Source: Escherichia coli (GTDB lineage Bacteria; Pseudomonadota; Gammaproteobacteria; Enterobacterales; Enterobacteriaceae). Taken from it: a DNA stretch of 64,000 bases. Under the pieces are notes generated by a model. That model worked only from the letters and a program-made list of their open reading frames with translations. It was not told the DNA's origin and did not search any database. The stretch lies in the NCBI RefSeq assembly GCF_003334765.1, contig NZ_QOWT01000016.1; one strand, written 5' to 3'. Of this stretch, positions 1 through 64,000 are shown piece by piece. The position numbers and the translations under genes were made by a program. Within the stretch, counting starts at the first letter, position 1. Each line of letters opens with the position of its first letter.

Positions 1-110
1 TTTTTCGTCTTGCGACGTTAAGAATCCGTATCTTCGAGTGCCCACACAGATTGTCTGATAAATTGTTAAAGAGCAGTTGCGACGCGGCTTTCAGCCCACT
101 GTCGCGAGGT
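1..110 (-). promoter_or_regulatory. rRNA operon leader with boxA antitermination element (TGCTCTTTAACAA at about 63-75); 16S gene lies beyond the window start
   Basis: Minus strand reads CTGCTCTTTAACAATTTATCAGACAATCTGTGTGGGCACTCGAAGATACGGATTCTTAACGTCGCAAGACGAAAAA, matching the rrn leader/boxA sequence. Confidence 0.85.
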
Positions 111-115
111 GGCGT

Positions 116-143
116 ATATTACGCTTTCCTCTTTCAGAGTCAA
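116..143 (-). promoter_or_regulatory. rrnHp2: rRNA operon P2 promoter (-35 TTGACT, -10 TAATAT)
   Basis: Minus strand reads gggTTGACTctgaaagaggaaagcgTAATATacgccacc; position and sequence match rrn P2 promoters. Confidence 0.75.
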
Positions 144-225
144 CCCTGAATTTCAGGATTTTTCTCTTCAACCGAACCGGCTGTTTGTGTGAAGTGATTC
201 ACATCCGCCGTGTCGATGGAGGCGC

Positions 226-253
226 ATTATAGGGAGTCGGCTCAGGAAGACAA
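226..253 (-). promoter_or_regulatory. rrnHp1: rRNA operon P1 promoter (rrnH-like); -35 TTGTCT, -10 TATAAT, GC-rich discriminator GCGCCTCC
   Basis: Minus strand reads cTTGTCTtcctgagccgactcccTATAATgcgcctcc, the classic rrn P1 architecture with a 16-bp spacer; A/T-rich UP-like sequence lies just upstream. Confidence 0.8.
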
Positions 254-293
254 GCGGAAAAATGCATTTTTATTTCAACCGCTCATCTTTTAA

Positions 294-869
294 TCATTGT
301 GCCGGTTTTTGCTGCTTTTTTATCGCTTGCGGCAGGTCTGCCAGGCTATTTAACACCCAATCCGCCGCGTTTTCTGCTTCAGGCGTAATAGGTTTACCCG
401 TACGCACCAGCACTTTTGTTCCCACGTTCGCCGCAACCGCTGCCTGCATATCTTCTAATTTATCGCCCACCATATAAGAAGCGGCCATATCAATATGCAA
501 ATAATCGCGTGCTGACAAAAGCATCCCCGGATGTGGTTTGCGGCAATCGCAGACCTGGCGAAACTCTTCAACACTACCCTGCGGATGATGCGGGCAATAA
601 TAGATACCATCCAGATCGACATCTCGGTCCGCCAGCGACCAGTCCATCCACTCGGTCAGCGTTTCAAACTGTGCTTCGGTAAATTTACCGCGAGCAATGC
701 CAGACTGGTTGGTTACTACCACCAGCGCAAAGCCCATTTTTTTTAGCTCGCGCATGGCGTCAATAACACCGTCGATAAATTCAAAGTTGTCGATCTCATG
801 GACATAGCCGTGATCGACATTAATGGTGCCATCACGGTCAAGAAAAATTGCGGGTACGCTCTTCGCCAC
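294..869 (-). CDS. gmhB: D,D-heptose 1,7-bisphosphate phosphatase (HAD family)
   Basis: 191-aa ORF starting [17 protein letters not shown] with the HAD DxDGT motif; recognised as GmhB. Confidence 0.95.
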
Positions 870-1056
870 CTTTTATAGCTCCTTAATAAGGCATGTGACG
901 CTAGTATCGCATGTTTCGACCTGCAAGAAAGTGCTCTTCGCATAAACCTGATTGATTTAGACGTCTGGATGCCTTAACATCCATTTCATTGACGGCGTTG
1001 CCCGTTTCAGGCATTCGAGATGCCACGACTAACTTAATGACGATAATAAATAATCA

Positions 1057-2088
1057 ATGATAAAACTTTCGAATATCACCAAAGTGTTCCACCAGGGCAC
1101 CCGCACCATCCAGGCGTTGAACAACGTCAGCCTGCATGTGCCAGCTGGACAAATTTATGGCGTTATCGGTGCCTCAGGCGCGGGTAAGAGTACGCTTATA
1201 CGTTGTGTAAACCTGCTGGAGCGCCCAACCGAGGGTAGCGTGCTGGTCGATGGCCAGGAACTGACCACGCTGTCAGAATCCGAGTTGACCAAAGCTCGCC
1301 GCCAGATTGGTATGATTTTCCAGCATTTTAACCTGCTCTCTTCGCGTACTGTTTTTGGCAACGTGGCTCTGCCGCTGGAGCTGGACAACACACCGAAAGA
1401 CGAGGTCAAACGTCGCGTGACGGAATTGCTGTCATTGGTTGGTCTTGGCGATAAGCATGATAGCTACCCGTCGAATCTTTCCGGTGGGCAGAAACAACGT
1501 GTGGCAATTGCCCGTGCGTTAGCCAGCAATCCCAAAGTATTGCTGTGTGATGAAGCCACCAGCGCGCTGGACCCGGCAACGACACGTTCTATTCTCGAAC
1601 TGCTGAAAGACATCAACCGCCGTCTGGGGTTGACGATTCTGTTGATCACCCACGAAATGGACGTTGTGAAGCGCATTTGTGATTGCGTGGCGGTCATCAG
1701 CAATGGAGAACTGATCGAGCAGGACACGGTAAGTGAAGTGTTCTCGCATCCGAAAACGCCGCTGGCGCAGAAGTTTATTCAGTCGACCCTGCATCTGGAT
1801 ATCCCGGAAGATTACCAGGAACGTCTGCAAGCGGAGCCATTTACTGACTGCGTGCCGATGCTGCGTCTGGAGTTTACCGGTCAATCGGTCGATGCCCCAC
1901 TGCTTTCTGAAACCGCGCGTCGTTTCAACGTCAACAACAACATTATTAGCGCGCAGATGGATTACGCCGGTGGCGTTAAGTTCGGCATCATGCTGACTGA
2001 AATGCACGGCACACAACAAGATACGCAAGCCGCCATTGCCTGGCTGCAGGAACACCATGTAAAAGTAGAGGTACTGGGTTATGTCTGA
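1057..2088 (+). CDS. metN: methionine ABC transporter ATP-binding protein
   Basis: 343-aa ORF with Walker [10 protein letters not shown] and ABC signature LSGGQKQR; 8-nt overlap with metI. Confidence 0.95.
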
Positions 2089-2734
2089 GCCGATGATGTG
2101 GCTGCTGGTTCGTGGCGTATGGGAAACGCTGGCAATGACCTTCGTATCCGGTTTTTTTGGCTTTGTGATTGGTCTGCCGGTTGGCGTTCTGCTTTATGTC
2201 ACGCGTCCGGGGCAAATTATTGCTAACGCGAAGCTGTATCGTACCGTTTCTGCGATTGTGAACATTTTCCGTTCCATCCCGTTCATTATCTTGCTTGTAT
2301 GGATGATTCCGTTTACCCGCGTTATTGTCGGTACATCGATTGGTTTGCAGGCAGCGATTGTTCCGTTAACCGTTGGTGCAGCACCGTTTATTGCCCGTAT
2401 GGTCGAGAACGCTCTGCTGGAGATCCCAACCGGGTTAATTGAAGCTTCCCGCGCAATGGGTGCCACGCCGATGCAGATCGTCCGTAAGGTGCTGTTACCG
2501 GAAGCGCTGCCGGGTCTGGTGAATGCGGCAACTATCACCCTGATTACCCTGGTCGGTTATTCCGCGATGGGTGGTGCAGTCGGTGCCGGTGGTTTAGGTC
2601 AGATTGGCTATCAGTATGGCTACATCGGCTATAACGCGACGGTGATGAATACGGTACTGGTATTGCTGGTCATTCTGGTTTATTTAATTCAGTTCGCAGG
2701 CGACCGCATCGTCCGGGCTGTCACTCGCAAGTAA
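2081..2734 (+). CDS. metI: methionine ABC transporter permease
   Basis: 217-aa hydrophobic ORF; recognised MetI sequence; operon context. Confidence 0.95.
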
Positions 2735-2773
2735 CGTTCAACACAACATAAATAATTGAAGAAGGAATAAGGT

Positions 2774-3589
2774 ATGGCGTTCAAATTCAAAACCTTTGCG
2801 GCAGTGGGAGCCCTGATCGGATCACTGGCACTGGTAGGCTGCGGTCAGGATGAAAAAGATCCAAACCACATTAAAGTCGGCGTGATTGTTGGTGCCGAAC
2901 AGCAGGTTGCAGAAGTCGCGCAGAAAGTTGCGAAAGACAAATATGGCCTGGACGTTGAGCTGGTAACCTTCAACGACTATGTTCTGCCAAACGAAGCATT
3001 GAGCAAAGGCGATATCGACGCCAACGCCTTCCAGCATAAACCGTACCTTGATCAGCAACTGAAAGATCGTGGCTACAAACTGGTCGCAGTAGGCAACACT
3101 TTTGTTTATCCGATTGCTGGTTACTCCAAGAAAATCAAATCACTGGATGAACTGCAGGATGGTTCGCAGGTTGCCGTGCCAAACGACCCAACTAACCTTG
3201 GTCGTTCACTGCTGCTGCTGCAAAAAGTGGGCTTGATCAAACTGAAAGATGGCGTTGGCCTGCTGCCGACCGTTCTTGATGTTGTTGAGAACCCCAAAAA
3301 TCTGAAAATTGTTGAACTGGAAGCACCGCAACTGCCGCGTTCTCTGGACGACGCGCAAATCGCTCTGGCAGTTATCAATACCACCTATGCCAGCCAGATT
3401 GGCCTGACTCCGGCGAAAGACGGTATCTTTGTTGAAGATAAAGAGTCCCCGTACGTAAACCTGATCGTGACGCGTGAAGATAACAAAGACGCCGAGAACG
3501 TGAAGAAATTCGTCCAGGCTTATCAGTCTGACGAAGTTTACGAAGCAGCAAACAAAGTGTTTAACGGCGGAGCTGTTAAAGGCTGGTAA
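2774..3589 (+). CDS. metQ: methionine-binding lipoprotein of the ABC transporter
   Basis: 271-aa ORF with lipoprotein signal ending LALVGC; recognised MetQ. Confidence 0.95.
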   Translation: MAFKFKTFAAVGALIGSLALVGCGQDEKDPNHIKVGVIVGAEQQVAEVAQKVAKDKYGLDVELVTFNDYVLPNEALSKGDIDANAFQHKPYLDQQLKDRGYKLVAVGNTFVYPIAGYSKKIKSLDELQDGSQVAVPNDPTNLGRSLLLLQKVGLIKLKDGVGLLPTVLDVVENPKNLKIVELEAPQLPRSLDDAQIALAVINTTYASQIGLTPAKDGIFVEDKESPYVNLIVTREDNKDAENVKKFVQAYQSDEVYEAANKVFNGGAVKGW

Positions 3590-3706
3590 TTTTTAGGCTG
3601 TTTCCACAATTTGTAATATCATTCAGGACGGGCGCTTGCCCGTCTTGTCATTTTTACAAGCTCCTGATTCAATATTGACGTTTTGATCATACATTGAGGA
3701 AATACT

Positions 3707-4111
3707 ATGCGTGCTTTACCGATCTGTTTAGTAGCACTCATGCTAAGCGGCTGTTCCATGTTAAGCAGATCCCCTGTCGAACCCGTTCAAAGCACTGCAC
3801 CCCAGCCGAAAGCGGAGCCTGCAAAACCGAAAGCGCCGCGCGCCACGCCGGTCCGAATTTATACCAATGCAGAAGAATTAGTCGGCAAACCGTTCCGCGA
3901 TCTCGGTGAAGTCAGTGGCGACTCTTGCCAGGCCTCTAATCAGGACTCTCCGCCGAGCATTCCAACCGCACGTAAGCGGATGCAAATCAACGCCTCTAAA
4001 ATGAAAGCCAATGCTGTATTACTGCATAGCTGCGAAGTCACCAGCGGTACGCCAGGCTGCTATCGTCAGGCTGTATGTATCGGTTCTGCGCTTAACATTA
4101 CGGCGAAATGA
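3707..4111 (+). CDS. rcsF: outer-membrane lipoprotein sensor of the Rcs phosphorelay
   Basis: 134-aa ORF with lipobox LMLSGC and Pro-rich linker; recognised RcsF. Confidence 0.95.
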   Translation: MRALPICLVALMLSGCSMLSRSPVEPVQSTAPQPKAEPAKPKAPRATPVRIYTNAEELVGKPFRDLGEVSGDSCQASNQDSPPSIPTARKRMQINASKMKANAVLLHSCEVTSGTPGCYRQAVCIGSALNITAK

Positions 4112-4815
4112 GCAGTTTCCAGTTCGAGCAAATAGGCGTTATTCGCTCGCCCTATAAAGAAAAGTTCGCCGTTCCGCGCCAGCCAGGTCTGGTAAAAAGC
4201 GCCAACGGCGAACTGCATCTCATTGCTCCCTACAACCAGGCCGACGCCGTTCGCGGCCTGGAAGCGTTCAGCCATTTATGGATCCTTTTCGTCTTTCATC
4301 AAACGATGGAAGGCGGCTGGCGTCCGACTGTGCGTCCACCGCGCCTCGGCGGTAACGCCAGAATGGGGGTTTTCGCAACACGCTCTACTTTCCGCCCTAA
4401 CCCAATTGGCATGTCGCTGGTAGAGCTGAAAGAGGTTGTTTGCCATAAAGACAGCGTGATTCTGAAGCTCGGCAGTCTGGATCTGGTCGATGGTACGCCG
4501 GTAGTGGATATCAAACCGTATCTCCCCTTTGCCGAATCGCTTCCCGATGCCAGTGCCAGCTATGCGCAAAGTGCGCCAGCTGCAGAGATGGCGGTGAGTT
4601 TTACCGCAGAGGTCGAAAAGCAGCTTTTGACGCTGGAGAAGCGTTATCCGCAGTTAACGCTGTTTATCCGCGAAGTACTGGCGCAGGACCCGCGCCCGGC
4701 CTATCGTAAAGGTGAGGAAACGGGCAAAACCTATGCCGTCTGGCTACATGATTTTAACGTTCGCTGGCGCGTCACCGACGCAGGTTTTGAAGTCTTTGCG
4801 CTGGAACCGCGTTAA
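4108..4815 (+). CDS. trmO: tRNA (m6t6A37) methyltransferase TrmO (YaeB/TsaA family)
   Basis: 235-aa ORF starting MSSFQFEQIGVIRSPYKEKF; ATGA overlap with the rcsF stop. Confidence 0.9.
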   Translation: MSSFQFEQIGVIRSPYKEKFAVPRQPGLVKSANGELHLIAPYNQADAVRGLEAFSHLWILFVFHQTMEGGWRPTVRPPRLGGNARMGVFATRSTFRPNPIGMSLVELKEVVCHKDSVILKLGSLDLVDGTPVVDIKPYLPFAESLPDASASYAQSAPAAEMAVSFTAEVEKQLLTLEKRYPQLTLFIREVLAQDPRPAYRKGEETGKTYAVWLHDFNVRWRVTDAGFEVFALEPR

Positions 4816-4926
4816 ATTCACGCCCTTCTCTTTTGACATTTCTTTTGCACTGGTAAACTAAATCACTTTTTTTTGTCCCAGGCTCGCCTTGAGCCTGTTC
4901 TACCTTCCAACTGGAACCGTAACAAC

Positions 4927-6645
4927 ATGCGTACTAGCCAATACCTGCTCTCCACTCTCAAGGAGACACCTGCCGACGCCGAGGTGATCAGCCATCAGCT
5001 GATGCTGCGCGCCGGGATGATCCGCAAGCTGGCCTCCGGGTTATATACCTGGCTGCCGACCGGCGTGCGCGTTCTGAAAAAAGTCGAAAACATCGTGCGT
5101 GAAGAGATGAACAACGCCGGTGCGATCGAGGTGTCGATGCCGGTGGTTCAGCCAGCCGATTTGTGGCAAGAGAGTGGTCGTTGGGAACAGTACGGTCCGG
5201 AACTGCTGCGTTTTGTTGACCGTGGCGAGCGTCCGTTCGTACTCGGCCCAACTCATGAAGAAGTTATCACTGACCTGATTCGTAACGAGCTTAGCTCTTA
5301 CAAACAGCTGCCGCTGAACTTCTATCAGATCCAGACCAAGTTCCGCGACGAAGTGCGTCCGCGTTTCGGCGTCATGCGTTCCCGCGAATTCCTGATGAAA
5401 GATGCTTACTCTTTCCATACTTCTCAGGAATCCCTGCAGGAAACCTACGATGCAATGTATGCGGCCTACAGCAAAATCTTCAGCCGCATGGGGCTGGATT
5501 TCCGCGCCGTACAAGCCGACACCGGTTCTATCGGCGGCAGCGCCTCTCACGAATTCCAGGTGCTGGCGCAGAGCGGTGAAGACGATGTGGTCTTCTCCGA
5601 CACCTCTGACTATGCAGCGAACATTGAACTGGCAGAAGCTATCGCGCCGAAAGAACCGCGCGCTGCTGCTACCCAGGAAATGACGCTGGTTGATACGCCG
5701 AACGCGAAAACCATCGCGGAACTGGTTGAACAGTTCAATCTGCCGATTGAGAAAACGGTTAAGACTCTGCTGGTTAAAGCGGTTGAAGGCAGCAGCTTCC
5801 CGCTGGTTGCGCTGCTGGTGCGCGGTGATCACGAGCTGAACGAAGTTAAAGCAGAAAAACTGCCGCAGGTTGCAAGCCCGCTGACTTTCGCGACCGAAGA
5901 AGAAATTCGTGCCGTGGTTAAAGCCGGTCCGGGTTCACTGGGTCCGGTAAACATGCCGATTCCGGTGGTGATTGACCGTACCGTTGCGGCGATGAGTGAT
6001 TTCGCTGCTGGTGCTAACATCGATGGTAAACACTACTTCGGCATCAACTGGGATCGCGATGTCGCTACCCCGGAAGTTGCAGATATCCGTAACGTGGTGG
6101 CTGGCGATCCAAGCCCGGATGGCCAGGGTACGCTGCTGATCAAACGTGGTATCGAAGTTGGTCACATCTTCCAGCTGGGTACCAAGTACTCCGAAGCACT
6201 GAAAGCCTCCGTACAGGGTGAAGATGGCCGTAACCAAATCCTGACGATGGGTTGCTACGGTATCGGGGTAACGCGTGTGGTAGCTGCGGCGATTGAGCAG
6301 AACTACGACGAACGAGGCATCGTATGGCCTGACGCTATCGCGCCGTTCCAGGTGGCGATTCTGCCGATGAACATGCACAAATCCTTCCGCGTACAAGAGC
6401 TTGCTGAGAAACTGTACAGCGAACTGCGTGCACAAGGTATCGAAGTGCTGCTGGATGACCGCAAAGAGCGTCCGGGCGTGATGTTTGCTGATATGGAACT
6501 GATCGGTATTCCGCACACTATTGTGCTGGGCGACCGTAACCTCGACAACGACGATATCGAATATAAATATCGTCGCAACGGCGAGAAACAGTTAATTAAG
6601 ACTGGTGACATCGTCGAATATCTGGTGAAACAGATTAAAGGCTGA
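4927..6645 (+). CDS. proS: prolyl-tRNA synthetase
   Basis: Recognised ProS N-terminus [20 protein letters not shown] at the ATG at 4927 (572 aa); the ORF-track upstream extension begins at a TTG and was not used. Confidence 0.95.
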
Positions 6646-6651
6646 TGCCAG

Positions 6652-6682
6652 AAAGGGTCCTGAATTTCAGGGCCCTTTTTTT
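6652..6682 (+). terminator. Rho-independent terminator downstream of proS
   Basis: GC-rich hairpin aaagggtcctgaaTTTCAgggccc followed by TTTTTTT immediately after the proS stop. Confidence 0.8.
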
Positions 6683-6698
6683 ACATGGATTGTATAAA

Positions 6699-7523
6699 AT
6701 GGATAAACCAAAGGCGTACTGCCGCCTGTTTCTCCCCAGCTTTCTTTTACTTTCGGCTTGTACCGTTGATATCAGCCAGCCAGACCCATCAGCCACAGCA
6801 GTAGATGCCGAGGCAAAAACATGGGCTGTCAAATTCCAGCATCAAAGCTCTTTCACCGAACAATCAATAAAAGAAATAACGGCACCTGATCTCAAACCCG
6901 GCGATTTGCTGTTCTCCTCAAGCCTTGGGGTAACCTCATTTGGAATCCGCGTCTTCAGCACTTCCTCTGTGAGTCACGTTGCAATCTTTCTGGGTGATAA
7001 TAACGTTGCAGAAGCGACAGGCGCTGGCGTCCAGATCGTTTCCCTTAAAAAAGCGATGAAGCATAGTGATAAGCTTTTCGTCTTACGAGTCCCGGATCTT
7101 ACCCCGCAACAAGCCACAGATATCACCGCGTTTGCCAATAAAATCAAAGATAGCGGTTATAACTATCGCGGCATTGTCGAATTTATTCCCTTTATGGTGA
7201 CTCGCCAGATGTGCTCACTGAATCCGTTCTCCGAGGATTTTCGCCAACAGTGCGTCAGCGGCCTGGCGAAAGCGCAGTTAAGCAGTGTGGGCGAAGGAGA
7301 CAAAAAGTCGTGGTTTTGTTCGGAATTTGTCACGGATGCCTTTGCCAAAGCCGGGCATCCACTTACACTGGCGCAATCGGGCTGGATTAGCCCTGCCGAT
7401 CTGATGCATATGCGTATTGGTGATGTCTCTGCGTTTAAGCCAGAAACGCAGTTACAGTATGTTGGGCACCTGAAGCCTGGGATTTATATCAAGGCGGGTC
7501 GCTTTGTTGGTTTGACCCGGTGA
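6699..7523 (+). CDS. yaeF: putative lipoprotein, permuted NlpC/P60 (papain-like) family, YaeF
   Basis: 274-aa ORF from the ATG after the proS terminator (MDKPKAYCRLFLPSFLLLSACT signal/lipobox); contains a Cys in WFCSEFV typical of NlpC/P60-type catalytic sites. Confidence 0.85.
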   Translation: MDKPKAYCRLFLPSFLLLSACTVDISQPDPSATAVDAEAKTWAVKFQHQSSFTEQSIKEITAPDLKPGDLLFSSSLGVTSFGIRVFSTSSVSHVAIFLGDNNVAEATGAGVQIVSLKKAMKHSDKLFVLRVPDLTPQQATDITAFANKIKDSGYNYRGIVEFIPFMVTRQMCSLNPFSEDFRQQCVSGLAKAQLSSVGEGDKKSWFCSEFVTDAFAKAGHPLTLAQSGWISPADLMHMRIGDVSAFKPETQLQYVGHLKPGIYIKAGRFVGLTR

Positions 7524-7529
7524 TAAAGT

Positions 7530-7650
<121 letters not shown>

Positions 7651-7722
7651 AAACGTGCAAATTCAAAATGTTGAAATATATCCTTCTGGCCTGTTTTGCG
7701 TTTGTTTCTGTCTCAAGACGGG

Positions 7723-8433
7723 TTACTGCCCCAAACTACTGCAATCCTGGTTGGGGTAAAATTTCCCTGCCGTATCGGGTGCCAATACTTTAGTCGGCGC
7801 ACCGGTATCCGGATTACCCTCAAGCGTAAAGTGACCTTCTACTGACAGTAACACCGGTTTTTCACTGTGACCGCGCGCAGCCAGGTAGCTACGCTCCAGC
7901 TCTGCGTTATTCGCTACCATGAAACGTTTTCCGGTCGCGCAATCAGTGAAGGTCGCCGCATCAGCCATATAAAAATACATGCCCCGCAGGGTCATCGGCG
8001 TCATAGGTAAACTGGATTGTGCCGCTTCCAGCGTATAGTTGAACTGCGATTCAATCGGATTGCCTTCACGATCGAGCATCTCCAGCGCATCGCCTTTCGC
8101 CCGATAATATGACTTTTCACCTTTGCTGTCGGTTAATACCAGCTTGTCAGCGGTTCGCGCCCATGTACCGTAGGAAGCGAAGGAGGAAGGTTCTTCACGA
8201 GCACCGAGATAACGCTCATTCATCACCCATGTTCCGTCTTTTTCGAGGAACAGAGAGGTTTCGATTCCTTCGCAATCGGCACACGGCAGCACGCCGCGCC
8301 AACTTTGCGGCATCGGTTTCAGTTCGGCAGCCTGCGCCGGAGAAAGCGTATCGACTTCGGCCCGATTATTACATCCCATCAGAGTAAAGAGGCTGATTAC
8401 AGCCATCGCTGTCACTATCGCTTTTTTCACCAT
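7723..8433 (-). CDS. nlpE: outer-membrane lipoprotein NlpE (CutF), activator of the Cpx envelope stress response
   Basis: 236-aa ORF with lipobox LMGC and CxxC motif; recognised NlpE. Confidence 0.95.
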   Translation of the reverse strand: MVKKAIVTAMAVISLFTLMGCNNRAEVDTLSPAQAAELKPMPQSWRGVLPCADCEGIETSLFLEKDGTWVMNERYLGAREEPSSFASYGTWARTADKLVLTDSKGEKSYYRAKGDALEMLDREGNPIESQFNYTLEAAQSSLPMTPMTLRGMYFYMADAATFTDCATGKRFMVANNAELERSYLAARGHSEKPVLLSVEGHFTLEGNPDTGAPTKVLAPDTAGKFYPNQDCSSLGQ

Positions 8434-8446
8434 CCATTCCTTCTTT

Positions 8447-8869
8447 TTATTCCCGACCGCTGCGCACTTTGCCGCGCATCGCCTTCACGCTTGATTTTTG
8501 TGCTTTCGATGCCAGCCTGCGCTCTTTCGATGCACGGGTGGGCCGCGTGGGTCGTCGGGCTTTTTTTTCTGTTGTTAATTCTTTAATCATAGCCACCAGC
8601 CGGGCCAGAGCTGCTTCGCGGTTCAGTTCCTGACTGCGGTATTCCTGTGCCTTAATGACAATCACGCCATCACTGCTGATCAAATGATGGCTGGCGGCGA
8701 GCAGACGCTCTTTGTAATACTCTGGCAGGCTGGACGCCCGAATGTCAAAACGCAGATGAATAGCCGTTGAGGTCTTATTAACATGCTGCCCGCCCGCGCC
8801 CTGCGCACGAATGGCGGTGATCTCAAGCTCACCATCGGGAATAGCAACATGTCGGGAAATCACAATCAT
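8447..8869 (-). CDS. arfB: peptidyl-tRNA hydrolase / alternative ribosome-rescue factor B
   Basis: 140-aa ORF with GGQ motif ([12 protein letters not shown]) and basic C-terminal tail; recognised ArfB (YaeJ). Confidence 0.95.
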
Positions 8870-9411
8870 GAAGGTTGTTGCCAGGCGGTTAAGTTCACTT
8901 CCAGATTATTCTTATCATCCGATAACCAGATCACGCCATCCTGAATCGTTGCCTGCAGCGTCATGGTACGATCGGCAAAGGCGCTTACTTTCGCCAGTTG
9001 TTCATCGTCCAGATACCAGACGGAAAGATTGGCAAACTGCACACATTTGCTCTGATTTTGCTGCCACCAGATTTGCGCCGCCCGACTATTATAGGTAAAC
9101 AGCGCCACTTCTGCGGCCTGGGTGCAGGCTTTCTTAATCCGCCGCTCATCCGGCAGCCCCAGCTCAATCCACAAATCAATGCCCAGGTGATCGTTACGCA
9201 GCCACGCTTCCGGCTCATCATCGGCACACAAACCACGGGTAAATTGCAGACGTTCATCAGCATATTTCAGCCACGCCAGCAAGCGCAGCATCATACGCTC
9301 CTGGGTTTCTGAAGGATGGCGCGCCAGCGTCAGAGAGGCATCGAGAAACTGGTTGCGGTCGAGATCGGCCACATTAACCGTCGCTTTATAAATTGTCGCT
9401 TTAAGCGCCAT
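8866..9411 (-). CDS. yaeQ: YaeQ family protein (uncharacterised)
   Basis: 181-aa ORF starting [18 protein letters not shown]; its stop overlaps the arfB start by 4 nt. Confidence 0.9.
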
Positions 9412-9576
9412 AAGAAAACTCCTTTCGAATCAGGAGGCCATTGTAACGGAATACGTGCAGTTGCGGCGCTGATATTGCAGAAATGAGTGTGGTATAGTCA
9501 CCTTGCGAAACAGAGTTTATCTTCGTAGGCTTAGACTTGCATCCACGGTTAAGTCAGAGTGCTGACAGGAGGGCAT

Positions 9577-9777
9577 GTGGAAAAATATTGTGAGTTAATA
9601 CGCAAGCGGTACGCGGAAATCGCCAGCGGAGACTTAGGATACGTTCCGGACGCGCTGGGCTGCGTTTTGAAAGTGCTGAATGAAATGGCTGCCGACGACG
9701 CCCTTTCTGAGGCTGTCAGGGAAAAAGCAGCATACGCTGCGGCAAACTTACTGGTGAGCGATTATGTCAATGAATGA
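9577..9777 (+). CDS. yaeP: small protein YaeP (UPF0253 family)
   Basis: 66-aa product [19 protein letters not shown] from a GTG start preceded by SD-like AGGAGGG; the ORF-track start at 9559 is an upstream GTG. Confidence 0.8.
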
Positions 9778-10024
9778 TACGTATCAACCAATCAATTGTG
9801 ATGATTACGATAATCTTGAGCTCGCCTGCCAGCATCATTTAATGCTGACACTTGAGCTGAAAGATGGCGAAAAATTGCAGGCAAAAGCCAGTGATTTAGT
9901 CTCCCGCAAAAATGTGGAGTACCTGGTCGTCGAGGCCGCTGGCGAAACCCGCGAGCTGCGTCTGGATAAAATTACCAGCTTTAGCCACCCGGAAATCGGT
10001 ACGGTGGTGGTAAGCGAATCCTGA
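9770..10024 (+). CDS. rof: Rho-binding antiterminator Rof (YaeO)
   Basis: 84-aa product [21 protein letters not shown]; an in-frame ATG at 9764 is an alternative start; overlaps the yaeP 3' end. Confidence 0.9.
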
Positions 10025-10072
10025 TTGACTTTCGCCGGATGCGACGTTTGATGCGTCTTATCCGGCTTTCAC

Positions 10073-11371
10073 TTAACTAAGCGTTTTCTGCCAGACAAAA
10101 CTTACGCCATTCTCACCTTCAGCCACACCTTCTTGCGTCACAAATACCCCTGCCGCCGCAATCAGCGTTTCGCCATAAAACAGCAGTGGCGTGGTGTCAC
10201 GTAGCCACGGCGGCACGCCCAGCTCTTGCCAGATTTTCTTTAGCTTACGTCCGCCGTTACGCCCGACAATATGCAGCAATCCTGGCGCTTTGAAACGCAC
10301 GCTGACCGCTTCGTCTGCACGCGGAGGGCGAATATCGCCTCCCGCATTAAGCTGTACACTTCCCAGCCCCGCCGGTAATTCCAGCGGTTGAAGCCACGTC
10401 TGCCACGGCACAATGTTTTCGCTTTGCCCGGTGACGGATTTAATCCACCACAGTTGCGACTGATAGCGTCGGATTTCAAACGCGCCCAAACGTAAACAGG
10501 GTGAGGCATCTTCCCGCGCCAGCGCCACTTCCTGCCAGATCCTCACCAACGCGTCGCGGGAAGGCATCGGTGCATTCTGCCCTGCCAGCCAGCGGCGGAT
10601 AATCGCCGCGCGGCGGGCATCACTCATCGCCAGCATTGGCACAATCTGCAGCGTCCCCTGCGGCGATTGACAGTGTGCTAAATCATCTGCCAGCAGTTCA
10701 TCCAGCAGGCTCTCTTGTTCAGCACAAAGTGCGGCGCTGCGGGCCGTTGCTTCGGCAAAATGCGGCCAACGCTGCTGCAATAACGGCACTACGCGCAGGC
10801 GCAGAAAGTTACGATCGTATGAGTCGTCCTGATTACTTTCGTCTTCAATCCAGCGTAAATCATACTGACGCGCCCACTGCACCAGTTCCCCCCGCGTGCG
10901 GGCGAGCAACGGGCGAATAAGCCGCGTTCCGGCAAACTCCGAGACTTCCGCCATAGCCGAAAGCCCGGCAGGGCCACTGCCGCGTTTTAGCGCCAGCAGA
11001 AAGGTTTCACATTGATCGTCGAGATGTTGCGCGGTGACCAGCACTTCACCGGGCAACAAGGTGCGGGCAAATGCCTGATAACGTGCCTGCCGCGCCTGGG
11101 CCTCAATGCCCAGTCCTTCTTGCGCAAGTTGTACGCGTTCGACCACCAGCGGCACCTGCCACTGTTGGCAGACGTTTTCGCAATGCGTAACCCAGGCATC
11201 GGCATTGGCACTTAAACCGTGATGCACATGAATAGCGCGCAGAGCGACACCCGGATTTTCCGTCCGCCACTGCACCAACTGATGCAGCAGAACGGTGGAG
11301 TCAAGCCCGCCGCTAAAGGCCACCAGAATCTGGCGTGAGGTGAGAAGTTGTCTATTGAGCGTGAGTGTCAT
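10073..11371 (-). CDS. tilS: tRNA(Ile)-lysidine synthetase
   Basis: 432-aa ORF with PP-loop motif SGGLDS ([13 protein letters not shown]); recognised TilS. Confidence 0.95.
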
Positions 11372-11435
11372 GATGGTGCGATTTTACAGTAGCAATGCCC
11401 GGCACGTTACCGGGCAAATGCGGCGATGACAAGCC

Positions 11436-11825
11436 TTACTGCTCATACAGTTCCAACGGCAGCCCGTCCGGATCGTTAAAGAAGGTGAAGCGTTTTTGCG
11501 TGTATGGATCGACACGGATGGTTTCACACTTCACGTTATGGCTTTCAAGGTGCGCCACTGCCGCATCGATGTCATCAACGCTAAAAGCCAGATGACGCAG
11601 ACCGCAAGCTTCCGGTCGGCTGGGTCGTTCCGGCGGGAACGGAAATGAGAAAAGCTCAATCACATATTGCCCATTAAGCGCCAAATCCCCTTTCCATGAG
11701 TCGCGCGCTTCGCGATAGACTTCGCTTTGCAGCGTGAAACCAAGAATATCGCAGTAGAAAGCTGTGCTCACCGCATAATCCGTCGCAATAATCGCAATAT
11801 GGTGAACCTGTTTTAAACCCAGCAT
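11436..11825 (-). CDS. yaeR: VOC/glyoxalase-fold protein YaeR
   Basis: 129-aa product from the ATG preceded by AAGGAG (MLGLKQVHHIAIIATDYAVS); the ORF-track start at 11852 is further upstream. Confidence 0.85.
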   Translation of the reverse strand: MLGLKQVHHIAIIATDYAVSTAFYCDILGFTLQSEVYREARDSWKGDLALNGQYVIELFSFPFPPERPSRPEACGLRHLAFSVDDIDAAVAHLESHNVKCETIRVDPYTQKRFTFFNDPDGLPLELYEQ

Positions 11826-11881
11826 AACGTCTCCTTTATTTGTTAACAGCACGTTACTCGCCCGGAAGCCGCTCTGGCAAG

Positions 11882-14023
11882 TTATCCCGCCATTTTTAGG
11901 ACTCGTACGCGGTAAACGCCGTCTTCGTCCTGTTTCGCGCCGTGAATATCCGTTTCAAAACCGGGGTAATGTTGCCCGACGGAACAAAGCATCAGTAGAA
12001 AATCGAGTACTGTGCGGCTCTCTTTGGTCAGCATTTCTCCAGGCATCAACAGCGGTACGCCCGGTGGATAAGGCAGGATCATATTTGCCGATACTCTACC
12101 GACCAGTTGTTCCAGCGCAATGGTTTCTACTTCGCCTTTAATTTGTCGTTGCCATGCCTGATGTGGCGTCATGATCATCTCCGGCAAAGTATCGAATGCC
12201 CGCAACATCAAACCGGGAAGATCGTGTTTACGAATCAGCTTATGGATCCCTTGTGCCAGATCCTGAATACGCATATTGCGGTAGAAATCGGGATCTTCTG
12301 CATAGAGATCGGGTAGCATATTTTTGATCCGCAGGTTGAGATCGTAAGAGCGTTTGAATTCCGTCAACCCACGCAATAATCCCATTGCTTTGGTTTTATC
12401 GATGCCAATACTAAAGAGAAACAGCAGGTTATAAGGGCCGGTTTTCTCTACTACGATCCCACGTTCGTCGAGGAATTTTGCTACCAGCGCCGCCGGGATC
12501 CCCTCCTCGCTCATATTGCCCTGCTCGTCCATCCCCGGTGTCAAAATAGTGACTTTAACCGGATCGAGAAACATATGATCGGCATCCGCATCGTTAAAGC
12601 CGTGCCACTGTTCGCCAGGCGCAACGGGCCAGCATTCGGCTTCATCCACCTGCGGCGGTTGCCAGATATCGAAAAACCAACCGTCAGACTCTTCCCGCAG
12701 CCGCTGGACCTCTTTGCGAAAATGCAGAGCTCGTTCTACTGAACGGTTAATCAGCCGTTTGCCCGGATTACCACGCAGCATCGCCGCCGCCGTCTCAACC
12801 GAAGCAACAATGGGATAACTGGGCGAGGTGGTGGTATGCATCATAAAGGCTTCGTTAAAGGCCTCTTCGTCATACTCGCCTTTAATGTGGATCAGCGAAG
12901 CCTGCGATAACGCCGCCAGCATTTTGTGGGTCGATTGCGTTTCGAAGATCACTTTTCCCGCAACACGCTCGCCGCTCATACCACTTTTACCCTGGTAGAT
13001 CGGATGAAAATGGGTGTACGGCACCCAGGCAGAATCGAAGTGAATCGACGGGACATCCAGCGTCTGTTTGATCCAGTCGGTGTTGTAGAGCAAGCCATCA
13101 TAGGTGGAGTTGGTGATCACCGCATGAACCGGCCATTGTGCTTGCGTGGTAGCAGCGACTTTCTCTTCGATGCTGTCGCGAGTAAATTCACGGCGCGGGA
13201 TCCCACCAAGAATCCCCAACGCATTACGCGTCGGTTTCAGCCAGACTGGCACTACATCGTTCATCATCAACAGATGCGCCAGCGATTTATGACAATTGCG
13301 GTCGATCAACAGCGTACTGCCGGATGGCGCGGCGTACATACCCACAATTTTGTTCGACGTCGATGTTCCGTTGGTAACGATATAACTCTGTTCCGCGCCA
13401 AAAGTCCGCGCGATGTACTCTTCCGCTTCCAGGTGTGGCCCGGTGTGGTCGAGCAACGAACCAAGCTCGGTGACCGAAATAGAGACATCAGCCTTAAGAG
13501 TATTCCCGCCGAAAAAATCATAAAACAGACAGCCAACCGGGCTTTTTTGATATGCGGTGCCGCCCATATGCCCCGGCGTACAAAAGGTGTACTTCCGCTC
13601 TTTGACGTAGGTAAACAAGGCTTTCGTGAACGGCGGTGTAATGTTATCAAGATATTCGTCGGTGTACTGACGCATACGAATGGCGATATCTTCCGCCTGC
13701 CCCAGCGCATATTCAAAAAACCAGAGCGCCATCCGCATATCCTGCACGCTGACATCCATCGTCGAGTGGGTGTTGATGAAGGCATAAAGCGGGAGATATT
13801 CATTAAGCTGATTGATATCGCTACATAAATCGAGACTGTACTCATCCCAGTCAAAAATCACGCCGCAAATTCGAGGGTTATGTTCGATAAATTTCAGCAA
13901 ATCAACGCTGTTTTGTGGCCAGATAATCTGAAAGCCTTGCGCCACCAGCGCCGACTCCAGTTCTTTGATGGGCTCATCTTTATAAAAGACGCCATGCGGT
14001 CCCATAATGGCAATGATGTTCAT
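11882..14023 (-). CDS. ldcC: lysine decarboxylase 2 (constitutive), PLP-dependent
   Basis: 713-aa ORF; recognised LdcC sequence with the PLP-lysine region (STHK). Confidence 0.95.
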   Translation of the reverse strand: MNIIAIMGPHGVFYKDEPIKELESALVAQGFQIIWPQNSVDLLKFIEHNPRICGVIFDWDEYSLDLCSDINQLNEYLPLYAFINTHSTMDVSVQDMRMALWFFEYALGQAEDIAIRMRQYTDEYLDNITPPFTKALFTYVKERKYTFCTPGHMGGTAYQKSPVGCLFYDFFGGNTLKADVSISVTELGSLLDHTGPHLEAEEYIARTFGAEQSYIVTNGTSTSNKIVGMYAAPSGSTLLIDRNCHKSLAHLLMMNDVVPVWLKPTRNALGILGGIPRREFTRDSIEEKVAATTQAQWPVHAVITNSTYDGLLYNTDWIKQTLDVPSIHFDSAWVPYTHFHPIYQGKSGMSGERVAGKVIFETQSTHKMLAALSQASLIHIKGEYDEEAFNEAFMMHTTTSPSYPIVASVETAAAMLRGNPGKRLINRSVERALHFRKEVQRLREESDGWFFDIWQPPQVDEAECWPVAPGEQWHGFNDADADHMFLDPVKVTILTPGMDEQGNMSEEGIPAALVAKFLDERGIVVEKTGPYNLLFLFSIGIDKTKAMGLLRGLTEFKRSYDLNLRIKNMLPDLYAEDPDFYRNMRIQDLAQGIHKLIRKHDLPGLMLRAFDTLPEMIMTPHQAWQRQIKGEVETIALEQLVGRVSANMILPYPPGVPLLMPGEMLTKESRTVLDFLLMLCSVGQHYPGFETDIHGAKQDEDGVYRVRVLKMAG

Positions 14024-14077
14024 GTGTTCCTCCTGGAAAATCCTTCCTTAATCATAGCCTGCTCAAACCGTGGCGAT

Positions 14078-14102
14078 AAAAAAGGGCCACCGAAGTGACC
14101 CT
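14078..14102 (-). terminator. Rho-independent terminator downstream of accA
   Basis: Minus strand hairpin agggtcacTTCGgtggccct followed by TTTTTTT. Confidence 0.7.
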
Positions 14103-14121
14103 TTTTCAGAACTTTTGCGAA

Positions 14122-15081
14122 TTACGCGTAACCGTAGCTCATCAGGCGCTGATAACGACGATTTTTTAAATCTTCAGTGCTTAACACGTCGAGATCGGCC
14201 AGATCCGCCAGCAGTTGCGCTTTCAACGATGCCGCCATCGCTTCCGGGTTACGGTGAGCACCACCCAGTGGTTCCGGGATGATGGAGTCGATCAGTTTCA
14301 GTTCTTTCAGACGCGGAGCAATGATACCCATCGCTTCAGCCGCCAGCGGCGCTTTGTCGGCGCTCTTCCACAGAATGGACGCACAACCTTCCGGCGAGAT
14401 AACGGAATAGGTGCTGTATTGCAGCATATTCACTTTATCGCCCACGCCAATCGCCAGCGCACCGCCAGAACCACCTTCACCGATAACCGTACAAACTACC
14501 GGTACGCCGAGGCGAGACATTTCACGCAGGTTGCGTGCAATGGCTTCAGACTGACCACGCTCTTCTGCGCCCACGCCAGGATAAGCCCCCGGGGTGTCGA
14601 TAAAGGTGATGATAGGCATCTTAAAGCGTTCAGCCATTTGCATCAGACGCAGTGCTTTGCGGTAACCTTCTGGCGCTGGCATACCAAAGTTACGGCGAAT
14701 TTTTTCTTTGGTTTCACGACCTTTTTGATGACCAATGATCATCACCGGACGACCATCGAGACGGGCGATACCACCGACGATAGCTTTATCGTCTGCATAC
14801 GCGCGGTCGCCAGCCAGTTCGTCAAATTCATCAAATGCCAGGCGAACGTAATCCAGGGTATAAGGACGCTGTGGATGGCGTGCCAGTTGCGCAATCTGCC
14901 ATGCACCGAGATCGGCGAAGATTTTACGTGTCAGTTCTACGCTTTTTTCACGCAGACGATGCACTTCTTCATCGATGTTAATATCCAGTTTCTCATCCTG
15001 ACGGCTAACCGCAGTCAGAGAATCGATTTTCGCTTCCAGCTCTGCAATCGGCTGTTCAAAATCAAGGAAATTCAGACTCAT
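14122..15081 (-). CDS. accA: acetyl-CoA carboxylase carboxyltransferase alpha subunit
   Basis: 319-aa ORF starting [22 protein letters not shown]; recognised AccA. Confidence 0.95.
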
Positions 15082-15093
15082 AGTATTCCTGTA

Positions 15094-18000
15094 TTAGTCA
15101 AACTCCAGTTCCACCTGCTCCGAACCAATGAGGCCACGGAGATCGTTTAATAAACGATCGCTCGGAGAGACACGCCACGTCGCGCCAAAACGCAACCGCG
15201 CGCGTGCATCCGCCCTCTGATAGTAGAGATGTACTGGAATTGTCCCAGAGCGGTGGGGTTCCAGAGACTGACGGAGTCGGTTTAAAAGCTGGTCATCAAT
15301 TTGCCTGTCCGTCAGCGAGATAGCAAGCCCGCGAGCATATTTTTCCCGGGCTTCGTCAATATCCATCACTTCGCGAGCGGTCATTTTAAGCCCACCGCTG
15401 AAGTCATCAAAGCTGACCTGTCCGCTGACGATAAGTATGCGGTCTTTTTCCAGCAATTGCTGGTATTTATCCAGGGCGTCAGTAAACAACATCACTTCCA
15501 GCCGCCCGGAACGGTCATCCAGCGTGCAGATACCGATACGATTGCCGCGCTTGGTGACCATAACCCGCGCGGCAACAACGAGCCCCGCAGCCGTGATGAC
15601 TTTACCACGTTCTGTCGGGTGCATGTCTTTCAGCCTTACGCCTCCGACATAACGCTCAATCTCTTTTAAATACTGGTTGATAGGGTGTCCGGTCAGGTAC
15701 AGGCCTAACGTTTCACGTTCCCCATCTAATACCACCTGCTCCGGCCACGGTTGGCAGCTGGCGTAGGATTGTTCAATTTGTTCCGGCTCTTCGGCCAGCA
15801 CGCCGAACATATCGGCCTGACCGATAGCTTCCGCTTTCGCGTGTTGATCTGCCGCTTTTAACGCATCGCCCAGCGAGTTCATCAGCGCTGCGCGATGTGG
15901 CCCAAGACGGTCAAACGCCCCGGACATGATCAGTTTTTCCAGCACGCGACGGTTCAACTTTTTGGTGTCGGTACGGGCGCAGAGATCAAACAGTTCGCGG
16001 AAGTAGCCGCCTTTATTACGGGCTTCGATGATGGCCTCAATCGGACCTTCACCGACCCCTTTGATCGCGCCAATACCATACACGATTTCGCCGTCGTCGT
16101 TGACGTGGAAATGGTAAAGACCGGAGTTTATATCTGGTGGCAGGATTTTCAGCCCCATCCGCCAGCACTCATCCACCAGACCCACCACCTTCTCGGTGTT
16201 GTCCATATCGGCGGTCATTACCGCCGCCATAAACTCCGCAGGATAGTGCGCTTTCAGCCATAACGTTTGATATGACACCAAAGCATAGGCCGCAGAGTGC
16301 GATTTGTTAAATCCGTAACCAGCGAATTTCTCCACCAGGTCGAAGATTTTCATCGCCAGTTCAGCGTTGATTCCGTTCTTTTCTGCACCTTCAGCAAATA
16401 CAGAACGTTGCTTAGCCATCTCTTCCGGCTTTTTCTTACCCATCGCACGACGCAGCATATCCGCGCCACCGAGGGTATAACCAGAAAGCACCTGCGCAAT
16501 CTGCATGACCTGTTCCTGATACAGGATAATGCCGTAGGTTGGCTCCAGTACCGGTTTCAGGCTTTCATGCTGCCACTGTACGTCCGGATAGGAGATCTCT
16601 TCACGACCATGTTTACGGTCGATAAAGTTATCCACCATCCCTGATTGCAACGGACCGGGGCGGAACAGTGCCACTAGGGCGATCATATCTTCGAAGCAGT
16701 CAGGTTGTAGACGCTTGATCAGGTCCTTCATGCCGCGCGATTCAAGCTGGAATACCGCCGTGGTTTCCGAGCGTTGCAGCATGTCGAAGCTTTTCTTATC
16801 ATCCAGCGGGATCGCAGCGATATCCAGCGGCGGCTCGCCATTCTTCGCCCGCCGCTTGTTGATCATCTCCAGCGCCCAGTTGATGATGGTGAGCGTACGC
16901 AAACCAAGGAAGTCGAACTTCACCAGTCCGGCGTATTCAACGTCGCTTTTATCAAACTGGGTGACCGGATGTTTGCCCTCTTCATCGCAGTAAAGCGGCG
17001 CAAAATCGGTAATTTTGGTCGGCGCGATAACCACCCCACCGGCGTGCTTACCGGCGTTACGGGTGACCCCTTCCAGTTTGCGCGCCATGTCGATCAGCGC
17101 CTTAACTTCTTCATCCGCTTCGTAGATTTCCGGCAGCTGCGGCTCGGCTTCAAACGCTTTCGCCAGCGTCATCCCCGGATCGGGCGGGATCAGTTTCGAG
17201 ATACGATCGACAAAGCCGTACGGATGCCCCAGCACGCGGCCTACGTCGCGGATCACCGCTTTCGCCGCCATTGTACCGAAGGTGATGATCTGCGATACCG
17301 CATCACGACCGTACATGTCCGCTACGTGCTCGATAACCTGATCGCGTTTCTCCATACAGAAGTCAACGTCGAAGTCAGGCATGGAGACACGTTCCGGGTT
17401 AAGGAAACGTTCGAACAGCAGGTCAAATTCCAGCGGATCGAGGTCGGTGATTTTCAGCGCGTAGGCCACCAGTGAACCCGCACCGGAGCCACGGCCTGGC
17501 CCTACCGGTACGCCGTTATCTTTCGACCACTGGATAAATTCCATAACGATGAGGAAGTAGCCCGGGAAGCCCATCTGGTTGATAACCTGAAGTTCAGTCT
17601 CCAGACGTTCGTCATATTCCGGGCGGCGCTTAAGACGTTCTTCCTCATCAGGGAATAAAAAGGCCAGACGCTCTTCCAGGCCCTCTTTTGCACGCTTGAC
17701 CAGATAATCTTCGGTGCTCATGTCCCCGGTCGGGAACTGCGGCAGGAAGTATTCACCAAGACGCACGGTTACGTTACAGCGTTTGGCGATCTCAACGGTG
17801 TTGGCAAGGGCTTCGGGGATGTCGGCAAACAGCTCACACATCTCCTCTTCGCTACGCATATATTGCTGCGGCGAATAGTTACGCGGGCGTTTAGGATCGT
17901 CGAGGGTAAAGCCGTCGTGGATCGCGACGCGGATTTCGTGTGCGTCAAAGTCGCTGCTGTCGATAAAGCGCACGTCGTTGGTCGCCACGACGGGCAAACC

Positions 18001-18576
18001 GCGCGCTTCCGCCAGTTCCACCGCCGCGTGCAGATAGCTTTCTTCATCCGGCCTGCCGGTGCGGATCAGCTCGAGAAAATAGCGATCCGGGAAGTGTTCT
18101 TCATAAAACGCGACACACTCATCTACCAGCGCGCTGTTACCACGCAAAAGACTGCGTCCGACGTCGCCCATGCGTCCGCCGGAAAGAAGGATCAACCCTT
18201 CGTTTAATTCGATAAGCCAGTCGCGATCGATGATCGGCCCGGCGGCACCGTACCCGCGCTGATACGCTTTTGAGATCAGCAACGTCAGATTCTGATAGCC
18301 GGTATTGTTCGCCGCCAGTACCGTCAGGTGGGTTAACTCATCACCCAGCAGGTCGCACTGGACGTTAAAATCTGCCCCGACGATAGGCTTAATCCCTGCG
18401 CCATGTCCCGCTCCGTAGAACTTCACCAGACCACAAAGGTTGGTGAAATCGGTGATCGCCAGTGCTGGCATACCCAACGCCGCCGCCTTTTTTACCAACG
18501 GTGCGGTTTTGGCCAGGCCATCGATCATCGAGTAGTCGCTGTGCACCCGCAGGTGTACGAAACGTGGTTCAGACAT
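15094..18576 (-). CDS. dnaE: DNA polymerase III alpha subunit
   Basis: 1160-aa ORF with PHP domain N-terminus ([21 protein letters not shown]); recognised DnaE. Confidence 0.97.
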
Positions 18577-18612
18577 CTTCAGATTCCGGTTTACTTAATC
18601 TCGACACAAGAA

Positions 18613-19209
18613 TCAGGACGCAAGTCCCAGTGCGCGTTTGACAGGCCCAAAGCTGCGCCGATGGTGTTCGGTCGCGCCGTGTTCAGCCAGTTTTTCCAGA
18701 TGAAAAGCGGTTGGGTACCCTTTGTGTTGGGCAAAACCATATTGCGGGAAAACAATATCCAGCGCCGCCATTTCGGCGTCACGCGTCACTTTCGCCAGGA
18801 TAGACGCGGCACTGATTTCCGGTACGCGGCTATCGCCTTTCACCACAGCCATCGCAGGCATCGGTAATTTCGGGCAGCGGTTACCATCAATCAACACATA
18901 TTCCGGCGCAATATGCAGCCCAGCGACGGCACGCTGCATCGCCAGCATGGTCGCATGAAGAATGTTCAGCTCGTCGATTTCGTGGGGTTCCGCGCGGCCC
19001 AGACTCCAGCTCAACGCTTTCTCTTTGATCTCTTCATAGAGCGCCAGACGGCGTTTTTCGCTCAGCTTTTTGGAATCATTCAGCCCGGCAATCGGGCGCG
19101 CCGGGTCAAGGATCACCGCAGCGGTGACGACCGCGCCAACTAACGGCCCGCGTCCGACTTCATCCACACCCGCAACCAGCTGCGTGTGCGGATAAACAAA
19201 TTCGATCAT
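18613..19209 (-). CDS. rnhB: ribonuclease HII
   Basis: 198-aa ORF starting [23 protein letters not shown]; 4-nt overlap with the lpxB stop. Confidence 0.95.
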
Positions 19210-20354
19210 TGTGCTAACTCCAGAACGGCTTGTGCCGCCTGCTCATCGGCATTGCAGCGGATCTGCTGATGCAGTTCACGGAAGGTATCGTGCATCGCGT
19301 GGCTGGTTTTCCCGTTCGCCAACAGCGGTAACAGCGCCGCAGCCAGTTTTTGCGGCTCACACTCTTCCTGCAATAATTCTTTGACTAACTCTCTGCCCGC
19401 CAGCAGATTTGGCAGCGAGACATAATCAGTTTTCACCAGCCGCTTCGCCAACCAGAAGGTAAAAGGCTTCATGCGATATCCCACCACCATCGGGCATTTC
19501 GCCAGCATACACTCCAGGGCTGCCGTACCCGACGCCAGTAGCGCCGCATCGCTGGCGACCATCGCCTCACGGCCCATCCCATCCAGCAAATGAACTGAAA
19601 GGTCTGGCGCGACTTCAGCTTTGATGCGTTCAAACTGCTCGCGGCGTTTGGCATTCACCAGTGGCACCACGATTTCGAGATCCGGATATGTCTGGCGCAA
19701 AAGCTGGGCCGTTTTCAGGAAATCGGCACTAAGCATTTCAACTTCTGCACCACGGCTCCCCGGTAGCAACGCCAGGCAGTGGGCATCGTGAGGGATCCCC
19801 AGCACATCACGGGCGGCATTTTTATCTGGATCTAATGGCATGGCATCAGCCATGGTATGACCGATAAAGCGGCACGGTACGTTGTATTTGTCATAAAACG
19901 CTTTTTCGAAAGGCAGAAATGCGAGCACCAGATCGGTGGCTCTGCCTATTTTGAAAACACGTTTCTGTCGCCACGCCCAGACTGACGGACTGACGTAATG
20001 AATGGTTTTGATACCCTGCTTTTTGAGGTTACCTTCAAGAGTAATATTGAAGTCAGGCGCATCAATACCAACAAAAACATCTGGCTTCAGTTCGCCAAAA
20101 CGCTTTGTCAGATCGGCACGAATATGCAGTAAGCGACGCAGACGACCGAGCACTTCAACAATGCCCATCACCGCCAGTTCTTCCATTTCGTACCAGGCTT
20201 CGCAGCCTTCAGCCTGCATTCGTGGCCCGGCAACACCAACAAAGCGGGCGTTGGGCACATGTTCTTTCAGAGCGCGGATTAAACCGGCCCCCAGGATATC
20301 GCCGGAGGTTTCTCCGGCGACCAGGGCAATCGTTAATGGACGCTGTTCAGTCAT
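19206..20354 (-). CDS. lpxB: lipid-A-disaccharide synthase
   Basis: 382-aa ORF; recognised LpxB; lies within the lipid A cluster. Confidence 0.95.
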
Positions 20355-21142
20355 TAACGAATCAGACCGCGCGTTGAGCGTGCAAAGAAATCGGTAAAGG
20401 CTTTCACTTCCGGATATGTTTCCGCCAGTTCAGCAATTTCCGGTTTCACTTCATCGAGCGTTTTACCGCTACGATAAATCAGCTTATACGCATTGCGGAT
20501 AGCGGTAATCGCCTCACGGCTGAATCCGCGGCGCTTCAGCCCTTCGATATTGACACCGAACGGCGTTGCGTGGTTACCCTGCGCAATGACATAAGGAGGG
20601 ACGTCCTGCGCCACACCGGAGCAGCCGCCAACCATCACGTGCGCACCAATGATGCAGAACTGATGGACTGCGGTCATGCCGCCGATGATCGCGAAGTCGT
20701 CAACCGATACGTGACCCGCCAGCGTTGCGTTGTTGGCGAGAATACAGCGGTTACCTACCGTACAATCGTGCGCAATGTGCGCGTTGATCATCAGTAAGTT
20801 GTCGCTGCCCACCTTCGTCAATCCACCGCCCTGGACTGTGCCACGATGAATGGTGACGCTTTCGCGAATGCGGTTACGATCGCCGATTTCCACACGGGTC
20901 GGTTCGCCAGCATATTTCAGATCCTGGTTAACTTCGCCGATGGAGGCGAACTGATAAATCTCATTATCGCGGCCAATTTTAGTATGACCATTCACGACAA
21001 CGTGAGATTTCAGTACGGTACCCTCACCAATTTCGACATGGGGTCCAACGATACAAAAAGGACCAATGTGTGCGTTCGCGCCAATTGACGCGCCCTCTTC
21101 CACAATGGCGGTTGGATGCACAAAGGCGGATTTATCAATCAC
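20354..21142 (-). CDS. lpxA: UDP-N-acetylglucosamine acyltransferase
   Basis: 262-aa ORF with hexapeptide repeats (left-handed beta-helix); recognised LpxA. Confidence 0.95.
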
Positions 21143-21145
21143 GTA

Positions 21146-21601
21146 TCAGGCCTCCCGGCTACGAGCACACATCATCGTTGCTTCGCAAACTACTTTACCA
21201 TCGACCAGAGCAACCCCTTTAAAACGGGTCAGGCCGCGGCGCGTTTTTTCGAAAGTGACTTCCATGATCATTTGATCGCCAGGCACGACCGGGCGCTTGA
21301 AGCGCGCTTCGTCAATACCAGCGAAGTAGTACAGCTCACCCGGTTCCAGTTTTCCTACGCTTTTAAACGCCAGAATACCTGTTGCCTGTGCCATTGCTTC
21401 CAGAATCAGCACACCCGGGAAAATCGGTTTTCCAGGGAAATGGCCCTGGAAGAATGGCTCATTGACAGAGACATTTTTTACTGCGCGCAGAAAACGACCT
21501 TCTTCAAAATCCAGCACGCGATCCACCAGTAAGAACGGGAAACGGTGCGGCAGAAGTTCTAAAATCTCTTCAATCTGCAGAGTATGAGTGTTAGTAGTCA
21601 A
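21146..21601 (-). CDS. fabZ: 3-hydroxyacyl-ACP dehydratase FabZ
   Basis: 151-aa product from a TTG start ([28 protein letters not shown]); the ORF-track upstream extension was not used. Confidence 0.9.
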
Positions 21602-21705
21602 GATACTCTTCCTGTCAAAATATAAGAAACGACAATAATAACACGGCCTGCCGCAATCGTAAGAATGAGACAGGCCGTAAAGTTTGGCGAACAAAAGATG
21701 GAACG

Positions 21706-22731
21706 TTAGTCTTGTTGATTAACCTTGCGCTCAAGCGATTTCAGACGCTTGCTCATGTCATCAATGTTCATCACCAGTGCAGCGGTTTTGCGCCAGACTT
21801 TGTTGGGTTGCAGCGGAATGCCTGAGGAATAGACGCCTGGTTCAGTGATGGGACGCATCACCATACCCATGCCCGTAACCGTCACTTTGTCGCATATTTC
21901 CATATGCCCGTTGATTACGCTGGCTCCGCCGATCATGCAGTAACGACCAATTTTCAGGCTGCCCGCCATAATGACGCCACCGGCAACCGCCGTATTGTCG
22001 CCAATCACGACGTTATGTGCAATCTGGCACTGGTTATCAATGATCACGCCATTGCCAATAATAGTGTCATCCAGCGCGCCGCGATCGATGGTTGTGCAGG
22101 CACCGATCTCCACGCGATCGCCAATAATTACGCGACCAATCTGTGGGATCTTCACCCAGTTACCACGATCGTTGGCATAACCAAAGCCGTCTGCGCCTAC
22201 CACTGTTCCGGACTGGATCAGGCAATTCTGACCGATCTGGATCTCATGGTAAATGGTTACGTTCGCCCAGAGACGCGAACCTGCACCGATTTTGCTGTTT
22301 TTACCTACGAAGCAACCGGCACCGATAATCACGTTATCGCCCAGTTCAACGCCGGACTCAATCACCGCGTTAGCGCCAATCGATACGTTGTTACCCAGCT
22401 TCGCCGTCGCGTCGATCACCGCACTGGGTGCAATGTTCTGCGCGGGCTGCGGCGTGGTATCTAAAATTTGCGCCATGCGCGCGTAAGTCAGGTAGGGATT
22501 CTTCACTACCAGTGCGGCACTTTTCGCGAAAGGAAGATCGTCCTGGGTCATGACAACCGCGGACGCCTGGCACAAGCCTAAATGCTCACGGTATTTTGGG
22601 TTAACCATGAACGTAATGTGACCTGTTTGTGCAGATTGCATGGACGCAACGCCGGTGATGACGATATCGCCATCACCGTGTAGTTCTGCATCCAACTGCT
22701 GCGCTAAATCAGCCAGTCGAATTGAAGGCAT
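21706..22731 (-). CDS. lpxD: UDP-3-O-(3-hydroxymyristoyl)glucosamine N-acyltransferase
   Basis: 341-aa ORF with hexapeptide repeats; recognised LpxD. Confidence 0.95.
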
Positions 22732-22734
22732 TAC

Positions 22735-40081: not shown

Positions 40082-41239
40082 CTACCGCTCTTCATCCAGT
40101 TGTAACGCCACATACAGCAGCAACCTGTCATCAAAATTGCCCAAATCAAGCCCGGTCAGTTCCGATATACGATTAAGCCGATACTCCAGGGTATTACGAT
40201 GAATAAACAACGCCTTTGACGTTGCCAGCGGTTGCACATTGTGGCGAAACCACGCCGCCAGCGTTCGTCGCAGCAAGCCGTTATTGTCCATCGTTTTCAG
40301 CCGCGCCAGCGGTCGCGCCAGTTCGTTGGCCTGCCAGTCGCCACGCAAACTGTCGAGTAACACAGGTAACATCAGATCCTGATAAAAATAGCAGCGACTT
40401 TCTGGCATCCGCTGTTTACCCACCACCATCGTCGTTTTCGCCGTACGATAGGATCGGGCAATACTGCCAGGACCGGTAAAATAGTTGCCCAGTGAAACGC
40501 GAAAACGCAGCTGGCCGTACTCTTTCATGCGGGTAATCAGTTGTTCAACTCGCTTACGATGATCTTCTGCATCCCAGCGCCCAAAAGAGTTCAACGCCGG
40601 TTTCAACACCACCATTTCGGTTAGCGAGACAATCGCCACCAGATTATTACGCTCGGGCGTAGTCAGCGCGTTTTGCAGTTGTTGTAACTCCGCCATTGCG
40701 CTGTCCACGCCAAGCTGACCGCTGTCGACCTCAACAATAGCCACCACTCGCGGTTGATTGAGATCGATCCCCAGCCGTTGCGCCCATTCAGTAAGTGCGG
40801 GAGTATTCTCCTCTGCCTGAATCAGGTTCATCACCAGTTCTTCCCGCAAACGGCTATCCTGCGCCAACAAGTGCATCAACCGCGACTGTTCCAGCATCAT
40901 TTCAGCCGTCATGCAGACCAGTTCGCCATATTTACGCAGATTCTCTGGTTCACCTGTCAGGCCAATTACGCCGACAATTTCACCTTCCAGCCGTAACGGT
41001 AGATTAATCCCCTGCCGCACACCGTGCAGATGACGTGCTACCGCGTCATCGATATCGACGACTCGTCCCTGTGAAAGTACCAGCAATGCACCTTCGTGCA
41101 ATTCACCAATACGCTCACGATCGCCGCTGCCGATAATTCGCCCACGGGCATCCATTACGTTGATATTGGTATCGATGATGCGCATGGTACGTGCCACGAT
41201 ATCCTGCGCCATTTTGGTATCAAGATGCCAGCCAGCCAT
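40082..41239 (-). CDS. cdaR: carbohydrate diacid regulator CdaR (SdaR)
   Basis: 385-aa product from the ATG preceded by GGAGGA (MAGWHLDTKMAQDIV); C-terminal PucR-type HTH; the ORF-track GTG start is 6 codons upstream. Confidence 0.9.
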   Translation of the reverse strand: MAGWHLDTKMAQDIVARTMRIIDTNINVMDARGRIIGSGDRERIGELHEGALLVLSQGRVVDIDDAVARHLHGVRQGINLPLRLEGEIVGVIGLTGEPENLRKYGELVCMTAEMMLEQSRLMHLLAQDSRLREELVMNLIQAEENTPALTEWAQRLGIDLNQPRVVAIVEVDSGQLGVDSAMAELQQLQNALTTPERNNLVAIVSLTEMVVLKPALNSFGRWDAEDHRKRVEQLITRMKEYGQLRFRVSLGNYFTGPGSIARSYRTAKTTMVVGKQRMPESRCYFYQDLMLPVLLDSLRGDWQANELARPLARLKTMDNNGLLRRTLAAWFRHNVQPLATSKALFIHRNTLEYRLNRISELTGLDLGNFDDRLLLYVALQLDEER

Positions 41240-41393
41240 AAGTCCTCCGTTATGCACGGCTTAGCATAAGGAAGTACGTAACGTACGGCATTGTGCAAAT
41301 GCCTAAAGGATGATGAAGATGTATGGAGTTGTGGTGAAGTTCACAGATTGTAAGGAGAACCCCTTCCCGTTTTCAGGAAGGGGTTGAGGGAGA

Positions 41394-42818
41394 TTACTGC
41401 ATTAACAGGTAGATGGTGCTGTCGCCGCGCTGAATGTTGAGTGCCAGCACAGACGGTTTGCTGTCGAGAACTTTACGCAGTTCAGCGATGTTTTTCACTG
41501 CCTGCTGGTTCGCGCCAATAATCACATCACCTTTCTTCAGGCCGATCTGCGCAGCCGGAGTGCCCGTTTTCACGTTGTTCACTACCACGCCCTGATCTTT
41601 GCCTTTGTTGCTCATCTCAGCGCCTTCAATGCCGTTGAAGATGGAGCTGGAATCAACCTGATTCTGGCTGCTCTGCTGCAGTTCCAGGTTCACGTTAACC
41701 TGCTTACCGTCGCGCAGTAAGCCCAGGGTCAGTTTGCTGCCTACCGGCATAGTACCCACCTGAGCACGCAGTGCGGCAAAGCTGCTGATCGGCTTACCGT
41801 TCAGTGAGGTGATCACATCACCCGCTTTAATGCCCGCTTTTGCAGCGGAGGAATTAGGCAGAACCTGGCTTACGAAAGCACCGCGCTGGGCGTCAACTTT
41901 CATCGCTTTCGCCAGTTCGGAGTTCAGCTCAGTCCCCATAATACCCAGCTCACCGCGTTTCACCTGGCCGTATTCCACCATCTGCGAGGTCAGGTTTTTC
42001 ACCATGTTACTCGGGATAGCAAAACCGATACCGATGTTGCCGCCGTCCGGTGCGAGGATCGCGGTGTTGATACCGATCAGTTCGCCGTTCAGGTTAACCA
42101 GCGCACCACCGGAGTTACCACGGTTGATCGCTGCATCGGTCTGGATGAAGTTTTCGTAGTTTTCGGCATTCAGGCCGCTACGCCCCAGCGCAGAGACAAT
42201 CCCGGAAGTTACCGTCTCGCCCAGACCAAACGGGTTACCAATCGCTACGGTGTAATCACCCACGCGCAGTGCATCAGAATCCGCCATCTTAATTGCGGTC
42301 AGGTTTTTCGGGTTCTGGATTTGGATCAGCGCGATATCAGAGCGCGGATCTTTGCCAACCATCTTCGCGTCGAACTTACGGCCATCGCTCAGTTGAACTT
42401 TAATGACCGTCGCGTTATCAACAACGTGGTTGTTGGTGACGACATAGCCTTTATCGGCATCAATGATGACGCCGGAACCCAGCGCCATGAATTTCTGTTG
42501 CTGGCCGCCACCATTACCGCCCTGGCCACCCTGGCAGAACGGAGAGCTCTGGAACGGAGAACCTTCCTGGCAGAACGGAGAATCATCACCGAAGAACTGC
42601 TGGAAATTACGCGGCATACGCGGCGTATTAACGGTTGTGCTACCTTCTACGTTAATGCTGACCACTGAAGGCATCACCTTTTCGAGCATCGGTGCAAGGC
42701 TTGGCATCTGCTGGGCTGTCGTTGCTGAAGAAGTCTCAGCCGCCGTTGCAGAGAGCGGAGATAACGCCAAACCTAAACTCAGAGCCAGTGCACTCAGTGC
42801 TAATGTGGTTTTTTTCAT
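41394..42818 (-). CDS. degP: periplasmic serine endoprotease/chaperone DegP (HtrA)
   Basis: 474-aa ORF with signal peptide, trypsin-like catalytic Ser (GNSGGAL) and two PDZ domains; recognised DegP. Confidence 0.97.
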   Translation of the reverse strand: MKKTTLALSALALSLGLALSPLSATAAETSSATTAQQMPSLAPMLEKVMPSVVSINVEGSTTVNTPRMPRNFQQFFGDDSPFCQEGSPFQSSPFCQGGQGGNGGGQQQKFMALGSGVIIDADKGYVVTNNHVVDNATVIKVQLSDGRKFDAKMVGKDPRSDIALIQIQNPKNLTAIKMADSDALRVGDYTVAIGNPFGLGETVTSGIVSALGRSGLNAENYENFIQTDAAINRGNSGGALVNLNGELIGINTAILAPDGGNIGIGFAIPSNMVKNLTSQMVEYGQVKRGELGIMGTELNSELAKAMKVDAQRGAFVSQVLPNSSAAKAGIKAGDVITSLNGKPISSFAALRAQVGTMPVGSKLTLGLLRDGKQVNVNLELQQSSQNQVDSSSIFNGIEGAEMSNKGKDQGVVVNNVKTGTPAAQIGLKKGDVIIGANQQAVKNIAELRKVLDSKPSVLALNIQRGDSTIYLLMQ

Positions 42819-42864
42819 GTATTTCAGTCTCGATTAACAGATAACGCAAAATTGCTGTGTTCTT

Positions 42865-42891
42865 CAGATTCGTTTTATAGCCTGAAGTTCC
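42865..42891 (-). promoter_or_regulatory. degPp: sigma-E type promoter upstream of degP (-35 GGAACTT, -10 TCTGA)
   Basis: Minus strand reads tcGGAACTTcaggctataaaacgaaTCTGAagaac about 50 bp upstream of the degP start; matches the sigma-E consensus. Confidence 0.75.
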
Positions 42892-42947
42892 GAACTAAAG
42901 TTTCTGCAAAAGGTAAAAATTTATTGTTCGTCTTTACAAAAGCCTGG

Positions 42948-44465
42948 TTATTGTTCTACGGCCATCAGACGTCGGTATTCATCCCACGCATAGAGGTCGG
43001 TCATACCGCTGATATAATCCTGCAGCAGGCGGCAACGGTAATAATATTCCCATAGCGGAAACTCAGGAGAATCTGACGGTAATTTACTGACAGCCTCGAC
43101 ATAGGCCAGCCGATGGCGCGTCGAGAGTTTGTGGAATAAGCGCGATTCAATAGGGAAACGTTTCACCCGTTCTTTTTCTACCAGTTCAGTAAAGTCTGAT
43201 AACGACAGGCTTAATAAAGGACGATAAATCTCTAATAATCCGCTAATGACCCGATAGCCCTGCAATTCAAGCTGCTCGACATCTGGATGGCTAAACACAT
43301 GTTTTACAGCGACATTTTTATATAGCTTAAGAAGATCGCTGCATTCGCTGGCATCTTCCAATAATGCATGATTAAACGTTCCGGCGAAAATCGCAGGCAG
43401 ATTATCAATAAATCGTTGTGCCGCGTAGGGTACCAGTTTATTTAGGGTGTTTACCCGTAAATACATAAAAAACTGATCTTCCGTACTGCGGCTTAAACTA
43501 TTTGAGCGTGATTTTTCCCAGGCATTTTCAACCACCAGCGAAAAGAGCGAACCTTTCTCATGCTGGCCCCACGCTTCGTGCAAATGATGATAAAGCTGCT
43601 CAACGGTAAATATTCTTTTCTCTACCGCATCTTCAAGGTCTGCCACACAATAGGAGATGTCGTCGGCAGCTTCCATAATCCACGTTAATGGAAAACGACT
43701 GTAAAGCGCCAAATTAAGTTCTTTACGCAACCGGGCAATATAGGCTTCTTCAGAAAGATAATAACCCGGCTTTTTCATTAAATAGTGATGTGTCTCAGGC
43801 GTTTCGCCACGCCACCACGCCGGACGGGTATATTTTAAAATACCGCCAACCTGTGCCCAGGTGAGATTCATCCGCATCAATGTATGCACCAGGCGAATGC
43901 CTTGTGCATTCCCCTCAAAATGACATAAGTCCTGACGAATCTTGCGCCGCAGCTCGTTAAGCGGTTCTTCCCCGTCCCGTAAACGTAGTGCCGCCACGCT
44001 GCAGCGATCGTCAGTCAGAGGCTGGCTTTCGGCATCTTCCGGGTGCAAACGTTGGCGAAACCAGTCATTTATCGCCGCTTCGCCAAAATGACCAAACGGC
44101 GGATTGCCGATATCGTGCATCAGGCATGACATCTCAACAATGCTTTCAAAGGGACCGGTCAGTTCATCCAGGCCGTATGCTTCCAGTAATTTAAGCTCTT
44201 TCAGACGGCTTAAAATTTCTTTGGCGATGTAGCGCCCCACCTGCTGGACTTCCATCGAGTGGGTAAGACGCGTGCGCACGGCGGCATTGCGCTCCAGTGG
44301 AAAAACCTGGGTCTTTTGTTGCAGACGACGAATTGCCGGAGAGTTGATGATACGCCCGCGATCGCTCTCGAAGATCCGCAGGATCTCATGTTCGGTTTTA
44401 ACGCCCTGCGGTGAACGGTAACGACGATGCCAGTTTATTTTTTTTCGGAAATCAATCTGTGCCAT
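42948..44465 (-). CDS. dgt: dGTP triphosphohydrolase
   Basis: 505-aa ORF with HD domain; recognised Dgt. Confidence 0.95.
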
Positions 44466-44548
44466 GTCCTCTCCCGCGTGAGAAATACGCTTCCCCGTAA
44501 GCGCATGGTAAACTATGCCTTCAAATCGGGCTTATCGCGAGTAAATCT

Positions 44549-45247
44549 ATGAAAATCGGCATCATTGGTGCAATGGAAGAAGAAGTTACGCTGCTGCGTG
44601 ACAAAATCGAAAACCGTCAAACTATCAGTCTCGGCGGTTGCGAAATCTATACCGGCCAACTGAATGGAACCGAGGTTGCGCTTCTGAAATCGGGCATCGG
44701 TAAAGTCGCTGCGGCGCTGGGTGCCACTTTGCTGTTGGAACACTGCAAGCCAGATGTGATTATTAACACCGGTTCTGCCGGTGGCCTGGCACCAACGTTG
44801 AAAGTGGGCGATATCGTTGTCTCGGACGAAGCACGTTATCACGACGCGGATGTCACGGCATTTGGTTATGAATACGGTCAGTTACCAGGCTGTCCGGCAG
44901 GCTTTAAAGCTGACGATAAACTGATCGCTGCCGCTGAGGCCTGCATTGCCGAACTGAATCTTAACGCTGTACGTGGCCTGATTGTTAGCGGCGACGCTTT
45001 CATCAACGGTTCTGTTGGTCTGGCGAAAATCCGCCACAACTTCCCACAGGCCATTGCTGTAGAGATGGAAGCGACGGCAATCGCCCATGTCTGCCACAAT
45101 TTCAACGTCCCGTTTGTTGTCGTACGCGCCATCTCCGACGTGGCCGATCAACAGTCTCATCTTAGCTTCGATGAGTTCCTGGCTGTTGCCGCTAAACAGT
45201 CCAGCCTGATGGTTGAGTCACTGGTGCAGAAACTTGCACATGGCTAA
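44549..45247 (+). CDS. mtnN: 5'-methylthioadenosine/S-adenosylhomocysteine nucleosidase
   Basis: 232-aa ORF starting [24 protein letters not shown]; recognised Mtn/Pfs. Confidence 0.95.
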
Positions 45248-46040
45248 GTCACTGTTCAGGGCGCTGGTCGCCCTGTCTTTTCTTGCGCCACTGTGGCTCA
45301 ACGCCGCGCCGCGCGTCATCACGCTTTCTCCCGCCAACACTGAACTTGCCTTTGCCGCCGGGATCACGCCGGTTGGGGTCAGCAGCTATTCCGACTATCC
45401 TCCACAAGCGCAAAAGATTGAGCAGGTTTCCACCTGGCAGGGGATGAATCTGGAACGCATTGTCGCGCTGAAACCCGATCTGGTGATTGCCTGGCGTGGA
45501 GGTAATGCCGAGCGGCAGGTTGACCAGCTGGCTTCGCTGGGAATAAAAGTGATGTGGGTCGATGCGACAAGCATTGAACAAATTGCCAATGCGTTACGTC
45601 AACTGGCCCCCTGGAGTCCGCAACCAGACAAGGCCGAACAAGCCGCGCAATCCCTGCTGGATCAGTACGCGCAATTGAAAGCGCAATATGCTGATAAACC
45701 TAAAAAACGTGTTTTTCTGCAATTCGGCATTAATCCGCCATTTACCAGTGGAAAAGAGTCGATTCAGAACCAGGTACTCGAAGTTTGTGGCGGAGAAAAC
45801 ATCTTTAAAGACAGCCGGGTTCCCTGGCCGCAAGTTAGCCGCGAACAGGTGTTAGCACGCTCGCCACAGGCGATTGTCATTACAGGCGGACCGGACCAAA
45901 TTCCTAAAATCAAACAATACTGGGGTGAACAGCTCAAAATTCCCGTTATTCCTCTCACGAGTGACTGGTTTGAACGTGCAAGCCCACGTATTATCCTCGC
46001 TGCACAACAGCTCTGTAATGCGCTTTCACAGGTAGATTAG
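45240..46040 (+). CDS. btuF: vitamin B12 periplasmic binding protein
   Basis: 266-aa product starting [22 protein letters not shown]; overlaps the mtn 3' end by 8 nt; the ORF-track start is 9 codons upstream. Confidence 0.9.
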
Positions 46041-46077
46041 CGCCTGACCTTTTCAGGTGCTCAGTGGGGATTGAACA

Positions 46078-46701
46078 ATGCTCGTCTATTGGCTGGATAT
46101 AGTCGGCACAGCGGTATTTGCCATCTCCGGCGTTTTGTTAGCCGGAAAATTGCGTATGGACCCTTTTGGTGTTCTGGTACTGGGCGTGGTAACCGCAGTA
46201 GGCGGCGGGACAATTCGCGACATGGCGCTGGATCACGGCCCGGTATTTTGGGTGAAAGATCCCACCGATCTGGTCGTTGCAATGGTCACCAGCATGCTGA
46301 CCATCGTGCTGGTGCGCCAGCCAAGACGCTTACCAAAATGGATGTTGCCGGTGCTGGACGCCGTTGGTCTGGCGGTGTTTGTCGGCATTGGCGTGAATAA
46401 AGCCTTTAATGCGGAAGCCGGTCCGTTAATCGCGGTTTGTATGGGCGTCATTACTGGCGTTGGCGGCGGGATCATTCGTGATGTTCTGGCCCGCGAAATC
46501 CCCATGATTTTACGTACAGAAATCTACGCAACTGCCTGTATTATCGGCGGTATTGTCCACGCTACGGCTTATTACACATTTTCCGTACCACTGGAAACAG
46601 CCAGTATGATGGGCATGGTCGTGACGCTATTGATTCGGCTGGCGGCTATTCGTTGGCATCTTAAGCTACCGACGTTTGCGCTGGATGAGAATGGGCGTTG
46701 A
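46078..46701 (+). CDS. yadS: UPF0126 inner-membrane protein YadS
   Basis: 207-aa hydrophobic ORF with an internally duplicated glycine-rich motif (VGGGTIRDMAL / GVGGGIIRDVLA). Confidence 0.9.
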   Translation: MLVYWLDIVGTAVFAISGVLLAGKLRMDPFGVLVLGVVTAVGGGTIRDMALDHGPVFWVKDPTDLVVAMVTSMLTIVLVRQPRRLPKWMLPVLDAVGLAVFVGIGVNKAFNAEAGPLIAVCMGVITGVGGGIIRDVLAREIPMILRTEIYATACIIGGIVHATAYYTFSVPLETASMMGMVVTLLIRLAAIRWHLKLPTFALDENGR

Positions 46702-46747
46702 AGAGAGAAGATGTGCCGGATAGTTTATCCGGCACATGAACAACAGA

Positions 46748-47092
46748 TTAGATACTAAAGGAAGAACCGCAACCGCAGGTGCTTTTCGCGTTCGGGTTGG
46801 TCACGATGAAACGAGAACCTTCCAGACCTTCGGTATAATCAACGGAACCGCCGACCAGATATTGCAGGCTCATCGGATCAACCACCAGGCCAACGCCCTG
46901 TTTTTCGATGGTCATATCGCCTTCGTTCACCTGATCATCAAAGGTGAAACCATACTGGAAGCCGCTGCAACCGCCACCGGTGATATACACGCGTAATTTC
47001 AGATTCGGGTTATCTTCGTCAGCGATCAGGCTTTTAACTTTGTTGGCTGCTGCGTCGGTAAACTCCAGCGGCAGTGCTACGTCATCACTCAT
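46748..47092 (-). CDS. erpA: iron-sulfur cluster insertion protein ErpA (A-type carrier)
   Basis: 114-aa product [19 protein letters not shown] with C-terminal CGCGSSF motif; the ORF-track start is 11 codons upstream. Confidence 0.95.
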
Positions 47093-47173
47093 ATTTTGCT
47101 CCAAACGACATCGGCAATTGGGCAAATTCTAACCCAATAATAATCGCCATTATCTAATACCCTGGTATTTCGT

Positions 47174-48613
<1,440 letters not shown>

Positions 48614-48819
48614 TCATACAAATAAGATGACGGCATTTTACTCGCACGTTCCATGAAAATCCTTTGCAAAGCGTAATGTTTCAAATGCACAAAACTTTTA
48701 TACTCTAAGAAATCAGGATTGCACCAGTACAAGCAGCCTGATGTTTGACGAGTATTTAACTTGTTATGAATAACATAGAATAGCAGCCATTCACTTTTTC
48801 TACGAATCAGGAACCCTCC

Positions 48820-50100
48820 ATGAGTAAGTCTGAAAATCTTTACAGCGCAGCGCGCGAGCTGATCCCTGGCGGTGTGAACTCCCCTGTTCGCGCCTTTACT
48901 GGCGTGGGCGGCACTCCACTGTTTATCGAAAAAGCGGACGGCGCTTATCTGTACGATGTTGATGGCAAAGCCTATATCGATTATGTCGGTTCCTGGGGGC
49001 CGATGGTGCTGGGCCATAACCATCCGGCAATCCGCAATGCCGTGATTGAAGCCGCCGAGCGTGGTTTAAGCTTTGGTGCACCAACCGAAATGGAAGTGAA
49101 AATGGCGCAACTGGTGACCGAACTGGTCCCGACCATGGATATGGTGCGCATGGTGAACTCCGGCACTGAAGCGACCATGAGCGCCATCCGCCTGGCCCGT
49201 GGTTTTACCGGTCGCGACAAAATTATTAAATTTGAAGGGTGTTACCATGGTCACGCTGACTGCCTGCTGGTGAAAGCCGGTTCTGGCGCACTCACGTTAG
49301 GCCAGCCAAACTCGCCGGGCGTTCCGGCAGATTTCGCCAAACATACCTTAACCTGTACTTATAATGATCTGGCTTCTGTACGCGCCGCATTTGAGCAATA
49401 CCCGCAAGAGATTGCCTGTATTATCGTCGAGCCGGTGGCAGGCAATATGAACTGTGTTCCGCCGCTGCCAGAGTTCCTGCCAGGTCTGCGCGCGCTGTGC
49501 GACGAATTTGGCGCGTTGCTGATCATCGATGAAGTGATGACCGGTTTCCGCGTAGCGCTAGCTGGCGCACAGGATTATTACGGCGTAGTGCCAGATTTAA
49601 CCTGCCTCGGCAAAATCATCGGCGGTGGAATGCCGGTAGGCGCATTCGGTGGTCGTCGTGATGTAATGGATGCGCTGGCCCCGACGGGTCCGGTCTATCA
49701 GGCGGGTACGCTTTCCGGTAACCCGATTGCGATGGCAGCGGGTTTCGCCTGTCTGAATGAAGTCGCGCAGCCGGGCGTTCACGAAACGCTGGATGAGCTG
49801 ACAACACGTCTGGCAGAAGGTCTGCTGGAAGCGGCAGAAGAAGCCGGAATTCCGCTGGTCGTTAACCACGTTGGCGGCATGTTCGGTATTTTCTTTACCG
49901 ACGCCGAGTCCGTGACGTGCTATCAGGATGTGATGGCCTGTGACGTGGAACGCTTTAAGCGTTTCTTCCATATGATGCTGGGCGAAGGTGTTTACCTGGC
50001 ACCGTCAGCGTTTGAAGCGGGCTTTATGTCCGTGGCGCACAGCATGGAAGATATCAATAACACCATCGATGCTGCACGTCGGGTGTTTGCGAAGTTGTGA
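48820..50100 (+). CDS. hemL: glutamate-1-semialdehyde 2,1-aminomutase
   Basis: 426-aa ORF starting [26 protein letters not shown]; recognised HemL. Confidence 0.95.
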
Positions 50101-50109
50101 TCCAGCATG

Positions 50110-50240
<131 letters not shown>

Positions 50241-50257
50241 GCCGTTATATGGAAAAA

Positions 50258-52240
50258 TTAACGGCTCTGCTTTCTCAACAAATAGATAAAATATGGCGCG
50301 CCGATAAAGGTTGACAGCAGCCCCGCCGGGATCTGGAATGGAAACAGCACCATCCGCCCACACCAGTCAGCGAACACCAGCAGTAAACCACCCACCAGCG
50401 CCGAAATTACGATGTGTGGCATCGTCCGTCGAAAGCCCATCATCCGCGCAATATGCGGTGCCATTAAACCAACAAAACTCAACGGTCCAATAGTCATCGT
50501 CGCGGTCGCCGTCAGGCAAGCCGCTAACAGCAGCAGCGCAATTCGCGTCGGCGTCAGCGCCATTCCTACGGCTCGGGCGGTATCACCACCCAGCGGTAAA
50601 ATGGTCAGCCAGCGGCGGCACAGCGGGGTAATCGCCAGCAAAATCACCATCACAATTCCGGTGCGCCAGACCTGCGCATCGGTCGCGTTGTAGGTCGAAC
50701 CGGAAATCCAGGTCAGCACTTGCGCCATTCGCGGGTCACCACTTGCCTGCAACATCATCAAAAGCATGGTGAACGCGGTGCTTAACGCCATCCCCGCCAG
50801 TAACATACGGTGTGGGGAAAATCCACCGCGGCCGGCGGCGATCATAATGATCAACAGCGTCACCGCCGCGCCGAGACTGCCTGCAGGTAACAGCCAGCCA
50901 AAGGCATTACCCGGCACCAGAAACAGCATCAACACCACGCCAAACGCCGCGCCGGAGCTAATCCCCAGCACTTCCGGGCTTGCCATCGGGTTTCCGGTCA
51001 GTCGCTGAATAATACAGCCCGCCACCGCCAGCATGACGCCCGCAAACAGCGCCGCCATAATTCGCGGCCAGCGCCAGGGCATTAAATCCTCGAGCAACGC
51101 CCCGCTCGCCCACGTCCAGCCGTGCGCATCACGACCAAACGACAGCGCCACCACCACAGCCATCAACAGCAGCACGCCGCCCGCGAGGGCAAACGCCAGC
51201 ACATGTTGGCGTTCAGCCGCGACACGATCGTTGACCTTCATATCCGGCGCGCTAATGCTGCGTAAACGCGGCAACAGCCACAGTAGCAGCGGCGCACCGA
51301 TCAACGCAGTGACCGAACCGGTGGACACTTCCATCCACACGCGAGTCAGCCAGAGGATGATTTGATCGGAAAGCCAGAGGATCAGCGCACCAATCAACGA
51401 CGCCAGCATCAGTCGTGGCAGCAGACGCCGCGCCCCCAGCATTTTTGCCAGCAGCGGCGCGAACAACCCGATAAAGCCGATAATCCCCACAGCGTTCACC
51501 AGCAGCGCACTGATGACAATCGCCAGCGACAGCGCCGCCAGACGCGCAAGCGACAAGGCCAGCCCGAGATTGCGCGCCACGCCATCATCAAGCCCCATCA
51601 GGGTTAACGGACGAAGTAGCAGCAACGTCAGCATCACACCGCCCAGCAGCTGCGGCCATAAACGCTCAACGCCGCCCCAGTCGGTTTGCGTCAGCGTTCC
51701 AGTGCTCCACAGAAACATGCTTTGCAGTTGGTCATGATGGAAGATAACCAGTAACTGATTGATTGCGCCGCAATAAAGGCTCACTACCAACCCCGCGAGA
51801 ATCAGCGTTACCGGCGACAGCCGTTTCCCCCACGCGACGCCAAAGACAATTAAGCCAACAACACAAGCCCCTGCCAGCGCAGCAAACTGGCTCGCCATCG
51901 CACCAGGGATCGCCCAGAGCGTAGTGACGGTAATCCCCAGTTGCGCGCCTGTAGCAACGCCAAGCGTCGTCGGCTCCGCCAGCGGGTTACGCAGCACTTG
52001 CTGAAACAGCACGCCCACCAGCCCCAGACCCGCGCCCACCAGCAGCGAAATCGCCAGACGCGGCAACAAGCTGTAGTGAAAAATCATCTGCTCGATGACG
52101 TCAATATCCGGCGACCAGGCAGCCTGCGCCCACTGGCTACGCGGCAGCGCCTGCGAGAAGTTCATCCAGGTGAGCGCCGTAGCGACAATCACTAACAGCG
52201 CCAGCAATAACGCCGGGAAAAGCGCAATTCGTTTACTCAC
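50258..52240 (-). CDS. fhuB: ferric hydroxamate ABC transporter permease
   Basis: 660-aa hydrophobic ORF with duplicated permease halves; recognised FhuB. Confidence 0.95.
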   Translation of the reverse strand: MSKRIALFPALLLALLVIVATALTWMNFSQALPRSQWAQAAWSPDIDVIEQMIFHYSLLPRLAISLLVGAGLGLVGVLFQQVLRNPLAEPTTLGVATGAQLGITVTTLWAIPGAMASQFAALAGACVVGLIVFGVAWGKRLSPVTLILAGLVVSLYCGAINQLLVIFHHDQLQSMFLWSTGTLTQTDWGGVERLWPQLLGGVMLTLLLLRPLTLMGLDDGVARNLGLALSLARLAALSLAIVISALLVNAVGIIGFIGLFAPLLAKMLGARRLLPRLMLASLIGALILWLSDQIILWLTRVWMEVSTGSVTALIGAPLLLWLLPRLRSISAPDMKVNDRVAAERQHVLAFALAGGVLLLMAVVVALSFGRDAHGWTWASGALLEDLMPWRWPRIMAALFAGVMLAVAGCIIQRLTGNPMASPEVLGISSGAAFGVVLMLFLVPGNAFGWLLPAGSLGAAVTLLIIMIAAGRGGFSPHRMLLAGMALSTAFTMLLMMLQASGDPRMAQVLTWISGSTYNATDAQVWRTGIVMVILLAITPLCRRWLTILPLGGDTARAVGMALTPTRIALLLLAACLTATATMTIGPLSFVGLMAPHIARMMGFRRTMPHIVISALVGGLLLVFADWCGRMVLFPFQIPAGLLSTFIGAPYFIYLLRKQSR

Positions 52241-53127
52241 GCTTTACCTCCGATGGCGTTATCCAGAACGCGCACAAAGTGCATTGCCGAGAGCGTCGCA
52301 CCATAAAACCAGACTGCAGGTACGCGCTGAAAGCGTCCGGCGCGGACAAACGGCATGGCCTGCCACAGCGGCGTTGCCATTAGCGCATCCATGTCTTTGC
52401 TGTTGTCGTGATCAAAACAGAGCACATCAACGTCTTTATACGCCGCCAGACGATCGATACTGACGGCGGTACTGCCCCAGAAGTTGGTTTCCCCTTGCCA
52501 GGCATTTGGGATGCCGTACTCATCAAGAATTTCCTGGAACAAGCTGTTTGGACCGAAGACCAGCATATGGCGCGGATCGATAAGCGTCGTCAGCAATAAC
52601 GGACGCGCACCACGCTTCACAAAGCGGGGTTTCATGCTGCGGATAAAGTCTTCATATTGCGCTAAATGCGTTTCCGCTGCGCTTTGCAGGTTAAGTAAAT
52701 CTGCCATTTCCGTCAGCGATTTACGCGCCATCGCCAACGGCTGTTTGCCGTCACTGAAGTTAAATCCGCGACCCGGCGCAATACGAGCCAGCATTTCTGG
52801 TGAAGGGCCATATCCTGCCGACCAGACCATAAACGATGGTTTCATTTCGGTCAGCAGTTCAAGGTTAGGTTCTGTGCGCAAACCGACGTCGATCACTGAG
52901 TCCGGCAATGGTGGTTCGCTGACCCACAGGCGATAGTTGATGGTATCCGCCACGCCGTAAGGCACGATGCCGAGCGCCAGCAGTAATTCCACCGGCAACC
53001 ACTCCAGCGCCACAATACGATTGGGATCAATAGCCGCCGCGTGGGCGGTATTCATCTGCCATAACAACGGAGAAAGCGCCATCGCCGTTAACAGTCGACG
53101 GCGCGAAATAAGAGGTAAGCCGCTCAT
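52237..53127 (-). CDS. fhuD: ferric hydroxamate periplasmic binding protein
   Basis: 296-aa product MSGLPLISRRRLLTAMALSPLL (Tat-like RRR); its ATG overlaps the fhuC stop (ATGA). Confidence 0.95.
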   Translation of the reverse strand: MSGLPLISRRRLLTAMALSPLLWQMNTAHAAAIDPNRIVALEWLPVELLLALGIVPYGVADTINYRLWVSEPPLPDSVIDVGLRTEPNLELLTEMKPSFMVWSAGYGPSPEMLARIAPGRGFNFSDGKQPLAMARKSLTEMADLLNLQSAAETHLAQYEDFIRSMKPRFVKRGARPLLLTTLIDPRHMLVFGPNSLFQEILDEYGIPNAWQGETNFWGSTAVSIDRLAAYKDVDVLCFDHDNSKDMDALMATPLWQAMPFVRAGRFQRVPAVWFYGATLSAMHFVRVLDNAIGGKA

Positions 53128-53924
53128 CAATAAACAAAACTCACAGGTGCAGCACCCGCCGGATGCGGCAAAATACCCATCGGGATGCCATAAATCATTT
53201 CGAGGGTTTCGCCGCGCATAATTTCCGCAGGCGTTCCCTGAGCAATCATTTCACCGCCGCGCAGGGCGACCAGATAATCACAGTAGCGTGCCGCCATATT
53301 GATATCGTGCAACACGGCAATGACCGTCAGGCCACGCTCCTGACTTAAACGGTGCACCAGCGACAGCACATCAACCTGGTGGGCGATATCCAGCGCCGAG
53401 GTCGGTTCGTCGAGCAACAGACAACGGCTATCCTGCGCCACCAGCATGGCGATCCACGCCCGCTGACGTTCGCCGCCAGAGAGACTATCGACCAGCCGAT
53501 GCGCCAGCGGTTTTAAGCCAACCAGCGAGATAGCTTCCTCGACTTTTTCGCGATCTGCCGCCCCAAAGCGCCCCAGCGCGCCATGCCACGGGTAACGACC
53601 AATCGCCACCAGTTCACGCACGGTCATCCCTTCTGCCGGAGGAAGCTGCTGCGGCAAATAAGCCACTTTGCGGGCAAACGCTTTGCTGCTCCAGCTTTCC
53701 AGCGGTTGGGCATCAAGAAGAATCTCCCCTTCCGACGGCGGCTGATGACGGCCAAGCATTTTGAGCAGAGTGGATTTACCAGAACCGTTGTGACCAATCA
53801 GACCGGTCACTTTCCCGGCAGGAAAGGTTAACGACAGCGGATGCAAAAGCGTGCGCCCGGGCACACGAAAGGAGATATTACGCAGTGCAAAAGTGGTATC
53901 GGAATGATTCGTGTATTCCTGCAT
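53127..53924 (-). CDS. fhuC: ferric hydroxamate ABC transporter ATPase
   Basis: 265-aa product MQEYTNHSDTTFALRN with Walker A GHNGSGKST and LSGGERQR signature; the ORF-track start is 14 codons upstream. Confidence 0.95.
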   Translation of the reverse strand: MQEYTNHSDTTFALRNISFRVPGRTLLHPLSLTFPAGKVTGLIGHNGSGKSTLLKMLGRHQPPSEGEILLDAQPLESWSSKAFARKVAYLPQQLPPAEGMTVRELVAIGRYPWHGALGRFGAADREKVEEAISLVGLKPLAHRLVDSLSGGERQRAWIAMLVAQDSRCLLLDEPTSALDIAHQVDVLSLVHRLSQERGLTVIAVLHDINMAARYCDYLVALRGGEMIAQGTPAEIMRGETLEMIYGIPMGILPHPAGAAPVSFVY

Positions 53925-53974
53925 AACAGCCAACTTGTGAAATGGGCACGGAAATCCGTGCCCCAAAAGAGAAA

Positions 53975-56218
53975 TTAGAAACGGAAGGTTGCGGTTGCAA
54001 CGACCTGACGTTCTGCGCCCCAGAAGCAGCCATAAGTGTTAAAGCAGCTGGCGACGTATTCACGATCGAACAGGTTGTTAACATGCAGCGCCACGTTGGA
54101 GCCAGCCATGCCGACTCGCGCCAGATCATAACGTACTAACGCATCCACGACCGTATAACTTCCCACTTTAAAGGAGTTAGCCGGATCACCATAACTGGAG
54201 CCAGTATAACGACCACCGGTGCCCAGCGTCAGACCTGAAAGCGGACCGTCAAAGAAGGTGTAGTCAGCCCACAACGAAGCCATGTGTTTTGGCACCTGTG
54301 CAGGCGTATTGCCTTTATAGGTAGTATCGGTGGTGTATTCCGCATCGGTGTAAGTATAAGAACCGACTACGTTAACACTCGCCGACAGCGCCGCTTTCGC
54401 TTCGATTTCTACGCCACGTGCGCGGATCTCGCCACCTTCAACCGAGAAGAAGGAACCCTCAGGGTCCGCCATCAGGTTGTTGGTTTTAGTGAGATTATAC
54501 ACGGCACCAGTAACTACAATCGGACGATCTTCCGGTACATATTTCACGCCGACTTCATACTGCTTACCTTTAGACGGTGCGAAAATATTACCATCCTTCC
54601 CAACTTGCGAAGAAGGTTCAAACGATTCGCTATAGCTGAAGTAAGGTGTTACACCATTATCAAACAGGTAGTTAACACCACCACGCCAGGTAAACTGTTT
54701 GTCATCACGTTTATCGGTCGTCCCGGCAACGCGGTTAAGAGATTCTTGATCTGCCCAGTCATAACGACCGCCTAGGGTGACCAGCACTTTATCCCACTGC
54801 GCCTGATCCTGAACATAAACGCCCGTTTGTTTCTGTTTATTCAGAATGCGGTAAGGGCCGGAGTTTGCCGGATCTTTGGCATTGAAGTCGAAATCGGTAT
54901 TCACCGGATTGTACAGATTGAGCAGTGGCACAGAGTCGTCGTAACCAAACCAGGCGTTGATGTCATTACGCATACGCATAAAGTCGACACCGGTCAGCAG
55001 GGTGTGGTCGATATCGCCAGTGGCAAACTTGCTCTGCAACTGGGTATCAACGGAGAAGTTTTGCAGCTTCTCATCATCAACGACGTATTTACGTGCCAGA
55101 TAATGGCCTTTATCCGCTGGCGCTAATGCCGCACACTGTTTGCTGTAAGCATTCGCCGGATCGGAGCAGACGCCGTAACCATAAACGCTGTTTTGCGAGG
55201 TTTTGTTTTCAGCAAAGCGCAGGTTCTGACGCACAGTAAAGGTGTCGTTAAATTCGTGATCGAAGCTGTAGCCGACCATCTTCTCATTACGAGAATAGGT
55301 GTTGTTCTTCGCCCCTTCATTAAAGTCTGTCGGCAGACGCTTACCGTTCGGCAGCGGCTCAACGGTTCCCTCTTTCGGCAACCAGCCGTAATAACCGGTT
55401 TCCGGCTCGTTCTGGAAGTAAGAAAGGAAGGTAAAATTGGTTTTATCATCCGGACGCCAGGTGAACGCCGGTGCAATAGCATAACGCTGCTCTTCTGACC
55501 CTTTCTGCTGGGCATTGGCAGAACGCGCAAGACCGGTCAGGCGATAAGAGTAAACACCGTCATCATCCAACGAATCGCTAAAGTCAAAACCAGTCTGGAA
55601 CAGGCTGTCAGTACCGGCTTTAAACTGAACTTCTTTCAGCGGTTCGGTGGTCGGACGCTTGCTGACCATATTCAACAGGCCGCCAGGACTGCTTTTACCG
55701 TAAAGCACGGAAACCGGGCCACGCATAATTTCAGCGCGTTCCAGCATATACGGGTCAATGACCGCATCGTTATAGAAGTTGCCCTGCAACTTCAGGCCAT
55801 TCAGATAGTTATTCTGGCTTTGGCCTTCTGCCGCAAAGCCGCGAATGATCAGGTGGTCATAGGTGTTGGATGCGCCACGCGTACCAACAGAGACACCCGG
55901 CGTGTAGCTAAGCGCTTCTTTTACCGACTTCGGCTGATGCAGCGCCATCTCTTCGGCGGTCACAACAGAAATAGACTGTGGCACTTTTTGAATCGGCGTA
56001 TCGGTTTTAGTGCCGGTAGCAGACTGTCGCGCCGCAATAGTTGCAGCAGGCCCCCATGCGCTTTCTTGCGGCGCAGGTGCAGCGGTAACGGTGATAGTGT
56101 CTTCTTTCGGTTCAACCGCTGCCTGTGCATAAACAGACATGCCGCTAACCGCTGTGGCTACTACAACTGCGATTTTACGCAGTGAGTGTTTTGGCTGAGC
56201 AGTTTTGGAACGCGCCAT
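53975..56218 (-). CDS. fhuA: TonB-dependent ferrichrome outer-membrane receptor
   Basis: 747-aa ORF with signal peptide, TonB box region and C-terminal ...ATATFRF; recognised FhuA. Confidence 0.97.
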   Translation of the reverse strand: MARSKTAQPKHSLRKIAVVVATAVSGMSVYAQAAVEPKEDTITVTAAPAPQESAWGPAATIAARQSATGTKTDTPIQKVPQSISVVTAEEMALHQPKSVKEALSYTPGVSVGTRGASNTYDHLIIRGFAAEGQSQNNYLNGLKLQGNFYNDAVIDPYMLERAEIMRGPVSVLYGKSSPGGLLNMVSKRPTTEPLKEVQFKAGTDSLFQTGFDFSDSLDDDGVYSYRLTGLARSANAQQKGSEEQRYAIAPAFTWRPDDKTNFTFLSYFQNEPETGYYGWLPKEGTVEPLPNGKRLPTDFNEGAKNNTYSRNEKMVGYSFDHEFNDTFTVRQNLRFAENKTSQNSVYGYGVCSDPANAYSKQCAALAPADKGHYLARKYVVDDEKLQNFSVDTQLQSKFATGDIDHTLLTGVDFMRMRNDINAWFGYDDSVPLLNLYNPVNTDFDFNAKDPANSGPYRILNKQKQTGVYVQDQAQWDKVLVTLGGRYDWADQESLNRVAGTTDKRDDKQFTWRGGVNYLFDNGVTPYFSYSESFEPSSQVGKDGNIFAPSKGKQYEVGVKYVPEDRPIVVTGAVYNLTKTNNLMADPEGSFFSVEGGEIRARGVEIEAKAALSASVNVVGSYTYTDAEYTTDTTYKGNTPAQVPKHMASLWADYTFFDGPLSGLTLGTGGRYTGSSYGDPANSFKVGSYTVVDALVRYDLARVGMAGSNVALHVNNLFDREYVASCFNTYGCFWGAERQVVATATFRF

Positions 56219-56235
56219 TGGTATATCTCTGATGT

Positions 56236-56290
56236 AAAGTGAATGATAACGTAAACGAGAATGATTATTATAAAGATAAGATAATATTCG
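56236..56290 (-). promoter_or_regulatory. fhuA promoter with overlapping Fur box
   Basis: Minus strand reads TATCTTTATAATAATCATTCTCGTTTACGTTATCATTCACTT: a -10 TATAAT flanked by GATAAT/ATCATT-type Fur repeats. Confidence 0.75.
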
Positions 56291-56437
56291 AAACGCTGGC
56301 GGGTTCGCAAGCGGTACGCAATCTGAGCGTTCCTGAAGGGTTAATAAACAACCAGATGAAAAGAAAGGGTTAATATCTTAGATGGGATGTTATTTTACCG
56401 GATGGCAACTCGCCATCCGGTATTTCACGCTTAGATG

Positions 56438-58972
56438 TTAATTACTACCAAACATATCCTTGATCCAACCGGCTACACCGTCGCTGTCTTTCTGCTCTTG
56501 CTGAGCAGGTTGCTGTTGCGGCTGTTGCTGCGGCTGAGAAGACTGATCAAACGGATTGCCTGACGGCTGCTGCTGCATCTCGCTCTGCTGGCACAGCGAT
56601 TGCGGATCGCTGGTCCAGACCGGCAAGATACGCATGCCACCGCTGCAAACAAAGTTGCCGTCGTAGTCCACGCCCATATCTGCAATATCTTCTGGCGGAA
56701 CAAGATTCAGCGGCGTTGGCGTCTGGTTAGCCAGATAACGCTGATAAATCGACATTGCCCCGCTGGCACCATACAGTTTGGTCGGCTGGTTGTTATCACG
56801 GCCGACCCAGGTGATGGTCACCGTGCTGCCGTCAATGCCCGCAAACCAGGTATCTACGTTATTGTTGGTAGTCCCTGTTTTCCCTGCCAGATGCAGGTTC
56901 GGGTATTTCGCCCCAAGCTGACGACCCGTACCGCGTTGTACCACCTGCTGCATGGTCCATAGTGTCAGATACGCCGCCTGCGCCGGAACAGCGCGTTCCG
57001 CCTGCGGGAAGCTCTGATACAGCACTTTGCCATCTTCCGCGATTACCGAACGCAGCGCAGAAAGCGGTGCACGGTTACCACCGCTGGCGATGGTCTGGAA
57101 TGCCTGCGCCACTTCGATTGGCGTTAAGTTCAACGCCCCCAGCAGCATTGCCGGAACCGGATGCAACTGATCTTTCGGTACGCCCAGTTTAATCCAGGTC
57201 TCCGTAACCGCAGGCAGCCCCAGCGCCATCCCCAGATTTACCGTCGGCACGTTCATCGAACGGGTCAACGCATCCACCAGCATCACTCTGCCGCTTTCGC
57301 TATAACGACGGTCATCATTCTGCGGTGACCAGACCTGGCCATTCGGCTGACGCAGCGCAATTGGCGCATCCGCAATCCACGTATTCAGACGATAGATTTT
57401 CGGCTGGCTTAAGGCCGTCAGATAAGTCGCTGGTTTTGCAAGGGAACCAATCGAACGACGCGCCTGCATCGCACGGTTGTAGCCCGCAAACTGCGGCTCA
57501 GAACCTCCGACCATCGCACGAACTTCACCACTAAAGCGGTCGACGACCACAATCGCAGTTTCAAGATCGCTCAACTTACGCTGTTTCTTCAGTGCCGGAA
57601 TGCCTTCCACGGCGGCTTTTTCTGCCGCGTCCTGGGCCACCGAGTCAAAGGTAGTGAAGATCTTCACGCCGGAGAGATCTTTTACCTTATCGCCCAGTTT
57701 TGCCTGCAGCTCCTGACGCACCAGTTGCATAAAGGCTGGCTGAGGAGAGATCACCCCACCGCGCGGCTGAACCCCCAGCGGACGGGCACTCAACATGTCA
57801 TAGAGTTCTTGATCAATAATCTGTTGCTGTTGCAGCAGACGCAGCACCAGATTACGTCGCTCCAGCGCCAGTTTTGGGTTACGCCACGGGTTGTAGATGG
57901 ACGCCCCTTTCACCATACCGACTAACAGCGCCTGCTGGTCGAGGCTTAGCTCTTCTACCGGGCGACCAAAGTAATACAAGCTTGCCAGCGGGAAGCCGCG
58001 GATTTCGTTGTCGCCGCTCTGACCGAGATACACCTCGTTCATATACAGCTCAAGAATACGGTCTTTGCTGTAACGCGCGTCCATGATCAGCGCCATGTAA
58101 GCTTCGTTCGCTTTACGCCAGTAAGAACGCTCGCTGGAGAGGAACAGGTTTTTCACCAGCTGTTGCGTCAGCGTACTCGCACCCTGTACCGTGCGTCCGG
58201 CGGTCAGGTTTGCCAGCACCGCACGTCCGATTGAGTAGAGACTGATTCCATCATGCTCGTAAAAATGACGGTCTTCTGTCGCCAGCAAAGTATCCACCAG
58301 CAAATCCGGGAAACCACTGCGCGGCACAAACAGACGCTGCTCACCGTTTGGCGAAGAGATCATGGTGATCAGACGCGGATCAAGACGGAAGAAACCGAAC
58401 TGACGGTTGTTCTCCATATTGACGATCGTCGCCAGATGATCGCCATCAAAGGTCAGACGCGCGCGCACCTGTCCTTCTTTACTGTCCGGGAAATCAAACG
58501 GACGGCGAATCATCTCAATGCTGTTGGCCTGCACGGTAAATTCGCCAGGACGGGTCATTTTCGACACCTGACGATACTGGGTCGCCTCCAGCAGCTTCAC
58601 CATCTCGTTCTTGCTGATGGTCATGTCTGGCTCAAGATTGACCATTCGGCCATAAACTGCCGCAGGCAGTTGCCAGACCTTGCCATCAATACGGCTACGA
58701 ATTTTTTGATCGAGATAAACGCCGTAAATGGCGATCAGCACGGCAAAAACGATAGCCAGTTTTAGCAGTAGCCATAGCCAGCCGCGTTTGCCACGAGGCT
58801 TACGCCCTTTGCCTTTGCCCTTACCTTTGCGCGGCATCGGTTCTTCATCCTCATAGTCATCATAATCGTCGTAATCATCGTCATCTTCGTAACGACGACG
58901 GCTTACCTTTTGTTTGACCGGACGCGTCGGTTTCCCTTTGCGTCCAATTGGCTCGCGGTCATTCCCGGCCAT
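56438..58972 (-). CDS. mrcB: penicillin-binding protein 1B (bifunctional glycosyltransferase/transpeptidase)
   Basis: 844-aa product from the ATG preceded by GGAGA ([15 protein letters not shown]); the ORF-track TTG start is 5 codons upstream; internal Met46 is the known start of a shorter isoform. Confidence 0.95.
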
Positions 58973-59039
58973 GCTTTTTCTCCGCAATATTCAGGCGCAA
59001 AAGCCCGATTTTCTGTTCTTCTGTTACAAGACAGAAGAA

Positions 59040-59165
59040 GATATCTCTCAAAATTTGTGCTCGATCGGTCCCCTCTCCCTTGAGGGAGAGGGTTAGGGTG
59101 AGGGTGAACGTGCGCGCTGATGCCCTCACCCCGGCCCTCTCCCACAGGGAGAGGGAGAAAACCAA
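59040..59165. repeat. GC-rich triple-hairpin intergenic repeat (boxC-like)
   Basis: Three palindromes: ccctctcccTTGAgggagaggg, gggtgaggg...ccctcaccc and ccctctcccACAgggagaggg, in the mrcB-hrpB spacer; family assignment is from memory. Confidence 0.6.
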
Positions 59166-59167
59166 CC

Positions 59168-61597
59168 TTACGAATACTTTTTCGTCCGTCGCGTCGGTGC
59201 AGTATTTGCCGGGTCGTCCGGCCAGACATGTTTGGGATAACGCCCTTTCATCTCTTTTTGCACCTCACGGTACGCTCCTTTCCAGAAGGCGCTCAAATCT
59301 CGTGTGATTTGTAATGGCCTTTGGGCAGGTGAAAGCAACTCCAGCACCAGCGGCACGCGCCCCTGGGCGATCGTCGGATTGGTGGCCTCGCCAAACATCT
59401 CTTGCATTCTCACCGCCAGCGCGGGCGGGTTATCTTCATGATAACGAATGGCGATCCGGCTTCCCGTCGGCACAGTGTAATGCGCAGGCAATTCACTATC
59501 CAGACGTTGCTGCATTCCCCAATCAAGTAATCCGCGTAGTGCCTGATAAATGTCGAGTGATTTCAGGCCGCGTAGTGAATGTACGCCAGTCATATGTGGC
59601 AGCAGCCACGTTTCCAGCGCTGCCAATAAACTTTCATCATCAACCGCTGGCCAGTCATATTCCGGCAACCACTTTGCGGCGCATAACAAACGCAAGCGTA
59701 GCTGTTCCGCTTCCGCCGTCCAGTTGAGCACGCTTAAACCTTTATCACGGATGCCATTAAGCATCGCCTGATGCAACTCGTCTTCTGACGGTTTCGCCAG
59801 CGGCTGCACTTTCACCGTCAACTGACCGATTTGTAGCCGACGCCAGGCTTTCAGCGTACCTTGCGCGTCATCCCACTCCACAGTGTCAGACTGCTGTACC
59901 AGCTGCGGGCAGCGTTGTACTAACTCATCAATATCGACCAGCAGCGCCAGTAAAATCCGCGCATCCGGCGAGGCGCTGCCCTGCAATAATAACGGTGCGA
60001 TCAACCATTCGTGGCGGCTTAGCGCGTCGTTGGCATCGAGCATCGCTCCCATGCCGTTTGCCAGTTGATAGCGTCCATCTTGCCCACGGCGACGAGCAAT
60101 GCGATCGGCAAACGCCCCGGCAAGTAGCGGCGCGATAAGCGAACTGTCTGCCTCACCGCCACGTACGTTTAAGCGTTTTAACAGTTGCTGACTACGTTGC
60201 TGCCAGGCTGGTTGATTGCGCGAAAACGCCACGCCCAGGTCACTATTGCCCATCCGTGGCGGCTCTTCGAGAATGGCGGCAATTTTTGCCGCGGTAGCAG
60301 CTTCGTCGTCGTTCTTCGCGCTAACCAGCATTGCCGCTAAACGCGGATCGTTACCCAGCGCTGCCATTTTTTGCCCTTGCGCACTAAGCCGTTCACCCTC
60401 CAGTGCCCCCAGCATTTGTAACAGACGTTTCGCGGCCAGTAGATTCACTACTGGCGGTTGATCCAGCCAGCTCATCTGCGCCGGATCGCTGCATCCCCAT
60501 TGCAGTAATTCCATCAGCAAACCGGAAAGATCGCTTTGTAAGATCTCCGGTTCACTTTGCGCCGCGGCGCGTTCTGCTTGTTCTTTGGCGATTAAATGCA
60601 GGCTGATACCCGGCTCCAGACGCCCGGCGCGCCCGGCACGCTGCGTCATGGATGCCTGGCTAACGCGTTGAGTAATCAGTCGCGTAAGCCCCGTGCGCGG
60701 ATCAAAACGCGCCACACGCTCCTGGGCACAATCCACCACCAGACGAATACCTTCAATGGTTAAACTGGTTTCAGCAATATTGGTCGCCAGCACCACTTTG
60801 CGCATCCCTTGCGGTGCCGGGAGGATCGCTTTTCGCTGATCGTTCAGCGACAACGCGCCATACAGCGGGCAGAGCAATACATCACTGCCGATGCGCGAAG
60901 CCAGTTGTTCCTGCACACGCTGAATTTCTCCGACGCCAGGTAAAAATAACAGTAATGATCCGCTTTCCTGACGCAGCATTTCAGCGGTGGCTACCGCAAC
61001 GGCATCGTCAAAACGCTGATGCGCGGGCAGCGGTAAATAACGGCGTTCAACCGGAAACGAGCGCCCTTCTGAGATGACGACAGGCGCTTCTGGCAGCATT
61101 TGCTGCAAGCGGTCGTTGTCCAGGGTAGCCGACATAATCAGCAGTTTAAGGTCATCACGCAGACCTTGTTGCACATCGAGTAACAGCGCCAACGCCAAAT
61201 CCGCCTGCAAGCTGCGCTCATGAAATTCATCAAGGATCACCAGTCCAACACCGCTCAGTTCCGGGTCACGCTGGATCATGCGCGTCAGCACGCCTTCGGT
61301 AACCACTTCCAGGCGGGTATTCGGCCCGACGCAGTTTTGCGCACGCATCCGGTAGCCAACGGTATCGCCTGGCTTTTCGTTAAGCAGCTCCGCCAGCCGT
61401 TGCGCGACGTTACGCGCCGCCAGACGACGCGGCTCCAGCAGGATAATTTTCCCGTTAATGCCGGGATGCGCCAGCAGTTGCAGCGGCAGCCAGGTTGATT
61501 TCCCGGCCCCGGTCGGCGCACTTAATAATACCTGCGGCGCACAATCGAGAGCGGTAAGTAATTCAGGTAAGACGGCAGCAACGGGCAACGACGACAC
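59168..61597 (-). CDS. hrpB: ATP-dependent DEAH-box RNA helicase HrpB
   Basis: 809-aa product from a GTG start (VSSLPVAAVLPELL) with Walker A GAGKST and DEFHER motif; the ORF-track start is 15 codons upstream. Confidence 0.9.
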   Translation of the reverse strand: MSSLPVAAVLPELLTALDCAPQVLLSAPTGAGKSTWLPLQLLAHPGINGKIILLEPRRLAARNVAQRLAELLNEKPGDTVGYRMRAQNCVGPNTRLEVVTEGVLTRMIQRDPELSGVGLVILDEFHERSLQADLALALLLDVQQGLRDDLKLLIMSATLDNDRLQQMLPEAPVVISEGRSFPVERRYLPLPAHQRFDDAVAVATAEMLRQESGSLLLFLPGVGEIQRVQEQLASRIGSDVLLCPLYGALSLNDQRKAILPAPQGMRKVVLATNIAETSLTIEGIRLVVDCAQERVARFDPRTGLTRLITQRVSQASMTQRAGRAGRLEPGISLHLIAKEQAERAAAQSEPEILQSDLSGLLMELLQWGCSDPAQMSWLDQPPVVNLLAAKRLLQMLGALEGERLSAQGQKMAALGNDPRLAAMLVSAKNDDEAATAAKIAAILEEPPRMGNSDLGVAFSRNQPAWQQRSQQLLKRLNVRGGEADSSLIAPLLAGAFADRIARRRGQDGRYQLANGMGAMLDANDALSRHEWLIAPLLLQGSASPDARILLALLVDIDELVQRCPQLVQQSDTVEWDDAQGTLKAWRRLQIGQLTVKVQPLAKPSEDELHQAMLNGIRDKGLSVLNWTAEAEQLRLRLLCAAKWLPEYDWPAVDDESLLAALETWLLPHMTGVHSLRGLKSLDIYQALRGLLDWGMQQRLDSELPAHYTVPTGSRIAIRYHEDNPPALAVRMQEMFGEATNPTIAQGRVPLVLELLSPAQRPLQITRDLSAFWKGAYREVQKEMKGRYPKHVWPDDPANTAPTRRTKKYS

Positions 61598-61670
61598 AAA
61601 ACGCTCCAGAGGGTTAACATTCTTCGCGCCACATTGTAGCATCGCGGTAATTCATAACCGAGTGCCTCAC

Positions 61671-62920
<1,250 letters not shown>

Positions 62921-63097
62921 TAAAGTAAGTAACTGGTTAATTTACATTCTGGTCGCGTGCGCAAATACGCTTTTCCTCACACAGTTGTCAAGTGTTACGT
63001 TTAGATAATTGCTATCCGGAAAAGCATCTGCTATTTATAGCGGCCTCATTTTTCCCCCGAACATGGGGATCGATAGTGCGTGTTAAGGAGAAGCAAC

Positions 63098-63553
63098 ATG
63101 CAAGAAGGGCAAAACCGTAAAACATCGTCCCTGAGTATTCTCGCCATCGCTGGGGTGGAACCATATCAGGAGAAGCCGGGCGAAGAGTATATGAATGAAG
63201 CCCAGCTGGCGCACTTCCGTCGTATTCTGGAAGCATGGCGTAATCAACTCAGGGATGAAGTCGATCGCACCGTTACACATATGCAGGATGAAGCAGCCAA
63301 CTTCCCGGACCCGGTAGACCGTGCAGCCCAGGAAGAAGAGTTCAGCCTCGAACTGCGTAACCGCGATCGCGAGCGTAAGCTGATCAAAAAGATCGAGAAG
63401 ACGCTGAAAAAAGTGGAAGACGAAGATTTCGGCTACTGCGAATCCTGCGGTGTTGAAATTGGTATTCGCCGTCTGGAAGCGCGCCCGACAGCCGATCTGT
63501 GCATCGACTGCAAAACGCTGGCTGAAATTCGCGAAAAACAGATGGCTGGCTAA
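63098..63553 (+). CDS. dksA: RNA polymerase-binding transcription factor DksA
   Basis: 151-aa product from the ATG preceded by AAGGAG ([19 protein letters not shown]) with C4 zinc finger [25 protein letters not shown]. Confidence 0.97.
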
Positions 63554-63581
63554 TTACAGCCGTTCCATCACGTTTACCACA

Positions 63582-63609
63582 GGCGGGAAATGCTCCCGCC
63601 TTATTTTTT
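63582..63609 (+). terminator. hairpin terminator between dksA and gluQ (likely partial read-through)
   Basis: ggcgggaAATGCtcccgcc followed by TTATTTTTT. Confidence 0.7.
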
Positions 63610-63619
63610 GTTCAAAGAG

Positions 63620-64000
63620 ATGACAGACACACAGTATATTGGCCGCTTCGCCCCCTCTCCTTCCGGCGAGCTTCATTTTGGCTCTCTGATCGCCGCGCTC
63701 GGCAGCTATTTGCAGGCTCGCGCCCGGCAAGGTCGCTGGCTGGTACGCATAGAAGATATCGACCCGCCTCGTGAAGTTCCCGGTGCCGCAGAAACTATCC
63801 TGCGCCAGCTGGAACATTACGGTCTGCACTGGGACGGCGATGTTCTCTGGCAATCGCAACGTCACGACGCCTATCGTGAAGCACTCGCCTGGTTACATGA
63901 ACAAGGACTAAGTTATTACTGCACCTGTACGCGTGCGCGTATTCAAAGCATTGGCGGTATTTACGACGGTCATTGCCGGGTGTTGCATCATGGACCAGAC
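63620..64000 (+). CDS. gluQ: glutamyl-Q tRNA(Asp) synthetase (5' portion; truncated by the window end)
   Basis: ATG at 63620 opens a frame encoding [30 protein letters not shown], a class I aaRS HIGH-like motif; no stop before the window end. Confidence 0.85.

Follow-up and report, generated by a model that had tools for sequence, protein, structure and literature searches.

The rrnH promoter region and rRNA leader at the gmhB-side edge of an Escherichia coli contig segment

Introduction

The stretch of Escherichia coli DNA analysed here (64,000 nucleotides, 64 kb; hereafter the window) begins with about 295 bases that lie between its first position and the 3' end of gmhB, and the question is what these bases encode on the minus strand and to which operon they belong. 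A reading made from the letters alone (hereafter the original prediction) had placed there the tandem promoters P1 and P2 and the boxA leader of a ribosomal RNA operon, rrnH by context, running off the window edge. We find that the minus strand of window 1-295 almost certainly carries the control sequences and the 5' leader of rrnH, an rRNA operon of E. coli, and that the region is wholly textbook and already known.

The tandem P1/P2 arrangement with UP element and Fis sites has been described for the rrn operons, and promoter activity and Fis/H-NS binding have been measured for rrnH itself (PMC4696680). Published work on rrnB, rrnG and rrnH describes P1 as the strong promoter under growth-rate control, whose activity is raised by the UP element and Fis sites, and assigns basal expression to P2 (PMC4696680). 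Of the seven promoter regions, that of rrnH gave the lowest activity in reporter assays, and it is bound by H-NS (PMC4696680), and the relative expression of rrnH goes up under nutrient limitation (PMC6312700). All coordinates below are those of the window and refer to the minus strand unless stated otherwise; leader positions with a minus sign are counted from the 16S rRNA gene.

Genomic context and operon identity

On the minus strand, window 1100-1 matches several E. coli chromosomes with 100% identity and K-12 with 99.9%. Of 5426 complete E. coli genomes, 5415-5421 carry the locus at a coverage of at least 80%, and the leader part is found at a median of 7 places per genome. The sequence past the window edge was taken from public genomes identical to the window and not from the genome to which the window itself belongs. 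In these 100%-identical genomes the 16S rRNA gene starts, on the minus strand, 70 nt past window position 1. In one such record (L001), the base matching window position 1 is number 7100 of the locus, and 16S is annotated from 7170, with 69 leader bases (7101-7169, containing helices hB and h0) between the edge and the gene. The leader is cut by the window edge at 1-5, its remaining 69 nt and the 16S rRNA gene lying beyond position 1; on the L001 pattern the sequence beyond the edge should read TGAATACCAAGTCTC...CAAACTTTT and then, at +70, AAATTGAAGAGTTTGATCATGGCTCAG, the 5' end of 16S. The original prediction had located the rRNA genes just past the window start, which holds in the genome identical over 1100 bp, and had given precisely this 5' end, which L001 matches exactly. 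It had also put the 16S rRNA gene at a distance of about 100 bp, and at most about 150 bp, on the minus strand; the gene lies inside the wider limit, and the distance proved to be 70 nt.

The operon in L001 runs in the order 16S, tRNA-Ile, tRNA-Ala, 23S, 5S and tRNA-Asp, followed by dkgB, with gmhB and metNIQ upstream, and K-12 has the same arrangement; the region under study thus immediately precedes, on the same strand, the 16S rRNA gene that opens a 16S-tRNA-23S-5S operon. The composition of the rrnH operon as to its tRNA set and flanks was taken from Maeda 2015 (PMC4696680). Because the spacer tRNAs are Ile and Ala, the distal tRNA is Asp, gmhB lies upstream and dkgB downstream, the operon is rrnH, as its context had suggested in the original prediction. 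Sequence identity, position relative to 16S, paralogue conservation and leader-trailer complementarity are shown directly by the present analysis.

The alternative that the promoters belong to another rrn operon, or are a relic without a functional operon in this strain, draws on the multi-copy nature of rrn leaders and on the identity of the rrnH P1-P2 interval to that of rrnE, by which the leader alone cannot name the operon. However, the DNA upstream of P1 runs on without a break into gmhB-metNIQ, a flank that only rrnH has, and a complete operon with the rrnH tRNA set and dkgB follows in the 100%-identical genomes as well as in K-12, which makes this alternative exceedingly improbable.

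The flanking gene gmhB (D-glycero-beta-D-manno-heptose 1,7-bisphosphate 7-phosphatase) occupies 294-869 as an open reading frame of 191 aa, with the stop codon TGA at 296-294, and is annotated as WP_001140187.1 in the 100%-identical genomes. On the minus strand, the interval from the gmhB stop (296-294) to P1 (window 226-300) showed no site resembling an intrinsic terminator, and transcription of gmhB may therefore continue into the activator region upstream of P1 and on into the rrn operon.

Elsewhere in the window, the proS reading frame (4873-6645, plus strand) begins with a TTG start and comprises 590 aa, while proS is annotated with 1719 nt (572 aa) in the identical genomes; the extra N-terminal residues are an artefact, since the open reading frame list takes the first possible start codon. 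A search of the whole window for tRNA genes with ARAGORN found none.

Tandem promoters P1 and P2

The promoter scan over 1.5 kb gave 5 sites compared with 1.4 +/- 1.1 in shuffles, and its top match was P1 (10/12). The P1 core consists of the -35 hexamer TTGTCT (253-248), whose TTG is invariant in the seven K-12 operons, a 16-bp spacer and the -10 hexamer TATAAT (231-226), which is part of the sequence TCCCTATAATGCGCC invariant in the same seven operons. It is followed by an 8-nt G+C-rich discriminator GCGCCTCC (225-218) and by A217, the ninth base after the -10 hexamer, at -286 relative to 16S. The element thus has the composition TTGTCT-16-TATAAT-GCGCCTCC-A expected for the P1 architecture, with its last base as the probable start. 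In rrnB, transcription from P1 starts nine bases downstream of the -10 hexamer, with the discriminator at -8 to -1 and ATP as the initiating nucleotide (PMC7822876). A literature search for explicit start-site coordinates of rrnH P1 and P2 gave nothing usable, and the rrnH starts were therefore placed by the rrnB rule. As rrnH and rrnB align without gaps at the discriminator and start, the P1 transcript would begin at A217.

Upstream of the core, the segment TGAAATAAAAATGCATTTTTC (277-257) lies at -60 to -40 from the P1 start and contains 81% A+T, as expected of the UP element, which is defined by the same interval in rrnB P1 (PMC7822876); by analogy, the RNA polymerase alpha-CTD may bind this segment in rrnH. 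Still further upstream, a 15-mer resembling Fis site I, GATTAAAAGATGAGC (295-281), agrees with the consensus GNTYAAAWTTTRANC at 11 of 13 specified positions and is centred at -71 from the putative P1 start. It aligns with the position of rrnB site I, the centre of which we take to be -71. In the 265 bp upstream of P1 the scan for GNTYAAAWTTTRANC gave one site with a score of at least 9 (shuffles 0.43 +/- 0.64), so that rrnH has one strong Fis match at -71 by a strict consensus scan that is blind to degenerate sites. From 3 to 5 Fis sites per rrn promoter have been reported, and gel shifts have demonstrated that Fis binds a fragment with the rrnH promoter (Maeda 2015, PMC4696680); occupancy of exactly 295-281 is suggested by the consensus match. 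The original prediction described the gmhB 3' end as abutting the UP/Fis region, and the adjacency is real, but the two are more than abutting: the TGA at 296-294 lies within the Fis-site-I-like 15-mer, and any further upstream Fis sites must therefore sit inside the gmhB coding sequence.

P2 is composed of the -35 hexamer TTGACT (143-138), part of the sequence TTGACTCTG invariant in the seven K-12 operons, a 16-bp spacer and the -10 hexamer TAATAT (121-116), with a scan score of 9/12 and a probable start near 109-107, the position being approximate. The -10 to -10 spacing from P1 is 110 bp, in agreement with the usual distance of about 110-120 bp from P1 down to P2. The P2 -35 hexamer is abutted on its upstream side by a perfect inverted repeat of 13 nt, CCTGAAATTCAGG (157-145), which rrnE and rrnD also have but rrnA, rrnB, rrnC and rrnG lack. 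The two promoters are thus present on the minus strand as predicted, while their description as being of consensus quality is only partly justified, since the P1 -35 and the P2 -10 hexamers each match at 4/6 positions, the P2 -35 hexamer at 5/6, and the spacers are of 16 and not 17 bp.

Several other candidates in this part of the window were set aside. The terminator-like matches on the plus strand at 111-125 and 145-157 are complements of inverted repeats in the leader and promoter and are no gene's terminators, and the plus-strand open reading frames 77-232 and 262-477 are antisense to the leader and gmhB and were treated as non-genes.

Antitermination and processing leader

The order boxB-boxA-boxC just after P2 is known from the rrn leaders (PMC10250234, PMC6614801). 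The boxA sequence TGCTCTTTAACAA was found at 75-63, on the minus strand as predicted and just downstream of P2, as an exact copy of the element (U)GCUCUUUAACAA; by homology it is a putative site for NusB/NusE(S10), and it is invariant in the seven operons. The exact 13-mer is the sole copy in the 64 kb window, with about 0.002 expected in 128 kb of two strands, whereas the search of the window allowing up to 2 mismatches gave 2 sites vs 1.4 expected, which is not above chance, the extra site being unrelated; weight was therefore given only to the exact copy in its setting. The functional deletion of boxA in rrnB, -147 to -133 (Warner 2023, PMC10250234), maps to window 78-64, and U-141 to T72.

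Upstream of boxA, the boxB-like hairpin GCGACAGTGGGCTGAAAGCCGCGTCGC (105-79) is predicted to fold with the stem GCGAC/GTCGC and an inner stem at -14.4 kcal/mol; this energy is not separable from that of shuffled sequence (z about -1.3) and, for that reason, is no evidence when taken alone. Downstream of boxA, boxC TCTGTGTGGG (50-41, i.e. -119 to -110) is an exact match to the motif UCUGUGUGGG used by Warner 2023 (PMC10250234) and is invariant in the seven operons. The hairpin 5' of boxA and boxC 3' of it stand at the canonical spacing, which equals that of rrnB with no indels. The rrnG and rrnB leaders, which are identical to the window over boxA-boxC, are known to bind NusB/NusE, NusA and SuhB and to confer Rho resistance (PMC10250234, PMC6614801). 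Of the leader elements, the original prediction named boxA but left out boxB, boxC, helix hA and the strand that enters the RNase III leader-trailer helix.

The leader (5') strand of the 16S leader-trailer helix, on which RNase III acts, was located at 63-19; the complementary strand follows the 3' end of 16S, some 1.7 kb past the edge of the window. For the comparison, the 70 nt that come directly after 16S in L001 served as the trailer. Window 63-19, which surrounds boxC, pairs near-continuously with trailer nucleotides 5-48 at -57.9 kcal/mol, while duplexes with shuffled trailers reach -23.3 +/- 3.6 kcal/mol (best -33.7). The RNase III cut presumably falls at about -115, that is, at about window position 46. 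In rrnB the essential leader-trailer segment is -113 to -89 (PMC10250234), which corresponds to window 44-20 and agrees with the computed duplex. Such rrnB coordinates (PMC10250234) transfer directly, because the leaders are free of indels downstream of boxA; the same indel-free alignment places helix hA (CGTC-GCAA-GACG) at 17-6, i.e. -86 to -75. In the published work boxC forms part of the leader-trailer helix, which is processed by RNase III and is essential for 30S biogenesis (PMC10250234, PMC6614801).

Comparison with the paralogous operons and related systems

The window, extended with L001, was aligned with the seven K-12 rrn upstream regions (L003-L009). Invariant in all seven are TCCCTATAATGCGCC (the P1 -10 hexamer and the start of the discriminator), TTGACTCTG (the P2 -35 hexamer), the greater part of the P2 -10 region and the entire stretch from boxA up to the window edge, with two variable positions between the edge and 16S. 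Upstream of the P1 -35 hexamer the seven operons diverge completely, as is expected where unique flanking DNA begins. Between P1 and boxA (window 79-217) two leader types were distinguished: rrnH, rrnE and rrnD have in common the P1-P2 interval, the P2 -10 hexamer TAATAT and the GCGAC...GTCGC hairpin, whereas rrnA, rrnB, rrnC and rrnG carry 8 extra bases between P1 and P2, the -10 hexamer TATTAT and a different boxB hairpin sequence. The two types would be consistent with gene conversion within the groups.

The K-12 rrnH region (NC_000913.3 223409-223770, gmhB-rrsH) has the same promoter elements, boxA, boxC, leader-trailer strand, gmhB flank and 16S distance as the window, from which it differs by a single base of the boxB-like hairpin (A there, G at window 96). 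When the window is compared with rrnB P1/P2, as the original prediction had proposed, both promoters and boxA align. The rrnB region resembles rrnH in Fis site I at -71, the UP element, the P1 TATAAT with a 16-bp spacer and a G+C-rich discriminator, P2, boxB, boxA, boxC and the leader-trailer strand, and from boxA to 16S the two are identical but for two single-base differences beyond the window edge. On the other hand, they differ in the sequences of the UP element, the 5' half of the P1 spacer and the boxB hairpin, in the P1 -35 hexamer (rrnH TTGTCT, rrnB TTGTCA), in the discriminator (rrnH GCGCCTCC, rrnB GCGCCACC), in the P1-P2 interval, which is 8 nt shorter in rrnH, and in the P2 -10 hexamer (rrnH TAATAT, rrnB TATTAT).

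The rrn leader may also be likened to the nut sites of phage lambda, in which boxA bound by NusB/NusE and a hairpin on the nascent RNA likewise give rise to a termination-resistant polymerase; it differs from them in the order of the elements, boxB preceding boxA, in having a boxC besides, and in the participation of SuhB and S4 in place of the N protein (PMC10250234, PMC6614801).

It might be argued that the hexamers and boxA arose in this intergenic stretch by coincidence, given that shuffled sequence yields 1.4 promoter-like matches per 1.5 kb and that boxA with up to 2 mismatches is not enriched. However, the region is exactly identical to the characterised rrnH region, the promoter cores are invariant in seven paralogues, and the 45-nt complementarity to the 16S trailer is far beyond that of shuffles, so that the probability of a chance origin is negligible. 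Judged from the sequences, the stronger case against chance is homology, above the promoter scan.

Relation to the Ysr197 small RNA family

The only Rfam match in the region is RF02849, 'Ysr197' (Yersinia sRNA 197), the model of which aligns with window 300-53 (minus strand) over its full length of 254 positions (E=3.7e-36). Ysr197 has been reported as an sRNA that is abundant in the exponential phase and repressed in the stationary phase (PMC4376681, PMC9029176). From this it might be supposed that the region is an independent small RNA gene homologous to Ysr197, instead of or besides an rRNA leader. However, the match of 143 bits is below the gathering threshold of 167, which makes the region homologous to the family but not a member by the Rfam criterion, and the model matches all seven K-12 rrn leaders directly upstream of 16S (78-145 bits, all below 167). 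Moreover, the Ysr197 consensus holds the P1 -35 and -10 hexamers, the P2 hexamers and boxA, the growth-phase pattern of Ysr197 is what rrn P1 control predicts, and the model ends on its 3' side at window 53, about 7 nt away from the RNase III cut, as would suit a leader fragment set free by processing better than a separate gene. A separate small RNA gene is very improbable here. Since its consensus includes the P1/P2 hexamers and boxA and matches seven leaders, the Ysr197 family appears to model the multi-copy enterobacterial rrn promoter/leader and not a stand-alone sRNA. An identity with the rrn leader would explain why a survey ranks Ysr197 as the most prevalent 'sRNA' in bacterial genomes (PMC9029176), as well as its repression in the stationary phase (PMC4376681).

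Apart from this region, Rfam matches above the gathering score were recorded elsewhere in the window, all on the minus strand, for naRNA4 (REP-derived nucleoid-associated RNA, 7568-7644), CssrA (32908-33017), t44 RNA (33856-33942) and the HtrA 5' UTR thermometer (42813-42858).

The G96 substitution

The G at window 96 is the sole difference from K-12 rrnH and falls in the boxB-like hairpin, where it changes the predicted apical pairing, the predicted energy being -14.4 kcal/mol as compared with -13.5 kcal/mol for the K-12 A allele. Against the 5426 complete E. coli genomes, the search listed only seven matches with 100% identity over 1100 bp, and over 300 bp only the first of 40 evenly spaced ranks reached 100%; thus, the G96 allele looks rare among complete E. 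coli genomes. It could be imagined that G96 alters the function of the rrnH leader (e.g. rrnTAC assembly or folding), or that the leader fragment released by RNase III ('Ysr197' in Yersinia) acts in trans, but it is very improbable that either holds. When the entire boxB region was deleted from rrnB, little changed (PMC10250234), which makes an effect of G96 on leader function less likely.

Proposed working of the region

The start sites, protein binding and regulation proposed here for rrnH would be those expected by analogy with published work on rrnB, rrnG and rrnH. Sigma-70 RNA polymerase would initiate at the two tandem promoters. P1, with its perfect -10 hexamer, suboptimal -35 hexamer, 16-bp spacer and G+C-rich discriminator, would be growth-rate-regulated and form an unstable open complex, which would be sensitive to ppGpp/DksA and to the initiating NTP. 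Its activity would be boosted by the alpha-CTD on the A+T-rich UP element and by upstream Fis, with site I over the gmhB stop, and P2, about 108 bp downstream, would give basal expression.

The nascent leader would then present boxB, boxA and boxC, of which boxA would recruit NusB/NusE; together with NusA, NusG, SuhB and S4 these would form a Rho-resistant rrn antitermination complex, in keeping with the assembly of the rrnTAC on the nut-like leader, in which boxA recruits NusB/NusE along with the same four factors (PMC10250234, PMC6614801). Later the boxC segment would pair with the sequence past the 16S 3' end, and the cutting of this helix by RNase III would yield the pre-16S rRNA.

Conclusions

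The rRNA promoters and the rrn antitermination/processing leader are among the best-studied bacterial regulatory regions, and no new question is opened by their presence here. The value of the assignment is in annotation only, as it anchors the window at the gmhB-rrnH junction and establishes that it is reverse-complemented with respect to the K-12 coordinates. The rrnH control region accounts for the first approximately 295 bases of the window being non-coding yet almost perfectly conserved.

Follow-up and report, generated by a model that had tools for sequence, protein, structure and literature searches.

The overlapping yaeP–rof gene pair of Escherichia coli: a conserved junction block and probable translational coupling of a Rho inhibitor gene

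Organization of the yaeP–rof locus

The yaeP and rof genes lie on the plus strand of a 64,000-nt stretch of Escherichia coli DNA, referred to here as the window (Table 1). The list of open reading frames contains a plus-strand ORF at 9559–9777, in which an in-frame GTG at 9577 opens 66 codons ending in TGA at 9775–9777, and a second plus-strand ORF at 9764–10024, also closed by TGA, which holds 86 codons from ATG 9764 and 84 from ATG 9770. The segment 9400–10100 and its surroundings (9300–10300) match E. coli K-12 MG1655 with 100% identity, and the stretch is an E. coli K-12-type chromosome; of 5426 complete E. coli genomes, 5425 carry the segment 9400–10100 at an identity of 95% or higher. 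The pair is flanked by yaeQ-arfB-nlpE on the left and by tilS on the right, all on the minus strand. The yaeQ (8866–9411) and arfB (8447–8869) genes themselves overlap by 4 nt at 8866–8869, forming a second overlapping pair of this divergent locus, which has also been mentioned by others (Said et al., 2024, Nat Commun, PMC11018626). In addition, a REP-type palindrome was read between the convergent rof and tilS genes; it matched the Rfam family naRNA4 below threshold (27.9 bits vs. a gathering score of 59.5), and REP elements have been described as bracketing the yaeP–rof locus (Said et al., 2024).

Table 1. Positions of the genes and of the observed or predicted elements at the yaeP–rof locus in the window
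Feature	Position	Strand	Description
Promoter-like site of yaeP–rof	9469–9498	+	-35-like CTGATA (9469–9474), 18-nt spacer, extended -10 TGgTATAGT (9490–9498); prediction from a consensus scan
Presumed 5' leader	9499–9576	+	Conserved block CACCTTGC(G/T)AAACAGAGTTTATCTTCGTAGGCTTA followed, immediately ahead of the Shine–Dalgarno sequence, by a small GUCAG/CUGAC hairpin
yaeP Shine–Dalgarno sequence	9567–9572	+	AGGAGG, 4 nt before the GTG; duplex with the 16S tail -10.8 kcal/mol
yaeP CDS	9577–9777	+	GTG start, 66 codons, TGA stop; three-helix-bundle protein of UPF0253/PF06786
Nucleotide-frozen block	9748–9777	+	TTACTG GTGA GCGATT ATG TCA ATG AA TGA; SD-like GGUGA at 9753–9757
rof CDS, 86-aa reading	9764–10024	+	MSMNDTY...; 14-nt overlap with yaeP
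rof CDS, 84-aa reading	9770–10024	+	MNDTY...; 8-nt overlap, as in NC_000913.3 and the Rho–Rof cryo-EM papers
REP-type palindrome	10034–10066	.	GCCGGATGCGACG...CGTCTTATCCGGC, between convergent rof and tilS; read from the sequence

Both translations belong to known protein families over their full length. YaeP scored 137.4 bits against NCBIfam NF003436 (cut-off 99) with residues 1–66 covered, matched Pfam PF06786 over model positions 1–65 of 65 (E = 8.3e-34), and fits the family trait of a small protein (about 65–69 aa) folded as a three-helix bundle, as in the crystal structure 5H1N (SF173 of Shigella). Similarly, Rof scored 176.7 bits against NCBIfam NF008636, the Rho-binding antiterminator (cut-off 117; Rof/YaeO, Pfam PF07073), and its sequence is identical to PDB chains 1SG5, 8W8D and 8PTM, so that identical or near-identical chains with structures exist for both proteins; for Rof these comprise an NMR structure (1SG5) and the Rho–Rof cryo-EM entries 8W8D and 8PTM–8PTP. 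The Rof translation carries C10, Y13, D14 and E17 (84-aa numbering) in columns that are invariant in a paired alignment of 35 species, and these are the Rho-contacting residues in Rof's N-terminal helix (Said et al., 2024). Both proteins have been detected by mass spectrometry in Salmonella, and an abundance of 94.5 ppm has been given for YaeP (Kohl et al., 2022).

A previous sequence-only reading of this DNA had assigned the two gene names, the GTG start, the 66 codons and an overlap of 8 nt, all of which agree with the annotation of NC_000913.3, and its description of Rof as a Rho inhibitor is borne out by the cryo-EM structures of the Rho–Rof complex. It had further called YaeP uncharacterised, which is not entirely the case, as the crystal structure 5H1N and negative overexpression phenotypes are on record.

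Conservation of the gene pair

A scan with one genome per species, based on a six-sequence alignment, returned 80 Enterobacteriaceae loci, 79 of which were usable. In all 79 species, yaeP has 66 codons and a TGA stop, rof is intact, and the gene lengths and the offset between the two genes are identical. As the yaeP start codon, 77 species have GTG and two have ATG, and the rof stop codon varies freely, whereas the yaeP stop is TGA throughout. Pairwise Nei–Gojobori estimates over the 79 species gave dN/dS values of 0.068 for yaeP and 0.063 for rof; when the yaeP region was read in its two remaining frames, the values were 1.3 and 3.3. The dN/dS comparison proposed in the sequence-only reading therefore speaks for the yaeP frame, and no frame-disrupting variation was seen among the 79 species. 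Because of the NCBIfam and Pfam scores, the presence of the segment across E. coli, the intact frames in 79/79 species and the low dN/dS, the two ORFs are not products of chance, and yaeP and rof, both of them with solved structures, are genuine genes.

Within E. coli, YaeP recurs in two other lengths, 65 and 67 aa, both produced by in-frame indels of one codon in the AADD loop, and 3' disruptions are confined to rare entries. In two rare variants, unrelated sequence takes the place of the C terminus, starting at codon 62 or 66, which, as judged from the protein entries, implies a probable insertion or rearrangement exactly at the yaeP–rof junction in a few strains.

Outside the Enterobacteriaceae, a Serratia genome encodes a YaeP that is 64% identical, in the same synteny and with GGTGAGCGA, both ATGs and the TGA retained. 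In Vibrio alfacsensis (2501–2898 of its locus), yaeP is followed, in place of rof, by a gene for a 63-aa DUF4250 protein with a 1-nt stop/start overlap (TAATG). Utexia brackfieldae and several metagenomic contigs likewise carry yaeP without an adjacent rof, and in Vibrio cholerae the two genes are found on different chromosomes (Said et al., 2024). The arrangement in V. alfacsensis suggests that YaeP may be paired by coupling with different small proteins in different lineages.

Upstream region and start of yaeP

Upstream of yaeP, the predicted extended -10 element is conserved: wherever the aligned stretch of a species extends to 9490–9498, TATAGT (or ATAGT or TAGT at cut stretches) is retained together with the upstream TG. 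The leader block that follows, roughly 35 nt in length (9490–9533 together with the extended -10), is also highly conserved. With regard to a structured or riboswitch-like leader, no Rfam match was obtained, the RNAalifold consensus reached only -1.6 kcal/mol and the pair counts were without covariation. A hand-built helix between CUCACAGUA and yaeP codons 4–6 was no better than shuffled sequences and likewise showed no covariation. Codons 4 and 5 of yaeP (TAT TGT; 9586–9591) are frozen in 79/79 species.

The Shine–Dalgarno (SD) sequence of yaeP has been listed as AGGAGG (Kohl et al., 2022), and its GGAGG core is invariant in the alignment. The start itself is an AUGUG site, in which an out-of-frame ATG at 9575 overlaps the GTG at 9577 and opens a seven-codon ORF (MWKNIVS*; 9575–9598, plus strand). 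Of the 79 species, 90% or more retain the "AT" ahead of the GTG. As a gene, this mini-ORF was rejected, its peptide not being conserved and, in some genera, shrinking to ATG-TGA. The yaeP gene has been placed among the atGTG genes with no ambiguity predicted (Kohl et al., 2022).

The rof start codon and the length of the overlap

The length of the yaeP–rof overlap is set by the choice of the rof start codon, amounting to 8 nt (9770–9777) from ATG 9770 and to 14 nt from ATG 9764. Two NCBI annotations of the same K-12 sequence differ in this choice. In NC_000913.3, rof (213678–213932) and yaeP (213925–214125) yield an 84-aa Rof and the 8-nt overlap, whereas the RefSeq PGAP annotation (NZ_CP032667.1, locus 3365–3625) places the rof start six bases further upstream, with an 86-aa Rof and an overlap of 14 nt. 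Both forms are also held in the PDB, as the 86-aa chain 1SG5 and the 84-aa chain 8W8D, and the NCBIfam Rof model is 86 positions long. The warning in the sequence-only reading that such small overlapping pairs are easily mis-annotated was thus well founded, with rof starts of 84 and 86 aa both in circulation and database entries for E. coli YaeP that include extended N termini, up to 93 aa.

The comparative data distinguish the two codons. ATG 9764 is invariant in all 79 species, and ATG 9770 is replaced by ACG in two of them, where the yaeP codon changes synonymously (AAT to AAC). Published initiation data were also consulted. The INRI-seq tables give weak in vitro peaks for rof both at the annotated ATG (about 8–13) and at the ATG six bases upstream (7.9), and a peak of 71.8 in the initiation region of yaeP that is assigned to a CTG at -15. 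We read this last assignment as an offset artefact of the annotated yaeP start, because -14 and -15 are frequently repeated offsets in the INRI-seq table. No rof peak is present in the in vivo Ribo-RET column of these tables, and a search of the TRAINSPOTTER supplements returned no entry for yaeP or rof. On comparative grounds, we favour ATG 9764 over ATG 9770 as the rof start used in vivo; the true overlap may therefore be 14 nt rather than 8.

A nucleotide-frozen block at the junction

At the junction itself, conservation extends to the nucleotide level. Codons 58–64 of yaeP (TTA CTG GTG AGC GAT TAT GTC; 9748–9768) are each represented by a single codon in 79/79 species, compared with 3 of the 72 other yaeP and rof codons that specify an invariant, degenerate amino acid, and the chance of such freezing is about 4e-8 by a hypergeometric estimate from these counts. 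Outside codons 58–64, the mean dS is about 0.9. The overlap region is hence far more conserved than the two proteins require, and dual coding cannot explain the freezing of codons 58–61, because these lie upstream of any rof coding sequence.

Within the block, the sequence GGUGA can pair with UCACC in the 16S 3' tail, with a calculated duplex energy of about -7.6 kcal/mol compared with -10.8 kcal/mol for the SD of yaeP, and is spaced 6 nt from ATG 9764 and 12 nt from ATG 9770. It is invariant in the 79 species and in Serratia, where the frozen block as a whole is largely retained. A canonical GGAGG is absent upstream of rof, and initiation in vitro without yaeP translation is weak but detectable in the INRI-seq data. 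We read the frozen block as a candidate translation-initiation region of rof, located inside the 3' end of yaeP. It has been stated that rof lacks an SD sequence (Said et al., 2024); this is only approximately right, because an invariant SD-like GGUGA is found within the frozen block.

Two further candidate elements at the junction were rejected. A hairpin at 9752–9790, considered as a conserved element that might cover the rof start until yaeP is translated, had a weak predicted stability (-5 to -10 kcal/mol): the E. coli sequence reached -9.6 kcal/mol (z = -1.8), and the values in four other species lay between -5 and -7.5 kcal/mol at z near 0, so that four of the five sequences folded no better than shuffled ones; covariation was absent, and many species lack two of the stem pairs. 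An antisense promoter at 9802–9774 on the minus strand, flagged by the consensus scan, has a -10 hexamer that spans the species-variable positions 9778–9779.

Proposed coupled expression of yaeP and rof and its alternatives

Taken as a whole, the locus is best described as a conserved two-gene operon of the Enterobacterales, in which the ribosomes for rof would be loaded inside the end of yaeP and rof would be translated by reinitiation; we give this reading a probability of about 0.8. The geometry is that of a coupled pair: the genes are on the same strand, and the yaeP TGA begins 3 nt after ATG 9770–9772 and 9 nt after ATG 9764–9766 in 79/79 species. In the proposed mechanism, one transcript would cover both genes, probably starting from the extended -10 promoter near 9490–9498. 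The yaeP gene would be translated first, from its strong SD and GTG start, and the ribosome-loading region of rof would fall entirely within the last 30 nt of yaeP. Ribosomes would stop at the UGA at 9775–9777, 3–11 nt downstream of the rof AUGs at 9764 and 9770, and the terminating ribosomes would re-initiate at a nearby rof AUG with the aid of the moderate SD-like GGUGA at 9753–9757. The synthesis of Rof would thereby be tied to, and held below, that of YaeP, which in this mechanism would be a separate folded three-helix protein and not a mere leader peptide. The Rof so produced would occupy the primary RNA-binding site of Rho and keep the hexamer as an open, inactive ring, in line with structural work on the identical protein, in which Rof binds the N-terminal domain of Rho, blocks the primary RNA-binding site and maintains the ring in an open state (Said et al., 2024, and a further paper).

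The sequence-only reading had suggested coupled expression from the overlap. An overlap geometry that is invariant in 79/79 species and in Serratia, together with the same idea in the literature, supports this suggestion; as to mechanism, we infer that translation of rof depends on that of yaeP. The source data of one study list constructs that bear directly on this dependence and on the rof start, namely yaeP+rof, yaeP-deltaATG+rof, rof[84aa] and rof[86aa], for which the main text reports no outcome (Said et al., 2024).

The main competitor is that rof is translated independently from its own GGUGA, the overlap being compact packing and yaeP translation having no influence. The affinity of this element for the 16S tail, its suitable spacing to ATG 9764, its invariance in the 79 species and Serratia, and the INRI-seq initiation complexes formed at both rof AUGs on a template without the yaeP start all point in this direction. 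However, the in vitro peaks are small (about 8–13 against 71.8 in the yaeP region), rof has no peak in the in vivo Ribo-RET record, and the TGA stands at the same offset in all 79 species although the rof stop varies freely. We consider fully independent translation improbable, although some independent initiation at rof is possible, because complexes form in vitro without yaeP translation and the SD-like element is invariant.

It is also conceivable that YaeP is a functional partner of Rof or Rho, such as a chaperone, an antagonist or a co-factor, with the overlap fixing the stoichiometry. Co-expression at a fixed ratio is typical of interacting pairs, and the overlap is retained in all 79 Enterobacteriaceae species and in Serratia. 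Coupling has, moreover, been reported as general in Enterobacteriaceae (Said et al., 2024). In its more explicit form, the proposal would make YaeP a stoichiometric partner or modulator in the Rof–Rho circuit, with the overlap, the frozen 21 nt containing GGUGA and the invariant upstream AUG setting the YaeP:Rof ratio; if true, such a fixed ratio would matter for the control of Rho. Against this, an AF2 model of a YaeP–linker–Rof fusion, built on the paired 35-row alignment, gave a pTM of 0.41, with the YaeP part losing confidence and no sign of a YaeP–Rof complex, although this model is crude and came without PAE. On its own, YaeP left termination readthrough unchanged (Morita et al., 2022, mBio, PMC9765468), and YaeP is present in lineages in which rof lies elsewhere or is not adjacent. 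We regard a partnership, and likewise the ratio-setting role of the junction, as doubtful.

Much less likely still is the view that yaeP serves only as a leader ORF, whose translation matters for rof expression or for protection of the transcript from Rho and whose peptide has no function. Overexpression of YaeP by itself produced no phenotype when colony formation and terminator readthrough were assayed (Morita et al., 2022), no function of YaeP is on record, and a leader ORF ahead of a Rho inhibitor gene would, speculatively, be an attractive feedback device. Purifying selection at the amino-acid level is nevertheless strong (dN/dS 0.068), YaeP is a folded three-helix bundle with a crystal structure, and the protein has been observed, with an abundance of 94.5 ppm and, in Salmonella, by mass spectrometry. 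Its homologues also occur without an adjacent rof, in Vibrio alfacsensis, Utexia and metagenomic contigs, and on a different chromosome in V. cholerae. YaeP is not just a leader. Finally, that the 66-codon ORF arose by chance or by annotation error, as its shortness, GTG start and overlapping out-of-frame ATG might suggest, is refuted by the family models, the crystal structure, dN/dS, the in-frame-only indels within E. coli and proteomics, and can be set aside.

Comparison with known systems

The gene pair, its overlap and the coupling hypothesis are already known and published. The locus analyzed here is that of the E. coli K-12 yaeP–rof operon (b4406–b0189), with the same gene order, overlap and coupling proposal and no difference in substance. 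An overlap of 8 nt has been described, with rof overlapping yaeP in Enterobacteriaceae without exception but not in Vibrionaceae (Said et al., 2024), and the same overlap was noted in a study that ascribed the antitermination phenotype to rof and not to yaeP (Morita et al., 2022); a modulation of rof expression by yaeP has likewise been suggested in this literature. The additions made here are small: the conflict over the annotated rof start, in which the comparative data favour ATG 9764; the GGUGA-containing frozen block as a candidate initiation region; and the conserved extended -10 and leader. Compared with the description by Said et al. (2024), in which rof has no SD and overlaps yaeP by 8 nt, the invariant GGUGA and the better-conserved upstream ATG point to an overlap of 14 nt. 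As Rho is essential and Rof is among its few endogenous inhibitors, the throttling of Rof synthesis is a genuine but narrow question; the start conflict and the frozen block are useful for the design of mutants and concern the published view of rof as lacking an SD, and leave the overall picture unchanged.

Psu of phage P4 and the kinase YihE likewise inhibit Rho according to the literature, but they are unrelated proteins from other genetic contexts, and the window holds nothing related to them. YaeO/Rof of Vibrio cholerae (PDB 6JIE) is a homologous Sm-like Rho inhibitor (E = 2.8e-5 vs. E. coli Rof) that is not coupled to yaeP; the alignment of its chain with the 86-aa E. coli Rof begins at residue 10 of the latter, so that the extreme N terminus is not shared.

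With respect to its architecture, yaeP–rof resembles coupled overlapping pairs such as yaeQ–arfB, with its 4-nt ATGA, in that the two genes share a strand, the upstream gene ends a few nucleotides past the start of the downstream one, and the ribosome-binding region of the downstream gene falls inside the upstream coding sequence. The classical junctions of the trp operon are further translationally coupled pairs. Unlike the usual coupled pairs, in which overlaps of 1 or 4 nt are commoner, yaeP and rof overlap by 8 or 14 nt and offer the terminating ribosome two candidate restart codons.

Follow-up and report, generated by a model that had tools for sequence, protein, structure and literature searches.

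The open reading frame adjoining ldcC in the stretch of DNA analysed here, a 64,000-nucleotide piece of the Escherichia coli chromosome that we call the window, is the already known and quite ordinary gene yaeR, and we put the probability that gene identity, start site and family are jointly right at about 0.93. The start is settled as the ATG at 11825, which gives a product of 129 residues. In the reading that we favour, a weak sigma-70-type promoter (TTGCCA-18-TAACGT) fills the short spacer between ldcC and yaeR and gives rise to an mRNA that starts at 11844 and runs on into tilS, an essential gene. The codon GTG at 11852, which had been taken for an alternative start, belongs to the -10/discriminator motif of this promoter and is in frame by accident only, YaeR being translated from the ATG as the protein of 129 residues. 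The product itself is a VOC-fold protein of the SMU1112c/YaeR family, the one that includes the streptococcal 'GloA2', and a predicted metalloprotein. Useful by-products of the work are a set of predicted metal ligands, a conserved Arg-rich loop and a promoter architecture common to yaeR and tilS. The coordinates of all these features are collected in Table 1.

Table 1. Features of the yaeR locus, in positions of the window.
Feature	Position	Strand	Basis and remarks
yaeR coding sequence	11436..11825	-	129 codons plus TAA stop (11436-11438); start ATG 11825-11823; ORF, RefSeq, NF008551, initiation peak
Shine-Dalgarno sequence AAAGGAG	11831..11837	-	Read directly; 5 nt before the ATG
In-frame GTG opening the maximal ORF, not a functional start	11850..11852	-	Shares two bases with the -10 hexamer; outside the yaeR-tilS mRNA
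Transcription start (A) of the yaeR-tilS mRNA	11844	-	Cappable-seq, SMRT-Cappable-seq
-10 hexamer TAACGT, yaeR promoter	11851..11856	-	Within conserved motif GTAACGTGC (11849-11857); alignment of 26 Enterobacteriaceae loci
-35 hexamer TTGCCA	11874..11879	-	Conserved CTTGC island just past the ldcC stop; 18-nt spacer to the -10
His9 codon, predicted metal ligand 1	11799..11801	-	Aligned to GlxI His5 and to the residue-7 His of K. pneumoniae FosA; at least 90% conserved
Glu57 codon, predicted metal ligand 2	11655..11657	-	Aligned to GlxI Glu56; invariant in 34 representatives
His78 codon, predicted metal ligand 3	11592..11594	-	Aligned to GlxI His74; invariant in 34 representatives
Glu125 codon, predicted metal ligand 4	11451..11453	-	Aligned to GlxI Glu122; invariant in 34 representatives
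Internal (second) promoter of tilS, between yaeR and tilS	11396..11432	-	TTGTCA (11427-11432), 17-nt spacer, TAACGT (11404-11409), transcription start 11396

The frame reported in the initial annotation, 11436..11852 next to ldcC, is present on the minus strand. It is a maximal ORF of 138 codons plus stop that opens 29 nt past the ldcC stop codon (11882-11884), and it begins at 11852 because this is the first GTG after the upstream stop. On the same strand the genes run accA (14122-15081), ldcC (11882-14023), yaeR and tilS (10073-11371), and rof and yaeP lie beyond tilS on the opposite strand. A 701-nt query around yaeR was recovered from 5425 of 5426 complete E. coli genomes, with 100% identity to E. 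coli FORC 064 and 99.9%, that is, a single base difference, to K-12, where the gene is annotated as yaeR (b0187; RefSeq WP_000901099.1; NCBIfam NF008551 / PRK11478) with a coding sequence of 390 nt from the downstream ATG. The window thus holds the same gene as K-12, with the same start, the same product of 129 residues and the same neighbours (accA-ldcC-yaeR-tilS-rof). At residue 21 the window encodes Thr (ACA, 11763-11765, minus strand), whereas K-12 and three divergent E. coli strains encode Lys (AAA); this accounts for the one difference from K-12 within the 701-nt query, and the residue falls in helix 1 of the structural model described below.

For comparison, 80 related loci were fetched from a one-genome-per-species collection, 62 of which are from Enterobacterales and have usable upstream sequence. 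The order accA-(ldcC)-yaeR-tilS-rof is conserved across Enterobacterales. Whether ldcC stands between accA and yaeR varies, but the adjacency of yaeR and tilS is nearly universal in this order; in 63 of the 80 loci tilS is the next gene downstream, with the same orientation. In Escherichia albertii ldcC is reduced to a remnant of about 36 codons (2757-2864 of the fetched locus), and in eight loci from several genera accA stands close upstream of yaeR with no match to ldcC. The human gut strain E. coli P276M (NZ_CP044293.1; 2221-3182 of its locus) has lost the 3' part of ldcC together with the 5' half of yaeR; its annotation lists the two remnants as pseudogenes, and tilS is intact. Since a natural strain carries these truncated copies, ldcC and yaeR are dispensable in it, and yaeR is so under ordinary conditions. 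LdcC decarboxylates L-lysine and TilS attaches L-lysine to C34 of tRNA-Ile2, so that both neighbours of yaeR use the same amino acid and, with yaeR, lie in one orientation (10073-14023, minus strand); this common use of lysine is probably a coincidence. Another 14 of the fetched loci hold homologues with 61-69% identity to E. coli YaeR; they come mainly from Bacteroidota (Dyadobacter, Cytophaga, Chitinophaga, Flavobacterium and Leeuwenhoekiella) and are found without the enterobacterial gene neighbours. At the level of sequence, so high an identity across phyla is unusual and suggests either strong constraint or horizontal transfer.

The start of yaeR had been described as ambiguous between two in-frame ATGs, at 11852 and 11825. 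Two in-frame candidates do exist, nine codons apart, and the downstream one is an ATG as claimed, but the upstream codon reads GTG; the supposed ambiguity disappears because this GTG is part of the promoter of yaeR itself and precedes the start of the transcript. The preference already expressed for the downstream ATG holds, as RefSeq, the bounds of family models, the 62 enterobacterial loci, the published transcription start and initiation profiling all agree on it, and it holds as well that a strong Shine-Dalgarno sequence is found at this start only. The form of 129 residues is the one that RefSeq gives for K-12 and for all strains inspected, and the NCBIfam equivalog NF008551, itself 129 positions long, matches residues 1-129 of the ATG-started protein. 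In the longer, GTG-started form the Pfam domain PF00903 begins only at residue 16, and in the solved homologues 2p25 and 3l7t, as in the short form, two to three residues precede the conserved strand HH(I/V)A.

The comparison among species points the same way. An ATG aligned to 11825 is kept in 59 of the 62 Enterobacterales loci, and 56 carry a Shine-Dalgarno-like 4-mer at -16 to -4. By contrast with this, the in-frame GTG is intact at codon -9 in only five loci. In 37, reading back from the yaeR ATG to the nearest stop meets no other ATG, GTG or TTG in frame, and in 20 a stop codon falls within the nine codons upstream of the ATG. Between E. albertii and E. coli the 27-nt stretch from GTG to ATG differs by two substitutions, both at second codon positions and both of a kind that would be non-synonymous were the stretch translated. 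Comparison within the species is uninformative on the start, because K-12 and the three divergent E. coli strains sampled do not differ in the ldcC-yaeR spacer.

Published transcript ends place the GTG outside the main message. Cappable-seq reports a primary 5' end at U00096.2 211858(+) with a score of 27.8 (PMC4782308 supplement), and SMRT-Cappable-seq a full-length operon b0187|b0188 from 211857 (PMC6131387 supplement). Carried over to the window through the K-12 yaeR ATG at 211877, these starts correspond to 11844, an A that six bases separate from the TAACGT hexamer and that lies five to six bases past the last base of the GTG, so the main yaeR-tilS mRNA does not contain this codon. The leader that results is 19 nt long (AACAAAUAAAGGAGACGUU) and is predicted to be essentially unstructured: its fold of -1.9 kcal/mol is weaker than that of 197 out of 200 shuffled sequences.

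Alignment of the ldcC-yaeR spacer reveals two conserved non-coding islands, CTTGC and GTAACGTGC, on either side of a stretch of 17-18 nt that is not conserved in sequence and is constant in length, and it is this constant spacing of two conserved islands that leads us to read TTGCCA-18-TAACGT as a promoter. The motif is present in 28 of the 62 loci, always with a TTGnnn 16-19 nt upstream, and its distance to the ATG ranges from 22 to 39 nt, varying by non-multiples of three. The -10 hexamer ends in the first two bases of the GTG; of the 28 loci, eight have an in-frame GTG at this position, 12 a GTG that is out of frame, and eight GTT or GTA. Because both frame and triplet vary at this place, the GTG is kept as a piece of the promoter and not as a codon. 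The annotated 129-residue gene is in this way confirmed, and the persistence of an in-frame GTG upstream of it finds its explanation in the promoter.

A scan of 11250-12150 for consensus promoters and terminators found nothing. TAACGT matches TATAAT at three of six positions and the scan demanded at least four of six in the -10 element, which is why it missed the yaeR promoter; the case for the latter is made by conservation and the published transcription start. Readings of the conserved motif as a sigma-54, sigma-32 or sigma-28 element were discarded, as they matched poorly when compared by eye with the consensus sequences, and no known RNA element turned up when 11200-12100 was searched against Rfam at E <= 1.

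Initiation profiling agrees with the ATG. In INRI-seq, an in-vitro initiation-site profiling method, all five replicates show a peak at the annotated yaeR start (211877), with heights of 512-1076 CPM that are among the strongest in the portions of Table S2 covered here, and the in-vivo Ribo-RET peak falls at 211877 too (PMC9825163, Table S2). The synthetic INRI-seq template includes the GTG, but with a mere 6 nt of RNA ahead of it; the experiment therefore confirms the ATG and is no fair test of the GTG. The TRAINSPOTTER N-terminomics files make no mention of yaeR.

These data bear on a compromise between the two candidates, namely that yaeR yields two forms, the one of 129 residues from the ATG and a minor one of 138 residues from the GTG, the latter made on transcripts reading through from ldcC. 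Such transcripts would carry the GTG, since the scanned region has no terminator-like site between ldcC and yaeR; in E. coli, E. albertii and four other species the GTG is in frame and no stop separates it from the ATG, and a weak GAG stands 4 nt upstream of it. We nevertheless consider a long form very improbable. The main transcription start excludes the GTG; in most genera the codon is lost, frame-shifted or followed by a stop; the nine-residue extension is absent from every family model and solved homologue compared; and, in the part of the INRI-seq supplement covered, yaeR is found only in the annotated-start table, the expression-type table and the oligo list. As a separate observation, folding predicts that in read-through RNA from ldcC (11800-11884, minus strand) a GUAACGU arm containing the GTG pairs with ACGUUAU at the start codon of yaeR; the primary transcript from 11844 is without this arm. 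A hairpin sequestering the AUG in read-through RNA was rejected, given that the fold does no better than shuffled sequence (z = 0.33) and that its downstream arm is not conserved.

The motif that contains the -10 hexamer of yaeR is not limited to this promoter. It recurs at 11402-11410, in the internal promoter that precedes tilS, whose start at 11396 corresponds to a Cappable-seq 5' end at 212306 with a score of 88.8 (PMC4782308 supplement). Both promoters have 6-7 bases between TAACGT and the published Cappable-seq start. The copy at tilS is found in 22 of the 62 Enterobacterales loci, mostly 29 nt past the yaeR stop, and sits in the window within a palindrome, GCCCGG-TAACGTG-CCGGGC. A few species have so little sequence between yaeR and tilS that a promoter would not fit, and these do carry the promoter upstream of yaeR. 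The window contains three occurrences of GTAACGTGC where 0.55 would be expected, two of them at the yaeR and tilS promoters; the third (30437-30445) lies inside the frr coding sequence and was set aside as chance. One could go further and see in yaeR-tilS a unit conserved throughout Enterobacterales that, in many Enterobacteriaceae, is served by two tandem promoters sharing the unusual -10/discriminator TAACGTGC and placed under a common, hitherto undescribed control, exerted either by a factor recognising the motif or by a stringent-type control through the G+C-rich discriminator. YaeR might then remove an electrophile derived from a sugar phosphate, along the lines proposed for streptococcal GloA2, and not methylglyoxal. 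We regard this extended scenario as doubtful, and offer it as a speculation.

As for the protein, the assignment to the glyoxalase/bleomycin-resistance (VOC) fold made from the sequence stands up well. PF00903 is matched with an i-Evalue of 1e-29 over model positions 2-121 of 121, and PF13669 with 4e-12; at the family level, YaeR scores 287.2 bits with NF008551 (cut-off 148) and 196.7 bits with NF050075, the 'SMU1112c/YaeR family glyoxalase I-like metalloprotein' (cut-off 140). An AlphaFold2 model built on 34 diverse representatives, 41-74% identical to YaeR, reached a mean pLDDT of 94.2 and contains two beta-alpha-beta-beta-beta modules. The first is complete (strands 10-14, 31-38, 43-50 and 53-60, helix 17-27), while the second (strands 79-83, 112-117 and 123-128, helix 86-95) has its second strand represented by short bridges around residues 100-105. 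The best PDB matches to the model are all VOC proteins: 2p25 from Enterococcus faecalis (TM 0.89), 3l7t, which is SMU.1112c of Streptococcus mutans (TM 0.87), and the E. coli Ni-glyoxalase I 1f9z (TM 0.80, rmsd 2.5). Methylmalonyl-CoA epimerases 6bu2 and 1jc5 reach a TM of only 0.39-0.41. The good superposition on 1f9z and the poor one on the epimerases suggest, as far as a model can tell, that YaeR is an open, dimer-forming monomer like those of small glyoxalase I enzymes, and not a closed epimerase monomer.

Lack of a conserved VOC metal-binding site had been named beforehand as the result that would speak against this assignment, and such a site was found, made up of H9, E57, H78 and E125. 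A profile alignment with GloA, whose sequence was verified to be identical to that of 1f9z, pairs these residues with GloA H5, E56, H74 and E122 (hhalign probability 97.8%), which are the four Ni ligands of glyoxalase I. Conservation of the ligands, together with the Zn2+ reported in 3L7T, leads us to infer that YaeR would bind a divalent metal, Zn2+ or Ni2+. The family also has a Pro/Arg-rich loop of its own, PxRxSxPEAxGLRH (residues 65-78), where the pLDDT drops to 82-84, and its conserved basic residues in the 34 representatives include R38, R67 and R77; speculatively, loop and basic residues could form a site for an anionic substrate.

What YaeR does with its metal is less easily said. It had been noted as a protein without an assigned function, and the literature bears this out: in a full-text search, where most matches to yaeR are misspellings of 'year', few papers mention the gene and none assigns it a function, nor is any enzymatic activity or substrate reported for YaeR or any close relative. 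Its deletion in E. coli has no morphological effect (PMC11237625). The curated family models narrow the choice, since YaeR remains below the glyoxalase I cut-offs (34.1 bits against 120 for TIGR00068 and 29.7 against 165 for NF050074), below those of the FosA/FosB fosfomycin thiol transferases (16-26 bits against 171-310) and below that of methylmalonyl-CoA epimerase (28.2 bits against 114.95 for TIGR03081). Judged by these cut-offs, YaeR is not a bona fide member of any of the three groups.

Two other functions deserve to be weighed here. YaeR could be a genuine second glyoxalase I, a lactoylglutathione lyase acting on the hemithioacetal of methylglyoxal and glutathione: it has the same four metal ligands as GlxI, its model superposes on 1f9z, and the streptococcal orthologue bears the name GloA2. 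We find this unlikely, however, in view of the distance to the glyoxalase I cut-offs, of the 19% identity to GloA in structural alignment, and of the behaviour of S. mutans, where deletion or over-expression of the orthologue barely changed tolerance to methylglyoxal or glyoxal and the authors deem methylglyoxal an unlikely substrate (PMC10911100).

YaeR could also be a non-catalytic protein that binds or sequesters a small molecule, of the bleomycin-resistance or TnmS type, or else a thiol transferase of the FosA/FosB kind, for the antibiotic-binding proteins TnmS3 and TnmS1 and FosA/FosB appear among the next-best structural matches in Foldseek and the FosA models give weak sequence matches (E about 1e-5). 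However, sequestering VOC proteins usually come without metal ligands, whereas all four are conserved in the YaeR family; FosA and FosB use three ligands, and their models score YaeR far below their cut-offs. Moreover, yaeR is chromosomal and syntenic across Enterobacterales, with no resistance or biosynthetic context. This alternative seems to us just as improbable as a second glyoxalase I.

Our preferred proposal is that of a metal-dependent enzyme of the SMU1112c/YaeR family with a substrate other than methylglyoxal. By analogy with small glyoxalase I, YaeR would be a homodimer with two metal sites, holding Zn2+ or Ni2+, at the subunit interface, an arrangement taken from its homologues. 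The metal would polarise the vicinal oxygens of a small carbonyl substrate, and a proton-transfer isomerisation would proceed through a metal-bound enediolate. The most likely substrate would be a thiol adduct or a reactive electrophile derived from a sugar phosphate. We hold this mechanism tentatively, and give it slightly less than an even chance of being right.

The known systems closest to YaeR are SMU.1112c/GloA2 of S. mutans (3L7T) and the E. faecalis protein (2P25), which belong to the same NF050075 family. They are 46-47% identical to it in structural alignment, are found by phmmer with E values of 5e-28 and 4e-31, superpose with a TM of 0.87-0.89, and have both the PxRxSxPEAxGLRH motif and the four ligands in common with YaeR, although they come from another phylum and another gene context. 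The 3L7T protein is reported to bind Zn and is predicted to act as a homodimer (PMC10911100). A gloA2 mutant of S. mutans shows a fructose-specific defect in growth, chaining and autolysis, which depends on FruI, a PTS forming F-1-P, and is reversed by glutathione, and its authors propose a reactive electrophile as the substrate of GloA2 (PMC10911100; PMC12077213). This fructose and F-1-P phenotype is reported for the streptococcal gene only. E. coli GloA (1F9Z), in turn, has the same fold, the same monomer conformation and four aligned metal ligands, but is only 19-25% identical to YaeR in structural and profile alignments, and the Arg/Pro-rich loop of YaeR (residues 61-78) has no counterpart in it.

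Follow-up and report, generated by a model that had tools for sequence, protein, structure and literature searches.

The degP (htrA) control region of an Escherichia coli genome close to K-12: a known sigma-E promoter with CpxR input, minor starts and a fourU leader

Introduction

What controls the expression of degP (htrA) in Escherichia coli, and how much of that control can be located in the short gap between degP and its upstream neighbour dgt? The question was raised by a stretch of 64,000 nucleotides, referred to here as the window, for which a preliminary description made from the sequence had proposed an envelope-stress promoter in front of degP. The gene is under the control of both sigma-E and the Cpx system (PMC3306311). 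With regard to Cpx, the induction of degP was 26.6-fold in cpxA24; with pNlpE it reached 32.4-fold, and 6.4-fold in a delta-cpxR background (PMC9600279). With regard to sigma-E, DegP is counted among the core members of the regulon by Rhodius et al. (PMC1312014). According to the same paper, sigma-E promoters consist of a GGAACTT element and a TCAAA element separated by a spacer of preferably 16 nt (range 15-19), followed by a discriminator of 5 or 6 nt. The preferred distance from GGAACTT to the first transcribed base is 26 or 27 nt, with a range of 25-28 (PMC1312014). That degP depends on sigma-E and Cpx, and which sequences are its CpxR boxes, is taken from the literature, by way of secondary citation.

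The analysis described below indicates that the interval 42819-42947 is almost certainly the known degP (htrA) control region, with a sigma-E promoter, CpxR input, a fourU leader and minor transcription starts. In other words, the degP promoter region is already known, it was correctly interpreted in the preliminary description, and nothing about it is new. Its value lies mainly in serving as a control, as a classical sigma-E promoter, among the founding ones, was recognised from the sequence alone. What is added here is the exact anatomy of the region in window coordinates, its footprint across the order, a pair of minor starts, and the thermometer that the leader contains.

Results

The gap between the stop codon of dgt and the start codon of degP spans 42819..42947 exactly and is 129 nt long. 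The coordinates of the genes and control elements discussed below are collected in Table 1. A scan of 42500..43300 found no terminator-like site between the two genes. The window is 99.98% identical to E. coli K-12 MG1655 over 48.7 kb, where positions 1..48702 align gap-free with K-12 175000..223701 in reverse complement and differ from it at 8 of 48,702 bases. Because of this gap-free collinearity, a window position x equals 223702 minus the K-12 coordinate, and published K-12 positions can be read directly in the window. None of the 8 mismatches falls in the 211 nt that span the promoter region, which are 100% identical to K-12 MG1655. Furthermore, among 5,426 complete genomes of E. coli, all but one (5,425) contained a match to a 601-nt query bridging the dgt-degP gap, with dgt and degP annotated. 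As an aside on strain identity, 8 differences in 48,702 aligned bases with zero gaps indicate a very close relative of MG1655, not MG1655 itself.

The preliminary description had also placed NlpE, RseP, Skp and BamA in the same window as part of the same envelope-stress circuitry. All four genes were located there on the minus strand through the gap-free K-12 alignment. The window holds an additional envelope-stress component that had gone unlisted, namely rcsF, which encodes the Rcs envelope-stress sensor lipoprotein and lies at 3707..4111 on the plus strand.

Table 1. Genes and control elements of the degP region and related envelope-stress genes, in window coordinates.
Feature	Position	Strand	Description and basis
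degP (htrA) coding sequence	41394..42818	-	474 aa, N-terminus MKKTTLALSALALSLGLALSPLSATAAETSS; open reading frame and translation; annotation in K-12 and 5,425 E. coli genomes
dgt coding sequence	42948..44465	-	dGTPase; 505-aa open reading frame; upstream neighbour of degP
Main degP start (A)	42858 = K-12 180844	-	40-nt leader; three published TSS tables; equivalent to Salmonella htrA P3
Sigma-E -35 element GGAACTT	42885..42891	-	-33..-27 from +1 at 42858; 7/7 match to the GGAACTT motif of Rhodius et al. (PMC1312014)
Sigma-E -10 element TCTGA	42864..42868	-	-10..-6; 16 nt past GGAACTT
Second start (G of TCTGA)	42865 = K-12 180837	-	47-nt leader; Cho 2014 (PMC3923258); equivalent to Salmonella htrA P2
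Candidate -10 TATAAA for the 42865 start	42879..42874	-	within the sigma-E spacer; putative assignment
Weak upstream start, in dgt	43033 = K-12 180669	-	215-nt leader; Cappable-seq score 1.8 (PMC4782308); equivalent to Salmonella htrA P1
Candidate -10-like TATTAT for the 43033 start	43046..43041	-	-13..-8; putative assignment
CpxR box degP1, GTAAAGACGAACAAT	42923..42937	-	-79..-65; published known site from De Wulf 2002 (PMC9600279 Table S1)
Second GTAAA, inverted (TTTAC on the degP strand)	42913..42917	+	-59..-55, in an A/T-rich tract; putative CpxR binding
CpxR box degP2, GTAAATTACCGTCAG	43073..43087	-	in the 3' end of dgt, outside 42819..42947; -229..-215 from 42858 and -54..-40 from 43033 (PMC9600279 Table S1)
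HtrA 5'-UTR fourU RNA thermometer (Rfam RF02700)	42813..42858	-	leader and first two codons
nlpE	7723..8433	-	K-12 collinearity
skp	22735..23220	-	K-12 collinearity
bamA	23342..25774	-	K-12 collinearity
rseP	25804..27156	-	K-12 collinearity

The central element of the gap is GGAACTTCAGGCTATAAAACGAATCTGA (42891..42864, minus strand), which reads GGAACTT-N16-TCTGA, is oriented with degP, and sits upstream of this gene at a distance of 46 nt from its ATG (42818). The motif proposed in the preliminary description is therefore present on the minus strand upstream of degP; of the two spacer lengths that had been allowed, 15 and 16, the spacer is exactly 16 and not 15. GGAACTT-N14-18-TCTGA has a single match in the 64 kb, where 0.04 is expected, and one such match was found in 4 of 100 shuffles. 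When a perfect GGAACTT was required together with a spacer of N15-17 and the degenerate -10 TCNNA, the same site was the sole match in the window. A point against the sigma-E reading is that the -10 element of degP agrees with the regulon-wide TCAAA at only 3 of 5 positions. The other classical sigma-E promoter with TCTGA is rpoH P3. A sigma-E-like sequence with one mismatch, GGAACTA-N16-TCGAA, also occurs within rseP at 26683..26710 (minus strand), ~900 nt upstream of bamA, and the number of sequences of this kind in the window does not exceed chance.

Where does transcription from this promoter begin? Published data converge on the A at 42858. Cappable-seq mapped a degP start to K-12 180844 with a score of 41.6 (PMC4782308 supplement), the TSS table of Kim et al. 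2012 lists a degP start at 180844 (PMC3415461 supplement), and Cho et al. 2014 report the 180844 start under exponential and glutamine conditions with sigma 'E' (PMC3923258 supplement). The exponential-phase set of Cho 2014 came from an earlier study (PMC3923258), so that the three tables amount to two independent methods. The sigma 'E' column of Cho 2014 was initially considered as ChIP evidence and was dropped, because the paper states that its sigma-24 data are from RegulonDB, which holds a sigma-24 promoter entry at degP (PMC3923258). As the column was imported and not measured, it does not count as independent evidence.

The position of the start fits the motif. With the start at 42858, 5 nt separate TCTGA from +1 and 26 nt separate GGAACTT from +1. 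In other words, the start lies 6 nt past the last base of TCTGA, and the distance of about 7 bp named beforehand is borne out by all three tables. A spacer of 16, a discriminator of 5 and a -35 to +1 distance of 26 together make up the preferred sigma-E geometry as described in PMC1312014. The 5' end of the Rfam RF02700 match in the leader falls on the same base as the start. The reading of this site as the envelope-stress sigma-E promoter of degP is thus supported by the motif, the geometry of the start, the core membership of DegP in the regulon, and the sigma-24 entry in RegulonDB.

Further evidence comes from conservation across Enterobacterales. Loci were found by a DNA-pattern scan of species-representative genomes with the back-translated DegP peptide PMLEKVMPSVV, which yielded 120 Enterobacterales loci. 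Sufficient upstream sequence was available for 113 of these, and one locus per genus (36 genera) was used for the alignment. The composite pattern GTAAA-N14-17-TTAC-N20-27-[GT]GAACT[TA]-N15-17-TCNN[AT] was present in 109 of the 113 degP loci and in 2 of 22,600 shuffled sequences. The sigma-E spacer was 16 nt in 105 of the 109 loci, in which the distance from GTAAA to TTAC was 15-17 nt and the gap from TTAC to the -35 was 20-21 nt. The -10 element of these loci was TCTGA in 47, TCTCA in 30 and TCTTA in 26.

In the alignment of 36 genera, the only invariant or near-invariant columns were TGTAAA (42938..42933), A-TA (42924..42922), TTAC (42916..42913), GAACT (42890..42886) and TCT-A (42868..42864). 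TGTAAA, TTAC and GAACT were invariant in all 36 genera and TCT-A was kept in 33-35, while the sequence between the conserved blocks and the leader diverged. This footprint is independent evidence of function for both GTAAA elements and for the sigma-E hexamers. The T at the third position of the -10 (TCT-N-A) is kept in 33 of 36 genera and is thus a conserved departure from the regulon-wide TCAAA.

The GTAAA-like CpxR half-sites noted in the preliminary description are indeed found upstream of the sigma-E motif. One GTAAA lies at 42937..42933 (minus strand) and forms the start of the published box degP1, and another lies inverted at 42913..42917 (plus strand). A simple search for GTAAA-N5-GTAAA with 3 mismatches was too loose to be of use, as it gave 478 matches where 388 are expected, and for this reason a CpxR matrix was used instead. 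It was derived from 38 published sites, with those inside this window left out, and 127,972 positions were scored. The box degP2 scored 12.4 bits and ranked 9 of 127,972. The box degP1 scored 6.2 bits, at rank 145 of 127,972, against a training median of 14.0 bits. It reads GTAAA-GACGA-ACAAT; compared with the direct repeat GTAAA-N5-GTAAA, the first half-site is good and the second (ACAAT) is poor. Being weak by the matrix and having one good half-site, degP1 would not be picked out from the sequence of a single genome; it is singled out because it is conserved across genera. The GTAAA elements face each other as an inverted pair, GTAAA-N15-TTTAC, about two helical turns apart and invariant in the 36 genera, unlike the direct-repeat CpxR consensus.

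Two other sites in the window came up in the matrix scan. The published skp CpxR box GTAAAACCTGGTAAG at 23341..23355 (minus strand), at the extreme 3' end of bamA and upstream of skp, ranked fourth in the window. The best match in the window is GTAAATCTATGAAAA at 44541..44555 (plus strand), in the mtn-dgt intergenic region, with 17.0 bits. To our knowledge, no function of this CpxR-like site is known. The same site also appeared in a genome screen, at -76 of dgt (PMC9600279).

In addition to the main start, the published tables hold two minor starts for degP, one at the G of TCTGA and one within dgt. The former (180837) is represented by 28 reads, was seen in stationary phase only, and lies in a region with a sigma-38 ChIP-chip signal (Cho 2014, PMC3923258). 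It is absent from Cappable-seq (PMC4782308). A start at the same G of TCTG has been mapped in Klebsiella (PMC3415461). In Salmonella, htrA has three starts with leaders of 40, 47 and 215/449 nt, and the 215-nt leader begins within dgt. The preliminary description made no mention of these two additional starts or of the RNA thermometer in the leader.

Could the sigma-E motif be a chance match with no promoter function? Short motifs made of two blocks do arise by chance, and a relaxed scan, in which the -35 could carry 1 mismatch and any TCNNA was accepted as a -10, gave 9 matches in the window against 6.0 expected, which means that the relaxed scan adds nothing beyond the perfect site. The perfect motif, however, is unique in the window and stands in the correct orientation at a short distance from degP. 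The mapped start at the predicted distance from TCTGA and the retention of the motif across 36 genera amid diverging flanks contradict the chance reading, which is refuted by these two lines of evidence and has next to no probability left. A different doubt concerns the conserved block further upstream (TGTAAAG...AATA...TTTTTAC), which might serve the alpha subunit as an A/T-rich UP element, or be a site of another protein, either instead of a CpxR site or in addition to it. Rhodius et al. describe conserved A/T-rich elements in sigma-E promoters, near -48/-49 and near -57/-58 (PMC1312014), and the TTTTTAC tract of degP lies at -61..-55. The inverted arrangement of the two GTAAA elements ~15 nt apart, where the CpxR consensus is a direct repeat, and the low matrix score of the degP1 15-mer point the same way. 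However, what is invariant is precisely GTAAA and the complementary TTTAC, which goes beyond mere A/T richness, degP1 is catalogued among the known CpxR sites with De Wulf 2002 as the source (PMC9600279), and degP is strongly induced by Cpx, with lower induction in delta-cpxR (PMC9600279). These observations make a reading other than a CpxR site very unlikely.

If CpxR binds upstream of degP, through which promoter does it act? One proposal is that Cpx acts not on the sigma-E promoter but via interleaved promoters of the sigma-70/sigma-S type, such that degP1 and the inverted GTAAA serve the 42865 start and degP2 serves the 43033 start. Sigma-E and Cpx would then have separate but overlapping promoters. 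The restriction of the 180837 start to stationary phase, with its sigma-38 signal (PMC3923258), is consistent with this proposal, as are the Klebsiella start at the same G and the 47-nt leader in Salmonella. Furthermore, degP2 occupies -54..-40 of the 43033 start, a typical position for an activator, with TATTAT at -13..-8, and three positions of TATAAA (T, A, A) are kept in 30-31 of 36 genera. The counterevidence is that the 42865 start is missing from Cappable-seq and has few reads, and that the start at 43033 is very weak. Neither 42865 nor 43033 was found to have a -35-like hexamer, and the generic sigma-70 scan of 42500..43300 gave nothing on the degP strand. The A/T-rich spacer may itself belong to sigma-E recognition, as Rhodius et al. 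tie spacer conservation to the -10 (PMC1312014), and the assignment of CpxR to any particular degP start is putative. On balance, separate routing of Cpx is possible but unlikely. A fuller version of the proposal would give the E. coli region the same make-up as that of Salmonella, namely three interleaved promoters, with Cpx acting mainly via the sigma-E-independent starts at 42865, nested in the sigma-E spacer, and 43033, with degP2 at -47. Relatedly, GTAAA-N15/16-TTTAC would represent a head-to-head CpxR arrangement outside the direct-repeat consensus. This version is doubtful, and we give it little credence. Which promoter each CpxR box serves in E. coli is something that we infer, and the preferred reading continues to be a sigma-E promoter at 42858 with CpxR input from upstream.

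The transcript that starts at 42858 carries a leader resembling a known RNA thermometer. An Rfam scan of the window matched RF02700 over the whole model (positions 1-46 of 46) at 77 bits, above the gathering score of 52, with E = 1e-14. The UUUU stretch (42851..42848) is base-paired to the GAGA of the Shine-Dalgarno sequence (42831..42828); in both the Rfam alignment and the minimum-free-energy fold at 30-37 C, U8-U11 are paired with G28-A31 and C13 is bulged. In the E. coli leader, a C at 42827 replaces U at model position 32, which results in an A.C mismatch at the base of the stem. The predicted free energy at 37 C is -2.9 kcal/mol for the E. coli leader and -6.8 for the family consensus, so that the E. 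coli leader is predicted to be ~4 kcal/mol weaker. With the E. coli leader constrained to the fold of the family, the predicted energy went from -4.4 kcal/mol at 30 C to -1.8 at 42 C. At 30 C, the predicted pairing probability of the Shine-Dalgarno sequence is 0.3-0.6 in the E. coli leader, compared with 0.97 in the consensus. The hairpin of the E. coli leader was not more stable than shuffled sequence (z = 0.95), and thus folding energy alone lends the thermometer no support. In related sequences, changes at the base of the stem are not compensated, and the fourU:Shine-Dalgarno core is kept. In Salmonella, SHAPE showed the htrA thermometer to be closed at 30 C and open at 42 C, and it is functional in reporter assays (PMC5602114). 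By analogy, the E. coli leader may work as a thermometer like the Salmonella one.

The window contains further Rfam matches above the gathering score. These are the CssrA sRNA at 32908..33017 (minus strand) in the rpsB-tsf gap, the t44/tff RNA at 33856..33942 (minus strand) upstream of rpsB, and naRNA4 at 7568..7644 (minus strand) beside nlpE.

Discussion

The elements described above can be assembled into a model of degP control. Protein-folding stress at the outer membrane would free sigma-E from RseA, and sigma-E would then bring RNA polymerase to GGAACTT (42891..42885) and TCTGA (42868..42864), with sigma-E-directed transcription expected to begin at the A at 42858. Phosphorylated CpxR would bind the upstream GTAAA elements, namely degP1 (-79..-65), the inverted GTAAA (-59..-55), and degP2 (-229..-215, in dgt). 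Upon activation of the Cpx system, for example by NlpE, such binding would increase degP transcription. The starts at 42865 and 43033 may supply sigma-E-independent transcripts that would still bear the thermometer. The 40-nt leader, in turn, is predicted to form a short fourU hairpin, in which the Shine-Dalgarno sequence is partly hidden and which heat would open, giving a temperature input at the level of translation. It is established knowledge that at the degP region the pathways of sigma-E and Cpx converge on one quality-control protease, together with a putative temperature-sensing leader RNA.

How does this region compare with known systems? With the sigma-E promoters described in PMC1312014, the degP promoter shares a perfect -35, the 16-nt spacer, the 5-nt discriminator and the 26 nt from -35 to +1, as well as a purine start and an A/T-rich upstream region. 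It differs in its -10 element, which is TCTGA where the consensus of the class is TCAAA (PMC1312014). With CpxR-activated promoters such as cpxP, ppiA and spy, degP shares a GTAAA half-site less than 100 nt upstream of the start and strong induction by Cpx. In these promoters the box is GTAAA-N5-GTAAA, whereas the second GTAAA of degP is inverted and ~15 nt away and does not form a direct repeat with a 5-nt gap. In addition, the core promoter of degP is read by sigma-E and not by sigma-70.

The comparison with Salmonella htrA extends to both the starts and the leader. The E. coli TSS tables hold the same leader lengths of 40, 47 and 215 nt as the three-promoter region of Salmonella htrA (htrAp1-p3). 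The E. coli leader matches RF02700 over the full length of the model and shares the fourU:Shine-Dalgarno pairing and the bulged C with the Salmonella thermometer. It differs from the latter in its A.C mismatch and in being predicted to be weaker, and it was in Salmonella that the function was tested (PMC5602114). The closest comparison is with the degP promoter of E. coli K-12, with which the region in the window shares an identical sequence, the same mapped start at 180844, and the same published CpxR boxes. There is no difference between the two; the region in the window is that promoter.

Follow-up and report, generated by a model that had tools for sequence, protein, structure and literature searches.

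The open reading frame at positions 46078-46701 of the window, that is, of the whole 64,000-nucleotide stretch of Escherichia coli DNA that was analysed, is yadS, and its product is the E. coli member of the prokaryotic TRIC family (named EcTRIC in PMC5477506 and PMC5401562). YadS is very probably a prokaryotic TRIC channel with an inverted-repeat pore in each protomer that, by homology, conducts monovalent cations, K+ above all. The identity of the gene, the internal duplication of the protein, its TRIC fold and the conservation of its pore and gate residues have been established in the present analysis. For this protein family, a channel fold with an inverted repeat and glycine-kinked helices is already known, and its description here is a re-discovery of published architecture.

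Gene identity and internal duplication

The DNA of the gene is 100% identical to the annotated yadS of RefSeq E. coli genomes, and the name yadS given to it by an earlier note, which had been made from the sequence alone, is thus right. RefSeq describes the product (WP_000964221.1) as 'TRIC cation channel family protein', and the NCBIfam equivalog PRK10578 matches YadS with 438.5 bits, well above its curated cutoff of 326 bits. Moreover, a 2-kb query around yadS is likewise 100% identical to RefSeq E. coli chromosomes and was recovered from 5425 of 5426 complete genomes of the species. Three open reading frames overlapping yadS (46071-46400 on the plus strand, 46233-46505 and 46061-46282 on the minus strand) were rejected as alternative frames within a conserved gene, unannotated in RefSeq. 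The features of the gene and its product are as follows.

46078..46701, plus strand: yadS coding sequence, ATG-initiated, 207 amino acids plus stop; prokaryotic TRIC-family channel protein (EcTRIC)
46087..46311, plus strand: N-terminal repeat, residues 4-78, TM1-TM3, first three-helix bundle; copy 1 of Pfam PF03458, E=1.5e-24
46195..46221, plus strand: glycine-cluster motif AVGGGTIRD, residues 40-48, in TM2; read from the sequence
46351..46566, plus strand: C-terminal repeat, residues 92-163, TM4-TM6, second three-helix bundle, opposite in orientation to the first; copy 2 of PF03458, E=1.4e-21
46456..46482, plus strand: glycine-cluster motif GVGGGIIRD, residues 127-135, in TM5; read from the sequence
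46591..46653, plus strand: TM7, residues 172-192, extra helix beyond the repeats, with the invariant R187; helix of the model

The internal repeat of YadS is confirmed to lie far beyond chance. The two PF03458 matches are independent and strong, and both are to one 78-position Pfam model. In a Smith-Waterman alignment of residues 1-87 with residues 88-207 the score is 89; composition-preserving shuffles (n=5000) score 30.3 +/- 5.5 with a maximum of 64, and 0/5000 reach the observed value. For a profile comparison, 91 full-length homologues with 33-56% identity to YadS were picked from an exhaustive search, and the resulting N-half and C-half profiles were aligned by hhalign with a probability of 98.4% and E=5.3e-15; the alignment runs through 78 columns and takes in TM1-3 of the one half and TM4-6 of the other. 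Profile self-comparison was the check that the earlier note had set beforehand for its claim of two homologous halves, and the repeat is significant by it; the Pfam copies and the shuffles bear the claim out as well. Furthermore, invariant residues occupy equivalent positions in both halves (G43/G130, G44/G131 and R47/R134), and D48, found in 87 of the 91 homologues, pairs with the invariant D135.

These results bear directly on whether the duplication might be only apparent, an effect of the composition of hydrophobic transmembrane sequence rich in Gly and Val, with no true homology behind it. Such a reading can draw on BLASTP of the two halves as single sequences, in which 21 of 43 positions over the core are identical and the composition-adjusted E is only 0.076, a value that is marginal when taken alone. 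However, it is refuted by the two Pfam copies, the shuffle test and the profile comparison, and the equivalent invariant residues argue against it too, as does the superposition of the TRIC bundles in crystal structures (PMC5477506). Almost no credence is therefore left to it. The halves of YadS are homologous, and the VGGG(T/I)IRD motif that had been seen within a hydrophobic segment of each half is located inside a predicted transmembrane helix in both. The label 'glycine-rich' fits to a modest degree, as Gly accounts for 22 of 207 residues (10.6%), with a concentration in the two clusters.

TRIC fold, topology and gate residues

YadS matches five distinct solved prokaryotic TRIC sequences over essentially its full length in a phmmer search of the PDB. 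The solved structures to which it was likened are those of CpTRIC from Colwellia psychrerythraea (5wuf, E=2.8e-54, residues 3-204), RsTRIC from Rhodobacter sphaeroides (5h36, 9e-40), SaTRIC from Sulfolobus acidocaldarius (5wuc, 2.5e-31; also 5wud and 5wue) and SsTRIC from S. solfataricus (5h35, 3.4e-29; 5wtr, 2.1e-28). An AlphaFold2 model of the YadS monomer, for which an alignment of 91 homologues served as input, has a mean pLDDT of 96.3 and a pTM of 0.91 and contains seven long helices. In the N-terminal half of the model TM1 spans residues 2-24, TM2 29-51 and TM3 63-79; in the C-terminal half TM4 spans 89-111, TM5 116-137 and TM6 151-166.

When the model was compared with the PDB by Foldseek, prokaryotic TRIC structures were matched with TM scores of 0.85-0.95, rmsd of 1.4-2.2 A and 31-51% identity, and the TRICs of C. 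elegans and vertebrates with TM scores of about 0.60-0.62 at a probability of 1.00 and 14-21% identity. All 19 matches with a probability of 1.00 (E <= 2.1e-3), among the 50 matches listed, are TRIC structures, and the matches listed below the TRICs have a probability of 0.44 or less and TM scores of about 0.2. The prediction of topology and structure and the search for an ion-channel-like fold, both suggested by the earlier note, have yielded seven transmembrane helices and, by Foldseek, the TRIC channel fold.

The distribution of charge in the loops favours an N-out/C-in topology, with nine Lys and Arg residues inside and one outside, and the orientation of YadS from GFP tagging, as PMC5477506 cites it, agrees with this. 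As each repeat has three helices, an odd number, the two repeats are oppositely oriented in the membrane. The resemblance to inverted-repeat channels and transporters that had been noticed at the outset has therefore proved sound: by hhalign, AlphaFold2 and Foldseek, and in line with PMC5477506 and PMC5143425, the halves form a homologous three-helix inverted repeat. Taken together, full-length homology, a 3+3+1 helix plan, inverted repeats, Gly clusters and the pore and gate residues place YadS in the TRIC family.

The published work on this family describes the same plan. A bioinformatic study, Silverio and Saier 2011, is credited in PMC5477506 with predicting the seven-helix topology, the duplication of a three-helix unit and that UPF0126 and TRIC are one family. 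Prokaryotic TRIC structures were solved crystallographically in 2016-2017, two of them by a structural-genomics campaign in which YadS itself was the seed sequence. The architecture consists of two inverted three-helix bundles plus TM7 (3+3+1), and Gly kinks in TM2 and TM5 line one pore per protomer of the TRIC trimer (PMC5477506, PMC5143425).

The family (PF03458/UPF0126) is large and broadly distributed, with 7806 clusters at 50% identity in an exhaustive homologue search. Three of its members (P0132, P0136 and P0144), each of about 300 amino acids with two matched stretches, resembled three-repeat variants. In P0132 and P0136 long stretches recur exactly, and P0144 looks as if two distinct family sequences had been joined; all three are probably artefacts of assembly or gene calling and no genuine three-repeat TRICs.

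The roles of the paired Phe residues and of the Asp-Arg-Asp-Tyr hydrogen-bond lock are described in PMC5477506, PMC5143425 and PMC5401562. As judged by alignment, YadS carries all of the pore and gate residues named in these papers, and they are conserved across the family. In the phmmer alignment, F20 and F106 of SaTRIC correspond to F14 and F101 of YadS, the glycines GGG48-50 (the TM2 kink) and GGG134-136 to GGG42-44 and GGG129-131, and the C-terminal lock D99-R139-D140-Y155 to D94-R134-D135-Y150. The quasi-symmetric positions of the N-terminal lock in YadS are D7-R47-D48. Among the 91 homologues, G43, G44, R47, D94, G130, G131, R134, D135 and R187 are invariant (91/91); the counts are 80/91 for F14, 84/91 for F101, 87/91 for D48 and 90/91 for Y150, and G42 is conserved in at least 90%.

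A working mechanism for YadS may be proposed on this basis. TM1-3 and TM4-6 arose by duplication, with TM7 as an add-on. The GGG clusters would kink TM2 and TM5 in the middle of the membrane, and the kinked helices would face each other and line an hourglass pore in each protomer, with F14 and F101 as its putative hydrophobic constriction. The networks D7-R47-D48 and D94-R134-D135-Y150 may act as symmetric locks that close either end of the pore. The protein is presumed to be a homotrimer in the inner membrane, the trimer having been shown for orthologues only, and by homology each protomer would conduct monovalent cations, chiefly K+, down their electrochemical gradient.

YadS and the prokaryotic TRICs of known structure have in common a length of about 200-215 amino acids, the 3+3+1 plan, the GGG kinks of TM2 and TM5, the Phe pair and the D-R-D-Y lock. 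In the archaeal SaTRIC, however, the positions of the N-terminal lock are occupied by N13-S53-N54, whereas YadS has a full D7-R47-D48 that mirrors its C-terminal lock. The eukaryotic TRIC-A and TRIC-B (TMEM38A/B; C. elegans TRIC-B, 5egi/5eik, and vertebrate structures 6iyu-6izf) belong to the same fold family. Like YadS, they have seven transmembrane helices with three-helix repeats in inverted orientation and Gly kinks in TM2 and TM5, and they form trimers with a pore per protomer, as is presumed for YadS (PMC5143425, PMC5477506). Unlike YadS, they possess a C-terminal tail of about 60 amino acids, bind PIP2 and provide counter-current for the Ca2+ stores of the SR/ER, where they reside; the location of YadS is the bacterial inner membrane. 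Moreover, conservation of the Phe pair and of the hydrogen-bond lock network is confined to prokaryotic TRICs (PMC5477506, PMC5143425).

An analogous design is seen in aquaporin and FocA, in which two inverted three-helix units make up a pore in each subunit of an oligomer (Su et al., PMC5477506). The middle helices of these proteins, however, are broken half-helices joined by a loop, whereas those of TRICs are continuous and Gly-kinked (PMC5477506). No aquaporin or FocA chain occurs among the 50 Foldseek matches listed for the YadS model. The likeness is one of analogy and not of family membership, with no detectable match of sequence or fold among the matches listed.

Ion conduction, metabolite transport and physiological role

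Several prokaryotic TRICs have been reported to conduct K+. Kasuya et al. 2016 (PMC5143425) rescued a K+-auxotrophic E. coli with RsTRIC and SsTRIC and recorded K+ currents from RsTRIC in spheroplast patches; a monomerised mutant still conducted, which indicates one pore per subunit, and mutants of the Gly cluster in TM2 or TM5 were inactive. K+ conductance has also been reported for SsTRIC, SaTRIC and CpTRIC (PMC5477506, PMC5401562, PMC5143425). According to Ou et al. 2017 (PMC5401562), the pore is an hourglass containing sites for ions and water, and gain-of-function mutants arise at the Phe, Asp, Arg and Tyr gate residues. These authors also purified EcTRIC itself and found neutral lipids bound to it that resemble the inter-subunit lipids of SsTRIC, and they proposed homeostasis of K+ and of the membrane potential as the role of prokaryotic TRICs. 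On the strength of its orthologues, YadS itself would be expected to conduct K+.

Some names and observations point instead to a transporter or channel for small metabolites, glycine or another exported metabolite, in place of a K+ channel. The Pfam name of PF03458 is 'Glycine transporter', and homologues go under 'Glycine transporter domain-containing protein' in some sources. The bioinformatic study of 2011, as reported in PMC5401562, suggested metabolite efflux for prokaryotic TRICs. Furthermore, bound K+, Rb+ or Cs+ was sought in the SaTRIC pore and none was seen (PMC5477506). Against this stand the K+ currents and the rescue of K+ auxotrophy by orthologues (PMC5143425), and also the form of the pore, a narrow, water-filled hourglass shut by Phe side chains (PMC5477506, PMC5143425), without a substrate site of the alternating-access kind.

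The genomic context likewise argues against a metabolite as the substrate. An Rfam scan of positions 44400-47300 with E up to 1 returned no glycine riboswitch (RF00504) and a single, spurious lncRNA match, and no element was found in seven yadS homologue loci at the gathering thresholds. No glycine-metabolism gene is present among the neighbours of yadS or of the homologues examined. In the searchable literature no link between TRICs and the glycine riboswitch was found, and PMC6944388, which deals with glycine riboswitch contexts, makes no mention of the TRIC family. Metabolite transport in place of K+ conduction is thus judged quite unlikely, and a monovalent cation channel is the preferred reading of YadS.

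The earlier view that the function of the protein is not established has been overtaken at the molecular level, where YadS belongs to the TRIC channel family and its orthologues conduct K+, and it stands with regard to E. coli physiology. A 2025 study still counts yadS among the uncharacterised genes of the y-ome. Other mentions of the gene are incidental, in a list of the MazF regulon and as up-regulated by 4-octyl itaconate, and CRISPRi knockdown of yadS in Shewanella left formate tolerance unaffected. A search of the literature turned up no crystal structure of YadS, no electrophysiological recording or flux measurement on it, no phenotype of a knockout and no paper testing its role in E. 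coli. Nor was there a joint treatment of yadS with yicG, which we take to be the second E. coli UPF0126 paralogue. It is unlikely, in our estimation, that the in vivo job of YadS is something other than K+ conduction, be it the passage of small metabolites (e.g. glycine) or a btuF-coupled role specific to Enterobacterales.

Gene neighbourhood and transcription unit

The local gene order is dgt (minus), mtnN (plus), btuF (plus) and yadS (plus), followed by the convergent erpA (minus), yadW (minus), clcA (minus) and yadX (minus), and then by hemL (plus). Two features flank yadS directly.

44549..46040, plus strand: mtnN and btuF, upstream of and co-oriented with yadS; RefSeq annotation; btuF ends 37 nt before yadS
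46711..46737, no strand assigned: 12-bp perfect hairpin (GTGCCGGATA...TATCCGGCAC core) in the 46-nt gap between the convergent yadS and erpA; from folding; a terminator-like site on the minus strand

The upstream genes have raised the possibility that YadS is tied to its operon partners, either working with BtuF to take up vitamin B12 or acting in the MTA/SAH salvage to which MtnN belongs. The gene lies 37 nt downstream of btuF, and a pattern scan, which is weak evidence, found no consensus-like promoter on the plus strand between the two, which fits co-transcription. In PMC11731830 mtn-btuF-yadS is listed as one operon ('yadS btuF mtn'), and Yersinia and Edwardsiella have retained the order mtnN-btuF-yadS. 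However, what the two genera conserve is the entire stretch degP-dgt-mtnN-btuF-yadS-erpA-clcA-hemL, a pattern that has the look of plain Enterobacterales synteny. Homologues with 42-57% identity lie in unrelated contexts, next to flagellin and ThiI, a histidine kinase and a metallo-beta-lactamase fold protein, or DUF3083 and Impact genes, and yadS of Shewanella is flanked by a DUF2721 gene and an NTF2-like gene. Moreover, the TRIC family, with its 7806 clusters, is spread far beyond btuF-linked genomes.

A function bound to the operon partners is accordingly regarded as highly improbable. The conservation of the btuF/erpA neighbourhood, which had been put forward as worth checking, holds in Yersinia and Edwardsiella and is lost in more distant homologues, and thus amounts to lineage-specific synteny. 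As this synteny is confined to Enterobacterales, linkage to btuF/erpA as a functional module was rejected, and conduction of K+ by a TRIC channel is retained as the preferred reading for YadS.

Some smaller observations were made on the genes of this neighbourhood and on the homologue loci. The longest open reading frame of btuF starts with TTG at 45213, and the annotated start is the ATG at 45240, which gives an 8-nt overlap with the mtnN stop (45247); this overlap of start and stop suggests translational coupling of mtnN and btuF. In a Yersinia locus (L002), the end of the called btuF-like gene and the start of yadS share coordinate 4001. In two metagenomic or genomic loci (L006, 2720-3798, and L007, 997-2076), a TRIC homologue with 44% identity precedes a DUF3083 gene, after which comes an Impact_N/DUF1949 gene; the adjacency TRIC-DUF3083-Impact_N recurs in both, and the two loci may not be independent.

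The hairpin at 46711-46737 has a folding energy of -19.5 kcal/mol on the plus strand and -18.9 on the minus strand (z about -6.4 to -6.9), and 0/200 shuffles are as stable. A pyrimidine/T-rich tail follows the minus-strand version only. Owing to this tail, the hairpin looks like the terminator of erpA, and it possibly serves yadS too. RefSeq also annotates two very short genes on the minus strand, both below the length threshold used for listing open reading frames. The start of erpA is overlapped by yadW (47085-47150, 21 codons), yadX (48607-48654, 15 codons) is situated immediately upstream of clcA, and both may be leader or regulatory small open reading frames.

Follow-up and report, generated by a model that had tools for sequence, protein, structure and literature searches.

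The charged, low-complexity segment at the N-terminus of mrcB (ponB) in E. coli belongs to the known cytoplasmic tail of PBP1b, whose isoforms, internal start and recruitment to the division site have already been published. In the reading that we favor with moderate confidence, this tail is a disordered structure of three charge blocks that exists in two isoforms, with a KG-rich anchor next to the membrane and an acidic linker that is specific to the alpha isoform. The identity and anatomy of the tail, its predicted disorder, the conservation of its composition and the position of its internal start were established here for the gene in the window, a stretch of 64,000 nucleotides from contig NZ_QOWT01000016.1. 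The gene lies on the minus strand and is the K-12 allele of E. coli PBP1b. Its sequence is 100% identical over 401 nt to positions 164702-165102 of W3110, where the coding sequence is annotated as mrcB, and hrpB is located upstream of mrcB in the W3110 annotation, so that identity and synteny agree in the assignment of orthology. The coding sequence of the alpha isoform (56438..58972, minus strand) was defined by translation of the open reading frame and by the match to W3110, and it specifies 844 amino acids plus a stop codon. The Met1 codon is at 58972..58970, and a Shine-Dalgarno sequence, GGAG, can be read 7 nt upstream of this ATG (58980..58983, minus strand). The in-frame sequence LRRKS found upstream of Met1 is conserved in the orthologues because the ribosome-binding site located there is conserved.

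The three blocks and the membrane helix follow one another on the minus strand. The N-terminal basic block, residues 1-28, has a net charge of +8 and consists of a conserved peptide, residues 1-14 (58931..58972), which is the published FtsA-binding determinant of alpha and lies outside the segment flagged by the initial annotation, and of residues 15-28 (58889..58930), which end in RRRY. It is followed by the acidic-aromatic block, residues 29-44 (58841..58888), found only in the alpha isoform and encoded by an imperfect 9-bp tandem repeat, and by the membrane-adjoining basic block, residues 45-64 (58781..58840), which carries a charge of +10, is shared by both isoforms and includes the KG repeat proper (58805..58828). 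The transmembrane helix extends from W65 to about residue 87 (58712..58780) according to AlphaFold2 and the Pfam family PBP1_TM (PF14812); residues 1-79 align with the entire model (positions 1-85 of 85) with a score of 90.4 and an E value of 9e-26. The initial annotation had correctly named the gene and placed the segment in the cytoplasmic tail, immediately ahead of the membrane helix and across the known internal start Met46 (58837..58835). The 40 residues that it quoted are present, but they are residues 25-64 (58781..58900) instead of about 30-70, and positions 58765-58780 of its interval 58765-58900, for which the minus strand had been left unstated, code for W65-L70, with which the membrane helix begins. 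A search of Rfam returned no match within 58765-58900, and the open reading frame on the plus strand at 58253..58765 is mechanical and unannotated; a hidden RNA element or antisense gene was therefore rejected. The only matches in Rfam were hairpins below threshold that fell on an intergenic palindrome at 59069-59155.

Sequence and composition statistics bore out the claim that the mrcB N-terminus contains an oppositely charged, low-complexity stretch. Thirteen of the 16 residues of the acidic tract are D or E, compared to 9.6% D+E in the remaining protein (binomial P = 2.5e-11, or 2e-8 after allowing for 844 positions), and half of the basic block is K or R (10 of 20 residues, P = 9e-6). When the tail itself was shuffled 200,000 times, the observed clustering of acidic residues was never reached. 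In the DNA, the acidic tract is an imperfect tandem repeat with a period of 9 and 4 copies (58857-58892) that codes for a unit of the D-D-Y type, and the KG tract is another with a period of 6 and 4.2 copies (58806-58830) that codes for K-G. AlphaFold2, run with an alignment of 39 sequences, predicted residues 1-62 as coil with pLDDT values of 47-57 and a helix at residues 63-95 with values of 81-94. Residues 1-52 are found in none of the solved PBP1b structures, in which no chain begins before residue 53. The predicted coil, the low pLDDT and the segregated charge blocks are the features of an intrinsically disordered block polyampholyte, and they place the PBP1b tail in this class. The enrichment of Lys and Arg in the approximately 20 cytoplasmic residues that adjoin the helix is that of a positive-inside segment. 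We infer from this placement that the KG-rich basic block, which is present in both isoforms, would act as the positive-inside determinant that holds the single helix in its N-in orientation, and that it probably rests on the anionic inner leaflet.

The conservation of the tail was analyzed in 80 Enterobacteriaceae species, which were sampled using residues 65-500 and hence were not selected on the tail, and in 19 further orthologues that brought the total to 99 Enterobacterales tails. All 99 have the three charge blocks, one basic (about +8), one acidic-aromatic and a second basic one at the membrane (about +9); the layout is thus shared by the 80 Enterobacteriaceae species and by Yersinia, Hafnia, Rahnella, Serratia-like bacteria, Pantoea, Erwinia, Mixta, Sodalis-like bacteria and Providencia. 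In the Enterobacteriaceae the N-terminal basic block has 28-30 amino acids and a charge of +7 to +9, the acidic block 10-19 amino acids and -8 to -16, and the membrane-adjoining block 18-28 amino acids and +8 to +10. The comparison of tail length and composition across orthologues that the initial annotation had suggested thus found both to be conserved, with tails of 58-69 residues in the 80 species. The ranges are broader in the complete set of 99 tails, where the N-terminal block has 28-33 amino acids (+4 to +9, mostly +7 to +9), the membrane-adjoining block has 12-28 (+5 to +12) and the acidic block has 10-35, with 35 in Hafnia, a 3.5-fold spread in length. An alignment of 39 Enterobacterales tails showed M1, P8, I9, G10 and R11 as invariant columns and at least 90% conservation of D5, R6 and E7, with no invariant column in the acidic and KG tracts. 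In the flagged tracts it is the composition alone, and not the sequence, that is conserved among the tails compared.

Beyond this order the picture is different. No acidic block was found in Vibrio, Pasteurellaceae or 150 diverse PBP1b relatives, whose tails are almost all purely basic, and these tails from outside Enterobacterales suggest that a purely basic tail is the ancestral state. The KG block resembles them. Within the order, Buchnera and Lightella have lost the whole tail, and Hamiltonella has kept the EPIG motif and lost the acidic block. The tail, conserved in composition in the orthologues above, can therefore also be lost. Within E. coli, the tail stretch was found once each in 5425 of 5426 complete genomes; over 135 nt, 5093 of these 5425 (94%) have an identity of at least 99%, and indels are rare, in-frame and 3, 6 or 9 nt long.

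These data bear on the idea that the D/Y and KG tracts are neutral low-complexity sequences, made and resized by slippage, with no function other than providing some tail. Such an origin would agree with the imperfect repeats of 9 and 6 bp, with a copy number that is not the same in all species and, in rare cases, changes among the sampled strains of E. coli, always by whole units, with the lack of an invariant position in either tract and with the loss of the tract in endosymbionts. However, a neutral tract would be expected to decay in composition and to accumulate frameshifts, whereas the three-block pattern is kept in 99 of 99 tails from several families, the acidic block always follows 28-33 residues, the charges of the blocks are bounded and 94% of the E. 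coli genomes are nearly invariant over the 135 nt, at the identity given above. We consider that pure neutrality has little chance of being the correct explanation.

The function of the N-terminal peptide is known from published work, from which the FtsA-dependent recruitment of alpha was taken. Only alpha PBP1b is enriched at midcell, through FtsA and with R6 as a critical residue, and the contact with FtsA relies on R6 together with the 14 conserved residues at the N-terminus (PMC13423804, 2026). The motif formed by R6, P8, I9, G10 and R11 was found in the first 14 residues of the tail in the window (58931..58972). The initial annotation had called the flagged stretch a plausible protein-interaction module; this holds in so far as the alpha tail recruits PBP1b via FtsA, but the determinant, R6 and the first 14 residues, lies upstream of the stretch. 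For neither the acidic nor the KG tract is a specific partner known, and the present analysis does not support one; the window encodes neither FtsA nor FtsN. The published study compared alpha, gamma and alpha(R6E) only and used peptides 1-60, 1-63 or 1-64 as a whole, and the word "acidic" is not present in it (PMC13423804).

In our preferred explanation, the acidic block (residues 29-44) is most likely a flexible, negatively charged linker present in alpha only. We infer a stand-off role for it: the linker would keep residues 1-14, the basic peptide that binds FtsA, away from both the anionic membrane and the membrane-proximal basic block, and FtsA could then capture this peptide at the division site. 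A linker of non-critical exact length is suited by the variation of the acidic block between 10 and 35 amino acids without compensation in the basic blocks (r = -0.17 in the 99 tails). The same correlation, together with net tail charges that range from -6 to +10, led us to reject charge compensation between blocks as a strict rule. Against this reading, Hamiltonella, with EPIG and without the acidic block, indicates that the N-terminal peptide can exist without the acidic block. What also counts against the linker is that a passive spacer leaves the aromatic residues unexplained. Tyr or Phe is found in 99 of 99 acidic blocks, where aromatics make up 15.7% of the residues versus 0.4% in the basic blocks, with a spacing of 3-5 residues, typically 4.

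The aromatics would be accounted for if the acidic-aromatic block were itself a binding motif, either a fuzzy acidic "sticker" for a basic divisome partner such as the cytoplasmic tail of FtsN or a segment that folds back on the basic blocks of its own tail and gates the FtsA-binding peptide. Their presence at regular spacing throughout the order argues for a sticker, since disordered spacers are normally without aromatics, and so does the stimulation of PBP1b by full-length FtsN, which has the cytoplasmic and membrane parts, and not by soluble FtsN (PMC4632607, PMC7939390). On the other hand, the block has no invariant column and varies 3.5-fold in length, and its Tyr may merely ride along as the 9-bp D-D-Y unit expands by slippage. 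In an AlphaFold-Multimer screen of residues 1-60, FtsA was placed on the N-terminal peptide and no contact with the acidic tract was described (PMC13423804). We regard a binding motif as possible, albeit rather unlikely. Earlier mutagenesis would point in the same direction as these objections. The 2001 study by Chalut et al. is reported to have scanned the tail with stretches of alanine and to have pinpointed no residues other than 1-6 and 11-13, which are outside the acidic block. The tail reportedly had no role in dimerization in that study, and a dimerization of tails via their opposite charges was set aside for this reason.

The gamma isoform begins at the Met46 ATG (58835..58837, minus strand), exactly at the boundary of the acidic and basic blocks. 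The codons of the acidic block would supply gamma with a GAGGA ribosome-binding site and an unstructured, purine-rich leader. The SD-like GAGGA, in codons Glu41-Asp42 (58848..58852, minus strand), is located 11 nt upstream of the ATG, a spacing that is longer than optimal; codons 29-45 are 67% purine, and within the 5' 1.1 kb the initiation region ranks at the 97th percentile of predicted accessibility. Two isoforms are thus expected from an in-frame ATG at codon 46 with an SD-like GAGGA upstream. That both starts are used was taken from the literature. Alpha and gamma were seen on blots as bands of 94.2 and 88.9 kDa (PMC13423804), and a Ribo-RET peak was reported at the Met46 start of E. coli mrcB (10.1101/520783). 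Ribosome profiling had been suggested in the initial annotation as a way to compare initiation at Met1 and Met46, and published data document initiation at both sites in E. coli (10.1101/520783) as well as at the equivalent site in Salmonella (PMC11005335).

An ATG is located at the acidic/basic boundary in 61 of the 80 Enterobacteriaceae species, and likewise in Yersinia, Erwinia, Sodalis-like bacteria and Providencia. Val stands at the aligned position in seven species, each of which encodes it with GTG; no conclusion on GTG as a replacement start was drawn from this because one mutational step leads from ATG to GTG and these lineages are related. Klebsiella pneumoniae and Leclercia have GTG, and Kluyvera and Phytobacter have no start codon at the boundary. 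The SD-like motif accompanies the start codon in 61 of 61 species with ATG and 7 of 7 with GTG, versus 7 of the 12 without a start codon there, in comparisons that are not corrected for shared ancestry. Synonymous entropy is low at codons 40-44, yet this is only the 7th of 72 windows. The sequence evidence for RNA-level selection near the internal start is weak. GAG is preferred at Glu31 and Glu32 too.

A role of the acidic tract mainly at the RNA level, with GA-rich codons serving as unstructured leader and SD-like site for gamma and the peptide being incidental, would be consistent with the position of GAGGA relative to Met46, with the presence of the motif in all 68 species that have ATG or GTG versus 7 of the 12 that have neither, with the predicted accessibility and with the published Ribo-RET peak. 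Nevertheless, a full acidic-aromatic block persists in the 12 species that have neither ATG nor GTG where Met46 aligns, from which it follows that a role in the RNA is not the whole story. Moreover, an SD and leader need only the last ~5 codons of blocks that have 10-35 residues, the amino acid composition is conserved while the codons vary, and the drop in synonymous variation is weak. It is hence improbable, in our opinion, that the peptide is incidental, and the alpha-specific linker, encoded by codons that may also assist the initiation of gamma, remains the explanation that we prefer.

PBP1b ranks among the major peptidoglycan synthases and is targeted by beta-lactams; whether it strengthens the division site against osmotic rupture is decided by its tail. 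The role of the tail, the two isoforms and the disordered, charged nature of the tail are already published, and the finding in itself adds no new biology. The Asp/Glu/Tyr block is conserved in composition and restricted to Enterobacterales, and its purpose, along with the reason for its ever-present aromatics, would refine the models of alpha recruitment and of the isoform ratio.

The closest known system is the published E. coli alpha/gamma PBP1b (PMC13423804, where Chalut et al. 2001 is cited as earlier work), which is the same gene with identical sequence, the same residues, the same two starts and a disordered N-terminus. The determinant defined there is residues 1-14 with R6, and the acidic D/Y and KG tracts were not separately dissected. 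PF14812 is also precomputed on enterobacterial orthologues and was not recorded on the Vibrio, Pasteurellaceae and Buchnera proteins examined; it is a family defined by sequence that makes no functional statement on the charged tracts. A GpsB-type motif, SRxxR[R/K], was considered and does not fit residues 24-28, which read SRRRY. GpsB is not known from proteobacteria. In Gram-positive class A PBPs, whose tails bind GpsB, and in mycobacterial PonA1, whose tail is phosphorylated (PMC4483258), a disordered cytoplasmic N-terminus likewise directs or tunes the enzyme at the site of growth or division. These tails differ in that their sequences are unrelated, their partners are others, they are basic or bear phosphosites and an acidic-aromatic block is not described in them.

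Another likeness concerns translation. Acidic nascent chains cause intrinsic ribosome destabilization, or IRD (Chadani et al., 10.1101/2021.02.02.429294; PMC11162784). By composition alone (13 of 16 residues D or E), mrcB shares with IRD sequences a dense run of Asp/Glu near the N-terminus, and it has both features that are reported to counteract the effect, namely a stretch of about 28-33 residues ahead of the run and bulky Tyr or Phe within it. The main text of neither study (10.1101/2021.02.02.429294, PMC11162784) names mrcB, and we treat the analogy as a lead only. On this analogy the acidic-aromatic block could be a conserved element of translational and electrostatic control by which the alpha/gamma ratio is set or, in a variant, a binding site for FtsN(1-33) or another basic tail of the divisome, a speculative idea to which we assign a low probability. 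The constant leader of 28-33 residues and the Tyr or Phe at every ~4 residues would then be the reported protectors against destabilization by the acidic nascent chain. The synthesis of alpha would sit at the edge of abortive translation and may fall at low Mg2+ or with destabilized ribosomes, while gamma, which starts just downstream, would be unaffected. If this were true, the pool of PBP1b at the division site would respond to ionic conditions.

The internal start itself has counterparts in infB and clpB. As in mrcB, an in-frame internal start with an SD-like site of its own gives rise to two N-terminal proteoforms in these genes, as detected by Ribo-RET (10.1101/520783). The cases differ in what the shorter product lacks: while a folded domain is dropped in genes of the infB/clpB type, the internal start of mrcB removes a localization peptide and the acidic linker from the tail of a membrane protein.

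A 401-nucleotide query across the site was 100% identical to W3110 164702-165102, annotated as mrcB with hrpB upstream, and the strain of the window is E. coli K-12. ORF listing and translation placed mrcB, the PBP1b gene, on the minus strand as an 844-amino acid open reading frame that runs from Met1 (58972..58970) to 56438. In the low-complexity interval 58765-58900 described in the initial annotation, positions 58781..58900 (minus strand) encode PBP1b residues 25-64, the amino acid string quoted there, and the remainder, 58765-58780, covers W65-L70, where the membrane helix begins. The cytoplasmic tail preceding this helix includes a basic block (residues 1-28, net charge +8), a 16-residue acidic-aromatic block (residues 29-44, net charge -13) and a 20-residue basic block adjoining the membrane (residues 45-64, net charge +10). 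Acidic residues occupy 13 of the 16 positions in the middle block, compared with 9.6% D+E in the remaining protein (P = 2.5e-11), while 10 of the 20 residues in the membrane-proximal block are basic (P = 9e-6), and shuffling the tail 200,000 times never produced acidic clustering as strong as that observed. The charged low-complexity tract had been correctly described, and it is not random. Tandem Repeats Finder identified imperfect repeats in the DNA of both the acidic tract (period 9, 4 copies, 58857-58892) and the KG tract (period 6, 4.2 copies, 58806-58830), so the low complexity probably arose by slippage, with D-D-Y and K-G as the repeated units. The Pfam family PF14812 (PBP1_TM) matches residues 1-79 across the entire model (E = 9e-26). 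An AlphaFold2 model built with a 39-sequence alignment predicted coil for residues 1-62 (pLDDT 47-57) and a confident helix for residues 63-95. All solved PBP1b chains begin at residue 53-58, so no structure shows the acidic tract. PBP1b has a second low-complexity tail at its C-terminus, a Gln/Pro-rich segment (residues ~800-835, window ~56468-56575, minus strand) that extends beyond residue 804, the end point of all solved structures.

Orthologues were sampled using residues 65-500 as the query, which makes the sample of 80 species-level genomes, all Enterobacteriaceae, independent of the tail. The initial annotation had proposed comparing tail length and composition among enterobacterial orthologues; the three-block layout was found, and block composition kept, in 80 of the 80 species. 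The N-terminal basic block has 28-30 amino acids and a charge of +7 to +9, the acidic block 10-19 amino acids, a charge of -8 to -16 and one to three Tyr residues, and the membrane-proximal basic block 18-28 amino acids and a charge of +8 to +10, for a whole tail of 58-69 amino acids (median 63). A protein search recovered the same layout in Yersinia, Hafnia (where the acidic block is 35 residues long), Rahnella, a Serratia-like cluster, Pantoea, Erwinia, Mixta, a Sodalis-like symbiont, and Providencia. Neutral slippage as a full account of the acidic and KG tracts is very unlikely, since the charge pattern is retained order-wide and the tracts are nearly invariant within E. coli: of 5425 genomes, 5093 carry a 135-nucleotide stretch with 99% identity or more, and the variants examined had lost, in frame, a single Asp codon or a single KG unit. 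In the 39-sequence alignment, M1, P8, I9, G10 and R11 are invariant and D5, R6 and E7 are at least 90% conserved; none of the invariant columns is located in the acidic or KG tract. Acidic blocks range from 10 to 35 amino acids, with no correlation between their length and the charge of the basic blocks (r = -0.17). In three database proteins (P0181, P0165 and P0219), the acidic tract is translated out of frame and the normal frame resumes later, or the protein is annotated with its start in this region; the cause is either sequencing error or genuine, compensated frameshifting within the repeats. Another, P0171, is a 550-amino acid E. coli entry named FhuD that combines a PF01497 domain with the first ~300 PBP1b residues, tail included, at 100% identity, and looks like a fusion or mis-assembly of neighboring genes.

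Tails of other taxa differ. They are long and purely basic in Vibrio and Photobacterium and short in Pasteurellaceae; the tail was lost in Buchnera and Lightella, and Hamiltonella kept the EPIG motif without the acidic block. Of 150 PBP1b-like representatives (50% identity or less), almost all have basic tails, and no comparable Asp/Tyr tract occurs in any of them. These comparisons of sequence point to the acidic block as an Enterobacterales innovation, gained with the N-terminal peptide on an ancestrally basic tail.

mrcB is among the most thoroughly studied genes of E. coli, and its charged tail has been described before. Division-site enrichment and activity are limited to the alpha isoform, the long form from Met1, for which FtsA is the proposed recruiter with R6 as a critical residue; the first 14 residues are conserved and have homologues only in Enterobacteriaceae (PMC13423804, Nat Microbiol 2026; preprint 2025). 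The first six residues were needed against lysis when PBP1a and PBP3 were both inhibited (Chalut et al. 2001, as cited in PMC13423804). The tail does have the suggested interaction role, located in residues 1-14 and not in the acidic and KG tracts for which it had been proposed (PMC13423804). The word "acidic" is absent from that article, and a literature search on the PBP1b tail, with most matches judged by title, found no published dissection of the D/Y tract.

The internal start, Met46 (58837..58835, minus strand), is located at the acidic/basic boundary and had been rightly recognized together with the gene. Retapamulin ribosome profiling recovered this site, mrcB being among three E. coli genes with previously characterized internal starts (10.1101/520783). 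The same proteoform pair was detected in Salmonella, where the authors call the 42-residue extension disordered, with a basic stretch and then an acidic one (PMC11005335). An ATG is present at the boundary in 61 of the 80 Enterobacteriaceae species, as well as in Yersinia, Erwinia, the Sodalis-like symbiont, and Providencia. The aligned column is GTG in seven species and neither codon in 12, which include Kluyvera, Phytobacter, Pseudescherichia, and Superficieibacter, the last with a GTG two codons upstream. A Shine-Dalgarno (SD)-like motif is found 8-17 nucleotides upstream in 68 of the 68 ATG/GTG species vs. 7 of the 12 without a start, counts made without correction for shared ancestry. The K-12 motif is GAGGA (codons 41-42), 11 nucleotides from the ATG. 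The mRNA of codons 29-45 is 67% purine, and for predicted accessibility within the first 1.1 kb, the stretch from -20 to +10 around Met46 ranks at the 97th percentile (Met1, 79th). Codons 40-44 show somewhat reduced synonymous variation, although the reduction is not exceptional. A role of the acidic tract purely at the RNA level is improbable, since some species retain the acidic block although they have no start codon there.

In all seven species with Val for Met46 (loci L039, L053, L057, L058, L061, L063 and L082, from Klebsiella, Kosakonia cowanii, Leclercia, and Silvania), the codon is GTG and the SD-like motif is kept, so a short isoform might still be made from this GTG. The lowest two-fold-codon synonymous variation in the first 200 codons among the 80 species is at codons 188-198 (~58379-58411, minus strand), with a mean entropy of 0.23 vs. 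0.64 overall, below the value around the internal start. Many Enterobacteriaceae (loci L010-L023 and many others) have an in-frame ATG six codons (18 nucleotides) upstream of the annotated Met1, right after a stop codon, a position occupied by an Ile codon in E. coli, for which the ORF lister picks TTG at 58987 (region 58973-58990). The conserved "LRRKS" upstream of Met1 coincides with its GGAG Shine-Dalgarno and spacer and, therefore, probably reflects a ribosome-binding site rather than coding sequence. The hrpB-mrcB intergenic region (~59060-59165) has a GC-rich palindrome (59078-59149) with 27-nucleotide arms, 81% complementary and 18 nucleotides apart. This palindrome is a member of a dispersed repeat (median copy number 5, maximum 14, among E. 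coli genomes), with only sub-threshold hairpin matches in Rfam, and we take it to resemble BoxC-type intergenic repeats. The spacer is 195 nucleotides in K-12 vs. 93-94 in ETEC1748 and AHM8C160RI, and the shortfall corresponds to the size of the element; judged from spacer length alone, the palindrome is probably absent from both.

We propose that the blocks have separate roles. The KG-rich block, common to both isoforms and seemingly to the ancestral state, would most simply be a positive-inside segment at the membrane that, by the established positive-inside principle, fixes topology and probably contacts anionic lipids. The boundary start generates the gamma isoform, whose tail is the KG-rich block alone. 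The acidic block, exclusive to alpha and situated between the FtsA-binding peptide and the membrane, probably acts as a flexible negative linker holding the basic N-terminal peptide off the anionic membrane, and its last codons probably double as the gamma ribosome-binding site. Such a linker would be consistent with the variable length of the acidic block, its lack of invariant positions and the absence of charge compensation. This account is weakest in explaining why Tyr/Phe is universally retained, as a plain spacer has no need of it: one or more aromatic residues are present in 99 of the 99 acidic blocks, aromatics represent 15.7% of these blocks vs. 0.4% of the flanking basic blocks, and their spacing peaks at 4. 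A fuzzy acidic-aromatic motif that binds, for example, the basic FtsN tail or the basic blocks of PBP1b itself would account for the aromatic residues, and we consider it unlikely, although less so than slippage or a purely RNA-level role.

Acidic nascent chains can destabilize translating ribosomes, an effect countered by ~30 preceding residues and by bulky residues near the acidic run (10.1101/2021.02.02.429294; PMC11162784); the main texts of these articles do not mention mrcB. The PBP1b acidic tract has both counteracting features, as it starts after 28-33 residues in every orthologue (99 tails) and has bulky aromatics interspersed. By analogy, translatability could explain both the constant lead and the aromatics, and there is a slim chance that the alpha:gamma ratio would respond to ribosome-destabilizing conditions.

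Follow-up and report, generated by a model that had tools for sequence, protein, structure and literature searches.

A known pair of inverted BoxC repeats between hrpB and mrcB of Escherichia coli and the association of its family with YcjD-like DUF559 genes

The genes hrpB and mrcB lie one after the other in the 64-kb stretch of Escherichia coli DNA analysed here (the window), separated by a spacer of 195 nt. Inspection of the letters revealed six blocks of the form CCCTCWCCC/GGGWGAGGG packed into positions 59071-59155 of this spacer. CCCTCWCCC matches nowhere else in the 64 kb, for which 0.42 matches would be expected by chance, and none of 100 shuffled sequences contained six or more. RefSeq annotates no coding sequence over the element, and the open reading frames that span it, which a preliminary description made from the sequence alone had called spurious, are mechanical ORF calls only. 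The features of the locus, together with four loci discussed further below, are collected in Table 1.

Table 1. Features of the hrpB-mrcB locus and of related loci (window positions unless another locus is named)
Feature	Position	Strand	Sequence, basis or remark
mrcB	56438-58972	-	flanking gene
Predicted constitutive sigma-70 promoter of mrcB	59023..59051	-	TTGAGA-17-TGTAAC; published promoter located in the window
5' flank of type A unit	59057..59070	+	GTGCTCGATCGGTC; family consensus approximately G.GCTCGGTCAGTC
BoxC unit, type A	59071..59104	+	CCCTCTCCC-TTGA-GGGAGAGGG-TTA-GGGTGAGGG
Block CCCTCTCCC	59071-79		sequence
Block GGGAGAGGG	59084-92		sequence
Block GGGTGAGGG	59096-104		sequence
Spacer between both units, 18 nt	59105..59122	none	TGAACGTGCGCGCTGATG
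BoxC unit, type B	59123..59155	-	CCCTCTCCC-TGT-GGGAGAGGG-CCG-GGGTGAGGG
Block CCCTCACCC	59123-31		sequence
Block CCCTCTCCC	59135-43		sequence
Block GGGAGAGGG	59147-55		sequence
T-rich 5' flank of type B unit	59156..59167	-	GGTTGGTTTTCT; abuts the hrpB stop codon
hrpB stop codon	59168..59170	-	TAA with the element, TGA in element-free alleles
hrpB	59168-61597	-	flanking gene
naRNA4	7568-7644	-	Rfam
CssrA	32908-33017	-	Rfam
t44	33856-33942	-	Rfam
HtrA 5' UTR thermometer	42813-42858	-	Rfam
BoxC-bracketed DUF559 locus L139	K-12 1351204-1351760		
BoxC-bracketed DUF559 locus L086	3142-3843		
BoxC-bracketed DUF559 locus L037	1625-2115		
BoxC-bracketed DUF559 locus L126	5500-6024		

The same description had seen in 59040-59165 a triple hairpin, that is, three palindromes built from shared arms. 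A repeat search recovered the three local palindromes together with one 27-nt outer inverted repeat, bearing out the palindromes and their common arms, but the six blocks are better parsed as two inverted three-block units, each composed of a C-block followed by two G-blocks, on either side of an 18-nt spacer. The middle palindrome is then the third blocks of both units facing one another. The extent shifts as well: the repeat proper reaches from about 59057 to 59167, and 59040-59051 are bases of the predicted mrcB promoter and lie outside it. Both units have the form CCCTC(T/G)CCC, a loop of 3-6 nt, GGG(A/T)GAGGG, a loop of 3 nt and GGG(T/A)GAGGG. A type A unit, with its TTA loop at 59093-95, is paired with a type B unit on the opposite strand, with its CCG loop at minus-strand 59134-32, an arrangement also found in four other K-12 pairs. 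The 5' flank of the type A unit is kept in other K-12 type A units; of this flank, CTCGGTCAGTC also occurs in copies of Pseudomonas sp. dw_612 and CTCGGTC in a Rickettsiales metagenome-assembled genome (MAG). On the other side, TTTTC(T/C) stands directly 5' of every K-12 type B unit examined, and a T-rich stretch ahead of HPG2 motifs was also remarked by Kaplan et al. 2016 (PMC5100583).

RNA folding, which had been suggested as a check and which was computed with Watson-Crick pairs only, turns the element into one strong nested hairpin on either strand (minus strand, -75.8 kcal/mol, z -7.4; plus strand, -69.6 kcal/mol, z -6.1). Folded as DNA under the same restriction, the two strands reach -32.5 and -33.7 kcal/mol (z approximately -5). 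When either unit is folded by itself, a 9-bp hairpin results in which the third block takes no part. Positions 59084-59104, within the type A unit, also fit a quadruplex motif of four G3N3 repeats.

Comparison with published catalogues identified both units. Positions 59071-59105 (35 nt) are letter-for-letter TMECO no. 2 (CCCTCTCCCTTGAGGGAGAGGGTTAGGGTGAGGGT), and minus-strand 59155-59122 (34 nt) is letter-for-letter TMECO no. 1 (CCCTCTCCCTGTGGGAGAGGGCCGGGGTGAGGGC). Holder et al. 2015 (PMC4666352) list TMECO no. 1 at K-12 164547-164580 and no. 2 at 164631-164597 in their Table 1, count 23 copies in MG1655, and equate the TMECO motifs both with BoxC, as the repeats were called in the 1990s, and with the PIT elements of Hoyne and Maher (2000). 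In the nomenclature of Kaplan et al. 2016 (PMC5100583), who call the repeats HPGQ (HPG1/HPG2) and place HPGQ 5 and HPGQ 6 between hrpB and mrcB, the type A unit corresponds to HPGQ 6 and the type B unit to HPGQ 5. The distance to the hrpB stop codon is the same as in the catalogued K-12 copies. Judged by its sequence, the hrpB-mrcB element, a pair of inverted BoxC repeats, was known before and represents no new family. It is a full member of BoxC/PIT/TMECO/HPGQ, being intergenic, multi-copy and three-block, with type A and type B units on opposite strands, and differs from three other K-12 BoxC pairs, which have spacers of 28-29 nt that align with its own, in a spacer shortened by an 11-nt deletion.

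The earlier suggestion of a dispersed, BoxC-like repeat agrees both with the identity of the units to TMECO no. 1 and no. 2 and with the copy number. A query of 53 nt, consisting of one unit and its flank, was run against 5,426 complete E. coli genomes and found copies in 5,399 of them, with a median of 12 and a maximum of 25 per genome; the element is thus neither single-copy nor without a known family. The E. coli copies listed have no annotated feature beneath them and almost all are chromosomal. Four E. coli pairs (hrpB-mrcB, fepB-entC, ygfF-gcvP and alx-sstT) align over approximately 125 nt with 80% column identity, and the alignment takes in the T-rich flank before type B, the conserved spacer and a GAC.GA.CGAGCAC flank after type A. 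The window pair is one copy of this composite repeat of about 125 nt, which occurs several times in E. coli.

Of the two kinds of database that had been proposed as a check, the published repeat catalogues supplied the family, and Rfam returned no match at the locus at its gathering threshold. Matches to Rfam below threshold at the locus were eukaryotic miRNA hairpins, which are due to chance, and a weak whalefall-1. The latter scores 17 bits on each unit (59069-59105, plus strand; 59122-59157, minus strand) against a gathering score of 37, and its consensus has a CUCUCC/GGAGAG hairpin followed by AGGGUGAGG at a distance of 24 nt instead of 3, so that the resemblance may be fortuitous or mark a distant variant. 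Gathering-level matches at other places in the window are naRNA4, CssrA, t44 and the HtrA 5' UTR thermometer (Table 1).

The locus is occupied by several alleles. The full element is present in 3,423 of the 5,426 genomes and partial forms in approximately 113, and a 298-nt allele without the element is carried by approximately 1,890 (35%). Allele classes, read from an alignment of representative E. coli alleles, include one longer by 12 nt (one extra block period), one shorter by 12 nt (one block lost), and two in which the pair has independently collapsed to a lone CCCTCTCCC-loop-GGGAGAGGG hairpin, one with the left loop and one with the right. Strain 536 (B2) shows a like collapse at alx-sstT, where one hairpin is left, and the phenomenon is the "palindrome effect" of Holder et al. 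2015 (PMC4666352). In the element-free allele approximately 114 nt, beginning inside the hrpB stop codon, are replaced by approximately 12 nt. The alleles seen here alter the repeat alone and leave the neighbouring genes unchanged. The element is dispensable and structurally unstable at hrpB-mrcB. These observations are consistent with the lack of a dedicated host function at this locus, where the pair may be a selfish or neutral repeat, and the combination of 9-nt blocks, a 12-nt period and a palindrome would give rise to slipped-strand insertions, deletions and collapse to a single hairpin.

Neither a target-site duplication nor a clean insertion junction was found at hrpB-mrcB, alx-sstT or adk-hemH. 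The filled and alternative alleles of adk-hemH (approximately 160 versus 56 nt) differ by segment replacement. In K-12, a single BoxC unit lies downstream of adk inside the segment of approximately 160 nt, which also holds a hairpin resembling a terminator and GAACAGGCCCGCAC, with which the pair spacer begins; O157:H7 and ZH193 have instead a 56-nt segment with a different hairpin. The alx-sstT spacer of E. coli H8 represents a third allele class (618 versus 401 nt), where an unrelated insert replaces the BoxC pair. Outside E. coli, Salmonella (L134 2671-2730) and Citrobacter freundii (L135 1000-1045) have another palindrome in the corresponding slot, immediately behind the hrpB stop codon (GCCAGATAAGGCG...CGCCATCCGGC and GCCTGATAAGCG...CGCCATCAGGC), which we take to be REP-like. 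One slot has therefore accepted different repeats in different genera, and since the outgroups carry other sequence in it, they do not polarise the "empty" hrpB-mrcB allele. The Klebsiella hrpB-mrcB locus is not syntenic.

A constitutive sigma-70 promoter of mrcB was reported by Shimada et al. 2014 (PMC3946193). Its predicted position in the window is 5 nt from the flank of the repeat and overlaps the span originally assigned to the element. The promoter sequence TTGAGAGAT is conserved in Salmonella, Citrobacter and the repeat-free E. coli alleles, and the longer stretch AAATTGAGAGAT(T/A)TCTTCTTCTGTC downstream of the slot, which contains the promoter, is conserved in Salmonella and Citrobacter. 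A promoter scan, the rules of which exclude the -10 element of the published mrcB promoter, found nothing. At 59016-59039 lies a perfect 9-bp inverted repeat (TTCTTCTGT / ACAGAAGAA), partly conserved in Salmonella and Citrobacter, whose loop holds the predicted mrcB -10 element (TGTAAC, minus strand); it could be an operator or a 5' leader structure.

The position and stability of the hairpin raise the question of whether it serves as a functional 3' end of the hrpB transcript and shields mrcB from read-through, be it by causing termination or pausing or by blocking 3' exonucleases in the manner of REP. The hairpin begins 13 nt past the hrpB stop codon and is transcribed in the hrpB sense, its predicted RNA fold on that strand is the more stable of the two given above, and 58800-59400 holds no other terminator-like site. 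A terminator consensus scan of that interval returned 0 sites, however, the element included, and no U-run directly follows the stem, where the hrpB-strand sequence is GACCGAUCGAGCAC; the preliminary description had rightly denied that the element is a simple terminator, and we conclude that it is neither a terminator nor a gene. Moreover, about 35% of E. coli genomes do without the element and others keep one short hairpin, copies of the family are unbiased in orientation and position relative to genes (Holder et al., PMC4666352), and PIT elements had neither terminator nor promoter activity in the tests summarised by the same authors. A role at the hrpB 3' end is therefore unlikely.

A further reading treats the element as a switch that, by adopting a non-B DNA form (intrastrand triplex, G-quadruplex, hairpin or cruciform), regulates the mrcB promoter or local replication. 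Each strand contains a motif of four G3N3 repeats and a perfect purine-motif third block, triplex formation by type A and type B oligonucleotides (CD, NMR) and an ion-dependent switch between G-quadruplex and hairpin have been published in vitro, and the flank of the repeat ends 5 nt from the predicted -35 element. Against this, published in vivo DMS footprinting detected no triplex, published work found no link to gene class or distance, and alleles and species without the element still have an intact, conserved promoter, making such a switch quite improbable. Given the dispensability of the element, the missing U-run and the published null tests, we rate both the terminator or stabiliser and the non-B switch as minor rivals. 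Maintenance of the element for selectable local genomic variability ("adaptive instability", Holder et al.) appears least probable of all, for although many alleles exist at hrpB-mrcB and other BoxC loci and variability around TMECO loci exceeds that of controls (Holder et al. 2015, PMC4666352), equal variability would be expected of a selfish repeat undergoing gain, loss and erosion, and the hrpB-mrcB variants change the repeat only and not the neighbouring genes.

The distribution of the family extends far beyond E. coli. When 100,044 species genomes were scanned for the exact pattern, at least 120 loci matched, to which E. coli copies fetched one by one were added. The matches listed include Myxococcota, Dehalococcoidia, Methylomirabilota, Rickettsiales and an unclassified MAG as well as Pseudomonas, Methylophaga, Contendobacter, Sideroxyarcus and Luteimonas, and a single Boseaceae strain accounts for more than 40 of the loci among them. 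Across phyla, the three blocks are nearly invariant in the matches listed, while the loops vary, and in several genomes the motif is embedded in longer conserved repeats. Thus in the MAG GL140_5 it occurs in genome-specific repeats of two subfamilies, each with approximately 40 nt of conserved 5' flank and approximately 22 nt of conserved 3' flank, and in Boseaceae BT-24-1 an extra stem, gcgcgac...gtcgcgcgac, surrounds it.

Copies in Pseudomonas belong to the same two types as those of E. coli: type A is marked by the flank CTCGGTCAGTC, by CCCTCGCCCC as block 1 and by a TTA loop, and type B by a CTG loop and a flank that is T-rich or C-rich. The gene-less Pseudomonas composites have their third blocks pointing outward, the opposite of the E. 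coli pair geometry. In Pseudomonas sp. dw_612 these composites measure approximately 160-190 nt (for example, L120 4548-4738 and 7140-7329) and consist of outward A and B units with about 40 nt of conserved flank from each in between; some (L125, L126, L128) are tandemly multiplied. The 843-nt interval between the units of another locus of this strain (L115), considered as a possible site of a transposase, holds degenerate tandem repeat copies only and no gene. A C4 antisense RNA (RF01695, 54.8 bits) near a BoxC composite of the same strain (L111 1709-1801) is probably prophage-related and unrelated to the repeat.

All open reading frames within 2.5 kb of BoxC units were clustered for the loci among the matches listed. 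Besides ABC ATPases, which formed the largest cluster common to genomes and were dismissed as ubiquitous, a protein of approximately 115 amino acids was the only family present in at least three genomes among these matches. Its match in NCBIfam is NF007294 ("DUF559 domain-containing protein"), to which E. coli YcjD belongs. Two BoxC units immediately enclose the YcjD-like gene in Boseaceae, Methylophaga and Pseudomonas. Four YcjD-like proteins are 41-49% identical to one another and invariant at the D, E-x-D and Q-H positions, and YcjD matches PDB 3hrl, an "endonuclease-like protein", with E = 1e-27. PMC3424549 places DUF559 in the PD-(D/E)xK superfamily, in one group with Vsr and a homing endonuclease of a group I intron. 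PADLOC gave no meaningful defence-system assignment for the YcjD-like proteins.

The K-12 ycjD locus itself bears traces of the same arrangement. The ycjD open reading frame ends within a degenerate inverted unit (...tcaCCCTCTCCCTGA...) that has a type A flank and is followed by a duplicated fragment of the ycjD 3' end and then by TMECO no. 9; a 95%-identical homologue has a complete unit at its stop codon. The end of the pair spacer by the type A unit (..GGCCTGTTC before CCCTCACCC; in the window, ..GCACGTTCA before CCCTCACCC) resembles the 3' end of ycjD (..CGCCTGTCA before CCCTCACCC). An empty site for the ycjD cassette was sought in E. coli, but the alternative allele in other lineages carries the eefRABCD operon in place of ycjD, which points to replacement and not to an empty site. 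According to PMC12817139, ycjD is confined to phylogroups A, B1 and C and two sequence types, and eef-carrying lineages, including ST11 of phylogroup E, are described as lacking ycjD; in the two additional sequence types the ycjD open reading frame is 12 nt longer, the length of one BoxC block period. The hrpB-mrcB pair is present in O157:H7, and in the sampled O157:H7 genomes the match to the K-12 ycjD locus is confined to its fabI end. With the pair present in O157:H7 and ycjD absent from eef lineages, the co-occurrence of BoxC and ycjD in present-day E. coli is not strict.

An independent test of the association used 80 metagenomic loci (L140-L219) picked solely by peptide patterns from the YcjD-like catalytic core; their ranking used K-12 YcjD, the last four residues of which are BoxC-encoded, a small possible bias. 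Strict three-block units numbered 46 in the 71,144 bp within 300 nt of the DUF559 gene and 3 in the 235,871 bp elsewhere, corresponding to a density approximately 51-fold higher near the gene, and the 9-mer blocks were approximately 29-fold denser there (389 versus 45). With at least two blocks per window of approximately 200 nt required, BoxC blocks were found on both sides of the gene in 44 of the 80 loci, on one side only in 14 and on neither in 22, compared with 8 of 340 control windows (2.4%).

The orientation of the units was equally regular. Eighteen upstream units lay on the gene strand and 18 downstream units on the opposite strand, as against 4 and 6 in the other orientations, indicating that the third blocks are turned towards the gene; the downstream unit lies across its stop codon or directly against it. 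Clustered at 70% identity, the proteins of the 44 two-sided loci form 39 groups, and their median pairwise identity is 52%; the association is therefore not the property of one lineage. The order unit(+), interior, unit(-) is common to the nuclease loci and the gene-less E. coli pairs, including that of the window. The link between BoxC and DUF559 is statistically strong and apparently unreported; no report tying DUF559 or ycjD to BoxC was found in the open-access literature.

Taken with the allelic series, these data favour, as a probable account of the locus, a known BoxC pair that is dispensable, has no dedicated host function here, is prone to slippage and belongs to a family tied to YcjD-like nucleases. 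A further step can be offered only tentatively: BoxC may be the cognate DNA of YcjD-like DUF559 nucleases, the gene-less units being non-autonomous derivatives or homing sites, and the spread of the family across phyla and its instability being dependent on the nuclease. The action of a YcjD nuclease on BoxC is putative. The full-length cassette would consist of a unit(+), the nuclease gene and a unit(-). Gene-less pairs such as that of the window could be internally deleted, non-autonomous derivatives of a BoxC-DUF559-BoxC cassette or, alternatively, unoccupied targets, with the nuclease gene homing into the spacer of pre-existing pairs. More speculatively, pairing of blocks 1 and 3, which is possible in the common CCCTCGCCC variant, would include a G.T mismatch, the lesion recognised by Vsr-type nucleases.

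Several known systems resemble such an arrangement in part. Like BoxC, REP/REPIN sequences are short, GC-rich palindromes of intergenic regions and are often arranged as inverted pairs forming a long hairpin; together with RAYT they present the same picture of repeats that flank a small gene in inverted orientation alongside many gene-less dispersed copies. BoxC has no sequence similarity to REP, however, and in place of RAYT, a Y1/HUH transposase, its gene encodes a Vsr-like PD-(D/E)xK nuclease (DUF559), for which mobilisation is putative. MITEs share with the pair terminal inverted repeats, a short spacer, the geometry of a longer gene-carrying form and polymorphic presence, but BoxC shows neither a target-site duplication nor a DDE transposase, and its alleles differ by segment replacement. 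Free-standing PD-(D/E)xK homing endonuclease genes (Vsr / DUF559 / I-Bth0305I) offer another parallel, as a small nuclease gene inside a repeated DNA context would fit homing; such genes are usually not bounded by structured inverted repeats, and BoxC-DUF559 has no known cleavage site, intron or intein context.

The element itself adds nothing new to the catalogue of BoxC repeats, and the value of the present analysis lies in the allelic series at hrpB-mrcB and in the link to DUF559. An origin and a mechanism for BoxC/PIT/TMECO have been lacking since the 1990s, the literature being concerned with in vitro structures and a correlation with variability. With relatives that are bracketed by BoxC in dozens of unrelated bacteria, ycjD is a concrete candidate for the missing trans-acting factor. 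If this proposal is true, BoxC and YcjD-like proteins would constitute a second repeat-plus-enzyme system beside REP/RAYT and give DUF559 a function, and the "instability" of BoxC would be the activity and decay of a selfish element.
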